NCBI GenBank assembly: GCA_009392915.1
Contig: CP045477.1
Coordinates: 320,001 to 384,000, forward strand
Direction of reading: 5' to 3'
Source of the DNA: Candidatus Forterrea multitransposorum CG_2015-17_Forterrea_25_41
GTDB taxonomy: Archaea > Iainarchaeota > Iainarchaeia > Iainarchaeales > CSSED10-239
Length of the DNA stretch: 64,000 nucleotides
The position numbers and the translations under genes were made by a program. Of this stretch, positions 1-64,000 are shown one piece after another (position 1 is the first letter of the stretch; the number at the start of each line of letters is the position of its first letter). The notes beneath the pieces were generated by a model. That model saw nothing but the letters and a program-made list of their open reading frames with translations. It was not told the origin of the DNA and did not search any database.

Positions 1-458
1 CTAAAAAAGAGGTGTTTTTTGTGCTTTTTTTAACCTTTTTAAGGGATTTGATTTAAGGGAAAAATGTGCTAAAAAATATGTTCTAAATAGGGTAGGGTAT
101 TTGACCACTAAATGCCCTGTTTTTAAGGGGTTTTGATGGAGTTTCTTAAGATCTTTAAAAAAAGTAGATTTTTTAGTGTTTTTTTACAAAATTTATTTAA
201 TAAAAATATATTTTTTGAAAAATCTGTTTAAATTGTAAAAATTATAAGATTATAAAAAAATTTAATTATGAAATATTTGTATTAAAATTTGATGGAAATT
301 AATTGTCCAATATTTAATGAATTTATAAAAATAATAGTTTTTTTATAGATTAAAAAAATTATTTAATATTATTAAAAATAAAAATAATGTGATTTTAGAA
401 GTAACTCTATATATACATAACGATGTAATAGTATTTCATATAATCATCCTCTTTAAAA

Positions 459-875
459 TTATTTAAAAGGATTAATTACCTTTATTTCTTTGATTTTTTT
501 AAAAGTTTTGTAATCTTCAGTATATATTGTTTTAATGTTGTTTTCTATCATAGTTTGAGCTAGTAATGCATCAAAAAAAGGTATTTTCTTATTATAACTT
601 ATATTAATTGCATCTAATATACTGTTTTTATTATATTCTACAATATTAAATAATGTTTTTATTTCAGTTATATAAGTTTCTAGCTCTTTTTTTGATATTT
701 TTAATTTGTTTATAGAAATATTTGTAAATTCCATTATTGTCTGTATACTTATGTAGCATTCTTTTGTATTAGCAAATTTATCTATTATGTCTATTGCTTT
801 TTCTTTATTTTTACTATTTACTAAAAAATACGCATTTAACAAGATATTAGTATCTAATAATATTTTTTCAGTCAT
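459..875 (-). CDS. PIN-domain protein (VapC-like toxin)
   Basis: N-terminal 'ILLDTNILL' acidic PIN motif; 138 aa. Sits immediately downstream of a small RHH-like ORF with a 12-nt gap. Confidence 0.55.
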   Translation of the reverse strand: MTEKILLDTNILLNAYFLVNSKNKEKAIDIIDKFANTKECYISIQTIMEFTNISINKLKISKKELETYITEIKTLFNIVEYNKNSILDAINISYNKKIPFFDALLAQTMIENNIKTIYTEDYKTFKKIKEIKVINPFK

Positions 876-886
876 ATTATTCCTCT

Positions 887-1129
887 CTATTTATAATAAT
901 TATCTCTATTTTTTATTTGATTTTTATTTATTTTTTTAGTGTTTTTTTTCAATTTATTAATTAGATTTTTCTTAAGATCGTCTCTACTATTTTCTAGATT
1001 ATTTAGTGCTTTAATAATTGTTTTACTTATAGCATCTTTTCTATTTCCATAGTGTATTTTTGCAGAATCTCTAAGTAATTTTTCAGAATCGTTGTCTAAA
1101 GATATTGTAATTACACCCATAATTTCCAC
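887..1129 (-). CDS. Small RHH/CopG-like antitoxin (VapB-like)
   Basis: 80 aa, directly upstream of the PIN gene on the same strand. N-terminal beta-strand then helix pattern typical of RHH antitoxins. Confidence 0.4.
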   Translation of the reverse strand: MEIMGVITISLDNDSEKLLRDSAKIHYGNRKDAISKTIIKALNNLENSRDDLKKNLINKLKKNTKKINKNQIKNRDNYYK

Positions 1130-1446
1130 CTTATTTTTATTATACCGAAAGTGATTTTTAACAATTATATTTACTATGAAAAGGTTTTTAAATCTATTTA
1201 TTATTTAGTTTAATATTTAAATATATTATTATTTAAATAAACAATTATTTAATAATTTTATAAAATATTTTTGTCCAACAAAAATAGTTTTTTTTATTAA
1301 AATGTTTTTTTATAATTTGATATTTTTTTCTTAATTTATTTGATATTTTTTTTACAAAATATTAATCTTTTTTTATTTAGTGGTTTACTTTTTTAAATGA
1401 CACTACTTATAGAAACTTTTTTAAACTTATAATACTAAAAATATTT

Positions 1447-2250
1447 ATGTCATTAAACTTAGAATTATTTTTAAATGATCTTCCTACAAATATCTCTGAA
1501 AAGCAAGGTATTTATGAATATTTTAAACTATATGCTGTAGAACCTTTTAATAAATTTAATAAAGAACAAACAAAATTTATTTTAGATAAATATAAAGATC
1601 CTTTAAAACTTGAAAAAGCTTTAAAAATAATGATAAATCTACCTAAATCTCTTTCTTTTAAAAATTTAATTAAATCTACTGATTATAATTTAAATTTTAG
1701 AGAAAAATTTAAAGAATTAAATCTAAGAAAAGATTTTAAAATTAAAGTTTCAAGTTATAATTCTCCTCATAATTTTTTTAATGGTACTCAATACGACATG
1801 TATTTTAAAAATGAAGTTATAGGTAATTTTAATTTTATTTTTACTTATGAAAAAAATAATTTAACTTTAAGATTAAAATATATGCAAGGTGTAAAAGGAA
1901 AAGGTAGCCAATTAAGTTCTCTTTCATCAAGATTAAATCAAGACTGGATGTCAAGATTATTAATTTTTTTAAAAAAATATTCTGAAGCTAAAAAAATTAA
2001 TTATGTTTTTGAAATACCTCCTAAATATACTACAGCTAATGAAAAGGTTTATAGAAAATATGCTTTTGAAAATTATTTAAAAAGATATTTAGATAATAAT
2101 ATACCAATATCTAAAATTGATTTTAAAAATGTACCTAAAGAATATCTTCCTGAAATTAAAGAAATAATTAATTCTAGAAAACCAAAAAAAACTATACCAA
2201 GACTTTTACTTAAAACTAAAAGAAATTTGCGTAAATTTCAAAAAAAGTAA
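1447..2250 (+). CDS. Hypothetical protein
   Basis: 267-aa ORF, K-rich, no motif recognised. Confidence 0.3.
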   Translation: MSLNLELFLNDLPTNISEKQGIYEYFKLYAVEPFNKFNKEQTKFILDKYKDPLKLEKALKIMINLPKSLSFKNLIKSTDYNLNFREKFKELNLRKDFKIKVSSYNSPHNFFNGTQYDMYFKNEVIGNFNFIFTYEKNNLTLRLKYMQGVKGKGSQLSSLSSRLNQDWMSRLLIFLKKYSEAKKINYVFEIPPKYTTANEKVYRKYAFENYLKRYLDNNIPISKIDFKNVPKEYLPEIKEIINSRKPKKTIPRLLLKTKRNLRKFQKK

Positions 2251-2309
2251 GCTTTTTAAACATTTTTTAACTATATATAGTTATAGTAAATAATAGGTTT
2301 AGATAAAAA

Positions 2310-2732
2310 ATGAAGCAAGAAGTTAGAATTCTTTTAGGATTATTAATATTTTATTTAATGTATGTTCTACTTGTAGACTTTACAAAGCTTTCAAGTATAC
2401 CTTTAGTAATAGTTGCAGGTATTTTTTTAATTTTTTTATTCTTACCAGATATTTCAAATGAAAATAATATGATAAATAAAAATCAAAAGAATATTTCTAT
2501 TTTATTATTTATAGCAGCTATTTTAGTTTTTATTACAACAAAGCTTCTTTTAATACCTTTAATAATTATAGGAAGTATATTTATTTTAGTATTTTTAACA
2601 ACAAGTCCTGGAATTTATAAGTCTTTAACAACTGGACTTTATTTGTCAGCTCCATTATTTTTATTAAGCCCTTTTTATTTTCTATTTGCTTTCTTAGGCT
2701 TTCTAACATTCTGGATATCTTCAAGAATTTAA
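2310..2732 (+). CDS. Small integral membrane protein
   Basis: 140 aa with about 4 hydrophobic TM segments. Confidence 0.4.
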   Translation: MKQEVRILLGLLIFYLMYVLLVDFTKLSSIPLVIVAGIFLIFLFLPDISNENNMINKNQKNISILLFIAAILVFITTKLLLIPLIIIGSIFILVFLTTSPGIYKSLTTGLYLSAPLFLLSPFYFLFAFLGFLTFWISSRI

Positions 2733-2743
2733 AATAGATTAAA

Positions 2744-3232
2744 ATGATAAATTATAAAAGATTTATTGATTCAGAAATTAATAATATATCTGAAAACGAT
2801 TTCAAAAATATTTTTAAAATAAGTGATAGACAATTTAGTAAGGACTATTTCTTAGATAAATTTAATAAAAAGAAAAGTTTTTTTAAACCAATTTCAAACT
2901 ATTTGTATCTAGCATATAATGATAAAGAATTAGTAGGATATTTATTTGGAGAAAAAAGAAAGTCAAATTTTAAAATTAAGTGGATGGGAGTTAGTGAAAA
3001 ATATCTTAATCAAAAAATAGGTTTAAAAATAAAAATAAGAGTGCTTTCTGATTTAAGAGTTAGTGGAATTAAACAAGTAATTTCTCAAGCACATACAGAG
3101 CAAATAAAAAATTTAAATGACAAAATAATTAAAAGGAAAGGTAAAACTCATTATCAATTAACTGAAGAAAAATCAAAAAATAGTGCTTTTAAATATAGAT
3201 TTTTTAGTAAATTTAAAATTAAAAGAAAATAA
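2744..3232 (+). CDS. Hypothetical protein
   Basis: 162-aa ORF, no clear motif. Confidence 0.3.
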   Translation: MINYKRFIDSEINNISENDFKNIFKISDRQFSKDYFLDKFNKKKSFFKPISNYLYLAYNDKELVGYLFGEKRKSNFKIKWMGVSEKYLNQKIGLKIKIRVLSDLRVSGIKQVISQAHTEQIKNLNDKIIKRKGKTHYQLTEEKSKNSAFKYRFFSKFKIKRK

Positions 3233-3239
3233 TTTTTAT

Positions 3240-3947
3240 TTAACCTTTAAGATATTTTAGTCTTTCTTTTTCTTCAAACCTTTCAATAGAATATCTAAGC
3301 ATAGTCCTTGGCATTTCTTTAAAGTGCTTATCTAAAAAATTAGTTTCTTCTTTTAAATCTCTATTTCCAATCTCTCTTAGCATCCAACCAACAGCCTTAT
3401 GGATTAGATCTTCTTTATCTCTTAAAAGTAGCTTAGAAATTTTTAAACTGTCCAAGAAATAGTTCTTTTTAATAAAATAAAAAGTAGAAATAATAGCAAT
3501 TCTTCTAACAAACAACTTCTCTGACTTTACCCATTTGTAAAGAATTTTTCTTTTTGAAGGATTTTCAAACAAATACCACCCTATAATGTTTGGAGCAGAA
3601 GAGTCAACTAAGTCCCAGTTGTTAACCTTATCTATATTCTTAACATAATAGCGATAAATCTCATCCCTTCCTTTCTTATCTTCAATTTCAAACCTATAAA
3701 CCATTAAAAAAAGAGCTACTTGTCTATGTTCATGCACTTTTGAAGAGATAAGGACACTCAAGTCAGTGATTTTAATTTCTTTAAAGTATTTTTTAGCAAT
3801 ACTTCTTTGTGAAGGAACAGATAACCCTAAGAAAATATCCCCTTCTCCATAATCTCCTTTACCAGTCTTAAAGAATCTTTGAAAGTTAAGACTTTTTTCT
3901 GGATCATAAAAAGAGTCTATTTCTTTTTTAATTTTTTTAACATCCAT
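3240..3947 (-). CDS. DNA alkylation repair enzyme (AlkD/AlkC-like HEAT repeat)
   Basis: Motifs 'NNWDLVDSSAPNIIG', 'HKAVGWMLREIG' and 'MPRTMLRYSIE' match the DNA_alkylation family pattern. Confidence 0.65.
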   Translation of the reverse strand: MDVKKIKKEIDSFYDPEKSLNFQRFFKTGKGDYGEGDIFLGLSVPSQRSIAKKYFKEIKITDLSVLISSKVHEHRQVALFLMVYRFEIEDKKGRDEIYRYYVKNIDKVNNWDLVDSSAPNIIGWYLFENPSKRKILYKWVKSEKLFVRRIAIISTFYFIKKNYFLDSLKISKLLLRDKEDLIHKAVGWMLREIGNRDLKEETNFLDKHFKEMPRTMLRYSIERFEEKERLKYLKG

Positions 3948-3950
3948 AAT

Positions 3951-4919
3951 TTATCTTTTAATAATTTTTTCTAATAAACAAAACATTTTATTTCTAACAT
4001 TTATTTTACTATCATAAATATTTATTCTAGAAATATTTGGAAGATATTCAGATCTATTTTCAGAGCAAGCAACTTTATATAATTCCTCAATCCATTTACT
4101 TGCATACCTTTCGTTTACAAGCAGCTGATACCTTGTATTAAGTTCATAGTCATCCAATATCCTTCCTTCACTTCTTTTTTCTCTAAATTTAGTATACTCT
4201 TCTATTTCCCATTTTTCAGGTCCACAAACAATAAATAAATCTGTAGGAGGATATTTAAATGCAATTTTATGCCCAGGAAGAGATATATAGTCTTTTAAAG
4301 AAACTCCACTTTGGTTATATTTTTCATCATATATTTGATAGCAAGCGGATTCTTCAGATCTACTTCTTACAATAATTTTATTATGATCTCTTAATATTTT
4401 TCTAATTCTATAAAATTCATCTATTCTATATGCTTGGTGTAAAAGTACAGCTGAATAAGAATCATGTGTAGGGTAATTAGTTTCTAGAAAATCAAAAGAA
4501 CTTCTATTTTGTTCAATAACTCTATTTGTTTGTCCTGCACTTCTTTTAGAAGGTTCTTCTAATATCCAAACATCTGCAGAATCAGGATTAATATATGTAG
4601 TCACTTTATTTTTTTTAAAAGATCCTACAAGTAAGTCATTATTTCTATTATATCCAGAAAGTAAATAATAGATTTCAAATAATAATTTACTTTTATCTTC
4701 GTCTTTGATTTTTTTTGATTTTAAAAATTCTTTAAAAGATATAAATTCTTTATTATATTCTTTAAAAATTTCTGCATGAAATAATAAATCAATTTCAGTC
4801 CCTCTTAAGTCTTTTACAATATAATTTTTACTTTTAAAAAAATCAATTGTATCTTGAATTTGTGTACTTGTACCAGACATATCTGGCCCACATATAACAA
4901 TATCAGTAAATAATTTCAT
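3951..4919 (-). CDS. P-loop NTPase, thymidylate/deoxynucleoside kinase-like
   Basis: N-terminal Walker A-like 'ICGPDMSGTSTQ'; 322 aa. The family assignment is weak. Confidence 0.3.
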   Translation of the reverse strand: MKLFTDIVICGPDMSGTSTQIQDTIDFFKSKNYIVKDLRGTEIDLLFHAEIFKEYNKEFISFKEFLKSKKIKDEDKSKLLFEIYYLLSGYNRNNDLLVGSFKKNKVTTYINPDSADVWILEEPSKRSAGQTNRVIEQNRSSFDFLETNYPTHDSYSAVLLHQAYRIDEFYRIRKILRDHNKIIVRSRSEESACYQIYDEKYNQSGVSLKDYISLPGHKIAFKYPPTDLFIVCGPEKWEIEEYTKFREKRSEGRILDDYELNTRYQLLVNERYASKWIEELYKVACSENRSEYLPNISRINIYDSKINVRNKMFCLLEKIIKR

Positions 4920-5258
4920 ATAAATTTAGTAGATGATAATGTTTTTATATAAATGTTATTTATGTAGTAAATACTTTCTTAAAAAGCTTTAAATATTTCA
5001 AAAACCATAATATATATATGCTTTTGACTCTTACTTTAATTTTCTTAAAGAGAAAGATAAAGGAGGTGAAAAGAACTGACTAAACAAGGCTTTTGATGTT
5101 TCTCTTTTGTTTGAAAAGATAACCTTATTAATTATTCTTCTAAAATCTATTGAAAGTTTTCTAAAAGAACTTTATTCTTTAAGTGCTTTTATGTTATATT
5201 TAATTGCAATAGCTCTAATATTAATATTATATCTTTTATAGATTGTTAAAGAAAAAGG

Positions 5259-5816
5259 TTAATTATTCATTGGCATTTTAAATAATTTATTAAGTGTGTT
5301 ATTTCCTTTTCTTAATACTTGATAAAATTCTTTCAAATTTTCTGTTTTTTGTGATTCTTTTAAAATAGCTAAAAATGTTTTTTCAAAAACTGTATTCACT
5401 TTGAAAGTACTTTGTAATGTTAGACTTTTTAAAAGATTAATGTCTATACTTCTTTGTGATTTTGGAATTGCTTCCATTTCTTGAATAAAATATTTGGTGT
5501 ATATTGTCATTTCTTTTTGTTTCATATAAAAATTATTAATTGCTTCTATTTGATCGAATGATCTTTTATAATAATTTTGATCATATTTTAAATTATTTAA
5601 TCTTGTATTTAATAAATTAATATTAAAAATAGATTTTGTATGTTCAATCATTTCAGGATTATTTTTATATTTTTTAAGATTTGTTCTATATTCTTTTAGT
5701 ATATTAAAAAATTCATTATAAGAAATTTGTTTATCTACTTTTACATCTTTTTTAATTCTTTCTTTAATTTTTCTTAAGTTTTGTTTCTTTAAAACACTTC
5801 TATTATTTGGTTTCAT
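5259..5816 (-). CDS. Hypothetical protein
   Basis: 185-aa K-rich ORF. Confidence 0.3.
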   Translation of the reverse strand: MKPNNRSVLKKQNLRKIKERIKKDVKVDKQISYNEFFNILKEYRTNLKKYKNNPEMIEHTKSIFNINLLNTRLNNLKYDQNYYKRSFDQIEAINNFYMKQKEMTIYTKYFIQEMEAIPKSQRSIDINLLKSLTLQSTFKVNTVFEKTFLAILKESQKTENLKEFYQVLRKGNNTLNKLFKMPMNN

Positions 5817-5831
5817 AATTTTAGCACACTT

Positions 5832-6317
5832 TTAATTTAATTTAGGATCTTTTGGTTTATATTTTTTTTCAATTTTTTCAATAAAAGAATTTAATAGTGG
5901 TTCAATTTCTTCAATAAATTCTATTTTTAATCCTTTTCTTGATAATTGTTTAAGATCTTTTATATAATCATTAATAAAAGCATCATGATATTTTTCTTTA
6001 AAATTTGGTTCTGAAGAAATAAATTTAGATGTAAGTATTTCTTTTGATTTACTTAAAAAAATATCATTAGATATGTTTATTAGATTTATATATTTTTTAG
6101 TGATTTTTTTTGCATTATCTGCATTTTTAAATCTACCATTACTATATAATACTCTAAGTCTTGAATCTAGAATATTTAAATTTGTTTTTTCTTTTAAATA
6201 TTTAATATCAATTTTATTAGATAATTTCCCTAAAAATGTTTTATATCTTGTAATATTTGGATTAAATTTTTTCTTTGTTGCAATTTTAATATTTTTTGAA
6301 ACCATAATTCGCACCAT
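5832..6317 (-). CDS. Hypothetical protein
   Basis: 161-aa ORF adjacent to the previous one on the same strand. Confidence 0.3.
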   Translation of the reverse strand: MVRIMVSKNIKIATKKKFNPNITRYKTFLGKLSNKIDIKYLKEKTNLNILDSRLRVLYSNGRFKNADNAKKITKKYINLINISNDIFLSKSKEILTSKFISSEPNFKEKYHDAFINDYIKDLKQLSRKGLKIEFIEEIEPLLNSFIEKIEKKYKPKDPKLN

Positions 6318-6414
6318 ATATTTTATTAATATATTAAATAGTAAAACAAAAAGTATTTTAAACCTAATTATACAACATTAATTTGCAAATATAAAAATAA
6401 GGGGTTTTTATAAT

Positions 6415-7761
6415 ATGTATGATGTAATTATTGTTGGCGCAGGACCTGCTGGTCTTTTTTCTGCTTTAAAGTTTTCACAAAAAAATAAAAATTTAAAAGT
6501 ACTTTTAATAGATAAAGGTAATTTAGTTGAAAATAGACAAAAAACAGAAGTTATGAATGGTTTTGGTGGAGCTGGAACTTTTTCTGATGGAAAATTACAT
6601 TTTACACCTGTTCTTTCTCATGAGAAACTTTTACATCTCTATACAGTTTCAGAATACCAAGAATATTTAGATGCTGTTGAAAAAATATTTTTAGATTATG
6701 GAGTAAACCCAGAATACTATCCAAAAGATTTATCAAAAGCAAAAGATTTAGTTGATAATGCTGAAAGAAACAATATTAAACTATTTATTAGAAAAACTTT
6801 ACATGTTGGAACAGATAAACTTCCAAAAATTATTAAAAAAATGCAAGATGATATTTTAAAAAGTAATATAGAACTTTTACCAAATACAGAAATTAAAGAT
6901 TTAATTATTGAAAATAATAAAATAAAAGGTGTAGTTACAAAAGAAAATAAAGAAATTTTAGGTAAATATGTAATTTGTGCACCTGGAAGATATAATGCTT
7001 CCTGGATTGAAAAAATTACAAATAAATATAATATCAAAACTGTTTATGATAAAATAGAAGTTGGTGTAAGAGTTGAGTTTCCTGCCTCAATTAACAACGG
7101 TCATTCAGAATTAATGTATGAAACTATTTATTCACTTTATACAAAAACTTTTGATGATGTTGTTAGAACTTTTTGTCCATGTCCAAAAGGTTTTGTTGCA
7201 ATTGAAGATTATAAAGATTATGTTTGTGTAAATGGTTATTCAAATTCTAATAATGATGGTAAAAATTCTAATTTTGCATTAGTTGTAGAAGTTGCTTTAA
7301 CAAAACCTTTAGAATCTTCTAGAAAATATGCAGAATTTATAGCTCAAGGTGTAACTCTCTTAGGAGCTGGTAAACCAATTATTCAAAGATTTAAAGATTT
7401 AAAACAAGGTAGAAGATCAACTCCTGATAGAATATTAAAAGCACATATAGAACCTTCTTTAAAAGATGCTATACCTGGAGATATTGGTATGGCAATGCCT
7501 TACAGAATCACTAAAAATCTAATAGAAGGTATTGAAGCTCTTTCAAAAATTTTACCAGGTCTTGATGGAGATTCAACTTTTTTATATGCCCCAGAAGTTA
7601 AATTTAGATCTACAAAAGTTTTTACAAATAAGAAATTAGAAACAGAAATTGAAAATTTATTTATGGCAGGAGATGGTGCTGGAGTTTCAGGAAATATTAT
7701 CGGAGCTGCAATTTCAGGTATTATTGCCGCAGAAGGAATTATTAGTAAGGAATTTACCTAA
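6415..7761 (+). CDS. FAD-dependent dehydrogenase (COG2509-like)
   Basis: N-terminal Rossmann 'DVIIVGAGPAGLFSA'; 448 aa; C-terminal 'FMAGDGAGVSGNIIGAAISG'. Confidence 0.7.
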   Translation: MYDVIIVGAGPAGLFSALKFSQKNKNLKVLLIDKGNLVENRQKTEVMNGFGGAGTFSDGKLHFTPVLSHEKLLHLYTVSEYQEYLDAVEKIFLDYGVNPEYYPKDLSKAKDLVDNAERNNIKLFIRKTLHVGTDKLPKIIKKMQDDILKSNIELLPNTEIKDLIIENNKIKGVVTKENKEILGKYVICAPGRYNASWIEKITNKYNIKTVYDKIEVGVRVEFPASINNGHSELMYETIYSLYTKTFDDVVRTFCPCPKGFVAIEDYKDYVCVNGYSNSNNDGKNSNFALVVEVALTKPLESSRKYAEFIAQGVTLLGAGKPIIQRFKDLKQGRRSTPDRILKAHIEPSLKDAIPGDIGMAMPYRITKNLIEGIEALSKILPGLDGDSTFLYAPEVKFRSTKVFTNKKLETEIENLFMAGDGAGVSGNIIGAAISGIIAAEGIISKEFT

Positions 7762-7805
7762 CTAAATAATTTATTTTAAAAACTAATAATAACAATTGAA
7801 TATAT

Positions 7806-8429
7806 ATGACTGAAGAAAAAATATTAATTGATAGAGAAACTTTAAAAGCTATAGCTTCAGATACAAGATTAGATATTTTGAAATCTTTATCTAAGAGGAA
7901 AAAAACTCTTTCAGAGTTATCAAAAGTATTAGATTTAAAAAGTCCAACAATTAAAGAACATTTAGATCATTTAATTAATTCTAATTTAGTTTTAAAAGAA
8001 GAAACAGAATCTAAATGGAAATATTATTCTTTAACTGATAAAGGTTCAAAATTAATTAAACCAAGAGAAATAAAAGTCTTAATTTCTTTTGTAGTCTCTT
8101 TCATTTCTACATTAGGCCTTATTGGGTTATATTTAATTAAATATGTTTTTTCTTCATCTAAATCAATGATGGCTTCTTCAGATTCTATTGCATCAGACAT
8201 GATAATGTCAAAATCAATTGAAGAAACAATAATGGATACAGCCTCTCAAACAGTTTCACAAGAAATTTCACAAGCACCTCCAATGATTATTTCTAATACT
8301 TCAAATAATACAGAAATATTAATGATAATTGCTATTGGTATTTTATTATCTTTAACAGTATTTTCATTAATCTTATTAATTAAAGATAAACAAAAAAGAA
8401 AAAAAGAATGTGTTTCTGTTATTGATTAA
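7806..8429 (+). CDS. ArsR-type HTH regulator fused to a C-terminal transmembrane anchor
   Basis: N-terminal 'IASDTRLDILKSLSKRKKTLSELSKVLDLKSPTIKEHL' is a winged-HTH ArsR pattern. Two hydrophobic segments follow (residues ~95-115 and ~170-195). Confidence 0.5.
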   Translation: MTEEKILIDRETLKAIASDTRLDILKSLSKRKKTLSELSKVLDLKSPTIKEHLDHLINSNLVLKEETESKWKYYSLTDKGSKLIKPREIKVLISFVVSFISTLGLIGLYLIKYVFSSSKSMMASSDSIASDMIMSKSIEETIMDTASQTVSQEISQAPPMIISNTSNNTEILMIIAIGILLSLTVFSLILLIKDKQKRKKECVSVID

Positions 8430-8511
8430 ACATTTTTTAAAAACAAATATTTATAAATTCTTTCTTCTTATTTATAATTAGTTAAATAATTATTAAGAGG
8501 ATTGATGTAAT

Positions 8512-8775
8512 ATGGATTTTTGGGTAATGTTAGGTCTTACTTTAATTGTTTTTGGATGGATGATTCAATTACTTGAAGTTTGGGAGCTTGATAAAAAATT
8601 AAATATTTGGTTTATTTTTTTCTATGCTTTAGGTTCAATTTGTTTAGTTATTGATGGTTTTATGACAAGAAATTTAGATATTGCTTTATTAAATATTTTA
8701 GCAGTTATTTTTTCAGGTCTAATTTTTGCAGTAATTCTTTCAAATTCTACAAAAAAGAAAACTAAAAAAAAATAA
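8512..8775 (+). CDS. Small membrane protein
   Basis: 87 aa, 3 hydrophobic helices. Confidence 0.3.
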   Translation: MDFWVMLGLTLIVFGWMIQLLEVWELDKKLNIWFIFFYALGSICLVIDGFMTRNLDIALLNILAVIFSGLIFAVILSNSTKKKTKKK

Positions 8776-8784
8776 AGATTAATA

Positions 8785-9144
8785 ATGATTCCAGAAATAA
8801 TTAAAGATACAGAATATGTTGTTTCTGGAATCACAGATATTTTTGTAAAGGCAATAACAGGTATTGTTTTAGCTTTTATATTTTTAATATTTAGTAGATA
8901 TTTAGATGTTGTATTTGGTGTTTATTGGCTTTCAAATCATTATATCTTTTTATTTGGAATTATTATTTTTAGTTTTTATCATATTTTTGTAAATTATAAG
9001 CAATTCACAGCCTATTATTTATTAGGTTGGATTCTTGGTATTTTTGGTATGGTTGTAATAAATCTTATTACAACTTCTAAAGCTTTAATATATATTGCAA
9101 TTCCTTTAGTTGTTCTTGCAATAAAAAGATTATTATTTCATTGA
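8785..9144 (+). CDS. Small membrane protein
   Basis: 119 aa, 4 hydrophobic helices. Confidence 0.35.
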   Translation: MIPEIIKDTEYVVSGITDIFVKAITGIVLAFIFLIFSRYLDVVFGVYWLSNHYIFLFGIIIFSFYHIFVNYKQFTAYYLLGWILGIFGMVVINLITTSKALIYIAIPLVVLAIKRLLFH

Positions 9145-9204
9145 TTTTAACCAAAATTATTAAATACTTTTAGTTTTATATTTAATATATAAAAATGATC
9201 ATTT

Positions 9205-10521
9205 ATGAAAAATCCATTACAGTTTATTAAAAAAAGTTCTATTACAGAAAGAGCAAAAAGCATAAGTCATCTTTTACACAATAAATTATATTTAAAAGTA
9301 TTAATTGCTTTATTTTTTGGTATTTTAGTTGGATTTATTTTAGGACCAACATTTGGTTTTGTTTCAACAGATATTTCAAAGATTATAACTGAATGGCTTG
9401 CTCTTCCAGGATATGTTTTTTTAAGTTTAATACAAATGATTGTAATTCCTTTAATTTTTGCATCAATAATAAAAGGTATTGCTTCTAATGAATCTTCTTC
9501 TAAATTAAAAAAAATAGGATTATCTATTACAATTTATTTTATAATTACAACTGTAATTGCAATAATAATTGGAATTGGTGTTGCAAATATTATTCAGCCA
9601 GGAAAATATATAACTTCTGATCAAATTTCAGCAATTAATGTTGATGGTTCTCAAGAAGTTGTTACCACTGAGATGCCAAAAATTGAAAAAATTCCTGAAA
9701 TGATAGGAGATATTTTTCCAAAAAATGTTTTAAGTTCTATGCTAAAAGGGGATATGCTCCCTATAGTTATTTTTTCAATAATTTTTGGTATTGCCTTAAT
9801 TAATCTTAAGAAAACTCAATCAAAACCATTACTTGATGTTTTAAGTTCTATTCAAGATGTCTCAATAATGATTGTTAAGTGGGCTATGGTTCTTGCTCCT
9901 TTAGCAGTTTTTGGACTTATGGCAAAAATTAGTAGTCAGTTTGGGATAAGTACTCTTGTAGGTTTAGGTGTATATATTTTAACAGTAATGCTTGGTTTAA
10001 TATTATTAATTTGTGTTTATTTATTAATAGTTTATTTTTCAACAAAACAAAAACCATTTACTTTTTTAGGAAAAATATCAGAAGCACAATTACTTGCTTT
10101 TTCAACTTCAAGTTCAGCTGTAGTAATGCCTTTATCAATTAAGACTGCTGAAGATAATTTAAAAATTAGAAAATCTATTTCACAATTTATAATTCCTTTA
10201 GGAACAACAATTAATATGGATGGAACTGCTCTTTATCAAGCAATTGCTACAATTTTTTTAGCACAAGTTTTTGGTATTGAAATTAGTTTTTTAGCTTTAG
10301 TTTTATTAATTGTTACAATTGTAGGTGCATCTATTGGAACTCCAGGAACTCCAGGAGTTGGAATTGTAATTCTTTCAATGGCTTTAACAACAGTTGGCGT
10401 ACCATTATCAGGAATTGCTTTAATAATTGGGGTTGATAGAATCCTTGATATGATGAGAACTACTGTAAATGTAACTGGAGATTTAACAGCAGCAACTTTT
10501 ATAAATAAATTTATTAAGTGA
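9205..10521 (+). CDS. Dicarboxylate/amino acid:cation symporter (DAACS, GltP/GltPh family)
   Basis: Hallmark 'NMDGTALYQ' motif; about 8 TM plus reentrant loops; 438 aa. Confidence 0.85.
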   Translation: MKNPLQFIKKSSITERAKSISHLLHNKLYLKVLIALFFGILVGFILGPTFGFVSTDISKIITEWLALPGYVFLSLIQMIVIPLIFASIIKGIASNESSSKLKKIGLSITIYFIITTVIAIIIGIGVANIIQPGKYITSDQISAINVDGSQEVVTTEMPKIEKIPEMIGDIFPKNVLSSMLKGDMLPIVIFSIIFGIALINLKKTQSKPLLDVLSSIQDVSIMIVKWAMVLAPLAVFGLMAKISSQFGISTLVGLGVYILTVMLGLILLICVYLLIVYFSTKQKPFTFLGKISEAQLLAFSTSSSAVVMPLSIKTAEDNLKIRKSISQFIIPLGTTINMDGTALYQAIATIFLAQVFGIEISFLALVLLIVTIVGASIGTPGTPGVGIVILSMALTTVGVPLSGIALIIGVDRILDMMRTTVNVTGDLTAATFINKFIK

Positions 10522-10531
10522 TAATTAAAAT

Positions 10532-11086
10532 ATGTATTCTTTATTATTCTTAACAATTTATGTTTTAATCTATTATTTTATTATTTATAAGAAAACTAAA
10601 CATTTAGATCTTACAAAAGAAACTATTGAAATGTTTAAAACTGATTTTGCAACTTCTCTTTATATTTCTATTTTTTATTTAGTTTTACTGGTTTCTTTAG
10701 TTTATTATGTTTTCTTTACAAATTTTTTTAAATTAGAAATGTTAGATATTCTTGGTGTTTTTTTAATTATTTTTTCAGGAATAATTGAATATCATGGAAT
10801 AATTAGTTTAAAAGATAATTATTATCCTCAAGTTGGTATGGAAAAATATTTAGTAACTAATGGTATTTTTAAGTATATAAGACATCCAATTTACTTATCA
10901 GGAATTTTTTTAGGAACTGGCATTATTATTCTTTTTTCAAAGGATATTTTTATTTATTTATTTATAATAATAATTATAACTATTATTTATAAAGTAGAAT
11001 CTGAAGAAAAATATTTACTTAAAAGATTTAAAGATTATAAAAAATATACTAAAAAAAGTTATAAGTTAATACCTTATATTTACTAA
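10532..11086 (+). CDS. Isoprenylcysteine carboxyl methyltransferase-family membrane methyltransferase
   Basis: 'IRHPIYLSGIFLGTG' RHPxY motif of the ICMT/PEMT family; 184 aa; multi-TM. Confidence 0.6.
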   Translation: MYSLLFLTIYVLIYYFIIYKKTKHLDLTKETIEMFKTDFATSLYISIFYLVLLVSLVYYVFFTNFFKLEMLDILGVFLIIFSGIIEYHGIISLKDNYYPQVGMEKYLVTNGIFKYIRHPIYLSGIFLGTGIIILFSKDIFIYLFIIIIITIIYKVESEEKYLLKRFKDYKKYTKKSYKLIPYIY

Positions 11087-11153
11087 AAAAGAAAGTATTT
11101 AATAGTAGTTTATACTTAAATATCTATATTTTGAATATTAATGTGATATAACT

Positions 11154-12149
11154 ATGATAGAAACTTATAAAGATTTTAAAAAATATGTTGCAATTGCTAT
11201 AATATTGATTCTTTTTATTTTTATGGTAAAATATCTTTGGCCACATGTTAATGGTTTTTTAGGTGCTTTTATTTTATTTGCTTTATTTTTACCATTACAT
11301 TTATTTTTAACTAAAAAGCTTAATTTTAATAAAAATTTATCTGCAGTTTTAATAATTATTTTAACTTTGTTAATTGTGATTATTCCAAGTTATTTTATAG
11401 TTACTGAATCATATAATCAAGTAAAACAAATAACTTTAGAAAAAAATAAAATAATTTCAGAAATAAGTAAATTTGAAGAAAATTTTCCAGGACTTGAAAT
11501 TTCAGATAAAGTAAATGAATATCTTCCAAGTTTTGCTAATTGGAGTGCAGATGTTTTGTTTAAAAGTATTAATAATGTCATAAAAACTATTATTACTTTA
11601 ATTATAATGTATTTTATTTTATTCTATTTACTTGTATATAATTCTCAATTATATAAAGTACTAAGAGAATATCTTCCATTTAGTTCTAAAAATTCAATAA
11701 TTCTTGCAAAAGAATTTAAAAAAGTAACTTATGCAACTTTAATTTCCACTGGTCTTGTAGCAATTTTCCAAGGGTTATTATTAGGTTTAGGTTTCTGGGC
11801 ACTTAATATTAAGGGTGCTATATTTTGGGGATTTTTAGCAGCAATATTATCTTTCTTACCAGTATTAGGTATTCCTTTAATCTGGGTACCTTATGGTGTT
11901 GTGTATTTAATAAAGCATGATTATTTTACAGCTATTGCAATATTAATTTTAGGACTTATTATTAATTATTCTGAATTCTTTATAAGACCATATCTTCAAA
12001 AAAGAATAGGAGATTTACATCCTTTAGTTTCAATTATTGGAATATTTATTGGAATTCCTGCTTTTGGTTTTGTGGGTATTGTTATTGGTCCTTTAATCAT
12101 TTCTTATTTTGTATTAATATTTAGAATGTTTAAAGATGAATATTTATAA
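11154..12149 (+). CDS. AI-2E family transporter (UPF0118/PerM-like)
   Basis: 331 aa, 8 TM. Conserved 'FLPVLGIPLIWVPYGVVYL' region typical of AI-2E. Confidence 0.6.
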   Translation: MIETYKDFKKYVAIAIILILFIFMVKYLWPHVNGFLGAFILFALFLPLHLFLTKKLNFNKNLSAVLIIILTLLIVIIPSYFIVTESYNQVKQITLEKNKIISEISKFEENFPGLEISDKVNEYLPSFANWSADVLFKSINNVIKTIITLIIMYFILFYLLVYNSQLYKVLREYLPFSSKNSIILAKEFKKVTYATLISTGLVAIFQGLLLGLGFWALNIKGAIFWGFLAAILSFLPVLGIPLIWVPYGVVYLIKHDYFTAIAILILGLIINYSEFFIRPYLQKRIGDLHPLVSIIGIFIGIPAFGFVGIVIGPLIISYFVLIFRMFKDEYL

Positions 12150-12172
12150 AATAAAAGAAAAATAAAGAATAA

Positions 12173-12775
12173 TTATTTCTTTATTTTTTTAGTTGTTTTT
12201 TTCTTTTTAGAAACTACTTTTTTAGTTTTTGGTTTAGTAGTAGTTTTCTTTTTAGTCATTGGTTTTTCTTTCTTTGCAGATACTTTTTCTTTTTTACTAG
12301 GTTTATCAACCCATGCAACAATACCTAAAACAATTAAGTTTGCAAGGCTTACTAAAGTTAATAAACTTAAAGCACCGTGATAATTTCTTTTTTCAAATAT
12401 TTTCCAAATCCAGTATGTTCTAAAAGACACTAATATTAAAGTTCCAATTAAAATAAGTAAAGATAAAAACATATTTATAAATGGAATTAGTGTAAATGGA
12501 AGGAAAAGTAAAGGTGCAACTATTGGAAGTAAAGCAATAAAACCCCATTCCCATCTTTCTTCAGCTAAAATTGGATAAAGAAAGTATTGTCCTATTGGTA
12601 TCCATGCAAGAAAAGCATATTTAGAGTTTAATTTTTTTGCAATTGTATATAATGCAAATGCTTTATATAAAAATACTGCTAATAAAATTATTATTGCAAA
12701 ATAAAACATAAACACTAATAAAGAACCAAACCCTAAACCAAAAAGAGTTCCAGTTAGTAATTCATCAGTAATCAT
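12173..12775 (-). CDS. Membrane protein with lysine-rich C-terminal tail
   Basis: 200 aa; 5 TM; C-terminal 'KKKTTTKPKTKKVVSKKKKTTKKIKK'. Confidence 0.4.
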   Translation of the reverse strand: MITDELLTGTLFGLGFGSLLVFMFYFAIIILLAVFLYKAFALYTIAKKLNSKYAFLAWIPIGQYFLYPILAEERWEWGFIALLPIVAPLLFLPFTLIPFINMFLSLLILIGTLILVSFRTYWIWKIFEKRNYHGALSLLTLVSLANLIVLGIVAWVDKPSKKEKVSAKKEKPMTKKKTTTKPKTKKVVSKKKKTTKKIKK

Positions 12776-12861
12776 TTTAAATACTCTCCTATATAATTAA
12801 TATATAGTTATTATACTAAAGTATTTATAAATATTTTCTTTAAGTTTAAAAGTGTAAAAAT

Positions 12862-14106
12862 ATGAAAAAACCAATTATTTTAAGCCCAGTTGGAAACTGG
12901 GATATGTTAGTTTCTGCAATTGATGCAGGATGTAATGCTGTTTATTTAGGTATTAAAGGCATAAACATGAGAGAGAGAGCACAAAATTTTACTTTACAAA
13001 ATATAGGTAAAGTTATTAAGTATTCTCATGAAAGAAATGTTGAAGTTTATTTAACATTAAACACAATAATTTTTGATAAAGAAATTAATAAAGTAAAAAA
13101 AATATTAAAAAAAGTTAAAGAATTAAAAATTGATGGAGTGATTGCTTGGGATCTTGCAGTTATAAAACTTGCAAGAGAATATAAAGTTCCAGTTCATTTA
13201 AGCACACAAGCAAGTGTTTCAAATATTGAAGCAATTAAACAATATTATGATTTAGGTGTAAGAAGATTTGTTCTTGCAAGAGAATTAACTTTGGAAGATA
13301 TTAAAAAAATTGTAAAAAATGCAAAAAAAATAGATCCTAAAATTGAAATTGAAATATTTATTCATGGTGCAATGTGTGTTTCTGTTAGTGGAAGATGTTT
13401 TATGTCTCAATTTTTATATGGAGATAAGACTTCTGCAAATAGAGGTAAATGTATTCAACCTTGTAGACGAAAATATTTAGTTTTAGATCCTGAAACTAAA
13501 AAAGAACTTTTAGTTGAAAATAATTATGTTATGAGTCCAAAAGACATGAACACTATTTTATTTATAGATCAATTAATAAAAGCAGGAATTGATGTCTTTA
13601 AAATTGAAGGAAGAATTAAAGGTGCAGAGTATGTTAAAATAGTCACTGAATGTTATAAAGAAGCTATTGATTTATATTTTAAAAAGAAATTAACTTTAAA
13701 TAAAAAGAAAGAACTATATGAAAAATTAGATTCTGTTTATAATAGAGGTTTTTCAGATGGATTCTATCATGGAAAACCAATTAATCAATGGGCTGAACAA
13801 TATGGTAATAAATCAGAAACTAAAAAAACATATATTGGGAAAGTTACTAAGATTTTTAAAAAAATTAATGTTGCAGAAGTTAAAATTGAAGGAACTAAAC
13901 TTAAATTAAATGATAATATTTTATTTATTGGAGAAAAAACAGGTGTTATTGAGCAAAAAATAAATAGTATGCAAAAAGATGTAAATCATCCTTTAACTAT
14001 TGCAAAAAAAGGAGATTTAATTGGAATTAAAATAAATTCAAATAAACTTCCTTATAAAAACGATAAAGTTTATATTTTTCAAAAAGATAAACTTATAAAT
14101 AGTTAA
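12862..14106 (+). CDS. Peptidase U32 family protein
   Basis: U32 signature 'EIFIHGAMCVSVSGRCFMS' (E-x-F-x2-G-[SA]-[LIVM]-C-x4-G-x-C); 414 aa. Confidence 0.85.
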   Translation: MKKPIILSPVGNWDMLVSAIDAGCNAVYLGIKGINMRERAQNFTLQNIGKVIKYSHERNVEVYLTLNTIIFDKEINKVKKILKKVKELKIDGVIAWDLAVIKLAREYKVPVHLSTQASVSNIEAIKQYYDLGVRRFVLARELTLEDIKKIVKNAKKIDPKIEIEIFIHGAMCVSVSGRCFMSQFLYGDKTSANRGKCIQPCRRKYLVLDPETKKELLVENNYVMSPKDMNTILFIDQLIKAGIDVFKIEGRIKGAEYVKIVTECYKEAIDLYFKKKLTLNKKKELYEKLDSVYNRGFSDGFYHGKPINQWAEQYGNKSETKKTYIGKVTKIFKKINVAEVKIEGTKLKLNDNILFIGEKTGVIEQKINSMQKDVNHPLTIAKKGDLIGIKINSNKLPYKNDKVYIFQKDKLINS

Positions 14107-14205
14107 ATTAATAATATATAAATATAATTTTATTAAAAAATGTGATTAGATATTAAAAAAGAAAAAAATATTTCCTTACCTAAAAAAACATTACTTGGAA
14201 TTCAG

Positions 14206-15345
14206 ATGTTATTTGTTGCTTTTGGTGCAACTGTTCTAGTTCCACTTTTAATTGGTATTGATCCTTCTGTTGCTTTATTTACAGCTGGACTTGGAACTTT
14301 AATATTTCATTTAATTACTGGTGGTATTGTACCTATATTTTTAGGAAGTTCTTTTGTTTTTATCGTACCAATTATTGCAGCAACACAGCTATATGGTTAT
14401 TCAGGGGCATTGAGTGGACTTATTGCTGTAGGTTTAGTTTTTATAATTGTATCTTTAATTATTAGAAAAAAAGGTATTGTTTTTATTAAAAAAATATTTC
14501 CTCCAATTGTTGTGGGGCCTGTAATTATGGTTATAGGACTTTCACTTTCTTCAACTGCAGTTGAAATGTCTTCTCATAATTGGATTCTTGCAAGTATAAC
14601 TTTAATTACAGCAATTATTATTTCTATTTTTGGAAGAAGAACAATTAAATTACTTCCAATTATTGGAAGTATAATTTTTACATATATTATAGCAATGATA
14701 TTTGGCATGGTTGATTATTCAAGTATTATTAGTGCTAGTTGGATATCTCTTCCAAACTTTATAACACCAACTTTTAGTCTAGGCGCAATTCTTTTAATTA
14801 TCCCAGTTGCAATAGCTCCAATGATTGAACATGTAGGAGATATGTATGCAATAAGCAAAGCTACAGGAAAAGATTTTATTAAAAAACCAGGAATTCATAA
14901 AACAATGCTTGGAGATGGTCTTACAACTATTATTGCAGCTTTATTTGGTGGTCCTCCAAACACAACATATTCAGAAGTTACAGGTGCAATTGTTTTAACA
15001 AAATTAAAAGATCCTATGATTTTAAGAATTTCTGCAATTACAGCAATATGTTTTGCATTTATAGGAAAAATAAGTGGTTTTTTGCAAACAATTCCAGATT
15101 CAATATTAGGTGGAACTTTAATATTATTATTTGGGATGATTACAATTGTAGGTATAAAATCAATTGTTGAATCAACAACAAATCTTAATAAAACAAAAAA
15201 TATGATAATAGCAGGGGTTATGCTTACAATTGGTGTTGGTGGAGCTGTAATTTCTTCAGGCACATTTTCAATTGAAGGTGTAGGTCTTGCATCAATTGTA
15301 GGAATTGTTTTAAATTTAGTTTTACCAGAAAAAGAAATTATTTAG
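14206..15345 (+). CDS. Nucleobase:cation symporter-2 (uracil/xanthine permease)
   Basis: 'MLFVAFGATVLVPLLIG' matches the UraA N-terminal 'QHLFAMFGATVLVP'. The upstream in-frame 'LPKKTLLGIQ' also matches UraA, so the true start may be a non-ATG codon near 14146-14170. Confidence 0.7.
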   Translation: MLFVAFGATVLVPLLIGIDPSVALFTAGLGTLIFHLITGGIVPIFLGSSFVFIVPIIAATQLYGYSGALSGLIAVGLVFIIVSLIIRKKGIVFIKKIFPPIVVGPVIMVIGLSLSSTAVEMSSHNWILASITLITAIIISIFGRRTIKLLPIIGSIIFTYIIAMIFGMVDYSSIISASWISLPNFITPTFSLGAILLIIPVAIAPMIEHVGDMYAISKATGKDFIKKPGIHKTMLGDGLTTIIAALFGGPPNTTYSEVTGAIVLTKLKDPMILRISAITAICFAFIGKISGFLQTIPDSILGGTLILLFGMITIVGIKSIVESTTNLNKTKNMIIAGVMLTIGVGGAVISSGTFSIEGVGLASIVGIVLNLVLPEKEII

Positions 15346-16048
15346 GTTTTTTAAATTTTAAAAGATTAGGTATTTTTTTAAAAGATAAAGAATTCTTTTT
15401 TTCTTTTAAGTGATTTGACAATAATCTTTTAACTCTTTCTTTATTTGGATTTAAGTCTCCAAGTTTAGTAAAATATCTATCCCTTATTTTACCATTTATT
15501 GTAATCAATCTATCGATTTTTAAAACTGTTTCTTGAATTTCAATATTTGCTTTCTGATATTGAATTCTTTCTAAAACTAAACTTTTTAATTTAGCTTTGT
15601 CTTTTTCTTTTTTTATTTTCTCTTCTAGTTTTTTTATTATTTTTAAATTTGTTTCTAATTGCTTTTTTTTATTTTTAATATAATTTTTATTATATTCATT
15701 TTGTAAAGAAACTGGATCATATACTATTTTTTTTCCAGTCTTTAGTGAAGCTTTAATAAAAGAATCTAATATTATTTCATAAAAAGGTTTTTCTAAGTTT
15801 TTATAATTAAAATTATTTTCTTCTTGTTTTACACCTTGTATAAAATTAATAATTATTTTATTAGATGTTGGTGAATTAGTGTAATTAATAAGTCCAAGAG
15901 GATTATTTTTATGATATAATACTAGTATTGGAGAATAAAGTTTAGATTTATAAACAAATCCATCAGGAAAAACCCAATAACTTTTTTTTCTAAAATAAAA
16001 ATCATTACTGGGTTTATTTTTTAATAGATCTAAAAATATATTATTCAT
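15338..16048 (-). CDS. Hypothetical protein
   Basis: 236-aa ORF; overlaps the permease stop by 8 nt on the opposite strand. Confidence 0.3.
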   Translation of the reverse strand: MNNIFLDLLKNKPSNDFYFRKKSYWVFPDGFVYKSKLYSPILVLYHKNNPLGLINYTNSPTSNKIIINFIQGVKQEENNFNYKNLEKPFYEIILDSFIKASLKTGKKIVYDPVSLQNEYNKNYIKNKKKQLETNLKIIKKLEEKIKKEKDKAKLKSLVLERIQYQKANIEIQETVLKIDRLITINGKIRDRYFTKLGDLNPNKERVKRLLSNHLKEKKNSLSFKKIPNLLKFKKPK

Positions 16049-16057
16049 ATTTAAAAA

Positions 16058-17248
16058 CTATATAAATCCTCTTACAATTACAACAGGAGTATTAGAATCT
16101 GCAGAACCAGAAACTAAGTCTGCTAAAGATGAAACTAAATTTTCTATTTTTCTAGGTGTAGTTCCTTGAGCTGAAAAAGAATCTTTTTTTTGCTCTCTTA
16201 CAAATTTTTCTTTTTCTTCTTCAATAATTTTTGAAATCTCTTCTTTACTTTTTCCATCATTATATAATTTTTGCATTAAAAATTTAGTTTTAACACCTAT
16301 TCTGTTTCTATTCTTTATTCCAGGAGTAACACCAAAAGCAGAAACAGGATCTGCAAGTTCATATATTCCTGATTCAGGATCTTTATAAGCTCCATCACCA
16401 TAAATAATTACTTCTACATCTTTAGAAAATTCTTCTTTAATCATCTTTTGAACATCAAGACAAACTAAATCTCCATTTTTTGGAGCTAATTTTATTTTTT
16501 CATTTTCAGGATCTAAAATATTTGAACCTAATAAACCATATTCAGAATAAGCTTCTTTTTGTGAATCACTACAAATATTTTGAAGAGTAATAACATTTTG
16601 ATATTCTCTTTTCTTAATTGCATTTAAAGTATCGTTTCTATGATGTACATTTGATACAATTATTCCATCTGGTTTTTTATCAACTAAATATCTAGTAGAA
16701 TTTGCAAGATAAATCTCAACATCACAACCTTCTTTTTTAACAATAGATTCATAGAATGCAATATAGTCAAGTCCAGTTTCTGGATGTAAAAACCTATCTT
16801 TTCCGATTTCTTCAGTTGTTATTTTATCCTCAAAAGTTTTATCTAACTTATGTAACATTTTACTATCAGTGATTGGATTTCCTTGTTCATCATCAGGAAA
16901 CTTAAGTTGAATTATTATTTTTCCTTTAGGAACTGTTTTTGCAATTCCTTTTAATATCATTGAAAATCTATTTCTTGAAAGAATAGGATAAATTATTCCA
17001 ATAGTTGAATCTTCTTTAAGATTTAATTTTTCTTTAATTTCTTTTGAAACATCGTTTAAATAGACATAGTTTTTTTGAGTTATTGCAACAACTGCTTCAG
17101 TCATACAAACAATATCTCCATTGTCTATTAAATCTTTTTCTTTTTTTAAAGAATTTTTAACAACATCAACCATATTATCTTCAAAAGTTATAATTCCTGT
17201 TTTAACACCAAAAGCTATAACTCCTAAATTACTTCTATTTAATTCCAT
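16058..17248 (-). CDS. CofE-like protein (F420-0:gamma-glutamyl ligase family, COG1478)
   Basis: N-terminal 'GDIVCMTEAVVAITQ' and C-terminal 'SGSADSNTPVVIVRGF' resemble the CofE hallmarks 'GD..VVtqKivSKaEG' and 'GkadegvPvvlvRG'. At 396 aa it is longer than the canonical ~250 aa. Confidence 0.45.
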   Translation of the reverse strand: MELNRSNLGVIAFGVKTGIITFEDNMVDVVKNSLKKEKDLIDNGDIVCMTEAVVAITQKNYVYLNDVSKEIKEKLNLKEDSTIGIIYPILSRNRFSMILKGIAKTVPKGKIIIQLKFPDDEQGNPITDSKMLHKLDKTFEDKITTEEIGKDRFLHPETGLDYIAFYESIVKKEGCDVEIYLANSTRYLVDKKPDGIIVSNVHHRNDTLNAIKKREYQNVITLQNICSDSQKEAYSEYGLLGSNILDPENEKIKLAPKNGDLVCLDVQKMIKEEFSKDVEVIIYGDGAYKDPESGIYELADPVSAFGVTPGIKNRNRIGVKTKFLMQKLYNDGKSKEEISKIIEEEKEKFVREQKKDSFSAQGTTPRKIENLVSSLADLVSGSADSNTPVVIVRGFI

Positions 17249-17333
17249 AAGATTTTCTCCACCTACATTTTTTAATAATATTAATTAAATACATGTAGAT
17301 GGATATCTTAATAAATCTTTTCTTAGAAAAAAA

Positions 17334-17903
17334 TTATTTAAATTTTCCTTCAATTACAATTTCTGAAAGTTCTTTTCTTGAAGAAACAATTTCTTTATCT
17401 TGAAGTTCTACTGGTAAATCTTCAATCTTTCCTTTATTACCTATAGCTAACATTGCAAGTACATGATAATTTTCTGGAATTTCTAAGTTTTCTCTTATTT
17501 TTTTATAATCAAAACCAGACATAGCATGTCCAACAAGTCCTAAATCTTTTGCTTGAAGAGCCATATTTTGCATTGCAGCTCCAGAATCAAATATATTTAT
17601 TATTTCTTCTTTATCATTAAACATTTTATCTGCAATTACAAGAATAATAACAGATGCATTTTTAACCCAAGATTTATTAAAATCAACTAAGCTTTCAAAA
17701 AATAAATCCCATTCTTTTGTTTCTCTTTTTGCATATAAAAATTTCCATGGTTGATAATTATATGCTGAAGGAGCATATCTTCCTGCTTCTAATATTGCAA
17801 AAAGATCATTATTTTCAATAGTTTCTCCATTCATAGCTCTAGGAGAAGTTCTATTTAATATTAATTTGTTAACATTATATTCTGATTTTCTTTCTGATGA
17901 CAT
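17334..17903 (-). CDS. Nitroreductase-family protein
   Basis: 'RTSPRAMNGETIENNDLFAILEAGRYAPSAYNYQPWKF' is the nitroreductase N-terminal FMN-binding pattern. Confidence 0.75.
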   Translation of the reverse strand: MSSERKSEYNVNKLILNRTSPRAMNGETIENNDLFAILEAGRYAPSAYNYQPWKFLYAKRETKEWDLFFESLVDFNKSWVKNASVIILVIADKMFNDKEEIINIFDSGAAMQNMALQAKDLGLVGHAMSGFDYKKIRENLEIPENYHVLAMLAIGNKGKIEDLPVELQDKEIVSSRKELSEIVIEGKFK

Positions 17904-18183
17904 GTATATTACACCTCTTTATTTTTTTTATAAATTTTATTTATTTTTAAGAAAAAATAAATTATAGAAATAGCTATATATTTAGGTACAGAAGTATATT
18001 TATATGTATTTATTTTCATATATTGTTCAATTAAATAAATATATCCTCATTAACCCTCAATTCTTAACAAAATAATAACTTTTAAGTTTTTTTACCAATA
18101 TCTTTTTAAAGATTTCCAACTACATTTTTTTATCATTTTTAAAAAATAATTGTGAAATTAGAAAAAATAGGTTGTGATAAGAA

Positions 18184-18471
18184 ATGTTATATAAATATTG
18201 TTCAAATTGTTTTTCAATAGATGTTAAATATCTTCCTGCTGAAAAAAAATATCATTGTTTAAAATGTAATTTTAAGGGAGAATTTAAAGAAGATTCAATA
18301 GATAAGATAAATAATTATAAAAAACAAGGTAGTACTGTTATTCAAAGAGATACATTTATTGAAGCAAAAAAAGAAGTTGCGTCAGACACTGAAGAATTCG
18401 ATTCAATTGATGATAAAATAAAAAGTAAGTTTGGTGAAAAATCTAAAAATTCAGATTGGGAACTTTTATAA
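18184..18471 (+). CDS. Zinc-ribbon protein with acidic C-terminus
   Basis: CxxC...CxxC ('CSNCF...CLKCNF') in the first 30 aa; 95 aa. Confidence 0.4.
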   Translation: MLYKYCSNCFSIDVKYLPAEKKYHCLKCNFKGEFKEDSIDKINNYKKQGSTVIQRDTFIEAKKEVASDTEEFDSIDDKIKSKFGEKSKNSDWELL

Positions 18472-18501
18472 GTTTCTTTTCTACTTTTTTTATTTTAAAA
18501 A

Positions 18502-19347
18502 TTATAATTTTTCATAAATTTCTTTTAAAAAAAGTGCATCTTCTACAATTTCTGGAGATTCACAAATAACAGTTCCTGTAGTTTTATTATCTTTTAAATT
18601 TGCTAAAATTTCTTTATAAGGCAAGTCTGCTTCTCTAAAAGGAAGATGATGTTTTTCTCCTTTTTCACCATAGGCAATACCAGACATATGCATATGAAGA
18701 TTTTTAAAAAATTCAGGATAACTTTTTAATTTTTCAAAAAATAAAGATACATTTTTTTTATCTTTAAAATAACCATTTTCTCTTGCATGTTGATGTGCAA
18801 AATCAATAACTGGTTTTACAAATTTAGGATGTTTGTCAATAAAATAAAATATTTCATCAATTGAACCTACTTGTGTTTTTTTACCTGTAAGTTCAATACC
18901 AAGTTTTGTATCTCCTTTATATTTATCTTCAATTAAAGAAATTTGATGAGATATGTTTTCTAAAACTTTTTTAGGTTCTTGTTTTAAAAAATATCCAATA
19001 TGGCAAACAATTGTTTTTGCACCAATTTCATGTCCAACATTTAAGGAATCTAAAATATATCTGTGAGAATTAATTATTTTATGTTCTTCAATAGCATTAA
19101 GGTTTATAAAATAAGGAGCATGTATACTTAAACTAACATTACTATTAATTGCATTATTCTTAATTTCTTCTTTTTTTTCAGGAACACTATTCTTTAAATA
19201 AACAGATCTTACAAATTCAATTTCCATTGCGCTAAGACCTATTTTGGAAACTTCTAAAATAGCATCTGCAGTTGGATTTTTACTATTTTTTGGAATTTCT
19301 AATATTGTTCCTCCAAAACCAGCAGGTCCAAAATTTAATTTATTCAT
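18502..19347 (-). CDS. nfo: Endonuclease IV (AP endonuclease, TIM-barrel)
   Basis: 'HAPYFINLNA' matches the Endo IV 'HAPYLINLA' motif; 281 aa; His/Glu-rich metal ligands ('HMHMSG', 'VCHIG'). Confidence 0.65.
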   Translation of the reverse strand: MNKLNFGPAGFGGTILEIPKNSKNPTADAILEVSKIGLSAMEIEFVRSVYLKNSVPEKKEEIKNNAINSNVSLSIHAPYFINLNAIEEHKIINSHRYILDSLNVGHEIGAKTIVCHIGYFLKQEPKKVLENISHQISLIEDKYKGDTKLGIELTGKKTQVGSIDEIFYFIDKHPKFVKPVIDFAHQHARENGYFKDKKNVSLFFEKLKSYPEFFKNLHMHMSGIAYGEKGEKHHLPFREADLPYKEILANLKDNKTTGTVICESPEIVEDALFLKEIYEKL

Positions 19348-19535
19348 TCTTCTTCAATAGTTATGCATTGTACAGGGCAAACATCTGCAGCTTGTTTGTT
19401 ACATCCAACTTCTTTAACTTCTGTCTTTATAGGCTTTGGTTTTTCTCCTTGAAATTTCCAATTATCAGCACAAACAGAAACACAAGCTCCGCAACCAATA
19501 CAAGCAGAATAATCTTGTTTAATTTTTACAACCAT
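19344..19535 (-). CDS. 4Fe-4S ferredoxin
   Basis: 'CIGCGACVSVC' (CxxCxxCxxxC) plus a second Cys group 'CNKQAADVCPVQC'; 63 aa. Its stop overlaps the nfo start by 4 nt. Confidence 0.7.
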   Translation of the reverse strand: MVVKIKQDYSACIGCGACVSVCADNWKFQGEKPKPIKTEVKEVGCNKQAADVCPVQCITIEEE

Positions 19536-19659
19536 TTTAAAATTACCTCACATATTTTTTTTTAAATATACAATAAAATAATAAATAAACACATATAAAA
19601 ATATATCTATATACAATTTTAATATATATTTTTAAAAAACAAATAAATTAAGAAATTTT

Positions 19660-21900
19660 ATGGATGAAAAAATACCTAGAGGATCTCCTGGACAACTTTA
19701 TAGTTCAATTTCCGTAGAATCCAGAGATTTTTCTTTAGATGAAGATAAACTATCTAAAAAAGTCGAAAATGGATATGTTTTATTTTGTAAAAAAGTATAT
19801 AATCAATTTCCTTCTCTTGGTAACAATACTAAATATGATGAAAAATTACAATCAACAATTGATTTCTTAAAATGGGATTTAAAAGCTGAAGAGTATTTTG
19901 CAGGTTATAAATTTGTAATTTTTGCAGGTATTTTTTTAACTTTTGTAACAGTATTATTATTATATTCTTATCTTCTTCCAACTCTTACAAAAATGTTTGG
20001 AAATGCAATGGTTCCTACAGTTTTTATTTTTGGAGGTCCAATTGTTCTTTTTATTCTAGGAATTGATTCTTTTAAAAATTATCCTCACAAAAAACTTAAT
20101 CTAGAAAAAATATATGCACTAACTTTTGTACCTGAAATCTTAGGGTATATGATAATGTCAATGAAACTTGTTCCAAATCTTGAAAAAGCAATTGAGTTTG
20201 CATCAAGTCATGGTCACGGTAAAATTGCAGATGACTTAAAAACTTTACTTTGGGAAGTAAAGGTTGGAATTAAAACAAGTGTTGCAGAAGCAATAGATGA
20301 ACTTGCTTATAAATGGGGAGATGTTTCTCAAGAATTTAAAAAGTCTTTAATGAAAATAAGGTCTAGTGTTATTGAAATATCTGAATCAAAAAGATATCAA
20401 ATATTAGATCAAACAATGGAAGACACTTTAACCTCTATTAAAGGAAAACTAGAAGAATATGCAAGAGGGCTTTCACAACCTGCAATGGTTATGTTTTATC
20501 TAGGTATTTTACTTCCTTTATTATTAATTATTATATTACCAGTAGGTTCTGCTTTTTCAGATTCAAATCTTGCAAGACCAATTTATTTAATTTTAATTTA
20601 TAATCTAATAATACCTATTGGTTGTTTAATTTTTGCAAGAAAAGTTATAAGAGAAAGACCAATAACATATATTCCTCCAGTTATTCCAGATAATCATCCT
20701 GATCTTCCTGCAAAAAATACAATGGTATTTGGAAGTTTTAAAATAAACATTTATGTTTTATTAATAATTGTTGGAACAATTCTAGTTGCAGGAAGTATTT
20801 TTACACAAGCAACTTTTGGAAAAACAAGATATAATGTTTTACTTTCAGAAGGATATATTCAACAAGGAGAAGATATTTCTCAAGCAGACTTTTTATGTAC
20901 TACAGAAGAACTAGTCTATAAAGCAACAGAACCTAAATTTCAATGTGCTTCTGAAAGAGATTTTTGGCAAAGACCTGAAAACAATACTACTCCTTTTTTC
21001 ATAATTTATGGATCTTTATTAACAATTAGTTTTTTAGTTTCAATTTATTTATATGGTAAAAATATTTACAAAAGAAGAGTTCAAGTTAATTCTCAAAAAA
21101 TGGAAGATGAGTTTAAAGATGCATTATATGTAATTGCAAGTAGATTAGGTGAAAATAAACCAATTGAAGAGGCCTTAAATCATACTAAAAATTTCCTTCC
21201 AAATTCTTTAATTGCACAAAATATTTTTGCAAGAACTTTAGATAATATTAGAATAATGGGTCTTAATTTAAAAGCTTCTTTGTTTGATCCTAATTATGGA
21301 GCTTTAAAAAATAATCCTTCTAGGTTAATTAATAGTGCAATGCTATTAGTCGTAGACTCTGTTCAATTAGGTGTATCTGTAGCTGCAAAAACATTAATGT
21401 CCTATTCAATGCAACTTAGAAATACTGATGAAGTATCTAAAATGCTTACAAGTTTAATTGCAGATATTACTGGAACATTAAATAGTATGGCAAAATTTAT
21501 TGCACCAATTGTTCTTGGTATTACAACTGCTCTTCAAAAAATTGTAATGTCAACATTAAACTCTATATCTTCAAGTAATGTTATGCAAGATATGGAAAAA
21601 ATGGTTCAAGGTATTGGTGAAGGTGCTACTGCTGCAGGACTTGGAAGTGTAAATATAGGTGGTGTTTCAGGTTTAGGAACCTCCATTGATCCTACAAAAA
21701 TAGCACAGTTTGCAAGTGCAACAACATTTTTAATAATTGTTGCAATATATGTTATACAGATTGTAATAATTATTGTATATTTTACAACAATGATAGAACA
21801 AGAAAACATTATCTTAGCAAAGGTAAGAATTGCACAAACTTTACCAATTGCAACAATTTTGTTTATATTAACAACAATTTTATCCAATTTTTTATTTTAA
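19660..21900 (+). CDS. FlaJ/TadC-like type IV pilus (archaellum-related) membrane platform protein
   Basis: 746 aa with about 9 TM and two cytoplasmic T2SSF-like segments ('FVPEILGYMIMSMKLVPNLEKAIEFAS...' and 'FKDALYVIASRLGENKPIEEALNHT...'). Pilin genes follow immediately. Confidence 0.6.
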   Translation: MDEKIPRGSPGQLYSSISVESRDFSLDEDKLSKKVENGYVLFCKKVYNQFPSLGNNTKYDEKLQSTIDFLKWDLKAEEYFAGYKFVIFAGIFLTFVTVLLLYSYLLPTLTKMFGNAMVPTVFIFGGPIVLFILGIDSFKNYPHKKLNLEKIYALTFVPEILGYMIMSMKLVPNLEKAIEFASSHGHGKIADDLKTLLWEVKVGIKTSVAEAIDELAYKWGDVSQEFKKSLMKIRSSVIEISESKRYQILDQTMEDTLTSIKGKLEEYARGLSQPAMVMFYLGILLPLLLIIILPVGSAFSDSNLARPIYLILIYNLIIPIGCLIFARKVIRERPITYIPPVIPDNHPDLPAKNTMVFGSFKINIYVLLIIVGTILVAGSIFTQATFGKTRYNVLLSEGYIQQGEDISQADFLCTTEELVYKATEPKFQCASERDFWQRPENNTTPFFIIYGSLLTISFLVSIYLYGKNIYKRRVQVNSQKMEDEFKDALYVIASRLGENKPIEEALNHTKNFLPNSLIAQNIFARTLDNIRIMGLNLKASLFDPNYGALKNNPSRLINSAMLLVVDSVQLGVSVAAKTLMSYSMQLRNTDEVSKMLTSLIADITGTLNSMAKFIAPIVLGITTALQKIVMSTLNSISSSNVMQDMEKMVQGIGEGATAAGLGSVNIGGVSGLGTSIDPTKIAQFASATTFLIIVAIYVIQIVIIIVYFTTMIEQENIILAKVRIAQTLPIATILFILTTILSNFLF

Positions 21901-21914
21901 AAAAATGAGTATAA

Positions 21915-22433
21915 ATGTTTATAAAAAATAATAAAGGACAAGCTTTTGAAGCATATCAATTATTGATTGCATTTATTATAGCAACTGCTATTTTAGGAAT
22001 TATTGTAATGATGATTTCAAAAACAAATAGTCAAGCAATAATTATTAGTAATCAAAAGATTGAAGATGCTTTTACTTCTGCAATAAATAGTCCTGTAATT
22101 AGTATGGAAAAACCTTTTGTTGTAAAAGATGTTTTAATAACAGGTATTTTAAGTTATGAAAGATATGAACAAATTTCAGGTATTGAAGAAGGGTGCTTTG
22201 GGTTTATTGTAGGGCCTGGAGTTACTTTACAACCATATGGAGTTATTGTTGATAAAAAATATTTAAAAACAAATGTTTATTTTTCATGTGGTTTAAGAAA
22301 CATGAGTGGTCTTCCTGATGAAATTTATCCAGGTGTATCTGGAAATAGGCCTTTTCAAGATGATCCTTCAAGGGAATGTGAAAGATTATTTTGTGTAATG
22401 TATATTAATAAAACTCCAGAAGTTTTAAATTAG
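21915..22433 (+). CDS. Archaeal type IV pilin (class III signal peptide)
   Basis: 'MFIKNNKG|QAFEAYQLLIAFIIATAILGIIVMMI': basic N-terminus, KG|Q cleavage motif, then a hydrophobic helix. Confidence 0.6.
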   Translation: MFIKNNKGQAFEAYQLLIAFIIATAILGIIVMMISKTNSQAIIISNQKIEDAFTSAINSPVISMEKPFVVKDVLITGILSYERYEQISGIEEGCFGFIVGPGVTLQPYGVIVDKKYLKTNVYFSCGLRNMSGLPDEIYPGVSGNRPFQDDPSRECERLFCVMYINKTPEVLN

Positions 22434-22449
22434 ATTAAAAGAAGTAATT

Positions 22450-22953
22450 ATGAATAAAAATAAATGGACAAGAAATATTAAATATTTTTTAATTGCTATA
22501 ATAATACTTGTTTTTGGATATTTTTTTGGAATAATTATTTTAGGTATAATTGCGTTAATTATTGTTTTAATGAGTATTTTATTTTTAATATCTTTATTAT
22601 TTAATAAATCATTAGATTTTTTCTTAAATAAAAAAGTAAGATTGTTTATAACAATGTTTTTTTCTCTTGCAATATCTTATGGATTTATTATGTTATTTTG
22701 GAAAAGTATAGATTCTATTTTAAATGTAGTTTTAAAAATTTCTGTTATCTGGGCAATTACTGCTTTTATTTTTGGATCTCTTTGGAATATTTTTGTTATT
22801 AGAAAAAGAGTAGTTTATAAAAATAAAGTTTTTGATTATAAAGAAAAAGATTTAAAGATTGGAATTCAGTTTAAAGATATTATATTTATGATTTTAATTC
22901 CTTTAATCTTTAGTTTAACATTTAGTATTTTAAAAGGAATTTTAATAATATAA
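22450..22953 (+). CDS. Polytopic membrane protein in pilus locus
   Basis: 167 aa, 4 TM. No prepilin-peptidase Asp motifs recognised. Confidence 0.35.
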   Translation: MNKNKWTRNIKYFLIAIIILVFGYFFGIIILGIIALIIVLMSILFLISLLFNKSLDFFLNKKVRLFITMFFSLAISYGFIMLFWKSIDSILNVVLKISVIWAITAFIFGSLWNIFVIRKRVVYKNKVFDYKEKDLKIGIQFKDIIFMILIPLIFSLTFSILKGILII

Positions 22954-23019
22954 TAACATTTAAATATCTTTTGGACTAAAAAATTAATAAATATTATATT
23001 ATTGAGGTGAAAAATAATT

Positions 23020-23553
23020 ATGAAATTAATATCTTTAAAAAATAGTAAAGGTCAAGCTTTCTCAACATTTCAGTTATTAATTGCTGCTGTTGTTGCTTTA
23101 GCTTTATTAGGTGTATTAATGCCAATTATTGGTGGAATTAATCCTGGTACAGACCGTTTAGTTGATGCTTTAAAAGAAAGAATTAATACTCAACAAGATC
23201 AACCAGGAACTTTAACCTTAACTGATGAAATAAAAGTATCTTCAAAAGGAGATCCGTATGTTTCTGCAGCAACAATTACAGAAGGAACAGGACTAGCTGA
23301 TGATCAAGTAAAATTTATGTTAAATGGATATGAAAATGATTTTGCAGTTAACGAAGGTAATAATGTTTTAGAAGTTAGAGCTTCAAGTTCAGTAACATAT
23401 CAATTTGGAGTTTTATGTCATAGAAATTTTGAAGAACTTGAAAACTCTATAAATGATTATTCATCAATTATTAAAGAAACAGAAGATCTTCCTACATTTG
23501 ATGAAGAAAACGATAATGTAAGAGTATGTGTTGTTGTTCCAGTAAAAAGATAA
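23020..23553 (+). CDS. Archaeal type IV pilin (class III signal peptide)
   Basis: 'MKLISLKNSKG|QAFSTFQLLIAAVVALALLGVLM'. Preceded by a 'GAGGTGA' Shine-Dalgarno. Confidence 0.65.
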   Translation: MKLISLKNSKGQAFSTFQLLIAAVVALALLGVLMPIIGGINPGTDRLVDALKERINTQQDQPGTLTLTDEIKVSSKGDPYVSAATITEGTGLADDQVKFMLNGYENDFAVNEGNNVLEVRASSSVTYQFGVLCHRNFEELENSINDYSSIIKETEDLPTFDEENDNVRVCVVVPVKR

Positions 23554-23576
23554 AATTAGTTTAAAAAAGATAATAT

Positions 23577-23777
23577 ATGAAAACAATTAAAAAGAAAATT
23601 TTAATGATCCTAAAAGATCAAAAAGGACAAACAGAGTCTAATACAGTTTTCTTTTTAATTGTTGTCGCTATTGTTGCAATAATTTTGATTGCTGTTGTAA
23701 AACCAATGTTTAATAAATCAGTAAAAACTTCAGCAAAACAAGCAGCACTTCCTTCTCAAACGATACCTGTTGAATAA
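23577..23777 (+). CDS. Short pilin-like protein (class III signal peptide)
   Basis: '...LKDQKG|QTESNTVFFLIVVAIVAIILIAVV'; 66 aa. Confidence 0.5.
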   Translation: MKTIKKKILMILKDQKGQTESNTVFFLIVVAIVAIILIAVVKPMFNKSVKTSAKQAALPSQTIPVE

Positions 23778-23836
23778 ATAATTTTATTTAAAAAAGAAAA
23801 CTATTTTAAATACTTCTTATAATATCTTTATAATAT

Positions 23837-24418
23837 ATGTTATTAAAGATATCAAATAAAGCACAAATGAGTGCACCTTTTGAATTATTAGTTGCAATTA
23901 TAGTTATGATTTTTGTAGTTGCTGCAGGAAGCTATGCTCTTGCAAACTTAAATGAAAATACTTGTCTTGGAAATAAAAGACAAGAAATGAGTAATCTTGT
24001 TTCTTCTTTAAGAGAAGTTGTTTTAGGATCAGATCTAGCATACAGAACAATTGATTTTTCAACAAAAGCATGTTATAATGAAAATAATGAACAAACATAT
24101 CTAAGAGTGGTTGATAATGATAGAGATGTTTGTGAAAGATTTTGTGGGTCTGGAACAAGCTGTATTCTTTTACAATACCAGTATGTTGATGAAGTTAAAC
24201 TTGATTATAAATATCCAATAGATCCTGTTTGTACATATCTTCCTACAAATTTAGTTTTTGGTTCAGATACAGATTGTGGAATAGACCCAGATGTTACTAA
24301 TGAAGAAACTATTGATCCTACTGAAGATAATTCAAATATAAAAAGAGGAACATATAAAATATATAAACTATCAAATTCAGGTCCTTTATATAAAGTTTGT
24401 ATGATAAAAATAAGGTGA
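23837..24418 (+). CDS. Archaeal type IV pilin-like protein
   Basis: 'MLLKISNKA|QMSAPFELLVAIIVMIFVVAAGS'; 193 aa; Cys-rich globular part. Confidence 0.55.
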   Translation: MLLKISNKAQMSAPFELLVAIIVMIFVVAAGSYALANLNENTCLGNKRQEMSNLVSSLREVVLGSDLAYRTIDFSTKACYNENNEQTYLRVVDNDRDVCERFCGSGTSCILLQYQYVDEVKLDYKYPIDPVCTYLPTNLVFGSDTDCGIDPDVTNEETIDPTEDNSNIKRGTYKIYKLSNSGPLYKVCMIKIR

Positions 24419-24426
24419 TTTTTTAA

Positions 24427-25074
24427 ATGTTTGATTTTGCTCTTTCAAAAATAAATATGTTAATTTTTGTAACTGCAATAGCTGTAGTTGTAATTTTTTT
24501 TATGAATACCTTAAATGATACTCTTAAAACAAGACAAAGTTATGAACTTGCATTTAAAATAGGTAAAGAAATCAAGACTGTAATTGATTCAGATAGTTAT
24601 TGTTCAATAAAATTTATTGAAGTTCCTAAAACAATAAGAATTAGAGAAGGAAGTAGTCTTTCTGGAATTACTTATAAGCTAGGATTAAAAAGTTATATGC
24701 AACTTGATAATCAATCACTAATTATTTATTTAACTGATTTAAAAGAAAAAAATATTCTTGGAGCTTATAATTTAGATTATAATGGAACAATTAATTTTTT
24801 TTCTTCAGAATATAATAACACAGAATATAGATTTAATAATGAAGGTGAAGAAGAAATAGTTTATTACCCTAGAGAAGAAAATTCAAATACTACAAGTTTA
24901 TTAATTCTTAAAAATATTGAAAACAATGAAAATAATTATTTTGTAATACCATGTGAAAAAAAATATGGTGAATATAGTTGTAAGAGATATGTTTGTCAAG
25001 ATAATGATGATATAAAAGATTTTTCTTGTTTAAATGATTTCTGTAGCACATCTATGGAGGAAAATAATACATGA
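24427..25074 (+). CDS. Pilin-like or pilus accessory protein
   Basis: N-terminal hydrophobic helix 'INMLIFVTAIAVVVIFFMN' without a clear KG motif. Its stop overlaps the next start (ATGA). Confidence 0.35.
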   Translation: MFDFALSKINMLIFVTAIAVVVIFFMNTLNDTLKTRQSYELAFKIGKEIKTVIDSDSYCSIKFIEVPKTIRIREGSSLSGITYKLGLKSYMQLDNQSLIIYLTDLKEKNILGAYNLDYNGTINFFSSEYNNTEYRFNNEGEEEIVYYPREENSNTTSLLILKNIENNENNYFVIPCEKKYGEYSCKRYVCQDNDDIKDFSCLNDFCSTSMEENNT

Positions 25075-25592
25075 ATCAAAAAGGATTTATAGGATCAATT
25101 GGAGATGATCTTCCAAGTCTTATTCCAATCTTTTTAGGTTTAGTTGTATTTTTTTCTGTATTCTTAGGTGTATTTAATGATTATAATGCAAAAAATAGAG
25201 TTTATACTTTAAATCAAGAAGCTGTTGAAATTTCTATGCAACTTAAATCAGATCCTGTTATTGTTAGTTATGATCATTTTATTGAAAAATGTAATGAGAT
25301 TAATACTCCAAAAAACTGGAATGCTTTTTTAGTTGATCTGCCACAAAATACTGAAGATTTTAAGTCTATAACTTTAGAAGATATTTATGATGATTATCAA
25401 AATAATGTAATAAAAATAGAAAATCCTGATTTTGGCACAGAAAATTATTTTATCTGTAATGAAGATGAAGAGAACTTAGATCAATTAAAAGATACTTCTA
25501 AAAATATAATTAATTTTTTATATCCTGTAGTTTTACAAAACCAGGATGGTTATTCAACAACTGCAAGATTATATATTTTAATATGGGAATAA
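25071..25592 (+). CDS. Pilin-like or pilus accessory protein
   Basis: 'MNQKG|FIGSIGDDLPSLIPIFLGLVVFFSV'; 173 aa. Confidence 0.4.
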   Translation: MNQKGFIGSIGDDLPSLIPIFLGLVVFFSVFLGVFNDYNAKNRVYTLNQEAVEISMQLKSDPVIVSYDHFIEKCNEINTPKNWNAFLVDLPQNTEDFKSITLEDIYDDYQNNVIKIENPDFGTENYFICNEDEENLDQLKDTSKNIINFLYPVVLQNQDGYSTTARLYILIWE

Positions 25593-25593
25593 A

Positions 25594-26343
25594 ATGAAAC
25601 TGAAATTAAAAAATTATAAAGGCCAAGCTGCAATGACAGATTCTTTGTTTTTTTTAACAATAATTGTAGCTTTGTGTGTTTTATTATTTCAATTTTCTGC
25701 AACATATGGAGAAAGAGTAGATCTTGCAATTAATAATTTATATTTTAAAGAATACACAAATTCAAGTCTTAAGACAATTTATTATACAGATATACCCTTA
25801 GATAATACTAAAGATATAGAGGATAGTTTAGAAACTGATTATTTAATTACATCTTTAAAAAGTGATTATTTAAGTGATGAAAAAATAGGTTATAGTGATA
25901 TTAATTCTTTAAATAAAGATGATGTTAAGGATCTTTCAAAATATAATTTATTCCATACAATTAAATCTTTAATGTATGCACTTCCAAATTATGATTATAT
26001 TTATTATATACAAGAATCAAGTGGACAAAAATTTATTTATTTTATGCTAAAAATAAATAATTTTGAAGATAATGAGCTTGAACAACTTTATTATTTATGT
26101 GAACCTACATCTATTAATCCAGTAAGAAATGTTGTTCAGAGAACAAATAAAATATATTCATCTTCTTCTCCTCAAATATATCAAACAAAAGATACTGGAG
26201 AAGTAAGAGCAACTTCTAATTTAACAATATGGCCTTCAACAAGCAGTATTAATAAAGAATATCTAGAAGGAAGATTAGACTCTCTTACTGATAATGAAAT
26301 TGAAAATATAACTAATTTAAAATGTAAAGAATATATTGAATAA
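25594..26343 (+). CDS. Archaeal type IV pilin (class III signal peptide)
   Basis: 'MKLKLKNYKG|QAAMTDSLFFLTIIVALCVLLF'; 249 aa. Confidence 0.55.
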   Translation: MKLKLKNYKGQAAMTDSLFFLTIIVALCVLLFQFSATYGERVDLAINNLYFKEYTNSSLKTIYYTDIPLDNTKDIEDSLETDYLITSLKSDYLSDEKIGYSDINSLNKDDVKDLSKYNLFHTIKSLMYALPNYDYIYYIQESSGQKFIYFMLKINNFEDNELEQLYYLCEPTSINPVRNVVQRTNKIYSSSSPQIYQTKDTGEVRATSNLTIWPSTSSINKEYLEGRLDSLTDNEIENITNLKCKEYIE

Positions 26344-26348
26344 GAAGA

Positions 26349-27074
26349 CTAAAACTTTAAACCTAAGTCATCTTCATTATCTTCTTCAAGATCTAAAGAA
26401 TCAGAATCATCGTCCAATAAATCTTGTATATCAGAATCTTCTTTTTTCTTAGTTTTCTTTTCTTCTTTAACATTTTTTTTAGAAGGTTCTTCTTTCTTTT
26501 TTGAAGTTTCTTTTTTTGGTGCTAATTTATTTTCATTTCTTATTTCTTCAGATTCAAGTTGATTAAAAACATCTTCAACTAAAGATTTCATATTGTCTGT
26601 TTCAACTATTTCTCCTGATTCATCTTTAGAGGCTCTATAATGTTTACTACTTTTAATAGTTTCTTGAATTTCTTCTTTTTTAAAATTATTTAAATTATCA
26701 TCATTACTTACTTGAGAATAAATAGCATCAGCAATACTATCTATGTCAGGAGCTACAATATCTGAAATGTTTCTTAAAACTTTTTGAATCTTTTCATCTT
26801 TATGTACAATTAGTTTTTTCTTTTGACCAACATCTAAAAGACTTTTAATATTATCCTCTTCTTCACTGTTATCTTGATAAGTTTTAGAAGAATAATTATG
26901 TTTTTCTTCATGTCCAAAAGGTACATCTGAATAAACAATTTCTCCATTTATATATTTTCTAAAATGTCTTCTTTCTCTTCTAGGTACTTTTTCAATTTCC
27001 ATATTTAATTTTCTCTTTAATTTTCTTATTTTTATATAAATTAATATATATAATAAGCCTTTTAAATCTTTCAA
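26349..27074 (-). CDS. Acidic hypothetical protein
   Basis: The first 24 ORF-track residues translate AT-rich upstream sequence, so the likely start is M at 27002 ('MEIEKVP'). C-terminal D/E-rich tail 'DLLDDDSDSLDLEEDNEDDLGLKF'. Confidence 0.35.
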   Translation of the reverse strand: MKDLKGLLYILIYIKIRKLKRKLNMEIEKVPRRERRHFRKYINGEIVYSDVPFGHEEKHNYSSKTYQDNSEEEDNIKSLLDVGQKKKLIVHKDEKIQKVLRNISDIVAPDIDSIADAIYSQVSNDDNLNNFKKEEIQETIKSSKHYRASKDESGEIVETDNMKSLVEDVFNQLESEEIRNENKLAPKKETSKKKEEPSKKNVKEEKKTKKKEDSDIQDLLDDDSDSLDLEEDNEDDLGLKF

Positions 27075-27117
27075 TTAATATATATTATAGATATATTATA
27101 TTTTTGGGGATAAATTA

Positions 27118-27618
27118 ATGGAAAACATATTTCAAACAATCTTAAATTATTTATTATTTATTTTAAAGTTAGTTGGTGTTTCAATACTTTTCTCAATTCC
27201 TTTCTTTATAATTGTAAAAATATTCAAATCTAAATTTATTAATTTAAGAAAGAAATTTAGTGTTATTGGTTCTCTTTTTATAATTATTTATATAATTTCA
27301 TACATTATTTTATTATTAATTTATTTTTTACCAATTATTTCAACTTTTTATCAAGATTTAACATTTTGGCAATCAGTAGGTTTTATTTTCTATCATTTAA
27401 TAAGATTAATTTTAATTAACATAATAATTTCAGGAGTTATTCTTTCCTTTTCATTTATAACTCTTGCAATTTATGATAAGTCTGAAACAAATAAAAAGAA
27501 ACCTTATCATAATCTTAATTTATTTAAAAGTCTAATAATTACAAATATAATTATATTTTTTATATTATTAGTCTTTCCAAAATTAATAGCATTATTAGTT
27601 TATTTAATATATATATAA
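27118..27618 (+). CDS. Polytopic membrane protein
   Basis: 166 aa, 5 TM. Ends 13 nt before the giant surface protein gene. Confidence 0.4.
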   Translation: MENIFQTILNYLLFILKLVGVSILFSIPFFIIVKIFKSKFINLRKKFSVIGSLFIIIYIISYIILLLIYFLPIISTFYQDLTFWQSVGFIFYHLIRLILINIIISGVILSFSFITLAIYDKSETNKKKPYHNLNLFKSLIITNIIIFFILLVFPKLIALLVYLIYI

Positions 27619-27631
27619 AAAAAGAGAAACT

Positions 27632-30600
27632 ATGAAAACAAAAAGACTTTGGGCAATATTTTTTTTAATATTAATGATAAATGGAGTTTTTGCATCTACA
27701 ATAGATCCAAACAGAGTATTTTCAACTGAAGATACATCTTATTATTTTGATGATGCTATTCCAATTAATTATACAGATGAACCTATAAACTATACTCAAG
27801 ATAAAGTTATTTCAGAATGTTACACAGAAGAGCTTTCTCCTGAAGCTGTAGAAAATATTTGGAATGAGATTTTAGTTAATGGTTTTAAAGCTGATTTAAT
27901 AACAAGTGATCAACCTGCAAACTTAAATAGAGAAACATTAAAAGCAAATGAAGTTATAATTACAGACAAAGATACAAAATCAGGAGATGTTGTAGGAAAA
28001 ACAGAAATTCCTGATAAAATAATGGATCCTTTAGAAGTTCCAACTATTTTAGGTCAAGTATGTTATGGTCCTTTTTCAAGTGGACTTGATCTTGATAGTA
28101 CCCTAAGAGTTGGAAGATGTGCTGGTGGAGACCAAGCAGCTTGTTATCTTGAAGGAGAAGGATTATTTAGACAAAATGGAAGTTATGGTTTTATTGATCA
28201 AACTTTTTCTGTAAGTAAAGATTTTTTAGATATGTTAGGTCTTAAAAAATTAGAAGAAGTTTCAAATGAATTAATTGACCCAGAGTTAGATTATGATACA
28301 AATGTTGATTTAGGTTTATTTTCTGATATGTCTTATGAAGAACTTGCAGAGTTTAGAAAAAGTCAATTTCAAGATAGTAATTTAACTGAAATAGATATTA
28401 AAAAAATGGAATTAGTTTTAGATAAAGCTATTGAAAACAGTATGTTTACTGATTCTTTTAATGCAAGTATGGAAAGCACTTGTAATTCTGATAATTGTTA
28501 TATTAACATGTATTCTCTTTTTGACAAAGTTTTTAATCAATATTATTCTGCTGATATGGTATTTACTTCAGCATCTCCTGTTCTTTGGAAATTTACTGGA
28601 AAAATATTTAGAAATGTACCAAATAAACTTGGAGCTCAAAAATTAATTGCATCTGATAAGATTGGTGGAATAAGAGGTAAAAATGGTTTTTTAGATAATT
28701 TTTTAAATAAAGATATGAGTGCAGTAAGTTCTGCAGTACAAACCTATAAATATTCAAAGATTACAAAAAACATTGATGATTATGCTGCTAAACTTGCAAA
28801 AAGTAATGACAATATAATCAAGAATATTAATAGATATAACATGAAACCAGAGTTTGATAAATATGTAAATGCTTTAAACTCTAAAAAGAATGCAGACACA
28901 ATTAAAAATGAATTCTTTAAAGATGGAGCTTTTGCAAAAATGAATAAACCTCAACAAAGAGTGTTCATGGAATCTGTTCTTGAATATCAAAACAATATTA
29001 GAACAGTTAGAATGGTACAAGATTTTACAACTGATAATTTAAAAAATACTTTAAAAGAACCTCTTGAAAATTTATTTAATAAATCTAAAACAATGGAAGA
29101 CTTTTATCAATCTTTAACAAAAGAAGAATATGATCTTTTACTTGAAGAAACAAAAAGATTAAATGGTCTTAATAAATCATTTTCAACATTTACTGAAAAT
29201 AAATTTAAATGGGATGATGGTGCTGATAATATCACTCTTTTAAAAGAAAGAGGAAAAATAATTAATGATGAAGAAGTTTTATTAAATAAAGTAAGACTTA
29301 AAAATGAAGTAACTTCAACAGAACTTACAGGATCTTCTAAATTTGGAGATATTATTTCTGAAAATAAAGTTTCTCCTTTCCAAACTAAAAAAATAACTGT
29401 TAATTTTAAAGATGGTCCAAGTGAGGTTGAAGTAATTATTCCTTTTAAAGAAAAAATAAGTGATACTTCAACTATGCTTAATTATAATGATATAATATAT
29501 AACAAAAAACCAGATGTATTAATAGAATATGTTGCAAAAGATGGAACTGCAAAAAAAGTGAGAGGCTCTGTAATTGATATTGGAGATGTTGATCCTGGTA
29601 AACAAATAAATATGAGAGATATTAAAGATACTGCAGTTCCTGATGCAGAACTTTCAAAATATGGAATTAATCCTTTAGAAGTATCTTATGGTTATTTACA
29701 AGAACTTGGAATTAAAAAAATAAAAGATGCAGAAATAGTAACTGATGGTGTCGTAAGTGTTTTAAAAGACCAAGGATGGAGTACAGGAAGAGGATTAAGT
29801 TATATAAATCAAAGAATGAAACAACAAACTGTAACTCAATGGGATAAAAGAGGATTTAATATAATGTCAGATTCTGCAAAAGCTTATCTTTATAATTTTG
29901 GATATTGGCAATTTAAAACAGCTGGTTCAACTATATTTGGTGGAGCTTTTGATAGATATAGTATGTTTAGAATACCAGAAACATATACTTCTATTATTTT
30001 TAAACATGGTGAAAGTGGAGATATATACAATGATTCTTATATAGATTTCTTTGCAAATGATGGTTCTGATCAAGGAGATCTTTTTATGGATTATTTTAAT
30101 TCAATTATATTTTGGATGGTAAATCTTCCTAAAGGTGCTTTAGAAAACACAGAGTGGGAAACAACACAAGGTTTTTCAAACTGGATAACAGAACTAACTG
30201 AAGGACATATAAGAAGAAGTTCTACAGATAATATTGCAATATTAACTGATGCAATGAACAATAATTGTTCAACAACTTCTTGTCATATAAAAGTTGGAGA
30301 CTCTTCTCTTCTTGAAGAAGTTACAAGAAGTAAATCTATGGATGCAAATAATTCAACATCTACAAGTCTTAAGAAAAATATTGAAGTTAATTATGCAACT
30401 GGAAATGCAATAAAAACAACAAGTTATATTTTAGAAAACACAAGTGAAGAAAACTTTGAAGAAGAAGGACAAACATTAATTGCATTTTCTCATCATACAG
30501 ATTATGATGGTTCTCTTGCAGGTTTTAACTCTACAGATTCAGTAAATCTTTTACAATCAATTAACGAAGAAGAAACTTGTTCTGATAAACTTAAAAATTT

Positions 30601-32521
30601 AGAAGTCATGGGAATACCAATAGGTTGGACAAACCAAATAACAGGAAAATCATATAGAGCAGGTGCTGTTGCAGCTGGTTTTTCAAATATTGTTTATTAT
30701 TCTTTAAGTGTTCCTCAACACAGAGTAGTTTTAGGAGCAATTTTTGGTGATATTTTACCACAAGTTGTAATTGTTCCAGAAATTTATAATTGTGTAGATC
30801 ATGAAGAAGGTTATTATTCACATTTCTTTGTTGCCTCTGAAGAATATGAAAGAATTGAAAAAGATCCAAAAAATAAAGTTGGAGATGCAATTTCAAAAGG
30901 AGCAGATTCTGTTGAAAAGAGTTTAACAAATATTACAAAGAACACAGAACTTCAAGAATCAATTTCAAAAACAACACAAGAAGTAAAACAATTTGCTGAA
31001 ACTGAAATTAAAGATAATCCAATTATGCAATCAAGAATAGAAACACAAGGTAATACTTCTGGATCAATGAATGCTAAACTTTTCTTCCTTGAAATTGGAG
31101 AAAGTTCAATGTGTAGAGCAAGTGGTTATAATGATAAAGGTGTTGAACATTTAGTTGATTCTAAAACAGGAGAAACTTTAGTTGTTGATAAAGAAGAAGG
31201 TGTTGTTGAAATTGTTGATAAAGATGGAAATGTTAAAGAAATAATTTCTTCAAAAAATAAAGATTGGGTAAGACTAATGGCAACTAACTTAGGAATTCCT
31301 GCAAAAGTAATTCCTCATAGTCTTTCATATATCCCTGTACCTGACACAAATACTCCTTTGTTTAATATTGATGTTTATGGTAATCTAAAGATAGATGATG
31401 CTGAATTTTTAAGTTGTTTAAAAAGAAATTACTATGAACAAACTGGTCTTGAAATGAGTGGTAATACTTTAACAGAATATTTAGGTTCTGTAAAACAAGT
31501 AATCACAACAAATAATTTAAACCCAGATAGTCAATATGACATAATACCAAAAGGAATGAATAGTTCAGCAGAAATAATAGCAGAAGGAACTCCAAGAAAA
31601 ATAGCTTCTGGTGAATCTGCAAGAATAAATGTTCTAGGAAACAGAACTACAAAATTATATCCTATTGAAGGAAAAGAAGTCACTCTTGGTAAAAATATTT
31701 CTGTTCAATTTGAAAGAGGACAATTAATCTATAATGGAGAAAAGAATAGTTATATTATGTGGGTTGAACAAACCTATGTAATGCATCAATCTGAAATAAA
31801 AGGAATGGATGTTGATCCTATAAAAGAAACTAATCCTGAAACTGGTTGTGAAGAAGATGCCTTTGAAATTAGTGTTTCACCAGATACTTCTAACCCTGAA
31901 GCTGTTAAAAAGTCAGAAAATATGAATAAAGCTTTAGAAAAAGTTGGACCATTTAAGATGTTTGATACACCTACAAAAACATTTATTTTCTATACAACAG
32001 AACCTCCAGAATGTCAAAATAGAATGAAAATTATAGATAAAGAAACAGGACAAGTAATTGATCAAGCAATTGATGAAATTATAACAACTCCTGATGGATT
32101 TATTGTAAGAACAGAAGATGGACAAGAACATAATTTTGAATTTAGTGCAGAAGATGGTGTCCCTAAATTAAAGTATAATGATCAAACAGAAACTTTACTT
32201 TCAGCACAAGGTAAAAATGGTTCTTTCTGGTATGATCCTAAGACAGGTAATTGGTATACAGAAAACGGTCACTTAATACCATTTGATCCAGAATACAGAG
32301 ATGGAATGACATTTAAAGTTGGAGAAGATGGTAAAGCTTATGGAACAACAGTTAATAACCTTCTTGGAAATCCAGCTGCAACAGGAGGAAGTGATAGAGG
32401 TACTTTAAATCTTCCATTAACTCCTGAAAAAATACTTCCATTCACTCTTTATATCTTAGTAATAATGGCAAGTTTTATGTACTTGTTTTCATCTAGAAAT
32501 CAAAAATTTAAGAAAAGGTAA
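27632..32521 (+). CDS. Giant (1629 aa) secreted surface protein with C-terminal TM anchor
   Basis: N-terminal signal peptide 'MKTKRLWAIFFLILMINGVFAS'. Single C-terminal TM 'ILPFTLYILVIMASFMYLF' followed by basic 'SSRNQKFKKR'. Cys pairs near the N-terminus. No recognisable catalytic motif. Confidence 0.6.
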   Translation: MKTKRLWAIFFLILMINGVFASTIDPNRVFSTEDTSYYFDDAIPINYTDEPINYTQDKVISECYTEELSPEAVENIWNEILVNGFKADLITSDQPANLNRETLKANEVIITDKDTKSGDVVGKTEIPDKIMDPLEVPTILGQVCYGPFSSGLDLDSTLRVGRCAGGDQAACYLEGEGLFRQNGSYGFIDQTFSVSKDFLDMLGLKKLEEVSNELIDPELDYDTNVDLGLFSDMSYEELAEFRKSQFQDSNLTEIDIKKMELVLDKAIENSMFTDSFNASMESTCNSDNCYINMYSLFDKVFNQYYSADMVFTSASPVLWKFTGKIFRNVPNKLGAQKLIASDKIGGIRGKNGFLDNFLNKDMSAVSSAVQTYKYSKITKNIDDYAAKLAKSNDNIIKNINRYNMKPEFDKYVNALNSKKNADTIKNEFFKDGAFAKMNKPQQRVFMESVLEYQNNIRTVRMVQDFTTDNLKNTLKEPLENLFNKSKTMEDFYQSLTKEEYDLLLEETKRLNGLNKSFSTFTENKFKWDDGADNITLLKERGKIINDEEVLLNKVRLKNEVTSTELTGSSKFGDIISENKVSPFQTKKITVNFKDGPSEVEVIIPFKEKISDTSTMLNYNDIIYNKKPDVLIEYVAKDGTAKKVRGSVIDIGDVDPGKQINMRDIKDTAVPDAELSKYGINPLEVSYGYLQELGIKKIKDAEIVTDGVVSVLKDQGWSTGRGLSYINQRMKQQTVTQWDKRGFNIMSDSAKAYLYNFGYWQFKTAGSTIFGGAFDRYSMFRIPETYTSIIFKHGESGDIYNDSYIDFFANDGSDQGDLFMDYFNSIIFWMVNLPKGALENTEWETTQGFSNWITELTEGHIRRSSTDNIAILTDAMNNNCSTTSCHIKVGDSSLLEEVTRSKSMDANNSTSTSLKKNIEVNYATGNAIKTTSYILENTSEENFEEEGQTLIAFSHHTDYDGSLAGFNSTDSVNLLQSINEEETCSDKLKNLEVMGIPIGWTNQITGKSYRAGAVAAGFSNIVYYSLSVPQHRVVLGAIFGDILPQVVIVPEIYNCVDHEEGYYSHFFVASEEYERIEKDPKNKVGDAISKGADSVEKSLTNITKNTELQESISKTTQEVKQFAETEIKDNPIMQSRIETQGNTSGSMNAKLFFLEIGESSMCRASGYNDKGVEHLVDSKTGETLVVDKEEGVVEIVDKDGNVKEIISSKNKDWVRLMATNLGIPAKVIPHSLSYIPVPDTNTPLFNIDVYGNLKIDDAEFLSCLKRNYYEQTGLEMSGNTLTEYLGSVKQVITTNNLNPDSQYDIIPKGMNSSAEIIAEGTPRKIASGESARINVLGNRTTKLYPIEGKEVTLGKNISVQFERGQLIYNGEKNSYIMWVEQTYVMHQSEIKGMDVDPIKETNPETGCEEDAFEISVSPDTSNPEAVKKSENMNKALEKVGPFKMFDTPTKTFIFYTTEPPECQNRMKIIDKETGQVIDQAIDEIITTPDGFIVRTEDGQEHNFEFSAEDGVPKLKYNDQTETLLSAQGKNGSFWYDPKTGNWYTENGHLIPFDPEYRDGMTFKVGEDGKAYGTTVNNLLGNPAATGGSDRGTLNLPLTPEKILPFTLYILVIMASFMYLFSSRNQKFKKR

Positions 32522-32757
32522 AACTTTTCTTATTTTTTAGGATTTCTTTTAATTAGTCTTTTGCTATTATCTCTAGATGCATTTTCTTTTTCTAAAAAAT
32601 TAGAACTACTATTTTCTCTTGATTCTTTTCTTGGTTTCATGAATTTTCTTAAAAATGGCATTTGTTATAACCTCTTTTATATTTTCTTAAATATATTATT
32701 TACAATAATCTATTTAAATATATTTATATATAATATATTAATTAAGGTGAAACAATT

Positions 32758-34266
32758 ATGGCTGAAATAAATGAATATGAACAAAATAGAAAAACTAATT
32801 TTCAAAAATTAGTAGATAATGGTATAGAACCATATCCATATACTTATGATAGAACACATCACACTATTGATATTTTAGAAAAACATAAAGATTTAAAAGA
32901 AGATGAATATACAGAAGAGAATGCAAGTGTTGCAGGAAGAATATTACTTATTAGAAACTTAGGAAAAATTGCATTTTTAGATCTTCATGATAAAACAGGA
33001 AAAATCCAAATTGTTGTAAAAGAAGCAAATCTTAATGAAAAAGAAAAAATAATTCTTAATGCTTTAGATAGAGGAGACATTATTGGAGTTAAAGGAAAAA
33101 TATTTAAAACAAAAAGAGGAGAAATTTCAATTGACTTAGAAAATTTAACTTTTCTTTCAAAAGCTTTTATGCCTCTTCCTGAAAAATATCATGGAATTAA
33201 AGATACAGAATTAAAATACAGAAAGAGATATATTGATTGGATGGTAAATAAAGAATCAAGAGATATATTTATAGTTAGATCAAAAATAATTTCTCTTATG
33301 AGAAAGTTTTTAGATGAAAAAGGATTTTTAGAAGTTGAAACTCCTCTTTTACAACCATTATATGGTGGAGCAAATGCAAGACCTTTTGTAACTGAAAGTT
33401 TTGTATGGAAAAGAAATCTTTATTTATCAATTTCACCTGAACTTTATTTAAAAAGATTATTGGTTGGTGGGTTTGAAAAAGTTTACACTATTTGTAAAAA
33501 TTTCAGAAATGAAGGTGTAGATAAATCTCATAATCCTGAATTTACAATGCTTGAACTTTATGAAGCTTATAAAGACTATAACTCAGCTATGGATATTTTA
33601 GAAGAAATGCTTGAATATGTCACTACAAATATTTTTGGAACAACTAAAATAATTTATGATGGAAATGAGTTTGATTTTAAAAGACCATGGCAAAAAATGA
33701 CAATGAAAGAAGCTATCTTTAAATATGCAAATATAGATATTGATAAATTATCTGACCAAGAAATTAAAGATTTATTAACAAAAGAAAAAATAGAACTTGA
33801 AGAATATAAAAGAGGACTTGCTATTGCAGAAATCTTTGAACATTATTGTGAAGATAAACTATATGGTCCAATACATATAATTGATCATCCAAAAGAGACA
33901 ACACCTCTTTGTAAGTTACATAGAGATGATAAATCATTAATTGAAAGAAACGAACCTTACTTAAATAGTATGGAACTTGCAAATATATACAGTGAACTTA
34001 ATGATTCCTTTCTTCAAGAAGAATTAATGATTGAACAAAAAGATCAAGGAAAATCTAAGGGTGAAAATCATCCAATTGATACAGATTTTATAGAATCATT
34101 AAAGTTTGGTATGCCTCCTGCTTATGGTATAGGTATGGGTATTGATAGACTTGTTATTCTTTTAACAAATTCTCAAAATATTAGAGATGTAATATTATTT
34201 CCTTTATTAAGAGAAGAAGAATCTTCTAAAAAGAAAGAGGGAGAAAGTGATAAAGATGGTGCATAA
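32758..34266 (+). CDS. lysS: Lysyl-tRNA synthetase, class II
   Basis: 502 aa, full-length colinear with class II LysRS: N-terminal anticodon-binding OB fold, class II motifs ('FRNEG', 'GIGIDR'-like 'GMGIDRLV'). Strong 'AAGGTGA' SD. Confidence 0.9.
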   Translation: MAEINEYEQNRKTNFQKLVDNGIEPYPYTYDRTHHTIDILEKHKDLKEDEYTEENASVAGRILLIRNLGKIAFLDLHDKTGKIQIVVKEANLNEKEKIILNALDRGDIIGVKGKIFKTKRGEISIDLENLTFLSKAFMPLPEKYHGIKDTELKYRKRYIDWMVNKESRDIFIVRSKIISLMRKFLDEKGFLEVETPLLQPLYGGANARPFVTESFVWKRNLYLSISPELYLKRLLVGGFEKVYTICKNFRNEGVDKSHNPEFTMLELYEAYKDYNSAMDILEEMLEYVTTNIFGTTKIIYDGNEFDFKRPWQKMTMKEAIFKYANIDIDKLSDQEIKDLLTKEKIELEEYKRGLAIAEIFEHYCEDKLYGPIHIIDHPKETTPLCKLHRDDKSLIERNEPYLNSMELANIYSELNDSFLQEELMIEQKDQGKSKGENHPIDTDFIESLKFGMPPAYGIGMGIDRLVILLTNSQNIRDVILFPLLREEESSKKKEGESDKDGA

Positions 34267-34414
34267 ATGTATAAAATGTAATAAAATAATTGATTCTACA
34301 AGAATCTATTGTAAAGCTTGTGAAGCAAATATTAGAAAAAAGGATGAAATAAAAAGATTAAAAGAAAACCAATGGAATAAGGCAGATTTCTTTGAAAGAC
34401 AAAGAATGAAGTGA
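34256..34414 (+). CDS. 52-aa zinc-ribbon protein
   Basis: Not in the ORF track. 'MVHKCIKCNKII...YCKACEAN' has two CxxC pairs. Overlaps the lysS stop by 11 nt; its stop overlaps the next start. Confidence 0.35.
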   Translation: MVHKCIKCNKIIDSTRIYCKACEANIRKKDEIKRLKENQWNKADFFERQRMK

Positions 34415-34421
34415 TTTTTTA

Positions 34422-35360
34422 ATGAAAAAAATATTAATTATTTCTCATAGAGATTTAGATGGAATTACTTCTGCTGTAAGTTATATCTGGAATTATTTAG
34501 AAACAATAAATGTTTCTAAAAATATTAAGAATATTTCTAAATATTCAGATATAATTGATTATAACCATGGAGAAGATATTTTAAAGAAATTAAAATTAAA
34601 AAAAATAGATCTTAAAAATTATTCTCATTTAATAATTACAGATCTTTCTTTTTCTTTTGAAATAATGAATTTTTTTTATAAAAAATTTAAAGAAAATTTA
34701 ATCTGGATCGATCATCATAAAAGAATTACAGATGAACTTGAAAAAGAATTTTCTAAACAAAAAATTAAAATTACAGGTATAAGAGACTTTAAACATGCTG
34801 CTTGTTTTTTAGTTTGGAAATTTTTTAAAAAAGATGCACCTGATTTTGTAAAATATGTACAAGATATGGATCTTTGGACTTTTAAACTTGAAAATTCAAA
34901 AGAATTTATTGCAGGTTTAGATACTTTTAAAGGACCATATACTAAGAAAAATATTAATTTTATTTTAAAATTTATAGATATTGATTATTTTAATAAACAA
35001 AAACAAAAAATTATTGAAAGAGGAAAAATAATCCAAGAACATCAAATTAAACATGTAAAAGAACAATTGTTTTCTGGAAAAATTATTGATTTTTTTGGAA
35101 AAAAAGCTTTTGTTGTTAACAGTATCTTTATACCAGGTGTTTTTGCAGAAGTAATATTTAAGGAAAAAAAATATAAATCTGCAGAAATTTTAATAATTTG
35201 GTATAAAGACCATAATACTAATAAATTTAAGTTTAGTTTAAGAAGAAGAGAAAACTCAAAGGTTGATCTTTCCCTAATTGCAAAAAGATTAGGCGGAGGA
35301 GGGCATCCTGCTGCTTCTGGCTTTACTTTAAATTCTTTAGCAGAATTTAAATATGAATAG
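34422..35360 (+). CDS. DHH-DHHA1 phosphoesterase (NrnA/RecJ-like)
   Basis: DHH motif I 'IISHRDLDGITSA'; motif 'IDHH'; C-terminal DHHA1 'GGGGHPAASGF'. Confidence 0.7.
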   Translation: MKKILIISHRDLDGITSAVSYIWNYLETINVSKNIKNISKYSDIIDYNHGEDILKKLKLKKIDLKNYSHLIITDLSFSFEIMNFFYKKFKENLIWIDHHKRITDELEKEFSKQKIKITGIRDFKHAACFLVWKFFKKDAPDFVKYVQDMDLWTFKLENSKEFIAGLDTFKGPYTKKNINFILKFIDIDYFNKQKQKIIERGKIIQEHQIKHVKEQLFSGKIIDFFGKKAFVVNSIFIPGVFAEVIFKEKKYKSAEILIIWYKDHNTNKFKFSLRRRENSKVDLSLIAKRLGGGGHPAASGFTLNSLAEFKYE

Positions 35361-35362
35361 AT

Positions 35363-36238
35363 ATGACAGAATACTTAATAAACCTTGCAAGATTTGTATC
35401 CTACAATGAAAAGAAAGAAATCTACAGAGACCTTAAAAATAAAGGCTACTTTGTTTCAAATGATTCTTGGTCTTATAGAAGACTTATAGTTAATAAACCT
35501 GTAAAAAATAAACCTTTTGTTGCAAGTTTAATTGAACTTAAAGAAACTTTTTATCAAAATAATTTAAGTCAAACAATAGATAGACTTTCAAAATATAAGA
35601 TAAAAGAAATAAAAGCAAAAATTGAAAGAAATGTGCCTTTTCATTCAAAAGCTATAACTGAAAGATATCTTAAAAAATATAAATTTGATCCAGAAGGAGA
35701 AACAATTTATCTTGAAGCAAGACTTGAAAAAGATAAAGTTGCAATAAGACTTGGTTTTTATTTAGATGATAAAGAAAATATTCCTGTTAAAAAAGAAGTT
35801 GTATATCCAGATATTGGAATTGAAAGCCCATTTACTTTAGGAGAAGTTGGAGATTTTTTAAGACTTTCAAAAACTTTTAAAACAAAAGTTTTTATTTTTA
35901 CTTTAAATGATCCTGATTGCTTAAATAATATCCAAAATTTTTTAAAAGAAAATAGTTTTGATAAAGGAAATATAACTATTGTAAAAGATATTGAATCTTT
36001 TAGAAATGAATATGAAATTATAGGATTTAGTATGTGGGGTAAAGATCCTCTTGAAACAATTATTAAAAATAAAGAAAAAAAGAAATTATTATTATTTGGA
36101 AATGAAAGAAGAGGGCTTTTAAAAAAAACAATGGATCAGTGTAATAAAATAATAAAGATTGGATCTTCTTCTGAACCATTAAGAGCAACTCAAGCAGCAT
36201 CTTTTGCTTTAGGATATATTTTTTCTAAAGAAAATTAA
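35363..36238 (+). CDS. SPOUT (SpoU/TrmH)-class RNA methyltransferase
   Basis: C-terminal 'LLFGNERRGL ... IKIGSSSEPLRATQAASFALGYI' resembles SpoU motifs II and III. Confidence 0.5.
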   Translation: MTEYLINLARFVSYNEKKEIYRDLKNKGYFVSNDSWSYRRLIVNKPVKNKPFVASLIELKETFYQNNLSQTIDRLSKYKIKEIKAKIERNVPFHSKAITERYLKKYKFDPEGETIYLEARLEKDKVAIRLGFYLDDKENIPVKKEVVYPDIGIESPFTLGEVGDFLRLSKTFKTKVFIFTLNDPDCLNNIQNFLKENSFDKGNITIVKDIESFRNEYEIIGFSMWGKDPLETIIKNKEKKKLLLFGNERRGLLKKTMDQCNKIIKIGSSSEPLRATQAASFALGYIFSKEN

Positions 36239-37377
36239 ATCTTATATTTAGATACTGCTTTATCTATTTCTTTTATAACTTTTTTATCAAGAACAGAAGG
36301 AATTATTTTCTTTTCTGTTGGTTTTTTAATTACACCAGCAATTGCTTTTGAAACATCTATTTTTAGTTCTTGAGAAATATCTATAACATTATATTTTAAT
36401 AAAGCTTTAAAAAGACCAGGAAATACTAAAACATTATTTATTTGATTTTCAAAATCACTTCTTCCAGTTGCTATAATTTTAGCTTTTCCTTTTTTAGCGT
36501 CTGTTGGAAAAATTTCAGGAGTTGGATTTGCAAGAGCAAAAATTATTGAATCTTGGTTCATTGTTAAAATATCTTTTGAAGTTAAGAGGTTACCTTTTGA
36601 AGCACCTATAAAAATATCAGCATTTTTTATAGCTTCTAAAAGATTTCCAGAAATATTTTCTTTATTTGTTATATCTAATATTTCTTTTTTATAACTATTA
36701 AGATCTTTTCTTTCATTTGAAATTATTCCTTTAGAATCACACACTAAAATATTCATAAAACCAGCAGCATGTAAAAGTTTAGTTATTGAAAGTCCAGCAG
36801 CACCAGCTCCGTTTATTACAATTCTACTATTTTTATCTTTTTTTGTAACTTTTAAGGCATTAATTAGGGCAGATAAGACCACAATTGCAGTTCCATGTTG
36901 ATCATCATGAAAAACAGGTATGTCTAGCTCTTTTTTAAGCCTATTTTCTATTTCAAAGCACCTAGGAGCGGCTATATCTTCTAAATTTATGCCACCATAA
37001 CTTTTTGAAATTAATTTAACTGTTTTTATTATTTCTTCTGTATCTTTTGAATCAATTGTTATTGGAAAAGCATCAACATCTGCAAATTCTTTAAAAAGAG
37101 CAGCTTTTCCTTCCATGACAGGTAAAGATGCTAAGGGACCAATATCTCCTAAGCCTAAAACTGCAGAACCATCTGTTATAATGGCAACAGTATTTTTAGA
37201 AGAAGTTAATTGTTTTGCTTTTTTAAAATCTTTATAAATTTCTAAAGAAACAGCACCTACACCAGGAGTGTAAAGTAAAGATAAATCTTTTTTTGAGGAA
37301 ATTTTCTTTTTTGAAACTATTTCAATTTTACCTTTTAGTTTGTTATGTAGTTTAATACTTTCTACATTATAATCCAT
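36235..37377 (-). CDS. NAD(P)-dependent malic enzyme (short form)
   Basis: 380 aa. 'GINLEDIAAPRCFEIE' and 'NGAGAAG' Rossmann match prokaryotic short malic enzymes. Confidence 0.85.
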   Translation of the reverse strand: MDYNVESIKLHNKLKGKIEIVSKKKISSKKDLSLLYTPGVGAVSLEIYKDFKKAKQLTSSKNTVAIITDGSAVLGLGDIGPLASLPVMEGKAALFKEFADVDAFPITIDSKDTEEIIKTVKLISKSYGGINLEDIAAPRCFEIENRLKKELDIPVFHDDQHGTAIVVLSALINALKVTKKDKNSRIVINGAGAAGLSITKLLHAAGFMNILVCDSKGIISNERKDLNSYKKEILDITNKENISGNLLEAIKNADIFIGASKGNLLTSKDILTMNQDSIIFALANPTPEIFPTDAKKGKAKIIATGRSDFENQINNVLVFPGLFKALLKYNVIDISQELKIDVSKAIAGVIKKPTEKKIIPSVLDKKVIKEIDKAVSKYKI

Positions 37378-37466
37378 ATTATATCATCTCTGTTATATTT
37401 ATTAAAAATAATTAAATTATAAAAAAATAGTAAAAAAATAAAAAAAATAGTTTTTATGAAAAAAAA

Positions 37467-37697
37467 CTATTTTAAAGCTTGATCAATTGCAGGTTTGTTA
37501 AAACCTATGATAACTTGACCATTAACATCTAAAACAGGAACACCTTGTTGTCCTGATTTTTGAACCATTTCCATAGCTCTTTCCATGTTTGATCCAACAT
37601 CAACATCTTCAAATTCAATGTTTTTAGATTTTAAATATTCTTTTGCCATAACACAATAAGGACATGACTTTGTAGAATATACAGTTACATTATTCAT
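37467..37697 (-). CDS. Glutaredoxin
   Basis: 'CPYC' active site in a 76-aa thioredoxin-fold protein; 'GVPVLDVNGQVIIGF'. Confidence 0.75.
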   Translation of the reverse strand: MNNVTVYSTKSCPYCVMAKEYLKSKNIEFEDVDVGSNMERAMEMVQKSGQQGVPVLDVNGQVIIGFNKPAIDQALK

Positions 37698-37699
37698 AT

Positions 37700-37969
37700 T
37701 TATTCACCTTTTAATTTTTTAATATCAGATATTATTTTTAATAATAGTTTTTTATTTTTTATTTTTATACACTTAGATTTATTTATTTTTTCAATAGTTA
37801 TAATTCCTTCTTTTTTAAGAATTGCTAATTGTCTTGAAATAGTAGAAAGATCTTTACCTGTAAAGGATGCAAGATCTGTACAACAATTATCTTTCTCATT
37901 TAAAAGTTTTAGAACTATTGAATACCTGGTTTCTTCTCCAAGTGCCTTAAAGATTTTATATTCTTTCAT
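37700..37969 (-). CDS. ArsR/SmtB-family HTH regulator
   Basis: 89 aa; 'CCTDLASFTGKDLSTISRQLAILKKEG' is a wHTH with the metal-sensing Cys pair. Confidence 0.55.
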   Translation of the reverse strand: MKEYKIFKALGEETRYSIVLKLLNEKDNCCTDLASFTGKDLSTISRQLAILKKEGIITIEKINKSKCIKIKNKKLLLKIISDIKKLKGE

Positions 37970-38066
37970 ATTAAATTTTTCTTTTATTTTTTTAAAAAAC
38001 TATTATTGTATAAATATACAAGTAAAGAAATGTTTAAAAAGCTTTCTTTTAAATAAAAAAATACAA

Positions 38067-39896
38067 TTATTCAACAGTAACAGATTTTGCTAAGTTTCTA
38101 GGTTTATCAATCTCACAACCTTTAAGGTCAGAAATAAAATATGCAATAAGTTGCATAATTACAAGATTTAAAAAAGGAGTTAAATCATTATCAATATCTT
38201 CAACATAGATAACATAATCTGAAATTTTTAAAATATCCACATCTCCTTTTGTTGCAATAGATATTACAACTCCACCTCTTGCTTTTACTTCATTAATATT
38301 TGATATTACTTTTTCATAATTATTATTTTTATTAACAATAAAAACACAAGGCATGTCTTTATCAATTAAAGCAATAGGACCATGTTTCATTTCTGCTGCA
38401 GGATAACCTTCTGCATGGATATAAGATATTTCTTTAAGTTTTAAAGCTCCTTCTAAAGCTATAGGGTAGTTTATACCTCTTCCAAGATATAAGAAATTTT
38501 TAGAATTTTTAAAATTTTCAGCAATTTTTTTAACTTCTTCTACAGAATTATTAATTTCTTCAAAAATAATTTCTGGAAGAGATGAAAGATTTTTAATAAT
38601 TTTTAATCTATCTTCAATTGAAATTAAGTTATTCTTTTGTCCAACATATAAAACAAACAACCACATAGATATTAATTGATTTGTAAATGCTTTAGTTGAT
38701 GCAACACCAATCTCTGGACCTGCTCTAGTATAGATACCACAACTAACTTCTCTTGCAATAGTTGATCCAACAACATTTACTATTCCTAAAGTTTTTGCAT
38801 TTTTTTCTTTAGCTTCTCTTAAAGCTGCAAGAGTATCTGCAGTTTCTCCAGATTGTGAAATTACAATTACCAAAGTATCCTGGTCAACTAAAGGATCTCT
38901 ATATCTAAACTCTGAAGCATAATCAACTTCTACAGGTATTTTTAAATATTTTTCAATAATAAACTTAGAAACCAAAGCACAATGCCAAGAAGTTCCACAA
39001 GCAAGAATAACTATTCTTTTTAATTTTTCTAAATATTCAAAATTAATAAAATCTAATCCTCCAAGAATAACAGAATTTGATTTTAAATCTATTCTTCCAG
39101 CTAATGCATTTTTAATAACATCTTTTTGTTCATAGATTTCTTTTAACATAAAATGTTTATAACCTTGTTTTTCTATTTGATCAAGAGTAACTGATAAAGT
39201 ATCTATATCTTTATCAATTATTTCATTATTAAAATCTGTAATATAATATCCTTGATCATTAATTAATGCAATTTCTCCATCATTTAAATAAATAACATCT
39301 TTTGTATACTCAATAATTGCAGAAGTATCACTTGCAATAAAATATTCATCCTCTCCAATACCTAAAACAACTGGAGATCCTTTTCTGGCTACAACAATTT
39401 CTCTTTTATTTTTAGATAAAACTAATATTCCAAAAGTTCCAACAACTTGAGAAATAGCTTTTAAAACAGCTTCCTTTAAATCTCCTTTATAAAAATAAAA
39501 AATTAATCCAACTAAAACTTCAGAATCAGTATCAGATCTAAAAGTAATATTTTTAGTTTGTAAAAATTTTTTTAAACTTTCATAATTTTCAATAATACCA
39601 TTATGTACTAAAGAAATATTATTTAAAAAATCAGTATGAGGATGAGAATTAACTTCTGAAGGAATTCCATGTGTTGCCCATCTTGTGTGTGCAATACCAA
39701 TAGTTGATTCTGTTAAAAGATCTAATTTTTCTTTTAACTCTAAAACTTTACCTTTTGTTTTTACAGTTATAAGATCATCATTATAAAGAAAAGAAACACC
39801 ACAAGAATCATATCCACGATATTCTAATCTTAAGAGTCCATTAATTAATATTGGTAAAACTTTTCTTCTTCCTAAGTATCCAATTATTCCACACAT
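38067..39896 (-). CDS. glmS: Glutamine--fructose-6-phosphate aminotransferase
   Basis: 'MCGIIGY' Ntn-amidotransferase start; two SIS domains; 609 aa. Confidence 0.9.
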   Translation of the reverse strand: MCGIIGYLGRRKVLPILINGLLRLEYRGYDSCGVSFLYNDDLITVKTKGKVLELKEKLDLLTESTIGIAHTRWATHGIPSEVNSHPHTDFLNNISLVHNGIIENYESLKKFLQTKNITFRSDTDSEVLVGLIFYFYKGDLKEAVLKAISQVVGTFGILVLSKNKREIVVARKGSPVVLGIGEDEYFIASDTSAIIEYTKDVIYLNDGEIALINDQGYYITDFNNEIIDKDIDTLSVTLDQIEKQGYKHFMLKEIYEQKDVIKNALAGRIDLKSNSVILGGLDFINFEYLEKLKRIVILACGTSWHCALVSKFIIEKYLKIPVEVDYASEFRYRDPLVDQDTLVIVISQSGETADTLAALREAKEKNAKTLGIVNVVGSTIAREVSCGIYTRAGPEIGVASTKAFTNQLISMWLFVLYVGQKNNLISIEDRLKIIKNLSSLPEIIFEEINNSVEEVKKIAENFKNSKNFLYLGRGINYPIALEGALKLKEISYIHAEGYPAAEMKHGPIALIDKDMPCVFIVNKNNNYEKVISNINEVKARGGVVISIATKGDVDILKISDYVIYVEDIDNDLTPFLNLVIMQLIAYFISDLKGCEIDKPRNLAKSVTVE

Positions 39897-39973
39897 ATTT
39901 TATAAAATTTGTATTTTAATAATTATATAATAGTTACAAAACATTTATAATATAACTTTTCTTTTAAAAAAAA

Positions 39974-40585
39974 TCATTTTTTTTCTTCAACAAAAAACTT
40001 AAAGAAAATTGCAATAAAATTATGAATAGAATGTGCAATTGCAACAAAAATTAAATTTGTATAAAAAACATATATCATAGCAAGTAAAAATCCTTCAATA
40101 AAAACTAAAAGTAAGTCTAAATTTTTACGACTATAAATAACATGAATATACATGAAAAGTAAAGAATTAATAAAAACAACCATAATTGAAGAATTAAAGA
40201 TATCAAATAATTTAGGAATTAAATAACCTCTAAAAATAAATTCTTGTAAAAAGCATAAAGGAATAAAAACTAAAATATGGAATCTTTTTTCATGCCAATA
40301 ATGAATATAATGTTCTCTTTTTAAAACATATTTTGAAAGATAAATAATTGCAACAGAAACTAAAACAGTAAAAGCAATATATGGAAATATATGATTATCA
40401 ATATTATCAAATCTAATACCTAAATCATAAAATGTCATTCCTTCAATTATTATAAAGAAAATAACTATTAAAAAAATAGAAAAAAGAACATGTAGTCTAT
40501 ACTTAAAAGGAATAATTTTTTTATATAAAAGATATACAGGTAGTACAAAAACAAGTAATACCTGTATTATTGATATTAAAAACAT
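39974..40585 (-). CDS. CPBP (CAAX) family intramembrane metalloprotease
   Basis: 'LQEFIFRGYL' (EExxxR-type motif), 'FMYIHVIYS' and 'HSIHNF' (HxxxN); 203 aa; 6 TM. Confidence 0.65.
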   Translation of the reverse strand: MFLISIIQVLLVFVLPVYLLYKKIIPFKYRLHVLFSIFLIVIFFIIIEGMTFYDLGIRFDNIDNHIFPYIAFTVLVSVAIIYLSKYVLKREHYIHYWHEKRFHILVFIPLCFLQEFIFRGYLIPKLFDIFNSSIMVVFINSLLFMYIHVIYSRKNLDLLLVFIEGFLLAMIYVFYTNLIFVAIAHSIHNFIAIFFKFFVEEKK

Positions 40586-40617
40586 AATTTATCTTTTATA
40601 TATATTTTTTTTAAAAA

Positions 40618-41817
40618 TTAACCACATGTTGCGTCTGTTGTTGATGTTGTTGTTTGACTAAAACCAAATCCAGGAGTTGGAGAAGCTGAACTTAAAACTT
40701 CATTACATGCTCTTGGTAATGTTTCAAATCCACTACAAATTGTATTTAAAAGACTTTGAGGATCTCTATTTGAATTTACAACAGTCCCATTAATTACAAG
40801 TGTTGGTGAACCTTGAACTCCATATTTTAAATTATCAGCATCATGTACTAAAAACTTAGGATATCTTCCATTAAGCCATGAAGCTTTATCTTCATAAGAT
40901 GCCATAACATTAAATTCTTGATCAGTTTCTGTAATACATGTATCTAAAGAATCTCTTGTGATTTGTGTTTCTTCAAGACATCTATCTGTATTTCCATCTT
41001 CTAAGAAACAATAAAGATAGTCATTAAATTTGTCATTAAATTCTTCTTGAATACAATATTGAAGTAATTGTTCTTCAACTTCAACAATATCATGCATAGC
41101 ATAATTTACAAACTTAATTTTAAAATCAATTGTGTCTTGTAAAACATCAACTGCAGGTAAAATTCCTTTTTCAACTTGAGTTCCATAAGGACAGTGAGAC
41201 ATTACAAACAATTCTACTGTTGGTTTTTCAGTCTTTGGAATTTCTTGAACTTCAGGAGTTGTATTCTCTCCTTCTGCTAAATTCAGGTCAGATTTATTAA
41301 TTGGTTCTAAACCAGGAACGAAAACCATTTCTCCATCTAAAGAAGTATATATTTCTACTTCTTGTCCTTCAATTTCAAAAGTATTAAGGCATAAGCCATT
41401 AGAAGATACTGTTGAAATTAAACTTAAAGAAGGTAATTGAAATGTATCAATTAAGAAAGTTTGTGTGTCTGGTCCAATATTTGTTGCACATTCATTAGAA
41501 GTCAATGATTTTTCAGAATAATTATTATTTGTTTCAATATTATTAAATAATATTTCTAAATCATTTAATAAAATTGTGTCTGATTGTGGATTTTCAGATT
41601 TAATTATTTCTAATAAATATTCTAAATCTTCTGATGTAATATTAGATTTATTGCCAGTTAATGCAAAAATACCTACTACAATTAATAAAACTAAAAGAAC
41701 AAAAGAAGTTATTTGCCAAAAATGATCTTTCATTTTACAAGTTTTATGTTTAGAAGAACTTACATTATGATGTTCTTCTTTATGTGTAGGTGTGTTTTTT
41801 TTAATTGTTTTTTTCAT
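40618..41817 (-). CDS. Membrane-anchored thioredoxin-fold (DsbA-like) protein
   Basis: N-terminal TM; 'VMSHCPYGTQ' CxxC motif; Cys-rich extracytoplasmic region; 399 aa. Confidence 0.4.
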   Translation of the reverse strand: MKKTIKKNTPTHKEEHHNVSSSKHKTCKMKDHFWQITSFVLLVLLIVVGIFALTGNKSNITSEDLEYLLEIIKSENPQSDTILLNDLEILFNNIETNNNYSEKSLTSNECATNIGPDTQTFLIDTFQLPSLSLISTVSSNGLCLNTFEIEGQEVEIYTSLDGEMVFVPGLEPINKSDLNLAEGENTTPEVQEIPKTEKPTVELFVMSHCPYGTQVEKGILPAVDVLQDTIDFKIKFVNYAMHDIVEVEEQLLQYCIQEEFNDKFNDYLYCFLEDGNTDRCLEETQITRDSLDTCITETDQEFNVMASYEDKASWLNGRYPKFLVHDADNLKYGVQGSPTLVINGTVVNSNRDPQSLLNTICSGFETLPRACNEVLSSASPTPGFGFSQTTTSTTDATCG

Positions 41818-41945
41818 ATCATACCACCATATTTTTAATAATAATTTATATATAATATTACAACAGAAATGTTTATAAAAAGAAAGAAAAATTAGATTCT
41901 AAAAATTTATTTTCAGAAAATAATTTTTAAAAAAAATAAAGAAAT

Positions 41946-42338
41946 TTATAAAGAATAAACTTCTTTATAAATTCCATGAATATTACATAAAGCCCTAATT
42001 GTAACTTTTCTTCCTAAAGGAACTTTAAAAACAACTTCTGGTTTATCCCAATAATTAAGACTCTTAACATATAAAGACCCATCAACAGAAATTTCAATCC
42101 ATTTAATGAAATGTTCTTGTGTCATTGGATGCATAGGATCTCCAATCTTAACATATATTTCTTTTTCGCCTCTAATCTCTATATAAGGTTTATGAATATC
42201 TTCATTTGATGTAACTTTTTCTTCTTTAATTTCAAGATCCATTTCTTTACCACAACAAACTAAAGTTCCACCACCAATTTCTTTTAGTTCTACAACATTT
42301 CCACAAACTGAACATTTATATTTATCTCCAACTTCCAT
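41946..42338 (-). CDS. Desulfoferrodoxin (2Fe superoxide reductase)
   Basis: N-terminal desulforedoxin 'YKCSVCGNVVEL...LVCCGKEM' is nearly identical in pattern to Dfx 'YKCxxCGNIVEV...LVCCGEPM'. C-terminal SOR domain with 'HKPYIE ... CNIHGIY'. Confidence 0.85.
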   Translation of the reverse strand: MEVGDKYKCSVCGNVVELKEIGGGTLVCCGKEMDLEIKEEKVTSNEDIHKPYIEIRGEKEIYVKIGDPMHPMTQEHFIKWIEISVDGSLYVKSLNYWDKPEVVFKVPLGRKVTIRALCNIHGIYKEVYSL

Positions 42339-42514
42339 AATTTATTTCTCCTATAACTATCTTCTTTTTATCAAGTATATTATATAGAATAATTAATAAA
42401 TATATGGATTATTTATTAAAAAAAGTAATTTTGTTTAAAATATTATTATAGTATATTTTAAAGTTAAATGTTTAGTTTTTTATTAAATAAAAAAAAATAG
42501 ACAAGAAAAAATAT

Positions 42515-44941
42515 TTAAATATTTTCTCTAATTTTTGATTTTGAAAAACCAGCATCTAAAAGATCTTCTTCTGAATAACCAGCAAGTCTAAGCTCTTCTA
42601 AACTATAACCTACACTTCTAAGTTCTCTTGCAGAAAAATGTAATTCTTTAAGTTCTTTGGCACCATAATGAATAACTTTCATAAGTCTAATTCCAACACC
42701 TAAATCAAAAACATCTTTTGCAGGATAACCAGCATAATGAAGTTGTCTTGCAGTATATCCTACATCATAAAGATCTTTTGCAGAAAATCCACCTTCTTTC
42801 ATAGAAGATGCATCATAACCTGCAATTTTTAAATCTCTTGCAGAATAATATGGATTTAAATCTTTTGGATAAAATCCAGCTTGAGACATTTCTTTTGCAG
42901 TATATCCTGCATTATAAAATTCAGAAATTGGTATACCTAAACCATAAAGTTCTTTTGCTTTATAACCTGCAAATCTAATAGTTGAAACATCAAAACCAGA
43001 ATCATACATTTCTTTTGCAGTATATCCTGCAGCATGATATTGTTTTGCAGTATATCCAATACTTAAAAGTTCTTTTGCACTAAATCCAGCTCTTCTAAGT
43101 TCAAGTAAAGAAAAGCCTTCTAAATGAAGTTCTAAAGCAGTAAATCCTGCAAGTCTTAAATCAATTAAATTATAACCATTTGCAAGGAAATCTTTTATTG
43201 TACATCCAAGCATATGAACTTCTCTTAAAGAATAACCACCTTCAAGTAAATCAAAACATGTACATCCAGCATTCTTTAAATCAATTGCTTTGTATCCAGC
43301 TTCTTTTAAATCTTTAATAGTATAACCTAATTTTAAAAGTTCAGGTATACTGTACTTTAAATATTTAAGTTCTTCTAAAGATACAACTTTATCATCTGAA
43401 AGAACAACAGGTTCAATAGGTTTTAAAGCAATTAACTCTGAAATATCAAATCCTGCTTCTTTAAGTTCATCAATTGTAATTCCATTTTCATATAATGGTT
43501 TTGCAGAAATTCCTTCTTTTCTAAATCTTACAAGAGGAATCTCTTTTAGAAGTTCTTTATAAGTAAAACCAATATCTAAAAGTTCTTTAATTGTAAATTT
43601 TTCTGCAACAATTTCTTCTAAAGAATAAACATCTTTAATTTCTTTTAAAGTATATCCTTTTTTTAGTAATTGTTTTAATGTAAATATTTTTGAAAGATCT
43701 TTAATTGTAAAACCACAATCTAATATTTCTTTAAGTTTATAACCAGCAGAAACAATTTCTTTTAAAGAATAACCAGCTTTTTTAAGATCTTTCGCAGGAT
43801 ATGCATATTCTTTTAATTTTTTAGCTCTAAATTTTGCATCTCTTAAATCTTTTGCATCAAATTCTGCAAAAAGAATTGAATGTTGATCAAATTTAACTTT
43901 CTTTAAATCACTTGGAGTATATCCTAAGTTTTTAAGATCTTTTGTTGAAATTCCTGCTTTCTTTAATTCTTTTAAAGAAAAATTTACATCATTAATTTCT
44001 TTAGGAGTATATTGTAGATAATAAAGATCTTTTGCAGTGAAGCCAAGTGACTTTAATGCTTTTGCATTATATTTATGTTCTTTTAAAACTTCAGCTGTTA
44101 AGCCATATGAAAATATTTCTTTTGAAGACATTTTTTTTAAAGTTTGATCATTAATAACTATTTTTACAACTTCTTCTTTTTTATTTTCAACTTTTTCTTT
44201 TTTTGCTTTTTCTTTTTTAATTTTATCTGTTTTTTCTTTTTTGCTTTTTACTTTTTCTTTTGGAAATTTATTTAAAGGTTTTATTTTTTCTTCTTTAATT
44301 TTAATTCCAATTTCTTTATCTGTAAAACCTGCTTTTCTTAACTGATCAATACTATATTTTGCTTTTTTAAGTTCTAAAATAGTATATGTACCTTGATATA
44401 GTTCTTTAGCAGTTAAACCAATATTTTTTAATTGTGATGCATCAAAACCTGCTCTCTTTAAATCTTTAACACTAAAACCAACTTCTAAAAGTTGTCTTGC
44501 AGTAAATTTAACTTTTTTTAATTCTTTTGAAGTATAACCTACAGATTTTAAATCTTTTAAATTAATTCCAAGTTCTTTTAAATCTTTTAAAGGAAATCCT
44601 GCAACTTGTAAATCTTTAACTGAATAACCTACAGAATAAAGTTCTTTTGCAGTAAAATCTAAATTTCTTAGATTTTGAGAACTAAAACCAACTTCTTTTA
44701 ATTTCTTAACAGTAAAGCCTGCTTTTTCTAAAGTTCTAGCCTTAAAGCCTAATCCCTTTAAAACAGTATAATTTGCTTTTACTTCATTTAATTTTTTTGC
44801 AAATTCTGTTTTATTTATTTTAAATTTTGAAAAAATAGAAACTGTTATTGGAGAAATAATATATCTTGAAGGAGAACTGATTTGTTTCTCTAAATATTCA
44901 TTTAATTCTTTTTTTGTTAAATTTTTTAAGTCAATAGCCAT
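42515..44941 (-). CDS. 808-aa cytoplasmic protein composed of ~60 tandem 11-residue repeats
   Basis: Repeat consensus [AG]-G-[FY]-[ST]-x-K-[DE]-L-[KR]-x-x, e.g. 'LKKAGYSLKEIVSAGYKLKEILDCGFTIKDL'. No signal peptide. Central K/E-rich linker 'KIKEEKIKPLNK...KEKVENKKEE'. Confidence 0.6.
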   Translation of the reverse strand: MAIDLKNLTKKELNEYLEKQISSPSRYIISPITVSIFSKFKINKTEFAKKLNEVKANYTVLKGLGFKARTLEKAGFTVKKLKEVGFSSQNLRNLDFTAKELYSVGYSVKDLQVAGFPLKDLKELGINLKDLKSVGYTSKELKKVKFTARQLLEVGFSVKDLKRAGFDASQLKNIGLTAKELYQGTYTILELKKAKYSIDQLRKAGFTDKEIGIKIKEEKIKPLNKFPKEKVKSKKEKTDKIKKEKAKKEKVENKKEEVVKIVINDQTLKKMSSKEIFSYGLTAEVLKEHKYNAKALKSLGFTAKDLYYLQYTPKEINDVNFSLKELKKAGISTKDLKNLGYTPSDLKKVKFDQHSILFAEFDAKDLRDAKFRAKKLKEYAYPAKDLKKAGYSLKEIVSAGYKLKEILDCGFTIKDLSKIFTLKQLLKKGYTLKEIKDVYSLEEIVAEKFTIKELLDIGFTYKELLKEIPLVRFRKEGISAKPLYENGITIDELKEAGFDISELIALKPIEPVVLSDDKVVSLEELKYLKYSIPELLKLGYTIKDLKEAGYKAIDLKNAGCTCFDLLEGGYSLREVHMLGCTIKDFLANGYNLIDLRLAGFTALELHLEGFSLLELRRAGFSAKELLSIGYTAKQYHAAGYTAKEMYDSGFDVSTIRFAGYKAKELYGLGIPISEFYNAGYTAKEMSQAGFYPKDLNPYYSARDLKIAGYDASSMKEGGFSAKDLYDVGYTARQLHYAGYPAKDVFDLGVGIRLMKVIHYGAKELKELHFSARELRSVGYSLEELRLAGYSEEDLLDAGFSKSKIRENI
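42560..44900. repeat. 33-bp periodic coding repeats (11-residue protein repeats)
   Basis: Degenerate 33-nt periodicity throughout the 808-aa repeat-protein gene, inferred from the regular [AG]G[FY][ST]xK[DE]L repeats in the translation. Confidence 0.5.
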
Positions 44942-45044
44942 TTTAATACACCACCTAAAATATAATTATATTTAGTTAAATAATTATAGTAAAGTTAAGT
45001 TTAAATACACATTTATTTATTTATGTATAGTAAAAAAACTATAA

Positions 45045-46016
45045 TTATCTTCTAATAGATTTATTTATAACTCCTTTTAAAAATTCTAATGTTTTTTTTG
45101 TTGTAAAATCATCTTTTTCTCCAAAATAACTATGAAGTGTTGAATGATTTCTTTCTTTAACAATATAATGTTCTGCATAAATATTATTCTTAATAAGTTT
45201 TAAATAAAGATCTAAAGATTCAAGTTTTCCTATCCTTAAAATACTATTTTGTGCACTAAAAACAATCATTGGAGGAATATTTTTAGAGTCATTTATATAA
45301 TTTATTGAGGAGGCTTTTTTTAAAACTTCATTATTTTCTCCAAAAGGAAACATTAAATATTTATTTATAATTTGACCATCAATATCAAAATCTTTATACT
45401 TTAAAATATCATAACCAATTCCTTCAAGAAGAATTGTTCCTTTAATAACATTTAAATCTAAATCATTTTCTAGCAAATAAGATTCATCAGTTGAAATTAA
45501 AGAAATAATTTGTGCTCCTGCAGAATGTCCTTGAATAAAAATTAAATCTTTATTACCATTATAATCTCCAATATTATCATAAACCCATTTAATGGAACTT
45601 GAAACATCTTTTACATATACAGGAAATTTAACTTCAGGAAAAACTCTATAATTAATTGTAACCAAAATAAAATTATTATCAGTATAAAAAATACTTTTAA
45701 GCAAAGAATTTTTTTTAAAATCTTTATTTCCAAAAAAATCTGTCCATGCTCCACCATGTACAAAAATAACAACAGGTAAAAGTTTATTTTCAATAGTTTT
45801 TTTTGGAGTATAAATATCTAAAAGATTATATTTTATATCATGATTTACATCTTCAAGATTAATATATGGAATATCTTTATAATAATTAAAATTTGCTTTT
45901 TTTTCAAGATCATTATAATAATTATTTGTAGAAATTAAAGAAGATAAAAATATAATTATAATAATTGAAAAAAAAATAAACAGTTTATGTTTTTTAAGTG
46001 AATCTTTAATACCCAT
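45045..46016 (-). CDS. Alpha/beta hydrolase (esterase/lipase, HSL-like) with N-terminal TM
   Basis: 'VIFVHGGAW' (HGG oxyanion motif) and 'GHSAGAQI' (GxSxG nucleophile); N-terminal hydrophobic anchor. Confidence 0.7.
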   Translation of the reverse strand: MGIKDSLKKHKLFIFFSIIIIIFLSSLISTNNYYNDLEKKANFNYYKDIPYINLEDVNHDIKYNLLDIYTPKKTIENKLLPVVIFVHGGAWTDFFGNKDFKKNSLLKSIFYTDNNFILVTINYRVFPEVKFPVYVKDVSSSIKWVYDNIGDYNGNKDLIFIQGHSAGAQIISLISTDESYLLENDLDLNVIKGTILLEGIGYDILKYKDFDIDGQIINKYLMFPFGENNEVLKKASSINYINDSKNIPPMIVFSAQNSILRIGKLESLDLYLKLIKNNIYAEHYIVKERNHSTLHSYFGEKDDFTTKKTLEFLKGVINKSIRR

Positions 46017-46057
46017 AATTATTCTTTAAAAAATATAAAAAAACCTTAGAAAAGAAT

Positions 46058-46912
46058 CTAAGGTGTATACTCACAAGAATCTAAAAGTTCCTTTGCTCTA
46101 TTTTTTTCATCTTTAAGTTCTTGATTGTCTGGATCTTGAAGTAAAGCCATATATGCGCTTGTATGATCAGAGGTATATTTTGAATATTCTTCTTCTGTAC
46201 AATTACCATACATTCTTTCAGTCTCAATTTCATTTTCAGAATCTAACTTTTCATTTTCTGTATAAGTATCATTATCTTCTGTATAGTTTAAATAATCTTC
46301 TGTGTCGTTTGAAGAACTTGAGTTATTACTATAACTTGAATCTACAGCTAAATAATCATCTCCATAAAGATCTTTTCTTTTATCAGGATATCCATCAAAG
46401 TCTTTGTCAAAATCATCAAATATCCCATCATTATCAAAATCCCATGAATCTGCAAAACCATCTCCGTCTGTGTCATATCCTTCAATCTTACCGTTAGCAC
46501 CATAATCCCAGTTATCAGGAAGACCATCTTCATCTAGATCATACAAGATAACATCAATTTTAGCATCTCCGTCAAAATCAATTTTAATAACTTCAAAAAC
46601 TCCAGTGTTATCTAAATCATAGAAAAAACTATCAAGAATTTCATCTCCATGAACATCTATTGCTGCAAAATCAATAGAGCCATCTTTGTTATTGTCTATT
46701 GATACAAAATCTGAAAGTCCATCTCCATCTGTATCAACATTGTTTGCATAAAGATAAGGATTATTAATTACTTCTCCTTTCTCAAGATTATCCATAACTG
46801 AAACTTTATCTAGATCTTTTCCTTTCCCACCTGAAAATAAAAGTATTAAAATAAAAACAACTACTCCAATTATAATCCATGTTCTTATGTTATTTTTCTT
46901 TTTCACAGCCAT
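46058..46912 (-). CDS. Membrane-anchored Ca-binding repeat protein (DxDxDG, thrombospondin type 3 / dockerin-like)
   Basis: N-terminal TM 'WIIIGVVVFILILLF'; repeated 'DTDGDGLSD', 'DFDGDAKID', 'DLDEDGLPD', 'DTDGDGFAD', 'DFDNDGIFD'. Confidence 0.55.
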   Translation of the reverse strand: MAVKKKNNIRTWIIIGVVVFILILLFSGGKGKDLDKVSVMDNLEKGEVINNPYLYANNVDTDGDGLSDFVSIDNNKDGSIDFAAIDVHGDEILDSFFYDLDNTGVFEVIKIDFDGDAKIDVILYDLDEDGLPDNWDYGANGKIEGYDTDGDGFADSWDFDNDGIFDDFDKDFDGYPDKRKDLYGDDYLAVDSSYSNNSSSSNDTEDYLNYTEDNDTYTENEKLDSENEIETERMYGNCTEEEYSKYTSDHTSAYMALLQDPDNQELKDEKNRAKELLDSCEYTP

Positions 46913-46933
46913 AATATATCACCTAATATATAA

Positions 46934-49096
46934 TTAGTTATTAACAGGTGTTTTTTGTGTAATAACTTTTACATCCTCCCATTTATCTGTTGTATGGTTA
47001 AAGATTTGTAATCTGTTTTTACTAAGCCATGGAGAATAATATCTATACAACCTACCAGTTCCTTGAGCATCATCAAAAGTTTCAGTAGAACCTTTTGGTA
47101 TACTGTAGAATGCTTCAGAACCATCTTGTGCAGTTACTTTTTTAAAATCCATTTGTCCTCCAGTTTCTTCAAAATAAGTAGAGGTATTTGGATCATATAT
47201 TTTTATTTTAACTTTATAGTCACTTGAAATAATATTTCTTTCTGTATATTGTTGTAAATTTTGTTGAAGGAACCTATAATCACTATTTGAAACAACGTTT
47301 GCTTCTTTAGCTCTAGAATTATAATACTCTGTTGCTTTTGTAACTGCTTCTGCAGCTGTTTCAACACTGTTTCCTAAAGCTCCAACACCATCACTTAATC
47401 CTGGTGGAAGATAGTTTGCAACATTTTTAGTAATTGAACCCATAACTCTTAAGGCTTTAACAGCATCTTTTGTATTTGGATCTATATCTAAATTATTTAC
47501 TTTATCCATAAATTTTACATTGTCATAAGTATCGCTTGCCCAACCATAAACTTCATTAGCAGTTCCTACATTTTCATAAAAGTCTGCTAGTTGTTTTGAA
47601 GGTTTTACTTGATAAACAATATCTCCAACAGCACTACTTACACTTCCAGCTTGACTTGCTGCAAAGTTAGCCCAACCCATACCATCTCCAACTGAGCTTT
47701 TTAAATCATCAAAGACACCTGAGTCTGCAAGCATTGTATCTTTATAACCTTTTTCAACTATTGCTTTACTTAAATTTTTTTCAATATCTGATACGTTATT
47801 TCCAGAGTTTAAGATTAAATCAAGATCTTGGTTTTTACCTCCAAGTTCTAAATAAATATCTTTTAATTTTTGAATTTTTGAGTCTTGAGAATAATTTTTC
47901 TTTTCTTCTCTTAATTTTTGAATCTTATCATATGGATCTTCCATATCTTTAAGTTCTTCTGTTAAACGTTTAATTAACTCTTCATTACCTGCAAACATTT
48001 CTTTTAAATTTTTTTCAAGATCATTTACAAGTCCATCGATTGTTTCTTGTTTTTCTTTTTCAATATTTTCATAATGATTATCTAACATTTCTTTATTTTC
48101 TTCAATTTGTTTCTTTTGTGTATCTTCTTTAATTGCTTTTGAAGGGTCTTTTTTAGAATAAACGTTATCCCAATTTTCATTTATACAATCATAAGCTCTC
48201 ATTCTTGCCATATCTGAGTTATTACAGATTGCTAAAAAAGAACCAAAATTTTCTTCATAAAGTTTGTCAGAATCAAAGTTTGGAGAACATTCTTTTTCTA
48301 AATCATGATCTTGGAAAAAATCATCTAAATCTGCATCAACATTTGAAAATTTTGCTAAGGCTATTTGAGTTACATTAATATTTAATAGATCATCAACACA
48401 CATAATAAAGGTATTTTCAACAGTACCCTCTATCATACATTCATGACCATTATAACTATCTACAACTTGTATACCATCTTCAATTTTAAAATAAAGTTCA
48501 TTTATTTTATCAGAAGCTTCTTGTTCAAGTTGATCTGCATTAATTTTATCTCTACATTTTTTCATTTCAGTAGATTTTTTAGTTTCACATTCAGATGTTA
48601 AATTTAAGTTATCAACTATTAATTGACCACATGTCTTTGCTTCTAAACATTCACACTCTTCTTTTCCATCTACAGTAGTACAAGAAGGGTTTGCACAGTA
48701 TGACATGGTACTTATTTTTGAAGCATCTTCAAAACATAAGGTATTATAAAAAGTTGAATAATCACAATAATCTAAATAAGGTTTATAGATATCCTTAAAT
48801 TCTTTAAATTGTGGTGTAGAAATAATTGCATTATTTGCAATCATTGAAACTTTGCTAAAACAGTTTCTTTTTTCAAAATCCCAAGCATCTGCGTATTCTT
48901 GTTGGGAATTATAGTTTTGTCTTAAAACTTGGTTGTCATTAAATTCTTGTTGATATTTTTCTGCAACTTTTTGTTGTTCTTCTGTGAGATCAAAAAAGTC
49001 CATTGCATAAATTTGCGATGTTAATATTATAACACTAAATAAAAGTAGAAAAATAAATAAAATGTTTTTTTGTTTTAATTTATTTTTAAAAACCAT
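46934..49096 (-). CDS. Large secreted Cys-rich protein
   Basis: Signal peptide 'ILFIFLLLFSVIILTSQIYA'; about 25 Cys in the N-terminal half; 720 aa; no catalytic motif seen. Confidence 0.5.
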   Translation of the reverse strand: MVFKNKLKQKNILFIFLLLFSVIILTSQIYAMDFFDLTEEQQKVAEKYQQEFNDNQVLRQNYNSQQEYADAWDFEKRNCFSKVSMIANNAIISTPQFKEFKDIYKPYLDYCDYSTFYNTLCFEDASKISTMSYCANPSCTTVDGKEECECLEAKTCGQLIVDNLNLTSECETKKSTEMKKCRDKINADQLEQEASDKINELYFKIEDGIQVVDSYNGHECMIEGTVENTFIMCVDDLLNINVTQIALAKFSNVDADLDDFFQDHDLEKECSPNFDSDKLYEENFGSFLAICNNSDMARMRAYDCINENWDNVYSKKDPSKAIKEDTQKKQIEENKEMLDNHYENIEKEKQETIDGLVNDLEKNLKEMFAGNEELIKRLTEELKDMEDPYDKIQKLREEKKNYSQDSKIQKLKDIYLELGGKNQDLDLILNSGNNVSDIEKNLSKAIVEKGYKDTMLADSGVFDDLKSSVGDGMGWANFAASQAGSVSSAVGDIVYQVKPSKQLADFYENVGTANEVYGWASDTYDNVKFMDKVNNLDIDPNTKDAVKALRVMGSITKNVANYLPPGLSDGVGALGNSVETAAEAVTKATEYYNSRAKEANVVSNSDYRFLQQNLQQYTERNIISSDYKVKIKIYDPNTSTYFEETGGQMDFKKVTAQDGSEAFYSIPKGSTETFDDAQGTGRLYRYYSPWLSKNRLQIFNHTTDKWEDVKVITQKTPVNN

Positions 49097-49233
49097 TTTT
49101 ATACCCCTTTTCTTTTTTTTTAAAAATATAAAATTAAACCTAATTTTTTGAATATTTATATATAATAGACATAATAATATTTATAAATAGAATTAATCTT
49201 TAAATAATATATAAAATAAGAAAATAATTACAT

Positions 49234-49707
49234 ATGACTAAAGAAAATATTATTGGAATTATAAAAAATGTCCAAGCTAAAGGAAAAAATACATTTATTA
49301 AGAAAAACTGCGATCTTTATTTTACAAATAAAAGATTAGTATGTGTAGTCTTAAGTAACTCTAATTTTGTTGCTGGGATGAGTGGTGGATTGATTGCAGG
49401 AGTTTCAGGCATTTTAGCATATTCTCAAGTAACAGATTATACAGCTAAAAATAAAAGACTTCAAAATAAAGAAAAAGAAGTAGATGAAATTATTAGCCAA
49501 TGCCCAAATAGTTTTGATATTAAGAATGAAGAAATTATATTTCAGAAATCAAGATTTGAATCTAGATTCTTAAAAACTTTTGGAATTTTTGCACAATTAA
49601 TAATTAAAACTGAAAATAAAAAATATTATTTTGATATTCCCTATAGTGATAGAAAAATGGCAAAAATAATTGTTTCAGAATACAGTTCAGAAATAAAAAT
49701 TAATTAA
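49234..49707 (+). CDS. Hypothetical protein
   Basis: 157-aa ORF. Confidence 0.3.
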   Translation: MTKENIIGIIKNVQAKGKNTFIKKNCDLYFTNKRLVCVVLSNSNFVAGMSGGLIAGVSGILAYSQVTDYTAKNKRLQNKEKEVDEIISQCPNSFDIKNEEIIFQKSRFESRFLKTFGIFAQLIIKTENKKYYFDIPYSDRKMAKIIVSEYSSEIKIN

Positions 49708-49712
49708 AAGAT

Positions 49713-50126
49713 TTATTCTCCAATAATCTTAATAATAACTCTTTTATCTCTTTTACCATCAAACTCTGCATAATAGACTTCTTCCCAAGGTCCAAAGTCT
49801 GCTTTTCCATTTGTTATTGGGATTGTAACTTCATGCCCTATTATCATTCTTTTTAAGTGAGCATCTCCATTATCTTCCCCTGTTAAATGATGTTTATAAT
49901 CTTTTCCAGACGGTGCTAAAGTTTCAAGCCATTCTTTTATATCCTCTATAAGTCCATTTTCAGCATCATTGATGTAGACACCAGAGGTGATATGCATGGC
50001 ATTAACATGGCATAAACCTTCTTTTACTTTAGAGTCTTCAATAGCTTGATTTACTTCTTCTGTAATGTTTATAAATTCCATTCTTTTTTTTGTTTTAAAT
50101 AACAAATATTTTGTAAAACTTTTCAT
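49713..50126 (-). CDS. YjbQ/UPF0047 family protein (secondary thiamine-phosphate synthase-like)
   Basis: '[21 protein letters not shown]' and '[35 protein letters not shown]' match the UPF0047 pattern. Confidence 0.7.
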
Positions 50127-50133
50127 AATTATT

Positions 50134-50700
50134 TCATTCTTTTTTTATTTTTTTAAAAAACTTTAAAGCTTCAGGAATAGTAGTGACTCCATCACCTTGA
50201 CAAATATGCCCTTTTTTTCCAACATTAACTTCAGTAGCATCTAAATCTTTAATTAACTTAGTAATATCTTTCTTTATAGCAAAAGGATCATCTTGTGAAT
50301 AGATAACAATAAACTTCTTTGCCTTATCTTTTATCTTCTTAAAATCTATTGGGGTTTCTGCCCATGGCTTTGCAACAGACCATCCTTCATTTTCATCTAA
50401 ATTATTTTTATTAATAGTCATCCAAGGGGCAACTAAAATTACATTACCTACTTTTCCATTATACTTTTCTAAAAACCTTAAGATGGTTTGGCAGCCAACA
50501 GAGTGTCCAACAAATATAGTGGCTCCATCTACTTTTAAGGATTGTAATTTCTCAACCCATGGCTTTATCTTAGGATTATCAGTATCTGGCATTACTGGCA
50601 AAGATACCTTATATCCTCTTTCACTTACCTTTTCTTTAAGATAAGGAAACCAATCTGATTTAGGGTTAGCTCCCCATCCATGTATAATATATACTTTCAT
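50134..50700 (-). CDS. RBBP9/YdeN-like serine hydrolase
   Basis: '[11 protein letters not shown]' and 'GHSVGCQ' nucleophile elbow; 188 aa. Confidence 0.6.
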
Positions 50701-50782
50701 TTTATCACATTAAATTTAATAAAAATACAAATATATTATTATATACACTTAAATGATTTATAAATATTTGTTTTAAAACAGA

Positions 50783-51331
50783 TTAGATCTCTTTCTTAAA
50801 ATAAAGCCTAACATTACCGTCTTTCTTACCAATTGAGATAAGCTTATAGTCATTCTTTAAAATATTCTTTTTACTATAAAGATTATCAGGATGTGCACTA
50901 ATAACTGAATATTTATAATTAATACTTTTAAGATAACCCTCTCTTAACTTTATAAGGTAATCTTGAAGCCCATGCCCTCTATATTTCTTTAAGACACCAG
51001 CTCCAGCAAACTCAGCTGTAAGGTCCATATCTTTTTTAGATATCTTACAGTATTTTTTAAAGTTTTCTTTAAATTTGTTATCTTCTTTAAAACAATACAC
51101 AAAAGAATAAGCAATAGGTTTATCTCTATAGTATGTTAAAAAAATAGCAGACTTATAATCAAAATCTTTCTTTAATAATTCATAATCATAAGGAAAGTCA
51201 AATTCTTTAGGTGTTTTTTTAAGTATTTCTAGATGTAATTTTTTAAAAATATAAACTTCACTTTTGTTTATCTTATAGGTTTTAAAAAGTTTATCTTTTA
51301 ATTTTACAGACTCAATATATTTCATAAACAA
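50783..51331 (-). CDS. GNAT-family acetyltransferase (putative)
   Basis: 'AGAGVLKKYRGHGLQDYL' resembles the acetyl-CoA binding motif A (Q/RxxGxG/A). Confidence 0.45.
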   Translation of the reverse strand: MFMKYIESVKLKDKLFKTYKINKSEVYIFKKLHLEILKKTPKEFDFPYDYELLKKDFDYKSAIFLTYYRDKPIAYSFVYCFKEDNKFKENFKKYCKISKKDMDLTAEFAGAGVLKKYRGHGLQDYLIKLREGYLKSINYKYSVISAHPDNLYSKKNILKNDYKLISIGKKDGNVRLYFKKEI

Positions 51332-51514
51332 CTCTTTGGAATATCATTAAAAAAAATATTGATAATTTTTAAATTTGAACTTAATGATTCTATTTTAATT
51401 AAATCTAATAATAGAGTATTTACATTCATAAGATAATATAAATACAAATAATTTATAAATAGTTTGTGGGGATAATTTTAAACTATATTTTTAATAAAAA
51501 AGAATAAGAAAAAT

Positions 51515-51643
51515 ATCCCTCCTCCCAGATTTGAACTGGGGATCTTCCGGTTACCGCCATTAAAAGAGATTAAAAATCTCTTTAATTTTAGTATAATCTA
51601 AAATGTCTACAGCCGGACGCACTAGGCCGCTATGCTAAGGAGG
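51515..51643 (-). tRNA. tRNA-Tyr (GUA) with ~55-nt intron after position 37
   Basis: Acceptor stem 5'-CCCUCCU/AGGAGGG-3'. Anticodon loop CUGUAG|A with an intron between G37 and A38; the intron contains the hairpin AAAGAGAUUUUUAAUCUCUUU. T arm CCCAG-UUCAAAU-CUGGG. Discriminator A; no encoded CCA. Confidence 0.7.
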
Positions 51644-51688
51644 GACTATTTACTATATATTATATTAGCAAAACATATTTAAATAAAA

Positions 51689-52141
51689 CTATTTTAAGAT
51701 AGCCTTCTTTAATTGCTTCTTTCTTGCAGGAAATAATATTTTATAATAACCAACAGCATCTTCTTCCATAATCTTATTATGTAATAAATATTTGTTTAAA
51801 GAATAGGACTTTAATACATCTAAAAGAACCTTGTCTTTTTTATATTCATCCTTTAAAATATTTTTTTCAATAACTTTTAAGAAAGATGCAGAAGATATTT
51901 CTTTTATAAAAGAAGTTACATCTTTTGTAAATAATTTTTCAATTTCTAAGTTAAAAGTATTAGTATCAACTATTTTTTCAAGAAGTCTATTTATCTGTAA
52001 GTTTGTTGTAACTTCAACAGATACTAAAAATTCTAAAACATCCATTTCCTTTACACCAGGAATTACTTTCATTTTTTTAACAGCTTTGTACTCTTGTGTA
52101 CTTGATATAAAATTAATTATTTCACTCATAATTATAGTCAC
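51689..52141 (-). CDS. Hypothetical protein
   Basis: 150-aa ORF. Its start overlaps the stop of the upstream ORF by 4 nt (ATGA). Confidence 0.3.
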   Translation of the reverse strand: MTIIMSEIINFISSTQEYKAVKKMKVIPGVKEMDVLEFLVSVEVTTNLQINRLLEKIVDTNTFNLEIEKLFTKDVTSFIKEISSASFLKVIEKNILKDEYKKDKVLLDVLKSYSLNKYLLHNKIMEEDAVGYYKILFPARKKQLKKAILK

Positions 52142-52521
52142 ATTTTATGCATTGATGGAAATATTTCTTTTTTTGAAAAATACTTTTCTAAAAGATAAAC
52201 TTTACAAGAATTATATAAAGCTTTCTTTTGATCTTTTTTATAATCTTCTAAGATTTCATTTATTTTCTTTTTAAATTTTTTTGAATTAAGTTCTTTTAAA
52301 AAATCATCTTCATTTAGAGTAAATAAATCTTGATTTTCTTTTTCTAATTTTTTAACATCTATTGCTTTTTCTAAAAGTAAAGTAACTTCTTTGTTTATTG
52401 GTCCTTGAATAGATAAATAATATTTTAAAACATCTAAATCACTGGTCTTAGATGTTAATACAATTTTTTGATCTTGTTTAAAATCTTTTAAGTTTGAAGT
52501 AAATTGAATGTAGTCTTCCAT
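52138..52521 (-). CDS. Hypothetical protein
   Basis: 127-aa ORF, translationally coupled to the downstream ORF. Confidence 0.3.
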   Translation of the reverse strand: MEDYIQFTSNLKDFKQDQKIVLTSKTSDLDVLKYYLSIQGPINKEVTLLLEKAIDVKKLEKENQDLFTLNEDDFLKELNSKKFKKKINEILEDYKKDQKKALYNSCKVYLLEKYFSKKEIFPSMHKM

Positions 52522-52603
52522 AAATCATCACATATATATAATTTGTAAATATTAATAGTAGATAAAGAATATAAACCTTTGGTAGTTTCTTTTTTGAAAG
52601 AAA

Positions 52604-53185
52604 CTATTTTCTAAAACATTTAGTACATCTTGCTTGGTAACTATCAGTTCCACCTAAAACAACAGTTTCCTTAGATTCTCCTAAACGATATGTTTTAGTT
52701 GCAGTTTCTCCACAATGATTACAAACAGCATCTAAATGTATTAAAAAATCTGAAAGTGCCATTAATGTTCCAATATGTTCTTTTTTATCTTTAAAAGGAA
52801 AAGGTTTTCCTTCAAAGGTCTGGTTTAAACCACATGTAAAAACATTTATTCCTTTTTTTGAAACTTCTAAAATTACATCTATAATATCTGATGTAAAAAA
52901 TTGCACTTCATCTATAAAGATATTAACTAAAGGTATTTCTTTACTTCTTTGAGAAGATAAATATTCTTCTACATTCTTTAAAATTTCTAAAGGAGAATTA
53001 ACAACAATTGCTTCTTCTTTAATACCATTATGGTTAACAATTGATTTTTCATCATATCTATTATCAAGTTTAGGTTTAAAGACAAAAGAATGTCTTTTTG
53101 CAACCTCTTCTCTTGACTTAAGTCTTAGAAGTTCTGTTGTTTTTCCTGAAAACATTGGTCCTGTTATTGTAGTTATTTTTCCCAT
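52604..53185 (-). CDS. tdk: Thymidine kinase
   Basis: 'MGKITTITGPMFSGKTTELLR' P-loop; C-terminal Zn ribbon 'CNHCGETA ... CTKCF'; 193 aa. Confidence 0.9.
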   Translation of the reverse strand: MGKITTITGPMFSGKTTELLRLKSREEVAKRHSFVFKPKLDNRYDEKSIVNHNGIKEEAIVVNSPLEILKNVEEYLSSQRSKEIPLVNIFIDEVQFFTSDIIDVILEVSKKGINVFTCGLNQTFEGKPFPFKDKKEHIGTLMALSDFLIHLDAVCNHCGETATKTYRLGESKETVVLGGTDSYQARCTKCFRK

Positions 53186-53206
53186 ATCTATATCACATTA
53201 ATAAAT

Positions 53207-54001
53207 TTAATAAAAACGAGATTTAACCCCTAAAAGTAAATCTGTAAAATAAAGCTCTATTTTACCATCTTTATTTCTTTTGTAAAAAATATTTGAAAAA
53301 TTTTCAAAATCACCTATTCTTTTTTGATTAAAATCTGGTTTCGTAGGAATTTTTTTATGTTCTTGAATTAATTTAATTTTATTATTAATTTCAATAAGTT
53401 CTGTTTTAGTTAATAATTTTTGATTAAAATCTTTTTGTAAATTCTTAAGACCTGTAAAATCATAGACAATAACACTTTCTCTTTTACTTAGGTTTGTAAA
53501 TGCAAAATGTGGCTTTATTGTATTTACACCAAATTTTTGAAAAACTTGATTTGCAAGAAACTCATTGTTTGCAAGATAGTCTTCTTGTGTTACTTTTAGA
53601 AAAAAAGATTTTTTTTCACCCTTATCTTTTAAAAATAAATTTAACTTTAATAATTTTAGATTGTTAAAGCTATTGTTCTCTTTAATTGGTCTTATCTCTA
53701 AACTAAACTTTTTGGTGTTATGTATTGAATGTTTTGAAGTTTGAAAAATTCCTTTTGAAATAAGCTTTACAAGTTCAGGGTATTCTTTAATTAATTTTTT
53801 ACCTAAAACACTAAGATGCATAACTTCTGATTTATTTAATTTAACTGAATAAAACTGAGTTTTAGAGTTTATCTTCAAAACTTTTAATTGTTTTTCGCCT
53901 TGGTTTACAACTCTTCTTTTAACTTTAAAATTAGGATTAATGTTACCAATAGAAACAACTGGTTTTTTATTTGAAAATAATCTTTTAAAAAATCCAACCA
54001 T
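53207..54001 (-). CDS. Hypothetical protein
   Basis: 264-aa ORF. Confidence 0.3.
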   Translation of the reverse strand: MVGFFKRLFSNKKPVVSIGNINPNFKVKRRVVNQGEKQLKVLKINSKTQFYSVKLNKSEVMHLSVLGKKLIKEYPELVKLISKGIFQTSKHSIHNTKKFSLEIRPIKENNSFNNLKLLKLNLFLKDKGEKKSFFLKVTQEDYLANNEFLANQVFQKFGVNTIKPHFAFTNLSKRESVIVYDFTGLKNLQKDFNQKLLTKTELIEINNKIKLIQEHKKIPTKPDFNQKRIGDFENFSNIFYKRNKDGKIELYFTDLLLGVKSRFY

Positions 54002-54027
54002 ATCTATCTACTTTTTATTAAAAAAAT

Positions 54028-54320
54028 ATAGTGGTTTACTATAAGCCGCTTTATGTATTTAATAGCAATTAATCTAAGCGGAGATTTAAAAAAACTCCTT
54101 GCACCAATTTTTGCTTCCTGCATGATTTCAGCCTCTTTCTTCTCCCCTCAGTTTTACACATCACAGGTTTTTAAAAGGAAAAGAACCGTCTTGTTTCTGT
54201 TCAGGCATGCAAAAGCCCCATTAAGGACTTTATTTTTTTTTTAAAATATTTGGTGAGCGGACCTTCCTCAGATATTTAGAATTACTCTAAATAAATGTGC
54301 TAAACATAAACCACTATATA
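54028..54320 (-). ncRNA. rnpB: Candidate RNase P RNA
   Basis: GC-enriched ~293-nt island in an AT-rich intergenic region. Terminal helix: 54028-54038 'atagtggttta' pairs with 54307-54317 'taaaccactat' (P1). On the minus strand, a P3-like hairpin AUUUAGA-GUAAU-UCUAAAU is followed by 'GAGGAAGGUCCGCUC' (CR-I-like; E. coli GAGGAAAGUCCGGGCUC). 'ACAUAAAGCGGCUUAUAG' (CR-V-like ACAGAAnnCGGCUUA) sits just before the 3' P1 strand. The two strands can form P4 with a bulged U. Confidence 0.55.
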
Positions 54321-54348
54321 TAATATAAAGAAAAAATAGTTTATAAAG

Positions 54349-55050
54349 CTATTTATAAGCTTTATAAATTTCATTAAAAATAATAAATGTTACAAATATA
54401 TAAATATAGATAAATATTATTGTAAAAATACCTATTAAATAATAACTAATACTAGGAAATAGTAAAGTTAATATTGAAAGAACTAGTATATATCCTATTA
54501 GAAGAATAATTAAATATCCTAAAAGATAGAAAAAAGAAACTAACATATTTTTTGTAAAAACTATTTTAAAATGTTTTTTAAAATTAAAAAAATCTTCAAA
54601 TCTACCTGATTTAATATAAGACATATAACCTATGTTTTTTACAAATTCTAAAACTAAATAACAAAAAATAACTATAATTAACAATAGAATAACTATTAAT
54701 AGACCTGAATTAAATGAAAAAACATTTTCAACATCTATACTTGATTTAAGTAAAAATACTGGTATTAACAATATTATTGATATAATACCTTGAAATATTA
54801 AATATAAAAAAGATGCTATAAAATAAACTACAGATAGTTCAAATATTTTTAAAATTGTTTTAGAATTATAATTTTTAAGACTTGATAAAATATTTGCACC
54901 AACAAGTCCTATTGATAAAAAAACAGTTAAAATAATTGAAATTAAAGAAGCTGTACTTCCTAAAATAGTAATTAAGCTTAATATTAATATTATAAGTAAA
55001 AACTTAAAATTAATAAAAGGTATTTTTAAAGAGTTTTTAAATTCCATCAT
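54349..55050 (-). CDS. Polytopic membrane protein
   Basis: 233 aa, 6-7 TM. Confidence 0.4.
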   Translation of the reverse strand: MMEFKNSLKIPFINFKFLLIILILSLITILGSTASLISIILTVFLSIGLVGANILSSLKNYNSKTILKIFELSVVYFIASFLYLIFQGIISIILLIPVFLLKSSIDVENVFSFNSGLLIVILLLIIVIFCYLVLEFVKNIGYMSYIKSGRFEDFFNFKKHFKIVFTKNMLVSFFYLLGYLIILLIGYILVLSILTLLFPSISYYLIGIFTIIFIYIYIFVTFIIFNEIYKAYK

Positions 55051-55150
55051 AATTAATCAATTAAACATATTTATTTTATATCATATAATTATAGATAGAA
55101 AAGTATAAATAGATATTTAAAATTAGAAAATTAAGTTAAAAGAAGAAAAA

Positions 55151-56092
55151 CTATCTTCTTTTCTTAATAAGAGAAGATCTTGGTTTTTTATCTTCTTTTT
55201 TCAAAACAGTAGTTTTTGGCTTAGGTGTTATATAACGTGCATATTTTAAAAATAAACTATGATTACTTGATTTACTTGGATCAACAACACTTAAAATTCC
55301 AATTTTGTTTTTCTTATTTATGAAGATAATATCAAAATTAAAGTATTTTTTACCTTTTTCATAACCAATACCAACACCAGGCATAAATAAAGATTTATCT
55401 CCCTTAATATTATAAGTTCCTCTAACTTGCCAGTACATATCTTTTAACTTAGTATCTCTAGCACTGAAAAAACCAAGAGCAGCTGTAAATGATTTTTTTT
55501 TGTCAGCAGCAAAATTAACCTCACCTATTCCAGAATAATTAGTTAATTTACCATTATTAAAATTTAAACTTACTGCACCTAATACTTTTTTACTAATTAA
55601 AGCAGCTTGTGCTCTAGAACCTTTTGATGCTTCAACAATATTAAATCCTTCAAGTTTATAATTATTTAATTTTTTATCAAAACCAATTTTTAAATTTATT
55701 TCTTTACCAAAAATTTTTGAAAGATTTGCAGCAAGGTTTACTTGTTCAAATAATTTATCAGTAGTAGGTTTTTTATCAAATAATAATGTATTTGTACCTA
55801 CAGTTAAACCTAAATTATATTTCCCTTCCATAAATTTATTTTTAAAATCAGCACCATATCTGGCTTCAAATGATTGAAATAAAAAATCTTTTTGAGTTAT
55901 GGTTGTACTTAATAAAGCAACACCATTTTTTTCCATAGAAGGTGTTAAACCAGCATAATTAGACAATTGCTGTGCTTTCACAGCAGGTAAAGTTAATGAA
56001 CCTATAACAATAGGTAACCCTGCAACTAATATCTTTGAATCTTTTAAAACTGCAGAAACAAAATCTTTAAAATCATTAAATTTATAAGTCAT
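55151..56092 (-). CDS. Secreted beta-rich protein (signal peptide)
   Basis: Hydrophobic N-terminal segment 'ILVAGLPIVIGSLTLPAVKAQQ'. Alternating polar/hydrophobic pattern, e.g. 'GVGIGYEKGKKYFNFDIIF'. Basic C-terminus. Confidence 0.4.
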   Translation of the reverse strand: MTYKFNDFKDFVSAVLKDSKILVAGLPIVIGSLTLPAVKAQQLSNYAGLTPSMEKNGVALLSTTITQKDFLFQSFEARYGADFKNKFMEGKYNLGLTVGTNTLLFDKKPTTDKLFEQVNLAANLSKIFGKEINLKIGFDKKLNNYKLEGFNIVEASKGSRAQAALISKKVLGAVSLNFNNGKLTNYSGIGEVNFAADKKKSFTAALGFFSARDTKLKDMYWQVRGTYNIKGDKSLFMPGVGIGYEKGKKYFNFDIIFINKKNKIGILSVVDPSKSSNHSLFLKYARYITPKPKTTVLKKEDKKPRSSLIKKRR

Positions 56093-56200
56093 AATTAATT
56101 TTCCTTTTTTATAAATATTTTAAACAACAATTAATTTATAAAGATATTCTTTTACTTATTAATTATAATAGATTAAAAGAAATTAAAAAGAAGAACAAAA

Positions 56201-56776
56201 ATGATAAAGAAGTATGATAATTTAGCTTTATTAATACACCCAATGTATTCAATAGTTACTGACATATATAGAAATACAACAGGTATGGGTAAAATCACTT
56301 TTAAAGAAATGGAAAGTGAATATGTAAAGAGATTAAATGTCTATAAAGAAAGTATTTCTTCTTTTAAAAACACAAATACTCTTTTTGTACTTGTTGAACC
56401 TACAAAAGATTTAATGAATTTTAAATTAGAATTTTTCTATAAGCATATGATGGAAGATTTATATGTTTTTGCAAAAAAAGAACTTGGTCTTTCTTTTAGA
56501 AAAATAACAGATCTTAATTATCTTTCAGATATTAAAAAAATAACACCTACTCTTAAAAAAAATATTGGAGTTTTTTCTTTTGGAGAGCATAGAGAAGTTT
56601 GTGTTAAAACATTTAATGAATATACAATTAATTTTTTAAAAGAAAATAATTTTAAACCTATTTCTAAAGGAATACAAATAAAATTTTCATTTGATATTGA
56701 AAATAAAAGATTAAGACAAGTTCAAAAAGAAAAGCCTAAACCAAAGCCAAAAAAAATAATAAAAAAAAGAAGATAA
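56201..56776 (+). CDS. Hypothetical protein
   Basis: 191-aa ORF with K-rich C-terminus. Confidence 0.3.
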   Translation: MIKKYDNLALLIHPMYSIVTDIYRNTTGMGKITFKEMESEYVKRLNVYKESISSFKNTNTLFVLVEPTKDLMNFKLEFFYKHMMEDLYVFAKKELGLSFRKITDLNYLSDIKKITPTLKKNIGVFSFGEHREVCVKTFNEYTINFLKENNFKPISKGIQIKFSFDIENKRLRQVQKEKPKPKPKKIIKKRR

Positions 56777-56781
56777 GAAAT

Positions 56782-56937
56782 TTAAGCCATTAATATTTCT
56801 GTATGACCAAAACATCCACAAGAGTCAGAACCGCAATCTCCTGCTTGTAAAATATCTGTATGTGTGAAACATCCACAAGAGTCTGAACCGCAATCTCCTG
56901 CTTGTAAAGTATTTAAATTAAAATTTTCTGTATTCAT
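56782..56937 (-). CDS. 51-aa Cys-rich peptide with internally duplicated 19-aa motif
   Basis: Not in the ORF track. Minus-strand translation: MNTENFNLNT-LQAGDCGSDSCGCFTHTDI-LQAGDCGSDSCGCFGHTEI-LMA*. GAGGT SD lies 8 nt upstream. A 57-bp tandem DNA duplication underlies it. Confidence 0.4.
   Translation of the reverse strand: MNTENFNLNTLQAGDCGSDSCGCFTHTDILQAGDCGSDSCGCFGHTEILMA
56812..56925. repeat. 57-bp tandem duplication (2 copies)
   Basis: 'aacatccacaagagtc[a/t]gaaccgcaatctcctgcttgtaaa' recurs with period 57. It encodes the duplicated peptide motif of the 51-aa Cys-rich ORF. Confidence 0.7.
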
Positions 56938-56997
56938 ATTTTATAACCTCTTTATATATTTTAATTATTAAAAAAAATAGTTTTTAAAAATAATATT

Positions 56998-57025
56998 CGC
57001 CTGCAAGCTTGGCGGAAAGCTTAAG
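56998..57025 (-). repeat. 28-nt conserved tRNA 3'-trailer element (copy A, after tRNA-Ala)
   Basis: Minus-strand sequence CUUAAGCUUUCCGCCAAGCUUGCAGGCG immediately after the discriminator. 27/28 identical to the sequence after tRNA-Gly. Contains a self-complementary AAGCUU...AAGCUU hairpin; a U-rich tract follows. Confidence 0.7.
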
Positions 57026-57098
57026 TGGACTCTGCGAGATTCGAACTCGCGGCCTCGTCCTTGCAAGGGACGCGCTCTACCAGCTGAGCTAAGAGCCC
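57026..57098 (-). tRNA. tRNA-Ala (UGC)
   Basis: GGGCUCU acceptor with the G3:U70 identity pair; anticodon loop CUUGCAA; T loop UUCGAAU; discriminator A; no CCA. Confidence 0.85.
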
Positions 57099-57360
57099 TA
57101 ATAACTATTGAACCAATATATTATATATATTATAGAACAAAAATATTTATAAACACATCAGATTTATTTTTAATCAAAATTATAAAAATAAAATTATGGA
57201 CTGATAAATATACTTTTAAAAAAATATTATTAAATAAAAAAAGAAAAATTTCTTATAATTAAAGAAATTTTGATGTGTGGAAGAAAAACAAACACTTCAG
57301 GTTAGGTAAGTTTTTAAAACTTTTAAAATAACAACTAACATTTAGTCATTATATAAAATA

Positions 57361-58856
57361 GGAGGTGATCCGTCCGCAGGTTCCCCTACGGACACCTTGT
57401 TACAACTTAGTCTACCTCGCGAAATATAGAATAACTTTATCCTTTAGTAGAGTAAAGTTCATCAACACTCCACTCGGTTGGCTTGATGGGCGGTGTGTGC
57501 AAGGCGCAGGGACATATTCACCGCGTGATAGTGACACGCGATTACTGGGGATTCCAGCTTCATGAGGGTGAGTTGCAACCCTCAATCCGGACTTAGACTA
57601 AGTTTTTGAGATTGCCACCCCTTTTCAGGTTAGATACTCTTTGTCTTAGCCATTGTATGCCGCGTGTTGCCCAGAACATTCACGCTATACAGACCTACCT
57701 TCGCCCACTCCTTCCTCATTGTTACCAATGCAGTCCTATTAGAGTGCCTTCTTTTGCAAGCAAAAAAAGTAGCAACTAATAGCATGGGTCTCGCCCGTTA
57801 CCTGAGTTAACAGGAAGCTTCACAGTACGAGCTGACGATGGCCATACAGCAGTTCTCAGCGCATCAGGTAACCCCTTCAGAGTGACCATCATATTGCTGT
57901 CAGCCCTGGTAAAATATCTGGCGTTTCATCCAATTAAACCGCAGCATCCACCCCTTGTAGTGCACCCCCGCCAATTCCATTAAGTTTCAGTCTTGCGACC
58001 ATACTTCCCAGGCGGTGAATTTAATGGTTTCCCTTCGGCCCTGAGCTAACTCGTAGTTAACCCAACACCTAATTCACATCGTTTACGGCTGGGACTAACC
58101 GGGTATCTAATCCGGGTTGCGCCCCCAGCTTTCGTATCTCACTGTCGAATCCGTACTCGTTAAGCGCCTTCGCCACAGGTGGTCTTTTTAGTATCTTAAG
58201 ATTCTACTCCTACTCTAAAAATACCCTTAACGTCTTCCGGTTCCTAGTCATGCCAGTATCTTTTGCAATTCAACTAGTTAGGCTAGCTGCTTTCACAAAA
58301 GACTTAACAAACCAGCTACACACGCTTTAAGCCAAATAATGCTGGATACCACTTGGGGATTACGTATTACCGCGGCGGCTGGCACGCATATTGCCCTCCC
58401 CTTATTCACATAGTTATTCACACTATATAAAAGCTTACATAGTAAGCACTTGGAATCTCTTTATCACGATTTCTCGCATTGTAAAAGTTTCGTAACTGCT
58501 GCACCCCGTAGGGCTAGGGACATTATCTCAGTTCCCTTCTCCGGGCTACCTCTCTCAAGGCCCGTACAGATCTTCGGCTTGGTAGGCAGTTACCCTACCA
58601 ACAACCTAATCTGGCGCAGTCCCATCCTTTCGCGCCAAAGAAGCATGATTCTTTGACCTTTAAAATAGTAATCATTCCAGATTTACTTTTTTATAGAGCA
58701 TTATACTCAGTTTCCCGAGTTTAACTCTTCAAAAGGGTAGGTTGACCACGTGTTACTGAGCCGTTCGCCAAAACCTCTCATAGCTGAGGCTTTAAGACTT
58801 GCATGTCTTAGTCAGATTCCAATAGCAGTATCCACCAGCAGGATCAGCTGGAATTG
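57361..58856 (-). rRNA. 16S rRNA (archaeal type)
   Basis: Plus strand shows the RC of the 16S 3' end ('aggaggtgatccgtccgcaggttcccctacggacaccttgttacaactt') at 57361. It carries the RC of GTGCCAGCCGCCGCGGTAATAC at ~58366-58387. The 5' end is ATTCCAGCTGATCCTGCTGG (RC at ~58837-58856). Length ~1.49 kb. Confidence 0.9.
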
Positions 58857-59126
58857 GATAATAAATTTGCACACTTTTCTAACACAGAGTGTTTTTGCTA
58901 AAAATGTTTTCGTCTTATCTTCCACATCAGACTCAAAATAACTTGAGACCTCATAGTTTCCTAATAAATTAGGATCAAATGAGTTACTTTGCTAAATAGT
59001 TTAGCGCAGTAAAATAATACTAGTAGAGGTAAGTTTTTAAAGCTATTGTTTTTTACTTAGTAAAATTAGATTTTTTGAATAACTTATATAAATACTTTTC
59101 GCTTTAATCTGTAAAAAAAGTATTTT

Positions 59127-59585
59127 TTATTTTAAATCATTATTTTTTAAAATTTTTTTCAAGATTTTATCTTTATTTTTTTGATCAATAGGATGTCCAA
59201 CTAATGTTGTAATATAACCAGGATATTTTTCAAAATATACCCCACCAGATAATTCTCCAAACTTTTTATCATTAATTTTATGCATTGGATAAAGTTTAGT
59301 ATGTATATGATCTACTCCTTGTCCTTCAAAAACCATTGCAACTCTTTTAACCTTAAGACCTTTTTCTAAAATCTTAGCAACTTTTTTTGAAACTAACAAT
59401 AGTCTAGTATATACTTCTTCTGGAAGATTAAAAACATAAGAAGAATAATGTTTTTTTGTTAAGACTAAAGTTTGACCTTCAGTATTAGGATTACCATCTA
59501 ATATTGCAATAAAATCTTTATCTTCATAAACAATAGAAGCTTGCAGTTTTTTATCTGCAATCTTACAAAAAACACATTCTTTCAT
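59127..59585 (-). CDS. HIT-family (Hint-like) protein with variant triad
   Basis: 'CVFCKI ... VYEDKDFIAILD ... GQTLVLTKKH' matches the Hint N-terminus. The triad reads 'DHIHTKLYP', so the third His is replaced by Lys. Confidence 0.55.
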   Translation of the reverse strand: MKECVFCKIADKKLQASIVYEDKDFIAILDGNPNTEGQTLVLTKKHYSSYVFNLPEEVYTRLLLVSKKVAKILEKGLKVKRVAMVFEGQGVDHIHTKLYPMHKINDKKFGELSGGVYFEKYPGYITTLVGHPIDQKNKDKILKKILKNNDLK

Positions 59586-59631
59586 AAATTAAAAAAATAG
59601 TAAGAGAGAAAAGTAAAATGCATCACTTTAT

Positions 59632-59763
59632 CTATGATGCAGCTCTTTTTCTTAAGTATCTTCTTTCTCTTCTTGTTTCTCTCATTTTTTTCTTTTTCCA
59701 TTTCCATCTTTGTCTGGATTTTGTTTTCTTAAATCTACTTGAATCTTTTTTTCTAGTACCCAT
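59632..59763 (-). CDS. 43-aa highly basic protein (possible ribosomal protein eL41-like)
   Basis: Not in the ORF track. MGTRKKDSSRFKKTKSRQRWKWKKKKMRETRRERRYLRKRAAS*. Upstream leader 'ATTAAAGGCGAAAATTCATGG' resembles the lysS and L40e leaders. Confidence 0.4.
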   Translation of the reverse strand: MGTRKKDSSRFKKTKSRQRWKWKKKKMRETRRERRYLRKRAAS

Positions 59764-59818
59764 GAATTTTCGCCTTTAATTTTAATATTAATTTTTTTTC
59801 CTTAACATATAAAGAAAA

Positions 59819-59892
59819 TGCTCTCGCCGGGATTCGAACCCGAGTCTCTGGCTTGAAAGGCCAGAATGATTACCGGACTACACCACAAGAGC
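59819..59892 (-). tRNA. tRNA-Glu (UUC)
   Basis: Acceptor GCUCUUG/CGAGAGC; anticodon stem CUGGC/GCCAG with loop CUUUCAA; T arm UCGGG-UUCGAAU-CCCGG; discriminator A. Confidence 0.8.
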
Positions 59893-60109
59893 ATAAAGTC
59901 TTTTAGATTGATTTATTTTATAAAACTACAATAAAATAAGAAATATTATTTTGTAGTTTATAATATAAATAAGTAACGATTTATTTATATACTGTTTGTT
60001 TTTTTACTTCAGAGAAAAAACTCTTGTTTTAAATACCTTTTGTATGTTAAATATATAACATAATATATTAATATTTATAACAATTTAAAAATTATTAAGG
60101 TGAAACAAA

Positions 60110-60262
60110 ATGGAAACAATTGCAAAAGAAAGAAGATTAAAAAACATATGGGTTTGTATGTCATGTAATAATACAATGAGAAGTCCAAAGAAAATGGAAT
60201 ATTGTAATAAATGTGGTGCCATAAAAATCAGAGCTAAAAAGAAAGGAAAGAATGTAAAGTAA
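60110..60262 (+). CDS. rpl40e: Ribosomal protein L40e
   Basis: Not in the ORF track. METIAKERRLKNIWVCMSCNNTMRSPKKMEYCNKCGAIKIRAKKKGKNVK* matches the L40e zinc-ribbon pattern (..ICMRCNARN....C.KCG...LR.K). Leader 'ATTAAGGTGAAACAAAATGG'. Confidence 0.75.
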   Translation: METIAKERRLKNIWVCMSCNNTMRSPKKMEYCNKCGAIKIRAKKKGKNVK

Positions 60263-60264
60263 TT

Positions 60265-61062
60265 TTATTTTCTTTTAATTGGTCTAAAAATTTTTTTAGA
60301 CTCTCTACTTTTTATAAAAACATTTTTTTTAGAATCAAGAAGTCTTTTCTTCTTGATCTCAAAATTTTTTTCTATTTTTTTCTTAATATCATTTTCAATT
60401 ATATTTTCTAAAGAAATATTTTCTAACTTCAAGCCACCTTTAAGACCAGCCTGTATATATTGTCTTAATTGTCTATAATATTGAGAATTATCTTTATTTG
60501 TTTTAAAAGGAAGTTCTAAAAGAATATTTATTTTATTTTTATCAGCATATTTTTTAAATAAAGAAACAACTTTAACTCTCCAATTTTCATTAAGTTCTTT
60601 ATTTAATTTATCTAAATAAATTCTATTTTTTTCTAATAATTCAAGTTTATTATTATTTTTATTACTACCAATATATCCTTGAATATTACTTATTCTTAAA
60701 GTTATTTTATTATTCTTATTAATAGTAAAATAAATACCAAAAGTTGAAATTACATTCTTATTATAAGAAATTTGATATTCAATAATTGATTCAGGATGTA
60801 AATTTTCAAAAGGATTTACACGACTAACTTTAAATTTGTCATTTTTACCTAATTGTAAATTTTTTAAATTATTTTTTTCTAAAAATTGTAAATTTAATTT
60901 AAATGAATTTAAAATTTCTTCTTTAGAATGATTAGTATGCATAAGATCTATTAAATCAGATAATAAATGAACTTCTTTTGCATTTAAAGAACGTCCAACA
61001 TTATTTACAACATACTTTTTAATATCTAATTCATGCATCATAATAAATCTCTTTAAAACCAT
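60265..61062 (-). CDS. Hypothetical protein
   Basis: 265 aa. Its start overlaps the fen1 stop by 10 nt on the same strand. Confidence 0.35.
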   Translation of the reverse strand: MVLKRFIMMHELDIKKYVVNNVGRSLNAKEVHLLSDLIDLMHTNHSKEEILNSFKLNLQFLEKNNLKNLQLGKNDKFKVSRVNPFENLHPESIIEYQISYNKNVISTFGIYFTINKNNKITLRISNIQGYIGSNKNNNKLELLEKNRIYLDKLNKELNENWRVKVVSLFKKYADKNKINILLELPFKTNKDNSQYYRQLRQYIQAGLKGGLKLENISLENIIENDIKKKIEKNFEIKKKRLLDSKKNVFIKSRESKKIFRPIKRK

Positions 61063-62096
61063 TTATCAATAGTTTTTTGTTTATTTGAATTAGTTCTAGC
61101 TGTAATAAATTTATCTAAACTATTTACAACTCTTTCTTGAGAAAAATTAAACCTATCTATTAATATATTTTCAATTTTATTACGATCAAACTCAGATTTA
61201 CTTATTTCTGGATTTTTTGAAATTAATGGATTTAAAAATATATTTTCAATTTCTTTATAATCAAAATTAACTACTTTATTTTTTTCTTTTAAAACTTTTT
61301 CAATACTTTCAAAACTATTATTTTCTAATACTAGTTTTAAAGCAGTTTTTGGGCCAATACCTTCAACTTTATCATTAAAATCAGTTCCAATAAGCATTGA
61401 AAGATAAATTAATTTTTCTCTTGAAATATTTAATTTTTCTAAAGTTTCTTTAAGATATATTATTTCAGGATTAATATCAACATAAACATTCTTTGAAGGA
61501 ATTTTTTTCTTTCTTGAAACAGTTAAATTTCTAACAAGATTTGGAGAACCAAATAATAAACAATCAAAATCTTGAGAAACAGTAAAATCTAATATATTTT
61601 CTTTTGTCATGTAAGAAATTTGAGCTTCAGCTTCAGAAGGAGCATTAATTATAGAGATACCCATTGCTTTTAATAGATCTTTTGATTCTTCTATTATCTT
61701 TTCATCAATTGAAGTTATTCTTTTTGAAAACTTATTCATATCTTCAAGATCTCCTCTTAAAACAGCATCTTTAAAATGTTCTTTAGCTATTTCTTTTCTA
61801 GATTTTCTTTCATCTTGTGTTTTTTGCTTTAAATCTATACTTTTTCCATCATATACAAAAAAAACATCAATGTCATTAGATAAAAGGTTAAGCATTCTAT
61901 AAAAAAGACCATTTAAATGGCTAGTAATATCACCATTTTCGTTCTTTAAAGGTTCTCCATCTACACCTCTAATTGTAGTTAAGAACTGATATAGAATATT
62001 ATAAGCATCAAAACCAAATTTTTTATGTTTATGTGTATGATTAAACTCAAATTTCTGTTTTGATTCTTCTATTAGTTTTCCAATTGCAACTCCCAT
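61053..62096 (-). CDS. fen: Flap endonuclease 1
   Basis: 'GEPLKNENGDITSHLNGLFYRMLNLL' XPG-N; XPG-I 'GISIINAPSEAEAQISYM'; H3TH region; 347 aa. Confidence 0.9.
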   Translation of the reverse strand: MGVAIGKLIEESKQKFEFNHTHKHKKFGFDAYNILYQFLTTIRGVDGEPLKNENGDITSHLNGLFYRMLNLLSNDIDVFFVYDGKSIDLKQKTQDERKSRKEIAKEHFKDAVLRGDLEDMNKFSKRITSIDEKIIEESKDLLKAMGISIINAPSEAEAQISYMTKENILDFTVSQDFDCLLFGSPNLVRNLTVSRKKKIPSKNVYVDINPEIIYLKETLEKLNISREKLIYLSMLIGTDFNDKVEGIGPKTALKLVLENNSFESIEKVLKEKNKVVNFDYKEIENIFLNPLISKNPEISKSEFDRNKIENILIDRFNFSQERVVNSLDKFITARTNSNKQKTIDKWF

Positions 62097-62188
62097 ACTA
62101 TATTATTAAATAGATAAAGTATATAAACCTTTATCTGCATATAATATTTATAATGATAAAGTTATTTTTATCATTCTTTAAAAAAAAA

Positions 62189-62260
62189 GCACTCGTAGTA
62201 TAGTGGTTAGTATGTGAGCCTTCCAAGCTTAGGACTCGGGTTCGAATCCCGACGAGTGCA
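62189..62260 (+). tRNA. tRNA-Gly (UCC)
   Basis: Acceptor GCACUCG/CGAGUGC; D loop AGUGGUUA; anticodon loop CUUCCAA; T arm UCGGG-UUCGAAU-CCCGA; discriminator A. Confidence 0.85.
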
Positions 62261-62288
62261 CTTAAGCTTTTCGCCAAGCTTGCAGGCG
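62261..62288 (+). repeat. 28-nt conserved tRNA 3'-trailer element (copy B, after tRNA-Gly)
   Basis: cttaagcttttcgccaagcttgcaggcg; the inverted-orientation partner of 56998-57025. Confidence 0.7.
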
Positions 62289-62446
62289 TTGTTGACAAGC
62301 AAAGATGCTTAGTTAACAAGTATTATTTTATAATAATTAATAAGCATAAATTTAATTCTTTTTCTTCAACAAATATTTTTTATATCTAAAACAACTATTT
62401 ATAAATATAATACTTTAGTAAATATTTATATAAAAGATGATTAAAT

Positions 62447-63052
62447 ATGGCTAAAAGAAATTATGCATCAGAATTAATTAAAAAAATTAATTCAGGAAAT
62501 AAAAAACCAAAAGAACCTACTTCTTATTTCTCAATGAATGATAAAAACAGAATTGAAGAAATAGAGTATAAAAAAAAGAAACTTCAAAAAGAAAGAGAAA
62601 AACTAATTTTAGAATCTAAAAAAATAGCAAGAGAAAATAAAGAAAATGAAGCAATTGATTTAACTAAAGAATTATCAAAATATAAAAATATATTTCATCT
62701 TACAGAAAAATCTTCAAAAGAAGAAATAAATAAAATTATTAGAGATGAATTAAAAAATATAATCAGTAATAAAAAGAAAAATAAAGAAGACATTGTAAAA
62801 CTTGAAATTGAAGAAAGTTTTCTTAAAACAATGAACCAAATTTATAATAAATCAAAAAATAGAGACGATATAAAAGTATATATTGATTTTGTAAAATATG
62901 TTGATCAAATCTCAAAAATACAATTTGGAAGAGATGCATATAAACAAAATCTTTTTAAAAATCAAGCTTTAAAAGAAATTAATTCAAAAATATCAAATTC
63001 TAATGACATACATCAAACTTTTAGAGAAATATTTCTAAGTCTTAGTAAATAA
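62447..63052 (+). CDS. Hypothetical K/E-rich protein
   Basis: 201 aa, predicted coiled-coil-like composition. Confidence 0.3.
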   Translation: MAKRNYASELIKKINSGNKKPKEPTSYFSMNDKNRIEEIEYKKKKLQKEREKLILESKKIARENKENEAIDLTKELSKYKNIFHLTEKSSKEEINKIIRDELKNIISNKKKNKEDIVKLEIEESFLKTMNQIYNKSKNRDDIKVYIDFVKYVDQISKIQFGRDAYKQNLFKNQALKEINSKISNSNDIHQTFREIFLSLSK

Positions 63053-63058
63053 AAAGAC

Positions 63059-63934
63059 TTAGAAAAAATAAGGTAAAATATTTAATATAAGTAAAATAAC
63101 TATAATAGTTCCAAAGAACTTAGAAACTTTACTCATTCTTTTCTTTTCAGTTTGTTTTCTTGAAAAATAACCTTCAAAAATAATTCTTGACATCATTCCA
63201 CCATCAAAAGGGAATGTTGGAAGAAAGTTAACTGTGGCAATCAAGAAATTTAATATTGCTGTCCATAAAATAAAGTCAACTGTATGTTTATACCAATTAT
63301 AGTTTGAAGGTATAGGATAATCTTCATCATAACCTACATTATAAGTAAAACCAAATCTACCCATTTCATTTGGTGTTAAATAAACTTCTCTTTCTATATT
63401 TGTATCTATGTTTTTAACTACAAATAAATTATTTGAATCAACATTTGTAATTGATTCACTTAAATCATAACGATTTTTTATTTCTTTACCATTAATAGAT
63501 AGAACAATATCATTTTTTTCTAAAACCCCGTATGCAGGGCTTTCAAATATAGTTCCACAAACAGAAATATTTTCATCAACTGAATTAATGAAAACATAAG
63601 ACTCTCTTTCAATTGCTATGTTTTTAGAATAATCTGCAAAACCTGGAGCTATTAAAAAATAAAGTAAAATAAAAAATATTGCAATAATAGCATTACTTGT
63701 AGGACCTGCTGCAAGCATTCTTATAACAGATTTATTTTTCTTTTTTTCAAGTTGTTTATCATCAGGTTCAACAAAAGCACCTAATGGTAAAATTCCAGCT
63801 AAAATAAAACCCATAGATTTTACTTTTGCTTTAAAAGTTCTAAGTAAAGCACCGTGTGCAAATTCGTGTATTATTGCTGAAAATATTAATATTATCCATC
63901 CATACCATGGTATTAATAAATCTACTTTTGGCAT
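63059..63934 (-). CDS. Site-2 protease (M50 family) with PDZ domain; may extend upstream of 63934
   Basis: 'HEFAHG' HExxH in the first TM region. Central PDZ-like segment. C-terminal TM with 'FDGG' (the LDG motif equivalent). The frame stays open from 63935 to the window end. Confidence 0.65.
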   Translation of the reverse strand: MPKVDLLIPWYGWIILIFSAIIHEFAHGALLRTFKAKVKSMGFILAGILPLGAFVEPDDKQLEKKKNKSVIRMLAAGPTSNAIIAIFFILLYFLIAPGFADYSKNIAIERESYVFINSVDENISVCGTIFESPAYGVLEKNDIVLSINGKEIKNRYDLSESITNVDSNNLFVVKNIDTNIEREVYLTPNEMGRFGFTYNVGYDEDYPIPSNYNWYKHTVDFILWTAILNFLIATVNFLPTFPFDGGMMSRIIFEGYFSRKQTEKKRMSKVSKFFGTIIVILLILNILPYFF

Positions 63935-64000
63935 TTTAACACCAGGTAGAACAAGACCAACTCCAGGACATGCATTTCCTGCATTTCCTGCAAATAACTT

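What the first reader, a model, noticed from the sequence alone, without database searches (positions are those of the whole stretch)
45045..49096. Three consecutive secreted/membrane-anchored proteins: HSL-type esterase, DxDxDG Ca-binding repeat protein, 720-aa Cys-rich protein
All three are on the minus strand with short gaps and carry N-terminal hydrophobic anchors or signal peptides. The middle protein is packed with thrombospondin-type-3 / dockerin-like calcium-binding loops (DTDGDG, DFDGDA, DLDEDG ...). The largest has ~25 cysteines and no recognisable domain. Together with the pilus and giant-protein locus, this is a second surface-exposed module, possibly adhesion or matrix or lipid interaction.
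Basis: seen in the sequence. Interest (0 to 1): 0.5.

Follow-up and report, generated by a model that had tools for sequence, protein, structure and literature searches.

The report
Accessory surface-protein genes of DPANN archaeon
Three neighbouring genes of a tiny, AT-rich archaeon encode proteins that are probably exported to the cell surface, but they form two separable units (an orphan protein paired with a calcium-loop repeat protein, and a separate esterase) that close strains delete or inactivate, so this is an ordinary strain-variable surface locus with one mildly novel repeat.

Summary
The three minus-strand ORFs exist exactly as described, in an archaeal (DPANN, Iainarchaeota-labelled), 24 % GC genome. 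Each has a Lys-rich N-terminus followed by one hydrophobic segment.

- **Esterase.** It is a genuine alpha/beta serine hydrolase. It fits Pfam BD-FAE better than the HSL family, and it lacks the canonical HSL catalytic Asp.
- **Middle protein.** It carries ten 13/11-residue units, six with a full DxDxDG loop (P<5e-5). It matches no TSP3, dockerin, EF-hand or any other HMM. AlphaFold models it confidently as one short beta-strand per unit, with no convincing solved analogue.
- **720-aa protein.** It has 15 cysteines, not ~25. All 15 are invariant and lie in residues 79-304. An exhaustive search of 1.84 billion proteins found relatives only in its own clade.

The "trio module" idea is only partly supported. 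Big and mid are coupled by a conserved Shine-Dalgarno-like site and stay adjacent in three lineages. A conserved hairpin plus T-run separates mid from the esterase. One relative has big+mid without the esterase. One natural strain lineage (15 contigs) has deleted big+mid but kept the esterase. Two strains carry a stop at esterase codon 17.

Function remains inferred: a Ca-stiffened anchor plus a secreted variable-head protein, possibly used for attachment.

The parts
46934..49096 (-). 'big': 720-aa orphan secreted protein (whole ORF including stop)
   Evidence: ORF. No family in Pfam, NCBIfam, PHROGs or PADLOC. Only 4 relatives among 5.8e9 proteins. The profile search of 1.84e9 representatives found only its own clade. 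dN/dS is 0.15 against strain L013.
49004..49096 (-). big residues 1-31: signal-peptide-like N-terminus (K-rich n-region, hydrophobic core, IYA|MD)
   Evidence: The orthologues keep the hydrophobic core and a VFA|G/E site despite only 38 % identity in this block. Heuristic only; no predictor was run.
48185..48862 (-). big residues 79-304: Cys-rich, acidic, variable N-terminal domain (15 invariant Cys)
   Evidence: Cys positions. All 15 are invariant across 4 orthologues. Cys content is 6.6 % against a window median of 0.5 %. 30 of the 36 within-species variable sites lie in residues 63-354.
47747..48139 (-). big residues 320-450: highly charged (42 % KRDE) helical, probably coiled-coil segment
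   Evidence: Composition. Long helices in the low-confidence AF2 model. The only PDB profile hits are coiled coils, at a non-significant E of 0.1-5.
46937..47536 (-). big residues 521-720: strongly conserved C-terminal domain (helical Gly/Ala/Ser-rich part, then a beta-rich part)
   Evidence: 80-90 % identity to the L001 orthologue, against 22-70 % elsewhere in the protein. 84 % identity in L005.
46918..46924 (-). Shine-Dalgarno-like AGGTGAT 5 nt upstream of the mid start codon (7 nt to the ATG counting from GGTGA)
   Evidence: It is complementary to the 16S 3' end GGATCACCTCCT found in the same window. GGTGAT is conserved before the L001 mid start.
46058..46912 (-). 'mid': 284-aa membrane-anchored Asp-rich Ca-loop repeat protein (whole ORF including stop)
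   Evidence: Orthologues occur in L001 and L005. dN/dS is 0.11.
46829..46882 (-). mid residues 11-28: single N-terminal transmembrane anchor (WIIIGVVVFILILLFSG) after MAVKKKNNIR
   Evidence: Kyte-Doolittle >1.6 only here. Helix 9-27 in the AF2 model. Conserved in the orthologues.
46370..46735 (-). mid residues 60-181: ten tandem 13/11-residue D-x-[DN]-x-D-G-x-x-D-h-x-h-h units, six with a full DxDxDG loop
   Evidence: Motif statistics and register. AF2 pLDDT is 88-92, with one 4-residue strand per 13 residues. No Pfam family at E<=10. No convincing PDB analogue.
46061..46264 (-). mid residues 217-284: beta-hairpin plus two-helix hairpin carrying Cys238 and Cys280; absent in the L005 orthologue
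   Evidence: AF2 pLDDT 71-89. Both Cys are conserved in L001. P0006 ends before this region, and no frame encodes it downstream.
46036..46064 (-). terminator-like hairpin (8-bp stem, 6-nt loop, overlapping the mid stop codon) followed by T7
   Evidence: one of 2 sites found, against 0.8 expected. The fold gives -11.6 kcal/mol with z = -2.6. The same CCTTAGA...TCTAAGG hairpin plus a T-rich tract follows the L001 mid gene.
45045..46016 (-). 'est': 323-aa N-terminally anchored alpha/beta serine hydrolase (BD-FAE / Abhydrolase_3); HGGA 87-90, GHSAG 163-167, His291; Ser258 at the canonical acid position
45967..45967 (-). polymorphic site: esterase codon 17 TCA (Ser) in the window, TAA (stop) in strains L006 and L013
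46099..50324 (.). ~4.2-kb segment absent from a closely related strain lineage. It covers the 3' part of the Ser_hydrolase gene, the YjbQ/UPF0047 gene, the 157-aa gene, big, and all but the last 13 codons of mid. Boundaries are accurate to about 3 bp.
   Evidence: The same junction ORF (138 aa) followed directly by the esterase occurs in 15 contigs from independent samples and assemblers.

Best explanation
The stretch holds two independent units of accessory cell-envelope genes in a DPANN (Iainarchaeota-labelled) archaeon.

Unit 1 is a two-gene operon.
- 'Big' is secreted through a cleavable signal peptide. It has a less-constrained, disulfide-braced acidic N-terminal head, a charged helical stalk and a strongly conserved C-terminal domain.
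- 'Mid' stays in the membrane through an N-terminal anchor. It projects a rod of tandem Ca2+-binding DxDxDG loops, each alternating with a short beta-strand, so that bound calcium stiffens the rod.
- The most likely working model is an inference. Mid is the membrane tether or scaffold that holds the otherwise anchorless big protein at the cell surface, probably through big's conserved C-terminal domain. Big's variable head then faces outward to contact something external, such as a host cell, a matrix or a particle.

Unit 2 is a separately transcribed, N-terminally anchored ecto-serine esterase of the BD-FAE/family-IV type. It would hydrolyse small or carbohydrate-linked esters outside the cell. 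It lacks the canonical triad acid, so it works either as a Ser-His dyad or with a relocated acid (Glu198 or Asp203 after strand beta6).

Both units are dispensable in nature.

Shown: gene structure, motifs, narrow distribution, coupling signals, the conservation pattern, the deletion and the nonsense alleles. Inferred: export, Ca binding, a big-mid complex, any adhesion role, and the esterase substrate.
For: Export topology:
- All three proteins have a positively charged N-terminus followed by a single hydrophobic segment, and the orthologues keep it.
- The 15 Cys of big are invariant and enriched 13-fold over the window median.
- Dx[DN]xDG motifs are biased towards secreted and surface proteins (PMC3123361).

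Big and mid as one unit:
- The gap is 21 bp, with AGGTGAT complementary to the 16S 3' end, and the site is conserved in L001.
- The two genes are adjacent in all three lineages where this can be tested: the window, L001 and L005.
- They are lost together in the deletion lineage.

Esterase as a separate unit:
- A conserved hairpin plus T-run follows mid.
- L005 has no esterase after mid.
- The deletion lineage keeps an intact esterase.

The genes are functional where retained: dN/dS is 0.15 for big and 0.11 for mid, similar to the neighbours at 0.09-0.17.

Big has a mosaic of constraint:
- The C-terminal 200 aa are 80-90 % identical between species, against 22-70 % for the rest.
- 30 of 36 within-species variable sites lie in residues 63-354.

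Repeat rod: AF2 gives pLDDT 88-92 with a strict 13-residue strand periodicity, and the motif excess has P<5e-5.

Esterase catalytic motifs: HGGA, GHSAG and His291 are conserved in both orthologues, with BD-FAE at 1.6e-27.

Precedent: hypothetical N-terminally anchored surface proteins of Nanoarchaeota show raised non-synonymous variation (PMC6142677).
Against: - No signal-peptide or TM predictor was available, and some public annotations start big at Met32, which leaves out the signal peptide (P0037).
- No direct evidence shows that big and mid interact. The deletion that removes them also removes two unrelated genes, so the co-loss is not specific.
- Mid's C-terminal hairpin is missing in L005, so it cannot be the conserved docking element.
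- There is no sign of positive selection on big's head: omega is 0.15 there and 0.11 in the C-terminal part.
- The structure of big could not be modelled (pLDDT 35), so its domains are defined only by composition and conservation.
- Ca binding is inferred from the motif alone.
- The esterase lacks the canonical acid, has nonsense alleles and shows raised omega on few substitutions, so it may be decaying and not active.
Confidence: 0.5

Rival explanations
1. One reading: the three genes form one co-functioning surface module (adhesion, matrix or lipid interaction), transcribed and used together.
For: All three lie on the same strand with short gaps. The order big-mid-esterase is kept in L001 at 50-63 % protein identity. 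All three carry N-terminal hydrophobic segments.
Against: - A conserved terminator-like hairpin plus T-run lies between mid and the esterase, and there is no SD site before the esterase.
- L005 has big+mid without an adjacent esterase.
- The deletion lineage keeps the esterase without big and mid.
- The nonsense esterase alleles sit next to intact big and mid genes.
- Collinearity in L001 extends well beyond the trio, so it reflects relatedness.
Confidence: 0.12
2. No functional link at all: three unrelated, lineage-specific, non-essential exported proteins that are neighbours only because close relatives are collinear. Big and mid act independently.
For: - Every relative that has the genes is a close relative with wide collinearity.
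- The deletion also removes unrelated genes.
- Mid's tail is dispensable.
- All three genes are lost or inactivated in some strains.
- Orphan hypothetical proteins are common in the window; for example, positions 19660-32521 also have no Pfam hits.
Against: - The big-mid junction is tight: 21 bp in the window, about 14 bp in L001 and about 20 bp in L005.
- The SD-like site is conserved.
- Big and mid are retained together in all three testable lineages, while the flanking genes change (Zip insertion in L001, different downstream genes in L005).
Confidence: 0.28
3. Big is a secreted toxin or effector (for example a polymorphic toxin or pore-former, suggested by the Gly/Ala/Ser-rich helices at 451-620), and mid is its immunity or chaperone partner.
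For: The pair is arranged as a two-gene cassette. The locus is strain-variable, with presence/absence polymorphism. Residues 560-575 contain a GxxxGxGxxG-like stretch (sequence).
Against: - Polymorphic toxins have conserved N-terminal and variable C-terminal parts, whereas here the C-terminus is the conserved part.
- There are no hits to any toxin, immunity, PADLOC or PHROG model.
- Mid is itself extracytoplasmic and Ca-loop-rich, which is unlike immunity proteins.
- There are no paralogous cassettes in the window.
Confidence: 0.05
4. The segment is of viral or mobile-element origin (for example a provirus receptor-binding protein cassette), which would explain its presence/absence among strains.
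For: The segment shows a presence/absence polymorphism of 4.2 kb, and an adjacent segment (window 50776-51378) is replaced by other genes in L008. GC content is slightly higher (0.297) at 46-48 kb.
Against: - PHROGs gives no hits for big, mid or the 157-aa protein.
- IMG/VR contigs hold no relatives.
- There is no integrase, tRNA or long flanking repeat at the borders. The junction shows only ~7 bp of microhomology and truncates two host genes in frame, which is the signature of a deletion, not of an insertion.
- The GC bump is explained by Asp (GAT/GAC) richness.
Confidence: 0.03

Closest known systems
Dx[DN]xDG calcium-binding loop families: EF-hand, the integrin-type 'calcium blade'/FG-GAP, thrombospondin type 3, dockerin (Rigden et al. 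2011, PMC3123361)
   Same: The nine-residue D-x-[DN]-x-D-G-x-x-D loop of mid is the same linear motif, with the extra acidic ligand at position +8 as in integrin-type loops. Individual loops align weakly to EF-hand proteins (EhCaBP2 E=5.5e-4 for a richer relative; lanmodulin/EF-hand E=0.8-2.8 for mid). The extracytoplasmic bias of the motif also fits.
Ca2+-stabilised or very short-period beta-solenoid repeats: the RTX nonapeptide beta-roll, the Marinomonas Ca-dependent ice-binding beta-helix, the 12-residue Tenebrio antifreeze beta-helix (from my own knowledge; not tested by search)
   Same: The concept is shared: a tandem short repeat in which each unit gives one strand plus a turn, stabilised by a bound ion or a disulfide, forming a rigid extracellular rod.
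BD-FAE (PF20434) and family IV / HSL-type esterases (Abhydrolase_3, PF07859)
   Same: The esterase passes both Pfam cut-offs (96.9 and 52 bits). It has the HGG(A) oxyanion motif, the GxSxG elbow (GHSAG) and a C-terminal His, and it aligns to solved HSL-family esterases (4wy5 E=1.5e-15, 4zrs).
   Different: The catalytic Asp position of HSL enzymes (AE-x-D-x-LR) is Ser258 here and Thr in the orthologue. The N-terminal cap is replaced by a membrane anchor. The NCBIfam HSL subfamily models are far below their cut-offs. The homology is largely confined to the N-terminal half.
Hypothetical N-terminally anchored, fast-evolving surface proteins of DPANN archaea (Jarett et al. 2018, PMC6142677)
   Same: These are lineage-restricted hypothetical proteins with a single N-terminal hydrophobic segment, and they show elevated amino-acid variation and strain-level gene-content variation.
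   Different: That class is defined by behaviour, not by homology. Here omega is low (0.11-0.15), so there is no evidence of diversifying selection.

Membership tests
Hormone-sensitive-lipase (family IV) esterases | HGG(G/A) oxyanion-hole motif | tested here: met
   VHGGAW at residues 86-91, invariant in the L001 orthologue. It aligns to the HGG of 4wy5 and 4zrs.
Hormone-sensitive-lipase (family IV) esterases | GxSxG nucleophile elbow | tested here: met
   GHSAG at 163-167, invariant in the orthologue. It aligns to GDSAG/GQSAG of the solved esterases.
Hormone-sensitive-lipase (family IV) esterases | Catalytic Asp after strand beta7 (AE-x-D-x-LR motif) | tested here: not met
   4wy5 'TAESDVLR' and 4wy8 'TAEADVLR' align to 'SAQNSILR' in the window and 'NAERTIFR' in L001, so the Asp position is Ser or Thr.
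Hormone-sensitive-lipase (family IV) esterases | Score above the curated family cut-off | tested here: inconclusive
   Pfam Abhydrolase_3 scores 52 bits (cut-off 25), so it is met. NCBIfam GTSAG/GCSAG/GESAG HSL subfamilies score 17-23 bits (cut-offs 380-430), so they are not met.
BD-FAE (PF20434) carbohydrate/aryl esterases | Pfam gathering score | tested here: met
   96.9 bits against a cut-off of 26.8, E=1.6e-27, covering profile positions 1-198 of 215. This is the best-scoring family.
BD-FAE (PF20434) carbohydrate/aryl esterases | Feruloyl/acetyl-xylan esterase activity | not testable with these tools
   This needs an enzyme assay.
Thrombospondin type 3 repeats | Match to the TSP3 HMMs (PF02412, PF18884) and Cys-containing DxDxDGxxDxxDxC units | tested here: not met
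   No Pfam hit at E<=10. There is no Cys in residues 1-237 of mid.
Dockerin type I | Duplicated ~22-residue EF-hand-like loop-helix segments; PF00404 match | tested here: not met
   No Pfam hit at E<=10. The period is 13 residues, with predicted strands and not helices.
EF-hand | Helix-loop-helix with a 12-residue loop; HMM match | tested here: not met
   No Pfam hit. The PDB profile gives E=0.76-2.8 to EF-hand/lanmodulin, which is not significant. No helices flank the loops in the model.
Dx[DN]xDG calcium-binding linear motif (Rigden et al.) | Presence of the Dx[DN]xDG sequence with a nearby additional acidic ligand | tested here: met
   Six D-x-[DN]-x-[DN]-G-x-x-[DE] matches, against 0.29 expected.
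Dx[DN]xDG calcium-binding linear motif (Rigden et al.) | Actual Ca2+ binding | not testable with these tools
   This needs biochemistry or a structure with bound metal.
Sec-exported / membrane-anchored archaeal surface proteins | N-terminal signal peptide or signal anchor with N-in orientation | tested here: inconclusive
   The heuristics are positive: K-rich n-region, a single hydrophobic core, and a V/I-x-A site in big. No dedicated predictor was available.

The most novel reading that the evidence does not exclude
Two readings together.

First, the 13-residue DxDxDG-strand unit of the middle protein may define an undescribed Ca2+-binding repeat fold: a calcium-stapled beta rod with one strand per unit. 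It recurs in unrelated architectures, including N-terminal to C39-like peptidase domains and fused to a multi-TM protein, and it has no Pfam model and no solved structure.

Second, in this DPANN lineage it may act as the membrane tether of a clade-specific, disulfide-rich secreted protein. The two would then form a two-component, Ca-dependent attachment device that strains gain or lose.
Probability: 0.2. Interest if true: 0.55.

Novelty: new variant of a known kind. Interest (0 to 1): 0.27.

Why it matters
DPANN archaea depend on contact with other cells, but the molecules that mediate that contact are mostly unknown orphan proteins. This locus offers a small, tractable candidate: a two-gene cassette with a natural knock-out strain available for comparison. 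It also offers a compact Ca-loop repeat that could be a new structural context for the Dx[DN]xDG motif.

The wider lesson is methodological. Adjacency of three 'surface-looking' genes in close relatives does not make them a module. Strain-level deletions and intergenic signals split them into separate units. Apart from that, the locus is typical of the strain-variable envelope genes found in many small-genome archaea.

Tried and rejected
1. AlphaFold2 of the 720-aa protein with its 4-sequence alignment gave mean pLDDT 35 and pTM 0.21. The model was unusable, so no fold search was run on it.
2. The exhaustive profile search with A1 against 1.84e9 representatives found only the protein's own clade. 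The GTDB genome scan found only the same MAG as P0004. PDB profile searches gave only non-significant coiled-coil or EF-hand matches.
4. The metagenome scan with the esterase alignment chose patterns from the poorly conserved N-terminus. It returned a single locus, so it could not test synteny in distant relatives, although that locus (L008) revealed the deletion strain.
5. I first read L005 as carrying a split big pseudogene. It is a scaffold gap of 149 N, so I rejected that reading.
6. I considered the L008 junction as a possible assembly chimera. I rejected this because there is only ~7 bp of imperfect microhomology and 15 independent contigs carry it.
7. I considered diversifying selection on big's head. 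It is not supported (omega 0.15).
8. The viral or defence origin is rejected.
9. The sigma-70 promoter scan is uninformative in this archaeal, 76 % AT sequence: 36 sites found against 34 expected.
10. The 219-aa esterase P0029 is cut by a contig end and is not a nonsense allele.

Full report
**Context.** The window is archaeal: a complete archaeal 16S rRNA lies at 57360-58854. The sequence is very AT-rich, about 24 % GC. The closest relatives of the proteins studied are MAGs labelled 'Candidatus ainarchaeum sp.'. I take this to be a misspelling of Candidatus Iainarchaeum (Iainarchaeota, DPANN/Nanobdellati). The exact proteins of the window occur on 37-40 public contigs, the longest 839 kb, so this small-genome organism has been sampled repeatedly.

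**Observation.** The three minus-strand ORFs are at the stated coordinates, with gaps of 41 and 21 bp.
- Each begins with a Lys-rich stretch and then one hydrophobic segment. No further hydrophobic segments follow.
- The large protein has 15 cysteines, not ~25. All lie in residues 79-304, where Cys is 6.6 % against a median of 0.5 % for ORFs of the window.
- The middle protein is 18 % Asp and has six full D-x-[DN]-x-[DN]-G loops. None of 20,000 composition-preserving shuffles reached six (mean 0.29).
- The loops sit in an exact 13-residue register (residues 60, 73, 86, 99, 112, 125), followed by four 11-residue units.

**Esterase (45045-46016).**
- It passes the Pfam cut-offs for BD-FAE (96.9 bits, the best), COesterase and Abhydrolase_3. 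It matches a PHROG esterase family over residues 55-292.
- It aligns to solved family-IV esterases such as 4wy5 and 4zrs.
- HGGA (87-90), GHSAG (163-167) and His291 are conserved in the 50 %-identical orthologue of L001.
- At the position of the HSL catalytic Asp (4wy5 'AESDVLR', 4wy8 'AEADVLR') the window has 'AQNSILR' and L001 has 'AERTIFR'. The canonical acid is therefore absent.
- Glu198 and Asp203 ('LLEGxGYD', after the presumed strand beta6) are conserved. They are candidate relocated acids, by analogy with lipases whose acid follows beta6. This is my inference.
- NCBIfam HSL-subfamily models score far below their cut-offs.
- 'HSL-type' is thus right at superfamily level only. BD-FAE-like serine hydrolase is the better label.

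**Middle protein (46058-46912).**
- No Pfam model matches even at E<=10, so there is no TSP3, dockerin, EF-hand or FG-GAP match. NCBIfam, PHROGs and PADLOC give nothing.
- True orthologues exist only in L001 (63 % identity) and L005 (71 %).
- A profile search finds about a dozen further proteins that share only the repeat. Several carry it N-terminal to a Peptidase_C39-like domain, and one carries it after a multi-TM region. The 13-residue unit is therefore a repeat class that occurs in other architectures.
- AlphaFold2 with a 17-sequence alignment gives pLDDT 88-92 for residues 60-180. It shows a 4-residue strand every 13 residues (69-72, 82-85, 95-98, 108-111, 121-124, 134-137). It also shows an N-terminal helix 9-27, a disordered Asn/Ser/Thr-rich linker with six N-glycosylation sequons, and a C-terminal beta-hairpin plus two helices carrying Cys238 and Cys280.
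- Foldseek against the PDB finds nothing below E=0.03.
- PDB sequence searches give only marginal EF-hand loop matches.
- The loops therefore fit the Dx[DN]xDG calcium motif, which Rigden et al. note is strongly biased to secreted and surface proteins (PMC3123361). The structural context has no described counterpart that I could find.

**Large protein (46934-49096).**
- No library matches it.
- The word-indexed search of 5.8e9 proteins returns only four proteins.
- The exhaustive HMMER profile search of 1.84e9 cluster representatives returns only the same clade.
- GTDB species representatives hold one copy, and viral contigs hold none. It is a clade-restricted orphan.
- AlphaFold failed (pLDDT 35).
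- Its organisation can still be read from sequence and conservation:
  - residues 1-31: a signal-peptide-like N-terminus with IYA|MD, and VFA|G/E in the orthologues;
  - residues 79-304: an acidic Cys-rich region whose 15 Cys are all invariant;
  - residues 320-450: a 42 % charged helical segment;
  - residues 521-720: a C-terminal part that is 80-90 % identical to the L001 orthologue, while the rest is 22-70 % identical.
- Within the species, 30 of 36 variable positions lie in residues 63-354, and none is a Cys.
- dN/dS against strain L013 is 0.15 overall (0.15 for codons 32-354, 0.11 for codons 521-720). This is close to the neighbouring genes at 0.09-0.17. The N-terminal part is less constrained, but it is not demonstrably under positive selection, and the gene is functional where it is kept.

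**Is it a trio?**
- L001 (58 % identity for big) keeps the order big-mid-esterase. Its collinearity with the window extends further: the divergent 157-aa gene upstream, then the 812-aa decapeptide-repeat protein, a thioredoxin-like protein and an Rce1-like protease downstream. A ZIP transporter and a 120-aa gene are inserted after the esterase. Synteny at this distance says little.
- The intergenic signals split the trio:
  - Mid is preceded by AGGTGAT, complementary to the 16S 3' end, and GGTGAT is conserved in L001.
  - Mid's stop codon lies inside an 8-bp-stem hairpin followed by T7 (z = -2.6). The same hairpin plus a T-rich tract follows mid in L001.
  - The esterase has no SD-like site.
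- Gene content splits it as well:
  - In L005, big (interrupted only by a scaffold gap) and mid are adjacent, but they are followed by nucleoside deoxyribosyltransferase, thymidylate kinase, SHMT, ThyA and DHFR.
  - L008 is a strain 91-99 % identical in flanking DNA. It lacks window positions ~46099-50324: the 3' part of the Ser_hydrolase gene, the YjbQ gene, the 157-aa gene, big, and all but the last 13 codons of mid.
  - The L008 junction is an in-frame chimeric ORF, Ser_hydrolase residues 1-125 plus 'RAKELLDSCEYTP'. The esterase downstream is intact.
  - The junction has only ~7 bp of imperfect microhomology. It recurs in 15 contigs from different samples and assemblers. It is therefore a real deletion.
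  - Conversely, two strains on different backgrounds (L006 at 99.98 % identity, L013 at 97.5 %) carry TCA->TAA at esterase codon 17, next to intact big and mid genes.
  - The esterase also shows higher omega, 0.32 and 0.97, but these rest on only 14 and 10 substitutions.

**Interpretation.** The best-supported picture is two independent, non-essential envelope units.
- The first is a big+mid operon. I infer that the membrane-anchored, Ca-stiffened mid protein tethers or organises the secreted big protein, whose conserved C-terminal domain is the likeliest docking part and whose less-constrained Cys-rich head faces outward.
- The second is a separately expressed, anchored ecto-esterase.
- The pattern fits what Jarett et al. 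reported for hypothetical N-terminally anchored surface proteins of Nanoarchaeota (PMC6142677).
- Adhesion to a host or to a matrix is plausible but untested. A lipid role has no specific support. From general knowledge, archaeal ether lipids are not esterase substrates and BD-FAE enzymes act on carbohydrate esters.
- The rivals are one three-gene module, complete independence of the genes, a toxin/immunity pair, and a viral origin. Their weights are given in the structured fields.

**Verdict.** The locus is an ordinary strain-variable surface-gene region. Its one modestly novel element is the 13-residue Ca-loop repeat with no model or structure, alongside an unplaceable orphan protein.

Noticed in passing
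window 42515-44941 (-): This 808-aa protein, immediately downstream of the esterase, is built almost entirely of Pfam 'Decapeptide' repeats (PF25296, E=2e-182, 13 stretches). It also matches the repeat region of the type IVB secretion protein DotG/IcmE (NCBIfam, 557 bits, below the 750 cut-off). It has no N-terminal hydrophobic segment and is conserved in L001 (58 % identity) and in all strains. A DotG-like repeat protein in a DPANN archaeon is unusual.
   Followed up: partly
window 46099-50324; L008 5544-5960; L009, L010, L011: A natural 4.2-kb deletion in a sister strain lineage fuses the Ser_hydrolase gene in frame to the last 13 codons of mid. It removes the YjbQ gene, the 157-aa gene, big and mid. 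The junction is seen in 15 contigs from independent samples.
   Followed up: yes
window 45967; L006, L013: The same nonsense change (TCA->TAA, esterase codon 17, directly after a T9 run) occurs on two different strain backgrounds. It is either a recurrent mutation at a homopolymer edge or an allele spread by recombination.
   Followed up: partly
window 50776-51378 against L008 3583-5458: The 182-aa ORF of the window (50783-51331, no family) is replaced in the deletion lineage by an M20 peptidase gene and a CMAS-type methyltransferase gene. Flanking DNA identity drops to 91 % on that side. The region is a hotspot of gene-content variation.
   Followed up: partly
window 49234-49707 (+): This 157-aa gene is divergently transcribed from big, matches no family, and has a central Gly-rich hydrophobic stretch. 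It is more conserved than big or mid (71 % identity to L001). It lies next to big in every relative examined and is lost with it in the deletion lineage. It is a possible partner or regulator.
   Followed up: no
window 40618-41817 (-): This 399-aa protein has an N-terminal TM segment, 2.8 % Cys and a weak thioredoxin-like hit (motif 'HCPYG'). Its orthologue in L001 is only 34 % identical. It may be an extracytoplasmic thiol-disulfide oxidoreductase, which would be relevant to the folding of Cys-rich exported proteins such as big.
   Followed up: no
None of those tested gives a Pfam hit at E<=0.001, so this is another block of orphan genes.
   Followed up: partly
P0007, P0010, P0016, P0019, P0021, P0022 (not in window): Proteins from other metagenomes combine a long N-terminal array of the same 13-residue DxDGDG repeat with a C-terminal Peptidase_C39-like domain and show no evident signal peptide. 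This architecture has no Pfam model for its repeat part.
   Followed up: partly
big start codon, window 49096 against 49003: Some public annotations (P0037 and P0039, 689 aa) start the large protein at Met32, exactly after the predicted signal-peptide cleavage site. They therefore annotate it without its export signal.
   Followed up: partly
P0003 and P0004 (L003, L002/L004): In two MAGs the contig ends inside the big gene (after residues 578 and 483). This is consistent with assembly breaking in a strain-variable region.
   Followed up: no

Follow-up and report, generated by a model that had tools for sequence, protein, structure and literature searches.

The minus strand of the window (the whole 64,000-nucleotide stretch of DNA analyzed here) very probably encodes, at 54027-54318, the RNA subunit of a ribonucleoprotein RNase P in a small-genome, very AT-rich archaeon. 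RNase P trims the 5′ end of every tRNA. The gene spans ~292 nt, including a 3-bp extension of the terminal helix P1, and lies, as the original prediction had placed it, between two genes of the same strand (54349-55050 and 53207-54001). The encoded RNA is a new, very divergent, AT-rich member of the archaeal RNase P RNA family and an otherwise ordinary housekeeping gene.

A permissive-filter scan of 53900-54450 with Rfam covariance models yielded a match to the archaeal family RNaseP_arch (RF00373) at 54030-54315 on the minus strand, covering the full length of the model (positions 1-288) with 46.7 bits and E = 4e-12, a value that applies to the 551-nt search and becomes ~5e-10 when scaled to the whole window. 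No other Rfam family, SRP RNA included, fell below E = 2 on either strand of this interval, so that the reading as RNase P RNA originally proposed for the locus, for which a hit to SRP RNA or another family was the named alternative, was borne out. When the whole window was scanned by default at gathering thresholds, an archaeal SSU rRNA and three tRNAs were detected and nothing at 54027-54318, because 46.7 bits is less than the curated gathering threshold of 84 bits for RF00373. The sub-threshold score is an effect of composition and divergence, and the 84-bit value is an operational cut-off rather than a biological trait. In addition, the locus is enriched in G+C as had been claimed for it, with 0.32-0.36 over 54000-54299 vs 0.15-0.24 in the flanks (0.34 for the RNaseP_arch match in the covariance model output), and it folds with a minimum free energy (MFE) of -77.8 kcal/mol vs -59.6 +/- 5.2 kcal/mol for shuffled sequences (z = -3.5).

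The conserved regions CR-I to CR-V are all present in the canonical order (Table 1). CR-I (GAGGAAGGUCCGCUC at 54255-54269) and CR-V (ACAUAAAGCGGCUUA, near the 3′ end) were found where they had been predicted, and the two pair as P4 with U54261 bulged, through eight pairs that are 100% paired in the clade of closest relatives. The closing helix of the original prediction corresponds to a P1 of 9 bp (54307-54315 with 54030-54038) that can be extended by 3-4 A-U pairs, to 54318/54319 and 54027/54026. A P3-like hairpin, AUUUAGA-GUAAU-UCUAAAU, is likewise present, with 8 bp instead of the 7 bp initially given to it. A 4-bp extension of P2 (UGUU with AAUA, with a 3-nt bulge) was considered and dropped, as one change in the relatives fits it and another breaks it. 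Several highly conserved sites deviate from the family: P4 has a G.U pair for A-U or G-C, CR-V reads ACAUAA for ACAGAA, CR-III reads UGAAAU for UGAAAC, and J15/2 is altered.

Table 1 Features of the RNase P RNA locus, in 5′ to 3′ order of the RNA. Position p of the RNA lies at window coordinate 54316-p; A1 and A2 are the alignments described in the text.
Feature	Window coordinates	Strand	Observations
TATA-box-like TTTATAAA	54340-54347	-	22-29 nt upstream of the predicted 5′ end; putative archaeal promoter
P1, 5′ strand	54307-54318	-	AGUGGUUUA at 54307-54315; 9/9 pairs kept in 7 clade RNAs
P2, 5′ strand (UAGC)	54299-54302	-	Pairs with GCUA at 54063-54066; invariant in the clade
P3 hairpin, 8 bp, loop GUAAU	54273-54293	-	A-U to U-A in 3 sequences
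CR-I (GAGGAAGGUCCGCU), including P4 5′ strand and bulged U54261	54256-54269	-	Invariant in A1 and A2; P4 covaries
P5/7, 5′ strand (CACCAA)	54250-54255	-	Pairs with UUGGUG at 54102-54107
A/U-only stretch at the position of P8	54232-54249	-	Predicted MFE 0.0 kcal/mol in 7/7 clade RNAs
P9 hairpin, 7 bp	54212-54231	-	100% paired; U.G to U-A and C-G to U.G in relatives
P10/11, 5′ strand	54202-54210	-	Pairs with 54113-54120
CR-II (ACAGAAAC)	54193-54200	-	Invariant in A1 and A2
P12, 9-bp lower stem and K-turn-like module	54137-54185	-	Lower stem covaries (U-A to C-G)
K-turn-like module CC-UGU-GAUG...CUGA-GG within P12	54146-54167	-	C-stem covaries
CR-III (GGCUGAAAU)	54125-54133	-	G-UGAAA invariant in A1
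P10/11, 3′ strand	54113-54120	-	Clade pair counts
P5/7, 3′ strand (UUGGUG)	54102-54107	-	Runs into CR-IV; A1 and clade pair counts
CR-IV (GUGCAAG)	54098-54104	-	Overlaps the end of the P5/7 3′ strand
P15, simple hairpin GGAG-UUUUUUUAAAU-CUCC	54080-54098	-	34-nt insert of the model cut to 8 nt
J15/2 (GCUUAGAUUAAUU)	54067-54079	-	GCU-AG invariant in A1
P2, 3′ strand (GCUA)	54063-54066	-	Clade pair counts; aligned with P2 of relatives in A1
CR-V (ACAUAAAGCGGCUUA), including P4 3′ strand	54042-54056	-	A1 and clade pair counts
P1, 3′ strand	54027-54038	-	UAAACCACU at 54030-54038 pairs with AGUGGUUUA
Run of 7 T directly after P1	54020-54026	-	Putative archaeal oligo-T terminator; less conserved in relatives
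Antisense 63-aa ORF	54053-54244	+	Spurious; decays in relatives

The 264-aa protein encoded downstream has homologs confined to the lineage (82-35% identity), on whose contigs the gene order is kept: a DUF4013 gene, a gap of ~350 nt, the 264-aa gene and a thymidine kinase gene. This gap holds the RNA in L122/L123, L124, L125, L126/L127, L131 and L132, and alignment A2 joins these six clade relatives to the window RNA, giving seven distinct RNAs at the same syntenic position. The six relatives score 52.7-73.6 bits with RF00373, all below 84. L128 and L130 encode a homolog of the neighboring protein with no RNA upstream of it, and L129 holds only the last ~45 nt of the RNA. When the RNase P secondary structure was drawn for the window RNA, P4 being treated as a pseudoknot, and its 65 pairs were counted on A2, 99.1% were standard pairs, vs 44-56% with the partners slid by 1-3 columns. 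Compensatory double changes occur at eight pairs, a number reached in none of 500 shuffles, and are located in P1, P3, P4 (two pairs), the lower stem of P12 and both pairs of the K-turn stem. Pair 9-278 of P1, for example, changes from A-U to G-C in L131, and the first three pairs of the P1 extension covary (U-A/A-U/U-A in the window vs U-A/G-C/A-U in L125). At the position of P3, L131 and L132 carry wholly unrelated sequences and still form a hairpin, and P10/11, which has a mismatch and a bulge in the window RNA, is a perfect 8-bp helix in L126 (UAUUCCUG/CAGGAAUA). P4 pair 67-359, to which the unusual G of CR-I contributes, occurs as A-U in L126, as G.U in five of the clade RNAs and as G-C in L131. 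A nearly invariant position of the family, the fourth base of CR-V (ACAGAA; window position 54053), is itself polymorphic in the clade: a U stands there in the window, L001, L002 and L126, compared with a G in L111/L124, L122, L125, L131 and L132, and a U also occurs in L081, labelled Pacearchaeota.

The RNA outdoes the nearby thymidine kinase gene in conservation in all three comparisons available, with identities to the window of 99.0% for the RNA and 96.6% for the gene (nucleotide level) in L124, 98.6% and 97.6% in L122, and 85.7% and 77.2% in L126. The universal RNase P core (CR-I to CR-V, P4, P1-P3, P5/7, P9, P10/11 and P12) is under purifying selection. These results bear on a reading of the locus as a decaying relic, in which it would be an RNase P RNA pseudogene in a reduced genome with no further need of it and the organism would either have leaderless tRNAs, as in Nanoarchaeum, or rely on a protein-only enzyme that had taken over. 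The sub-threshold covariance-model score and the several substituted conserved nucleotides would suit such a relic, as would the failure to see an RNase P protein gene in the 64-kb window, where a Pfam scan found none among 20 suitably sized ORFs, a result that says little at such a size. Nevertheless, we regard a relic as highly improbable: the RNA is retained at one syntenic position in seven lineages, with nearly all of its pairs intact and with compensatory double changes, it is better conserved than a housekeeping protein gene, and a TATA-like box stands at a fixed distance from it. DPANN genomes, moreover, are reported to possess RNase P proteins and to lack the protein-only enzyme HARP (PMC6380272), and the only PIN protein found in the window (459-875) belongs to PF01850 (E = 1.4e-14) and not to the PIN_5/HARP family of protein-only RNase P. 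Together with an adjoining 80-aa ORF, this PIN protein resembles a toxin-antitoxin pair of the VapBC type (459-1129, minus strand).

A second reading takes the 63-aa ORF on the opposite strand for a real small protein-coding gene. The ORF exists, and it was called as a gene in L001, a JGI record that annotates it as a protein at 8942-9133, while the ENA assembly L002 of the same organism does not. Against this, relatives whose RNA is 74-99% identical retain as their longest ATG-initiated ORF on that strand only 44, 14, 43, 5, 20 and 18 aa, compared with 63 aa in the window, and the substitutions are patterned as paired RNA helices. As the frame is broken down in every relative, the ORF is spurious, as originally stated, and we consider it extremely improbable that the region is protein-coding.

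In order to place the RNA among those of other archaea, species-representative genomes were scanned for the CR-I variant joined to CR-II (GAGGAAGGUCCNC, 40-70 nt, ACAGAAAC), which yielded at least 119 loci. Most of the matches listed come from DPANN metagenome-assembled genomes (MAGs) labelled Woese-, Pace-, Nano-, Micr-, Undin-, Iain- and Altiarchaeota, with Thermoproteota and Methanomassiliicoccales also among them. Because the variant recurs in so many archaeal loci, the A-to-G change in CR-I, which had been noted as one substitution from the core motif, is a common archaeal variant and not peculiar to the window RNA. Among the matches listed, only L111 resembles the window RNA beyond CR-I (99% over 288 nt); it is labelled 'Candidatus (I)ainarchaeum sp. 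STF1_257' and is the nearest species representative, assigned by NCBI to the DPANN phylum Iainarchaeota. The organism of the window itself recurs in many assemblies, with contigs of up to 664 kb.

Alignment A1 (MAFFT) sets the window RNA beside 12 others with a comparable layout, and in it the conserved blocks are all invariant: CR-I, the CAC of P5, the CR-II motif, G-UGAAA, GUGCAA, GCU-AG and the core of CR-V. Ten of these 12 RNAs score 91.8-156.8 bits with RF00373, L111 scores 54.8 bits, and L120 was left unscored. More broadly, scores of 90-157 bits were obtained for 15 RNAs of other lineages that carry a DPANN label, and of 177 and 213 bits for two controls of type A, so that among the RNAs scored only the window lineage falls below the gathering threshold. 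As other DPANN RNAs pass this threshold comfortably, the reduced architecture described below is as such inside the known family, and the window lineage is just very divergent and AT-rich. When RNAalifold was applied to the MAFFT alignment of distant relatives, P4, P5, P12 and P15 were recovered and P1-P3 and P10/11 were missed, since the strands of the latter were out of register, and therefore anchor-based counts and the clade alignment were used instead. Anchor-based counts of P4 in 93 non-redundant homologs gave GC 24, GU 55, CG 7, AU 6 and UA 1 for pair 72-355 and CG 80, UA 9 and AU 2 for pair 74-353; pair 67-359 is G-C in 90 and G.U in three, two of which are the window RNA and L111.

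Some of these homologs have peculiarities of their own. Among the 93 RNAs that have the G variant in CR-I, CR-V reads GGACUA in 14, most of which are labelled Thermoproteota, Crenarchaeota or Nitrososphaerota (L011, L012, L014, L020, L025, L028, L042, L060, L074, L092 and L099 are examples), a sequence which places G68 opposite A or else allows a register shift that pairs the 'bulged' U with A and leaves P4 without a bulge. The RNA of L077 (JWKY01000012.1, archaeon GW2011_AR19; ~7725-7930, plus strand as oriented) jumps from a point before CR-III (GAUUUGA) to the CR-V core (AAAGGUGGCCUA) and is thus without the 3′ strands of P10/11, P5 and P2, CR-IV and P15; it is an assembly artefact or a broken gene. 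In L016, a match resembling a C/D-box sRNA (snoPyro_CD, 557-614 on the minus strand; 36.4 bits vs a gathering threshold of 45) is found 30 nt away from that MAG's RNase P RNA.

The catalytic (C-) domain of the window RNA is reduced. Between GCAAG and CGCUUAG the RNA has a module of only 17 nt, a hairpin with no G in its loop, and the same module measures 37-42 nt in Thermoproteota and Methanomassiliicoccales. Parsing of this module by regular expression succeeded for 76 of 122 sequences, with about a dozen rows mis-anchored on an earlier CAAG, and only unambiguous rows were kept. Neither the model alignment nor the module parsing revealed an L15 loop with GGU or P16/P17 in the window RNA. The 8-nt J5/7 linker of the model is deleted, with P5 and P7 merged into one 6-bp helix, and as this linker carries one strand of P6, P6 is absent. 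Within P12, the two C-stem pairs of the K-turn each show double-sided changes in A2 while GAUG and CUGA are invariant. None of the three tRNA genes of the window encodes CCA.

The fate of P8 is less certain. Its position is occupied by an A/U stretch of 13-20 nt without predicted stability in any of the seven clade RNAs and without recognizable covariation, and on the basis of this thermodynamic prediction and lack of covariation P8 would have no stable helix and is possibly dissolved. The S-domain could instead be an intact one of type A, in which 54232-54249 form a real P8 (AUUUU/AAAAU) stabilized by protein or by stacking, only P15-P17 are reduced and the RNA is an A/M hybrid. The RNaseP_arch model does align a P8 of 5 bp, all A-U, in the window RNA, 3-5 A-U pairs can be drawn in every clade member, and the GC-rich relatives L070 and L106, as well as L016, have a clear P8 hairpin beside the same reduced C-domain. 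We nevertheless view this alternative as doubtful, though worth keeping in mind, given that the predicted stability is nil throughout the clade, that sequence and length vary there without a compensatory pattern, and that L132 pairs at this position only by invading P9.

With RF00373 as a whole, the window RNA shares, besides the full-length match, CR-I to CR-V, the P4 pseudoknot with its bulged U, P1-P3, P5/7, P9-P12 and the P12 K-turn, as well as the genomic role of a single-copy housekeeping RNA gene; it differs from the family in its score of 46.7 bits vs 84, its 34% G+C, its mostly A-U helices and its changes at near-invariant nucleotides. Type A RNAs (Pyrococcus, Methanothermobacter; L012 and L059) have the same core and the same layout of the S-domain (P9, P10/11, P12, CR-II and CR-III), but they carry a P15-L15-P16-P17 module of 37-42 nt and P6, whereas the window RNA has the 17-nt hairpin and no J5/7 linker. 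In type T/P RNAs (Thermoproteaceae), on the other hand, most of the S-domain and CR-II are lost, while the S-domain of the window RNA is complete save for P8. The RNAs of Woesearchaeota and Pacearchaeota (L017, L003) resemble it in having a short hairpin as P15 and the G variant in CR-I but differ in pairing G67 with C instead of U, in having a GNRA-capped P8 and P9, in scoring 130-139 bits, and in an extra hairpin that lengthens the interval from the P2 3′ strand to CR-V to 37-61 nt, vs 17 nt in the window. This extra hairpin, whose position we take to be that of P19 in other RNase P RNAs, occurs in L003, L017-L019, L022, L029 and many further Woesearchaeota and Pacearchaeota, and the interval measures 14-18 nt elsewhere.

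The closest functional parallel is type M. Type M RNAs lack P16, P6, the substrate-recognition loop of P15 and P8 and have one or more K-turns in P12 (PMC4919922; PMC5499556); their missing CCA-binding motif goes with tRNA genes without an encoded CCA (PMC4919922), and they are active only with proteins, among which L7Ae binds the K-turns of P12 (PMC5499556). Like the type M RNAs of Methanococcales and Archaeoglobus, the window RNA is without P16/P17, P6 and a CCA-binding L15, keeps the K-turn of P12 and is predicted to have no stable P8; the tRNA genes of the window likewise have no encoded CCA. From these features, it would work like type M, with P8 as the one uncertain trait. It differs from type M in that its host is an AT-rich, DPANN-labelled archaeon and not a methanogen, and in that GC-rich relatives sharing its C-domain still have P8. 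Given a host outside the methanogens and a reduced C-domain that recurs in several DPANN phyla, the RNA is not filed here in the type M lineage and may most simply be read as a case of parallel reduction. A paper of 2026 still recognizes only types A, M and T (PMC13462272), and the literature searched offered no account of how the RNase P RNAs of DPANN phyla are structured.

By analogy with the family, the C-domain (P1-P4 and P15) would form the Mg2+-dependent active site that cleaves the 5′ leaders of pre-tRNAs, and the S-domain (CR-II and CR-III around P10-P12) would read the elbow of the tRNA. Base pairing of the window RNA to the 3′-CCA of tRNAs is not expected, because P15 is bare and has no L15 GGU, P16/P17 and P6 are absent and no stable P8 is predicted. 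Like type M RNAs, the RNA alone would be inactive or nearly so and would depend on Pop5-Rpp30, Rpp21-Rpp29 and L7Ae, the last of which may dock on the conserved K-turn of P12. For the enzyme, this predicts a dependence on its proteins and no reading of the 3′-CCA of tRNAs. Transcription probably starts ~25 nt downstream of TTTATAAA and stops at the T-run that follows P1. The TATA-like box overlaps the end of the upstream gene and is found at the same distance in L122, L124, L125 and L132, with TTTTAAA in L131. A scan for sigma-70 promoters and intrinsic terminators, which is not applicable to archaea, gave nothing useful.

Other features were noted in the window. The SSU rRNA gene (57360-58854, minus strand) is followed by tRNA-Ala (57026-57098, minus strand), with no LSU rRNA in the next 3 kb. 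As protein ORFs and the RNase P RNA come next, in a layout that is the same in L124 and L126, the rRNA genes appear to be unlinked. Directly after the discriminator bases of tRNA-Ala and tRNA-Gly lies a 28-nt element, CTTAAGCTTTYCGCCAAGCTTGCAGGCG (56998-57025, minus strand, and 62261-62288, plus strand; two matches vs 0.00 expected by chance), which can be folded as AAGCUU-N6-AAGCUU and could be a 3′-trailer processing signal, a terminator or an integration site. The copy that trails tRNA-Ala is closely followed downstream by a 51-aa ORF (56782-56937, minus strand) made of a 57-nt tandem repeat (56791-56904, 88% identical) that encodes LQAGDCGSDSCGCF(T/G)HT(D/E)IL twice; the ORF could represent either a small peptide rich in Cys or non-coding repeats. 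The 264-aa gene that adjoins the RNase P RNA (53207-54001, minus strand) is hypervariable, with 59% amino acid (70.8% nucleotide) identity between the window and L124 (3001-3780), the same pair in which the RNase P RNA is 99% and thymidine kinase 96.6% identical; its product has no Pfam domain and is confined to the lineage, and in L126 only a C-terminal piece of 146 aa is called.

Taken further, the comparison suggests that an AT-rich DPANN clade reached the type M solution independently, that reduced C-domains are the rule in the DPANN-labelled RNAs sampled, that the A/M/T scheme has no place for them, and that a near-universal P4 pair beside the catalytic bulged U occurs as A-U, G.U and G-C within one clade, a set of propositions that we hold to be evenly balanced between right and wrong. 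Annotation at the gathering threshold would leave the clade without an RNase P RNA and invite false claims of loss, which is a live question in DPANN since Nanoarchaeum equitans; adding the seven sequences to the seed alignment would mend detection. The RNA illustrates the extent to which the composition of an RNase P RNA can drift, to 34% G+C, A-U helices and possibly a dissolved P8, with its core kept, and it provides an independent example of a type-M-like form, predicted to be protein-dependent, that is useful for asking which RNA elements proteins replace. Its value lies mainly in this lesson for annotation and in another example of a reduced RNase P RNA.

Follow-up and report, generated by a model that had tools for sequence, protein, structure and literature searches.

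The 64,000-nt stretch of DNA analyzed here (the window) contains a short Cys-rich open reading frame (ORF) immediately behind a 16S rRNA gene and a tRNA-Ala gene, and it raises the question of whether this ORF is a genuine gene and, if so, what its product might do. The ORF comprises 51 codons and a stop codon on the minus strand (56782..56937), and the translation given in a first-pass annotation, MNTENFNLNTLQAGDCGSDSCGCFTHTDILQAGDCGSDSCGCFGHTEILMA, was reproduced exactly. The peptide contains 6 Cys, 2 His, 7 Asp/Glu, and 3 Phe, with no Lys or Arg. The Cys residues (C16, C21, C23, C35, C40, and C42; 12% of all residues) form two C-x4-C-x-C clusters, as had been described, although the earlier count of eight Cys has to be corrected to six. 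The clusters belong to two tandem 57-nt units of a direct repeat family: unit 1 spans codons 12–30 (LQAGDCGSDSCGCFTHTDI; 56848..56904, minus strand) and unit 2 codons 31–49 (LQAGDCGSDSCGCFGHTEI; 56791..56847, minus strand). The direct repeat was thus confirmed, but the identity between units is 50/57 nt (88%) rather than 55/57, and the 19-aa units, previously called exact copies, are identical at 17/19 positions.

The ORF lies between a protein gene and tRNA-Ala with 16S rRNA nearby, in agreement with the first-pass annotation. Directly upstream on the same strand is tRNA-Ala(TGC) (57025..57098, minus strand), 87 nt from the ATG, and beyond it a complete archaeal 16S rRNA gene (57360..58854, minus strand). 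No 23S rRNA gene follows tRNA-Ala; the mini-protein gene is found in that position. The GAGGT Shine-Dalgarno sequence reported 8 nt before the ATG was located at 56946..56950 (minus strand) and is complementary to the 3' end of the 16S rRNA (..GAUCACCUCC). Downstream, a convergent 191-aa gene (56201..56776, plus strand) ends 5 nt from the peptide stop codon, and a gene for a DUF4013 membrane protein (54349..55050, minus strand) follows on the same strand as the peptide.

The locus was then compared across related lineages. The peptide frame was open in all 11 lineages compared, and each of the other five frames contained stops in every lineage. Indels among the homologs (12 nt, 30 nt, and others) were all multiples of three, and the variable alignment columns were distributed over the three codon positions as 17/27/38. 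Pairwise dN/dS values ranged from 0.22 to 0.72, and the pooled pN/pS of five phylogenetically independent pairs was 0.48 (Fisher p = 5.8e-7), with a range of 0.25–0.70 that indicates only moderate selection. The Shine-Dalgarno sequence, in the form (A)GAGGT(A/G/T)AT, was kept in 12 lineages at a distance of 7–9 nt from the ATG where measured; a core of even 4 nt is present in just 14 of 62 window ORFs.

An alternative is that the locus is a non-coding element (an rRNA-operon trailer, a processing signal, or a small RNA) whose frame is open by chance. It occupies the position where the 23S spacer would be, it contains a tandem DNA repeat, and its local GC content of ~37% is above the ~24% of the window overall (range, 18–34%) and the 24% of the genome. 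However, the minimum free energy was no better than that of shuffled sequences (z = +0.70), the consensus fold reached −2.97 kcal/mol with 0 covarying or compensatory pairs, and the search against Rfam gave no match beyond a sub-threshold chance hit. The codon-position bias, the in-frame indels, and pN/pS below 1 all indicate coding. Furthermore, one lineage (L026) has gained two protein genes in the space that separates tRNA-Ala from the ORF, and both the ORF and its Shine-Dalgarno sequence are retained there. A non-coding origin is thus extremely improbable. The first-pass annotation had named loss of the frame in relatives, or conservation of the repeat as non-coding DNA, as the observations that would speak against a gene, and the outcome favors coding. 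Because the coding tests agree and the RNA tests all fail, we take coding as established short of proteomics; the ORF is very likely a genuine, translated, genus-restricted small protein-coding gene.

The gene is not new to databases. It had been thought to be unannotated and missed by standard annotation, but the identical protein is already in GenBank (NCP72129.1, NCP79304.1, NCP98527.1, and NCQ07071.1) under the name 'hypothetical protein GW835_01925 [archaeon]'. Gene calls for it exist on at least 43 public contigs, which reach 840 kb in length, and it is present in 101 index blocks of public assemblies; the exact window peptide is also encoded on a 663,621-bp metagenome contig. A word-seeded search and two profile searches together gave ~13 homologous protein clusters of 51–57 aa, and the exhaustive one of the two profile searches, covering 1.84 billion representatives, yielded just four further peptide clusters. 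Scans of genome, metagenome, and viral collections produced few or no additional loci. All carriers share 96.7–99.9% 16S identity with the window, which corresponds to roughly one genus, and outside this genus, a group of tiny DPANN symbionts, the peptide was not found. It is most suitably treated as a new family of Cys/His mini-proteins with a narrow distribution, one that is already catalogued as hypothetical.

Exactly two units are present in every true member. A 32-aa homolog with a single unit (P0006, L014, and L019) is explained by assembly collapse of the repeat: in one and the same metagenome-assembled genome, unit 2 is cut by the end of contig L017, and L019, which begins 67 nt upstream, shows the two units merged into one. 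Profile matches to two long proteins (P0009 and P0012) were spurious repeat matches. In each unit, [FL]-x-A-G (more loosely, hydrophobic-x-A-G) leads into a 6–9-residue Gly/Ser/Asp loop with two or three Cys, followed by x-[ST]-H-x-[D/E/N]; the stretch up to the His reads G-[CS]-x-[ST]-H. The Cys spacing is typically C-x3-4-C-G-C, with some units having C-x-C-G-C or two Cys only, and an invariant His stands three residues after the Cys loop. Columns A13, G14, G22, H26, G33, G41, H45, I48, L49, and A51 are invariant. Single Cys drift in position or are swapped with Ser (TGT to TCT), which leaves 4–6 Cys per peptide and at least two Cys plus His per unit. The linker between units has either 0 or ~10 residues. 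The 7–13 residues before the first A-G are the least conserved segment, conservation is high at the C-terminus, H-x-[E/N/D]-I-L-[M/I/V]-A, and the flanks of the loop are conserved more strongly than the loop itself. In the 57-aa forms, a copy of the N-terminal 'NLxxLQAG' precedes the second unit.

The two units are often closer to each other within one peptide than to their counterparts in orthologs, as seen in the window, L027, and L022 (15/16). In L027, 17 of 18 aa are identical between the units despite five synonymous differences. Two members (P0004 and P0005) carry two unit types in opposite order. The swapped order and the likeness of units within peptides suggest that the units recombine and are functionally interchangeable. 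Within the genus, peptide identity drops from 92% to 38%; this rate of divergence is about that of the neighboring membrane and orphan proteins and is faster than that of thymidine kinase or FEN1.

The peptide was next compared with known families and folds. Pfam and NCBIfam scans of the window peptide and 12 family members gave nothing significant, and a sequence profile search of the PDB returned chance matches only (best E = 0.29). AlphaFold2, run with a 12-sequence alignment, produced a model with a pLDDT of 40.6 and no secondary structure; because of this low value, no fold search was carried out on the peptide. Such a model is as would be expected for an apo metal-thiolate peptide. The product is accordingly predicted to be an intrinsically disordered, very acidic mini-protein of 51 aa made of two equivalent modules, each consisting of a flexible Gly/Ser/Asp loop with two or three Cys and then the invariant His. 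It may act unmodified inside the cell as a set of thiolate and imidazole ligands. In this role it could buffer or chaperone a soft metal (Zn, Cu(I), Ni, or Fe/Fe-S) in the manner of a metallothionein, or it could be a redox-active dithiol peptide. The two modules could bind one metal each or jointly close one cluster.

An unmodified, disordered metal- or thiol-binding mini-protein is the reading that we adopt, tentatively, because of the obligate pairing of modules, the drifting Cys with conserved His and Gly, the acidity, the predicted disorder, the short non-conserved N-terminus, and the lack of processing genes. Of the two ideas put forward in the first-pass annotation, a metallothionein-like metal binder is the better fit, although the peptide does not belong to a known metallothionein family. 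Several points count against metal binding: the searches showed no likeness to known families of metallothioneins or zinc fingers, and selection is only moderate, with the divergence within one genus noted above. The Cys/Ser interchange is also typical of azole- or lanthionine-forming cores of RiPPs (peptides synthesized by ribosomes and then modified post-translationally), and the flanks x-A-G and [ST]-H-x-[DE] resemble cassette recognition sequences. Functional metallothioneins are recognized by low mass, a Cys content of typically 15–30%, C-x-C or C-x-x-C motifs, and few aromatic residues. The window peptide has 51 aa, C-G-C motifs, 3 Phe, and 6 Cys plus 2 His, with Cys positions that drift among members, as they do in metallothioneins, and a Cys density that is below that of the classical ones.

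Known metal-binding peptides offer partial parallels. The Mycobacterium protein MymT carries C-x-C and C-x4-C-type motifs with His nearby. It is a copper metallothionein of ~48–53 aa with 7 Cys (PMC13519478). Like MymT, the window peptide is a stand-alone, gene-encoded, lineage-restricted peptide of ~50 aa with motifs of these types, a nearby His, and no stable apo fold. It differs from MymT in being a clean repeat of two units, in its far greater acidity, in its lower Cys count (4–6 across the family), and in having no known metal-responsive regulator; no homology between the two was detected in a comparison made indirectly, via family libraries only. SmtA/BmtA (PF02069) are also small prokaryotic Cys/His proteins and bind metal, as the peptide is predicted to do. 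SmtA has a fixed zinc-finger-like fold with conserved ligand positions, whereas those of the peptide drift. The window peptide had no Pfam match at E ≤ 1, and the 12 members had none to PF02069 at E ≤ 10. Chelating motifs of the Cys-Gly-Cys type occur in the C-terminal ..GCGCH tail of SlyD, in acetyl-CoA synthase (C-G-C), and in nitrile hydratase (C-x2-C-S-C). The peptide likewise has an invariant Gly between two Cys with His and acidic residues close by, and by analogy the chemistry expected would be that of Ni, Co, Cu, or Zn bound via thiolates and backbone amides. In those proteins, however, the motif lies within a larger chain, whereas here it makes up nearly the whole protein and is duplicated.

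The other idea was that of a RiPP-like precursor. Here, the peptide would be a two-cassette precursor in which each loop is a core between a hydrophobic-x-A-G (double-glycine-like) motif and [ST]-H-x-[DE]; distant enzymes would heterocyclize or cross-link Cys/Ser and release two thiol- or azole-rich peptides. The free interchange of Cys and Ser within the loop, the more strongly conserved flanks, the near-identical units of several peptides, the 'NLxxLQAG' copy of the 57-aa forms, and the fast evolution without a predicted fold are consistent with this. Multi-core RiPP precursors such as cyanobactin PatE cassettes, and linear azole peptides such as microcin B17, likewise have repeated Cys/Ser/Gly-rich cores with conserved flanks and tolerate Cys/Ser substitution. 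However, precursors of the PatE/microcin B17 type combine a long conserved leader with a varying number of cassettes and with maturase genes next to them, and none of the three is found for the peptide. Its N-terminus of 7–13 aa is poorly conserved and falls short of the length of a canonical RRE-bound leader, which usually has 20 aa or more, and the copy number is fixed at two, unlike in known multi-core precursors. Matches to NCBIfam/TIGRFAM precursor families involved only single members, the best with E = 0.03 (ocin_CLI_3235), 0.67, and 1.1.

Processing genes were searched for by Pfam on most window ORFs of at least 90 aa; for the final 17 kb of the window and the ±10-kb flanks in relatives, precomputed annotations were used. 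The window amounts to ~10% of the genome (~0.66 Mb). No radical SAM (rSAM), YcaO, Lan, C39, or ABC genes were found in the scanned window ORFs, which make up most of the 64 kb. The relatives' ±10-kb flanks examined likewise held no YcaO, lanthipeptide enzyme, C39 protease, or ABC exporter and no other maturase that could be tied to the peptide; the nearby-maturase check proposed in the first-pass annotation thus came out negative within this scope. In L022, an rSAM/SPASM RiPP-like cluster lies 5.7 kb away, which suggests that the clade is able to make RiPPs, and RiPP clusters have been reported across DPANN archaea (PMC12144867). The L022 cluster was rejected as the maturase of the peptide: it comes with an unrelated 52-aa precursor of its own, and the window contains no counterpart of it. 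The radical-SAM genes of L022 and L023 are either accompanied by their own precursor or unrelated, and they are absent from the window. An Rce1-like protease (39974..40585) and an ICMT-like methyltransferase (10532..11086) were considered as a CAAX-processing pair and rejected because the peptide ends in E-I-L-M-A without Cys at position −4 and because they are encoded at distances of 16 and 46 kb. The literature on archaeal metallothioneins and DPANN RiPPs yielded nothing specific to this peptide. Overall, the short variable N-terminus, the lack of processing genes in the regions scanned, and the failure to match a precursor family weaken the RiPP-like precursor, which we consider unlikely but worth keeping in mind; metal or thiol binding is more likely.

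The same architecture could also describe a structural zinc micro-protein, in which the two units fold around one Zn as the knuckles of a mini zinc-ribbon and the I-L-x-A tail binds a partner such as DUF4013 or a protease/chaperone. The obligate two-unit architecture, the invariant His, the invariant Gly beside Cys as in knuckles, and the invariant C-terminal I-L-x-A are in line with this, and 4 of 12 members show a weak likeness to the zf-CCHC_4 'zinc knuckle' (E of at least 0.15). However, structural Zn sites normally keep their ligand positions, and those of the peptide drift. Of the hallmarks of zinc ribbons and zinc fingers, namely two CxxC/CPxCG knuckles, fixed positions, and a confident fold, none was found; zinc ribbons are usually recognized by AlphaFold, yet the pLDDT was 40, and the PDB gave no sequence match. 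DUF4013 was found downstream on the same strand at every locus in which the region was captured, as the immediate neighbor in L001, L003, L014, and L020, but this synteny is uninformative within one wholly syntenic genus. We regard a structural zinc protein as doubtful. More generally, synteny extends over the entire region in this genus, so the neighborhood carries little functional weight.

The gene order also bears on a regulatory role, in which the Cys-rich ORF would be a cis-acting leader peptide that senses the supply of Cys-tRNA or sulfur and controls the downstream DUF4013 gene. The ORF is small and Cys-rich, and in L001, L003, and L020 it lies 90–140 nt upstream of DUF4013 on the same strand. 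By contrast, a convergent orphan gene (179–193 aa) comes right after the ORF in four cases (the window, L022, L025, and L026), with 3–7 nt between the stop codons; the ORF has no downstream gene to control there, and yet selection on the peptide persists. Moreover, Cys codons have changed to Ser in many lineages, and the invariant residues are the non-Cys A-G, His, and I-L-x-A. A cis-regulatory leader is largely refuted by the gene order of the window and is very unlikely. The convergent 191-aa protein itself is clade-restricted and is predicted by AlphaFold to have an alpha/beta structure (pLDDT 78.5), and a comparison with PDB folds gave nothing significant (best E = 0.03, TM 0.33). It was examined as a candidate maturase and set aside: its gene is missing from this locus in L001, L003, and L020, the nearest relatives, and it thus provided no lead to a function.

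The position of the gene suggests how it might be expressed. The order 16S rRNA, tRNA-Ala, peptide on one strand was observed in 12 of 12 lineages with the upstream region read. The distance from the tRNA 3' end to the ATG is 38–41 nt in L010, L011, L027, and L028 and 87–231 nt in the others. A spacer of 38–41 nt cannot accommodate an archaeal TATA/BRE promoter upstream of the Shine-Dalgarno sequence, which suggests that in these four lineages the 5' end of the mRNA comes from tRNA 3' processing. We infer that the peptide is probably expressed from or just behind the 16S-tRNA-Ala transcript: it would belong to the same transcription unit as the 16S rRNA and tRNA-Ala or would have its own promoter squeezed in directly behind them. 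In the window, the tRNA-Ala trailer (56986..57024, minus strand) contains a pair of short hairpins that overlap (AAGCTT/AAGCTT and CGCC/GGCG), with a T-run behind them. Placed between the tRNA and the ORF, this element probably acts as a terminator or a processing signal; in the window lineage, it probably lowers read-through and could terminate the rRNA transcript fully, and an own promoter for the peptide is possible in this lineage. Promoter calls in the spacer DNA are unreliable at ~85% A+T, and the scanner models bacterial sigma-70 promoters. On the 3' side of the ORF, two T8 runs lie within 56740..56781 (minus strand), in a region shared with the end of the convergent gene that encodes its Lys-rich C-terminus. 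Oligo-T is an archaeal termination signal, and these runs may serve as the terminator.

Protein genes placed behind tRNA genes are known from the thrU-tyrU-glyT-thrT-tufB operon of Escherichia coli, in which a protein gene downstream of tRNAs belongs to one transcription unit. As in such tRNA-mRNA co-transcripts, the peptide gene follows directly after a tRNA, and its 5' end would come from tRNA 3' processing. Unlike in thrU-tufB, the upstream unit is an archaeal 16S-tRNA-Ala operon without its 23S rRNA gene, and co-transcription is suggested by spacing only. Taken to its limit, the tandem two-module thiol peptide would be the trailing cistron of this operon in the vacated 23S slot, with an mRNA that tRNA 3' processing sets free and whose production keeps pace with ribosome synthesis. 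It might then be the cell's main gene-encoded thiol or metal buffer of low molecular weight, replacing glutathione-like cofactors that the symbiont cannot synthesize, or else a leaderless source of two thiol- or azole-rich peptides for interaction with the host. This combined proposal is speculative and, in our view, improbable as a whole.

At present, the peptide is an orphan, genus-restricted hypothetical protein in GenBank and mainly a candidate for small-protein studies. Lacking both Lys and Arg, it would always escape tryptic proteomics. The points of most interest are translation from an rRNA-operon transcript and metal or thiol buffering in a minimal cell. Should the peptide prove to bind metal or to work as a redox thiol, it would represent a previously undescribed family of gene-encoded archaeal Cys/His mini-proteins and would show metal or redox buffering in an ultra-small symbiont with ~0.66 Mb of DNA. 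Its fixed position behind 16S rRNA and tRNA-Ala would also make it a case in which the carriage of a protein gene on an archaeal rRNA transcript can be tested. The hairpin and T-run element follows the tRNA in the long-spacer lineages, is absent from four lineages, and is tandemly triplicated in L022, and its stem varies on both sides between lineages (AAGCTT/AAGCTT, TCAACTT/AAGTTGA, and AAGCTG/CAGCTT).

At the loci L014, L017, and L019, short-read assemblies were found to break or collapse at the 57-nt repeat of the peptide gene. A 32-aa peptide with a single repeat unit is present in public protein sets; because the repeat breaks or collapses in such assemblies, this one-unit version is false and was rejected.

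We also analyzed the region behind tRNA-Ala. A conserved element (56986-57024, minus strand) lies directly 3' of tRNA-Ala and consists of two mutually exclusive hairpins, one of the 7-bp TCAACTT/AAGTTGA type and the other CGCC/GGCG, together with a T5 run. The lineages differ on both sides of the stem. In the relative L022, the counterpart (9770-9900) is a tandem triplicate, and the element is missing from four lineages. A terminator or processing signal is its probable role. After the 16S rRNA and tRNA-Ala genes (57025-58854), no 23S or 5S gene was detected in the whole 64-kb window, indicating an unlinked arrangement of the rRNA genes, which many DPANN archaea share. A 79-aa ORF matching the ChaB family of Pfam was observed within the 16S-tRNA-Ala spacer of L022 (9316-9555), and also in L023 and L024; with this ORF, the rRNA operon would harbor a second protein gene. 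The corresponding 261-nt spacer of the window contains no ChaB-type ORF.

In L022, a RiPP-like cluster (15861-18726) is located 5.7 kb downstream of the peptide gene. It encodes a 52-aa Asn/Lys-rich precursor with the C-terminal end ..GTCGEKPCKGKYQ, also found in L024 (4813-4965), a 387-aa radical SAM protein whose C-terminal end is Cys-rich (SPASM-like), and a 511-aa PPDK_N/PEP-utilising enzyme. No counterpart of this cluster was found in the window.

Beside the peptide gene, a block of two genes (55151-56776) encodes proteins of 191 aa (plus strand) and 313 aa (minus strand). The block is present in the window and in distant lineages but missing from the closest relatives (L001, L003, and L020). 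Both proteins are orphans, with similar Lys/Arg-rich C-terminal tails (..KKIIKKRR and ..SLIKKRR).

Elsewhere in the window, genes for an Rce1-like CAAX-type intramembrane protease (39974-40585, minus strand) and an ICMT/PEMT-like membrane methyltransferase (10532-11086, plus strand) are wide apart; neither is linked to the peptide, whose C-terminus has no CAAX end. Pfam 'Decapeptide' repeats, in 12 stretches (E = 2e-182), account for nearly the whole of an 808-aa protein (42515-44941, minus strand), and a separate 1629-aa protein (27632-32521, plus strand) gave no Pfam matches. The gene for desulfoferrodoxin (superoxide reductase; 41946-42338, minus strand) indicates that the organism is an anaerobe with an oxidative-stress defence.

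Follow-up and report, generated by a model that had tools for sequence, protein, structure and literature searches.

Two unrelated tRNA genes on opposite strands of an archaeal contig are each followed, directly after the discriminator, by a near-identical 28-nt trailer. We analyze these trailers in a 64,000-nucleotide stretch of DNA (the window) from a 'Candidatus Iainarchaeum'-like DPANN archaeon with 25% G+C. Comparison with relatives argues that the 28-mer is transcribed and folds as an RNA hairpin. It is one member of a small family of such hairpins in tRNA 3' trailers, sporadically distributed and specific to the lineage of Iainarchaeum-like DPANN archaea; relatives preserve its shape and not its sequence. 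As for its role, we see about an even chance that the hairpin aids the ending or stability of the transcript and that the two copies were matched by recent conversion. The features are as follows:

51516..51644, minus strand: tRNA-Tyr(GUA), with an intron of ~58 nt; a control without the element (ARAGORN with introns allowed; Rfam, 47.7 bits)
56970..56997, minus strand: U-rich run 3' of copy 1, reading AAUAUUA, U5 (56990-56986), AAAAACUA, U8 (56977-56970); presumed end of transcription and putative terminator (sequence)
56998..57025, minus strand: trailer copy 1, 28 nt (sequence, fold, stem covariation)
57024-57017, minus strand: 5' arm of copy 1, UUAAGCUU, preceded by C
57016-57011, minus strand: loop of copy 1, UCCGCC
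57010-57002, minus strand: 3' arm of copy 1, AAGCUUG-C-A
57001-56998, minus strand: tail of copy 1, GGCG
57026..57098, minus strand: tRNA-Ala(UGC), closing the 16S-spacer-tRNA-Ala unit, with no 23S after it (ARAGORN; Rfam tRNA, 71.7 bits)
57360..58854, minus strand: 16S rRNA, between both copies (Rfam SSU_rRNA_archaea, 1353.7 bits)
59819..59892, minus strand: tRNA-Glu(UUC), without a G+C-rich trailer (ARAGORN, Rfam)
62189..62260, plus strand: tRNA-Gly(UCC) (ARAGORN; Rfam tRNA, 67.6 bits)
62261..62288, plus strand: trailer copy 2, 28 nt, with the loop UUCGCC and otherwise the same as copy 1 (sequence, fold)
62286..62331, plus strand: second, longer hairpin GCGUUGUUGACAAGCAAAGAUGCUUAGUUAACAAG, then UAUUAUUUUA, downstream of tRNA-Gly(UCC) (fold, homology)

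The repeat, CTTAAGCTTT[C/T]CGCCAAGCTTGCAGGCG, lies 3' of tRNA-Ala(UGC) on the minus strand (56998-57025) and 3' of tRNA-Gly(UCC) on the plus strand (62261-62288). Each copy abuts a discriminator A, and the two agree at 27/28 bases; the sole mismatch is C versus T at loop position 11. The window holds no third copy with up to 3 mismatches allowed, and 0 of 100 dinucleotide-preserving shuffles of the window yielded a 28-mer match. Both copies, with these sequences, are present in two assemblies retrieved for the organism, and the pair is therefore not an assembly artefact. The trailers have 47-50% G+C versus 25% for the genome, and the window's other G+C-rich islands outside protein-coding sequence are RNA genes only.

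An earlier note on this DNA had described the near-identical trailer directly 3' of both tRNAs, a tRNA-sense stem whose loop has 6 nt, an oligo-U stretch after the tRNA-Ala copy, and the lack of a 28-nt trailer at tRNA-Tyr and tRNA-Glu. These descriptions hold: the repeat is real and not due to chance, and the oligo-U consists of T5 at 56990-56986 and T8 at 56977-56970. The genes that it placed between the copies (16S rRNA, tRNA-Glu, a HIT gene, the L40e gene, a hypothetical gene, and fen1) are there as well, L40e on the basis of a sub-threshold full-length NCBIfam match. The tRNA-Tyr(GUA) trailer is a plain T-run, and tRNA-Glu, tRNA-Val, and RNase P RNA likewise finish in plain T-runs. The tRNA-Glu(UUC) trailer, like the tRNA-Glu trailers of the clade, forms an A/U-only hairpin, here built from a U-run and an A-run.

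The 28-mer is predicted to fold as CUUAAGCUU, a 6-nt loop, and AAGCUUG-C-AG, at -6 kcal/mol. This energy alone is no better than that of shuffled sequences (z = -0.3); the structure is supported because of the comparison with relatives, not by energy. A stem of 7-8 bp occupies the same position in 11 trailers from this genome and its relatives. When these 11 sequences are scored against an 11-pair structure (stem plus loop-tail pairs), 94.7% of the cells are paired, versus 20-40% with the partner strand slid. Compensatory double changes occur at two stem pairs; one stem pair is seen as A-U, C-G, G-C, and U-A, and another as G-C and A-U. The observed covariation score was reached by 0 of 500 shuffles. 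Furthermore, the U·G wobbles of the stem are valid on the tRNA strand only and become C·A mismatches on the opposite strand. A stem that is conserved, covarying, and strand-specific in its U·G pairs points to RNA, and to transcription of the hairpin.

The family is tied to tRNA genes. All of the members found (11/11) adjoin one: 10 at the 3' end, beginning 0-1 nt past the discriminator, and 1, in the distant relative L079, at the 5' end and on the opposite strand. When 262 kb of clade DNA was searched with a covariance model, nothing outside the tRNA gene ends rose above noise; among 185,579 species genomes scanned, the single related match lay 3' of a tRNA-Gly(GCC) gene in an Iainarchaeum genome; and a genome scan of the sister species' 671-kb contig gave only one exact-pattern copy. 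The covariance search of the 262 kb did not turn up the many dispersed copies unrelated to tRNAs that the earlier note had considered, and the structure, whose absence from every relative the note had also considered, is kept in relatives. Within this genome, the family is found 3' of tRNA-Ala(UGC), 3' of tRNA-Gly(UCC), and, in a variant form, 3' of tRNA-Gly(GCC), where a 'type B' hairpin precedes a 28-mer reduced to its 3' half. A nearly identical type-B hairpin is the one that stands against the 5' end of a tRNA-Gly in L079. Several close relatives, including L085 (83% FEN1 identity), are without the hairpin; it is therefore dispensable, and any benefit is small.

The 27/28 identity most likely stems from recent short-tract gene conversion between paralogous trailers, as judged from the closest relative (L071, 97% FEN1 identity). 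There, copy 2 is identical, and tRNA-Ala is followed by CTTCAACTTTTCGCCAAGTTGACAGGCG, a different, compensated stem. Between the two genomes, the 28-mer after tRNA-Ala has 6 substitutions and the 461 bases that flank it have 10 (P = 2.6e-5); each of the five differences in the stem either is compensatory or improves a pair. In this genome, the tRNA-Ala stem is that of its own tRNA-Gly(UCC); the tRNA-Ala stem of L071 is common to the distant L083. This clustering of differences argues for exchange between copies rather than sequence-specific constraint. The direction can be given only tentatively, as probably from tRNA-Gly(UCC) to tRNA-Ala: position 11 of the tRNA-Ala copy differs from the supposed donor, and genomes combine stems and loops in different ways. 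Near-identical in one genome and different by compensated changes in its sister, the two 28-nt sequences, which lie 5 kb apart, provide an example of concerted evolution, and a caution against taking within-genome identity for sequence-specific function.

How might such a trailer act? RNA polymerase would transcribe through the tRNA and then the hairpin; the hairpin and the downstream U-tract would help to end the transcript, to protect the 3' end of the precursor, or both; and tRNase Z would cut after the discriminator, discarding the hairpin. Termination or stabilization, and removal by tRNase Z, are inferred. The earlier note had listed a shared 3'-processing or termination signal among its possibilities: this is the function that fits best. 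The signal does not reside in the near-identical primary sequence as such, since relatives retain the fold with other stems, loops, and tails. With regard to the features of an intrinsic terminator, a stable G+C-containing stem-loop in the nascent RNA is present, with a stem of 7-9 bp that includes 2-3 G-C pairs and is backed by covariation. A U-tract 0-2 nt from the stem is absent from the window copies and present in L083, given an alternative CGCC/GGCG stem (GGCGUUUUU, four times); L073 nearly fits, with the hairpin followed by ACCCAA and then U7. In the window, the U-tract is set apart from the stem: it comes 7 nt past the GGCG tail after tRNA-Ala and past the second hairpin after tRNA-Gly, and a simple terminator scan flagged neither copy. 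Among the relatives, those without the hairpin have a T-run directly 3' of the tRNA, and those with the hairpin have a U-run 3' of it; the tRNA-Ala of L077 has the hairpin without a nearby U-run. The loop and tail (UUCGCC...GGCG; GGUUUCGGU...ACCCA) are also more conserved than a purely structural role demands. In L083, the unit hairpin-GGCG-UUUUU is present in 3.7 tandem repeats after tRNA-Ala.

These trailers resemble the bacterial Rho-independent terminators found after tRNA and rRNA operons: both consist of a transcribed G+C-rich stem-loop at the end of a stable RNA, followed by U-rich sequence, and both show compensatory evolution and sometimes tandem arrangement (here in L083). The differences are that the host is archaeal, and the archaeal polymerase needs no hairpin to terminate at oligo-T; that the U-tract in the window is apart from the stem; and that the hairpin begins at the tRNA 3' processing site. 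Archaeal precedent comes from Haloferax volcanii, where hairpins upstream of transcript 3' ends are documented and one hairpin terminated 59% of transcripts in vivo (PMC7237163). The likeness lies in archaeal hairpins ahead of mapped 3' ends; the Haloferax hairpins differ in being spread across the genome of a G+C-rich halophile, frequently inside coding regions (PMC7237163), and they do not form a sequence-related family of tRNA trailers. If the termination reading is true, some extremely AT-rich DPANN archaea add bacterial-style hairpins to oligo-T termination in tRNA and 16S-tRNA transcripts; in such genomes, T-runs are ubiquitous and carry little information. The trailers would then provide a concrete system, accessible to mutation, in which to examine how hairpins assist archaeal termination and how tRNase Z handles structured trailers. 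Practically, a short element that is confined to one lineage and that close relatives can do without is of modest importance.

Other readings of the same hairpin have to be weighed. It is rather unlikely that the 28-mer is a miniature cassette that lands at tRNA gene ends and spreads or homogenizes by recombination or template switching, with no cellular role. Compensatory changes and strand-specific U·G pairs reflect selection on RNA pairing, needless for a DNA-only element, and a high G+C content is kept up within a 25% G+C genome. There are only 2-3 copies per genome, with none seen away from tRNA genes, and the copies are without terminal repeats, target duplications, or a transposase. What such a cassette would account for is the patchy presence of the hairpin among close relatives, the reshuffling of stems, loops, and tails between loci and genomes (for example, type B joined to the 3' half of the 28-mer after tRNA-Gly(GCC)), the amplification in L083, the inverted placement in L079, and a 35-nt indel, relative to L071, exactly at the 3' edge of the hairpin. 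The bacterial REP and BIME elements are similar as short, G+C-rich, imperfect intergenic palindromes with concerted evolution and occasional tandem amplification; REP, however, has tens to hundreds of dispersed copies and a dedicated transposase, versus 2-3 copies here, at tRNA ends, with no transposase seen. A dispersed repeat of the REP or MITE type was rejected on copy number and location (no non-tRNA copy in the 262 kb and one exact-pattern copy in the sister genome).

We regard as improbable a second alternative, in which tRNase Z releases an RNA that starts with the hairpin, maybe as a pseudoknot (CGCC with GGCG), and that acts in trans or shields a downstream mRNA from 5'-to-3' decay. 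Most variants have loop-tail complementarity (CGCC with GGCG), which is C-G in one hairpin type and G-C in the other. This second helix is 72.7% paired, with pairs 16-30 and 17-29 formed in 10-11 of the 11 sequences. Its covariation is, however, essentially one evolutionary event in a G+C-rich helix of 3-4 bp. The tRNA-Gly(UCC) trailer and second hairpin have 0 substitutions versus L071 from the tRNA to alignment column 242, but the intergenic DNA around them already matches L071 at ~99% identity, and the conservation of the trailer is thus unexceptional. The RPP21 gene of a ribosomal-protein cluster follows tRNA-Gly(GCC) by at most ~95 nt, leaving little room for a promoter; after tRNA-Ala, in contrast, the strong T5 and T8 runs stand between the hairpin and the following gene, and that gene has TATA-like and Shine-Dalgarno-like sequences of its own. 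The element is also missing from close relatives. Curated RNA families, self-cleaving ribozymes included (Rfam 15, E up to 10), gave no real match to the trailers; the sole overlap with tRNA-Gly and its trailer, SpF41_sRNA, is at chance level (23.9 bits versus a gathering threshold of 52, E = 3.6).

Comparable units processed by tRNase Z include the Haloferax element that resembles a tRNA and precedes 5S rRNA, and the tRNA-linked RNAs of eukaryotes. As in those units, a tRNA shape abuts a second structured RNA here, and one cut after the discriminator would part them; the hairpin differs in being only 28-60 nt long and dispensable in relatives. There is an outside chance that the trailers represent a new class of tRNA-end RNA/DNA cassette in DPANN archaea: either a functional loop-tail pseudoknot RNA released by tRNase Z or a module-exchanging element that homes to tRNA gene ends. 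Homing of this kind would account for the tandem units of L083, for the inverted copy that L079 has at a tRNA 5' end, and for the mosaic make-up of stems, loops, and tails.

Very improbable is a DNA-level target of a site-specific recombinase (a core of the att, dif, or invertase type), whose inverted pair would permit inversion of the 5.2-kb 16S segment. The 3' ends of tRNA genes are classic integration targets, and the geometry of a tyrosine-recombinase core site fits, with inverted arms of 8-9 bp on either side of a 6-bp spacer, adjoining tRNA 3' ends, and the two copies inverted; that identity was rejected, the arms being unconserved in sequence, no cognate recombinase being annotated within ~10 kb of fen1, and no orientation change being seen in the relatives that carry the segment. 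The arms vary by compensatory pairs rather than keeping a protein-binding sequence, the U·G positions break the DNA dyad, and the sister species' 671-kb contig has only one exact-pattern copy. The earlier note's suggestion of a recombination or inversion substrate is unsupported: the order and orientation Gly(-)/Glu(+)/Ala(+) are the same in all relatives carrying the segment. The precomputed Pfam annotation shows no integrase or recombinase gene within ~10 kb on either side of fen1, and two scans of 2.9 million viral contigs found no sequence related to either hairpin type. The trailers share with att sites in tRNA genes the 3'-end location and dyad symmetry around a 6-nt spacer; they differ in that the repeat lies outside the tRNA, its inverted copies bracket core genes (16S, fen1), and no integrase (~10 kb beside fen1), element, or viral counterpart was found. 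A bulge-helix-bulge or a split or permuted tRNA was rejected because the stem is uninterrupted except for one bulge of 1 nt; neither tRNA is truncated, and the folded pre-tRNAs have no leader-trailer pairing. A CRISPR repeat was rejected as well: the two copies are inverted, 5.2 kb apart, and each joined directly to a tRNA. Rfam did match CRISPR families in the region, at noise level and away from the trailers.

The tRNA-Gly trailers have further sequence in common. The beginning of the second hairpin after tRNA-Gly(UCC), GUUGUUGACA.GCAA, is common to tRNA-Gly(GCC) trailers. The fold z at this locus is -2.3 when the trailer is folded by itself and -2.9 when the entire pre-tRNA is folded. When the tRNA-Gly(UCC) trailer of the window is compared with the tRNA-Gly(GCC) trailer of a relative, the similarity runs ~14 nt past the 28-mer (...GGCGTTGTTGACA.GCAA), which corrects the earlier note.

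The 28-nt element of the window occurs twice, each time beginning right behind the discriminator A of a tRNA gene, in the following setting.

56998-57025, minus strand: 28-mer copy after tRNA-Ala, directly 3' of discriminator A
57026-57098, minus strand: tRNA-Ala(UGC) (ARAGORN, Rfam)
57360-58854, minus strand: archaeal 16S rRNA (ARAGORN/Rfam scan)
59819-59892, minus strand: tRNA-Glu(UUC) (ARAGORN, Rfam)
62189-62260, plus strand: tRNA-Gly(UCC) (ARAGORN, Rfam)
62261-62288, plus strand: 28-mer copy after tRNA-Gly, directly 3' of discriminator A

The element reads CTTAAGCTTT[C/T]CGCCAAGCTTGCAGGCG. The near-identical trailer described in the earlier note is real: the copies agree at 27/28 bases, are unchanged in two independent assemblies, and have no third counterpart in the window at up to 3 mismatches; none of 100 shuffled windows holds a match. 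A repeat finder reports a longer inverted repeat, 58 nt at 86%, but the added length reflects only the generic likeness of the two tRNAs in their T-arms and acceptors. The window has a G+C content of 24.7%, and its only non-coding stretches of at least 50% G+C are RNA genes and the two trailers, whose G+C is a plain continuation of the tRNA G+C islands. In the 57099-59126 region, the 16S gene leads through a 261-nt spacer to tRNA-Ala, where the unit stops with no linked 23S; a HIT-family gene lies between tRNA-Glu and the 16S gene.

We compared the syntenic fen1 locus across relatives with FEN1 identities from 97% to 57% (given in brackets below), together with the window genome's tRNA-Gly(GCC)/RPP21 locus. 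In the closest relative, L071 (97%), the tRNA-Gly(UCC) trailer is identical to that of the window genome, and tRNA-Ala is followed by CTTCAACTTTTCGCCAAGTTGACAGGCG. The two genomes also differ by a 35-nt insertion or deletion (L071 15128-15162), whose position coincides exactly with the 3' edge of the tRNA-Ala hairpin's GGCG tail (window 56997/56998). Behind tRNA-Ala, L083 (73%) carries CTTCAACTTCTCGCCAAGTTGACAGGCGTTTTT and L077 (65%) carries CTTTAACTGGTTTCGGTCAGTTAACACCCA. L073 (79%) has CATAAACTTCTCGCCAAGTTTACAGACA behind tRNA-Gly(UCC), and its tRNA-Ala is followed by a variant, type-B version of the hairpin, CTTAAGCTGGTTTCGGTCAGCTTGCACCCA, and then by T7. In L079 (60%), a type-B hairpin, GAGCTGGTTTCGGTCAGCTCGCACCCA, on the opposite strand adjoins tRNA-Gly at its 5' end (3990-4064), and a related hairpin lies 3' of tRNA-Ala(AGC). 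L079 also has three tandem tRNA-Ala genes (CGC, AGC, and UGC; 15380-15900), whose G+C-rich trailers have the motifs GGTTTCGC and GCGCAATGG in common.

The window's own genome has a further member behind tRNA-Gly(GCC), TCAACTGGTTATGCTCAGTTGACACGCA, followed 9 nt on by the 3' half of the 28-mer alone, AAGCTTGCAGGCGTTGTTGTCATGCAA. The trailers of tRNA-Gly(UCC) and tRNA-Gly(GCC) have about 14 further bases in common, a likeness we read as ordinary paralogy, since these two genes are close paralogues of each other. At this locus, about 200 kb from the window (L081 9906-10000), the trailer forms two hairpins (fold z = -2.3) and reaches a T6 ending 7 nt before the ATG of the gene for RNase P protein RPP21, which heads a ribosomal-protein cluster. 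Little space is left for a separate RPP21 promoter; the tRNA and RPP21 genes may therefore be co-transcribed.

The hairpin is missing, with a T-run directly behind the tRNA, from tRNA-Gly(UCC) of L085 (83%), L075, L083, L076, L077, L078, and L080, and from tRNA-Ala of L076, L078, and L080. The earlier observation that tRNA-Tyr and tRNA-Glu lack the trailer holds in the relatives as well: the G+C-rich element is absent from every tRNA-Glu, tRNA-Tyr, tRNA-Val, and RNase P RNA examined. In most relatives, the tRNA-Glu trailer has an A/U-only hairpin.

Wider searches keep the element with tRNA genes. A scan of 185,579 species, each represented by a single genome, for TTAAGCTTN6AAGCTTGCAGG gave one related match, in the Iainarchaeum MAG JBBISB01, where CTTAAGCTTTTAGCCAAGCTTGCAGGCG stands 3' of tRNA-Gly(GCC), again directly behind the discriminator. 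L073 apparently belongs to the same species as this MAG, since the two share 100% identity in RPP21 (P0121 in L073). From the metagenome scan came just one more relative, L029, 92% identical and of the same lineage as L071; the remaining matches of both scans were unrelated, mostly bacterial contigs and coding sequence. A covariance model built from nine trailers and searched against 262 kb of clade DNA recovered known family members only, the best other match (17.7 bits) being the L079 hairpin that adjoins tRNA-Gly. The earlier note had proposed a genome-wide search for further copies and their positions relative to tRNA 3' ends; none of these covariance-model matches lies away from a tRNA gene. 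We found no Rfam family match to the trailers and no specific literature on tRNA trailer hairpins in archaea or Iainarchaeota.

The pattern of substitution is that of an RNA stem. Among 11 aligned trailers, with pairing counted over the whole 11-pair structure, 94.7% of cells are paired, and shifting the partner strand by 1-3 columns lowers this to 20-40%; a covariation score as high as the observed one arose in 0/500 shuffles. One stem pair occurs as A-U, C-G, G-C, and U-A, a second as G-C and A-U, and a third is either U·G or U-A. Only on the tRNA-sense strand do these U·G pairs hold; together with the G+C content, this strand specificity indicates that selection acts on a transcribed hairpin and not on a protein-binding DNA palindrome. 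Taken alone, the hairpin has an unremarkable folding energy (z = -0.3), and we set such scores aside as uninformative. A second interaction would join the 3' half of the loop to the tail, as CGCC:GGCG in type A (the type of the window copies) and, in type B, flipped to G:C. The interaction as a whole is 72.7% paired, with very few independent events behind that figure. The resulting H-type pseudoknot, sterically feasible only with the lower stem open, is a minor and unproven possibility.

What the hairpin does is suggested by what follows it. U-rich sequence is placed behind the hairpin in relatives that have one, and a T-run directly behind the tRNA in those that do not. In L083, a 45-nt unit, AACTTCTCGCCAAGTTGACAGGCGTTTTTAGTTGTATATTTTAAA, is repeated in 3.7 tandem copies (10397-10561, 99% identical) after tRNA-Ala, each holding the hairpin top, the GGCG tail, and T5. 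The hairpin-GGCG-UUUUU unit thus stands four times behind the last gene of the 16S-tRNA-Ala unit, laid out as tandem terminators would be. Removal of the trailer by tRNase Z would accord with established archaeal tRNA 3' processing. In Haloferax volcanii, hairpins are reported upstream of mapped 3' ends, as is one hairpin with 59% termination in vivo (PMC7237163). The U-run placement, the L083 units, and the Haloferax precedent favor a transcript-ending or transcript-stabilizing hairpin: the hairpin and the U-tract behind it would help to end or stabilize the transcript, and tRNase Z would take the hairpin off. We infer this function at roughly even odds. The closest likeness is to a bacterial intrinsic terminator behind a gene for a stable RNA, in this case in an archaeon. 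Against termination, stem and U-tract are separated in both window copies, neither of which was called by a simple terminator scan; the L077 hairpin has no U-run; and the hairpin is dispensable in close relatives.

An improbable alternative is a hairpin cassette homing to tRNA ends, or a pseudoknot RNA that is released and has a function in its own right. An attP-like viral counterpart was dropped, since scans of viral contigs with both hairpin types returned nothing related. The suggestion that the inverted copies serve as a recombination or inversion substrate finds no backing: the Gly(-)/Glu(+)/Ala(+) order and orientation is constant in every relative carrying the 57-62 kb segment, no recombinase gene is called in the precomputed Pfam annotation within about 10 kb on each side of fen1, and the arms are without the conservation expected of a protein-binding site. 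Nor does the element qualify as a bulge-helix-bulge site, CRISPR repeat, dispersed palindromic repeat, or recombinase core site. Also rejected were pairing with the tRNA leader or 16S flanks as a processing stem or bulge-helix-bulge motif (no complementarity); a Shine-Dalgarno or general upstream role for the AGGCG tail (the 64 kb hold only 10 occurrences, one of them before a start codon); any significance of the HindIII/AflII sites in the 28-mer (the window has about 40 AAGCTT sites, and relatives do not keep the palindromy); and an H/ACA, C/D, or K-turn guide RNA, ribozyme, or CRISPR repeat (no motif, no Rfam support).

The near-identity of the two copies probably has a history of its own. 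The intergenic DNA around both tRNAs is about 99% identical between the window genome and L071, and the tRNA-Ala hairpin differs at 6/28 positions, against 10/461 in its flanks (P = 2.6e-5). Five of these differences lie in the stem, as two compensatory pairs and one U·G to U-A change. The tRNA-Ala stem of the window genome equals that of its own tRNA-Gly(UCC); the L071 tRNA-Ala stem recurs in the distant L083 and in the tRNA-Gly(GCC) hairpin of the window genome. Short-tract gene conversion between a genome's two or three trailers best accounts for such clustered, templated-looking changes, each of which matches another copy. The L083 comparison suggests that the tRNA-Ala copy of the window genome was overwritten, with tRNA-Gly(UCC), 5.2 kb away, as donor; this direction is not certain, because loop position 11 of the tRNA-Ala copy mismatches the presumed donor and the combinations of stem and loop change from genome to genome.

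Several other RNAs and small genes lie in the window. The archaeal RNase P RNA model matches 54030-54315 (minus strand) over its full length, with 46.7 bits where the gathering score is 84 (E = 7e-11); this is probably an RNase P RNA of divergent or reduced form, and it ends in a plain T7 run. tRNA-Tyr(GUA) (51516-51644, minus strand), with an intron of about 58 nt behind the anticodon loop, was missed by default ARAGORN and by the whole-window Rfam scan; with introns allowed, ARAGORN names it Asn(GTT), yet the sequence reads CU-GUA-GA, and the program calls tRNA-Tyr(GTA) in three relatives (L076, L077, and L079). About 60 nt downstream of the tRNA-Ala trailer is a cysteine-rich ORF of 51 aa (56782-56937, minus strand), without a Pfam or NCBIfam match, made of two copies of LQAGDCGSDSCGCF.HT.IL through a 57-nt tandem duplication (88% identity). 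ORFs of 51-52 aa are called at the corresponding place in L071, L073, and L083, alike in position and length. Just downstream of tRNA-Glu, an extremely basic ORF of 43 aa, MGTRKKDSSRFKKTKSRQRWKWKKKKMRETRRERRYLRKRAAS (59632-59763, minus strand), has no family match and may be an L41e-like ribosomal protein. An ORF of that length is called in the same place in most of the relatives compared (42 aa in L080), and AAAGGCGAAAA precedes it in the window genome and several relatives.
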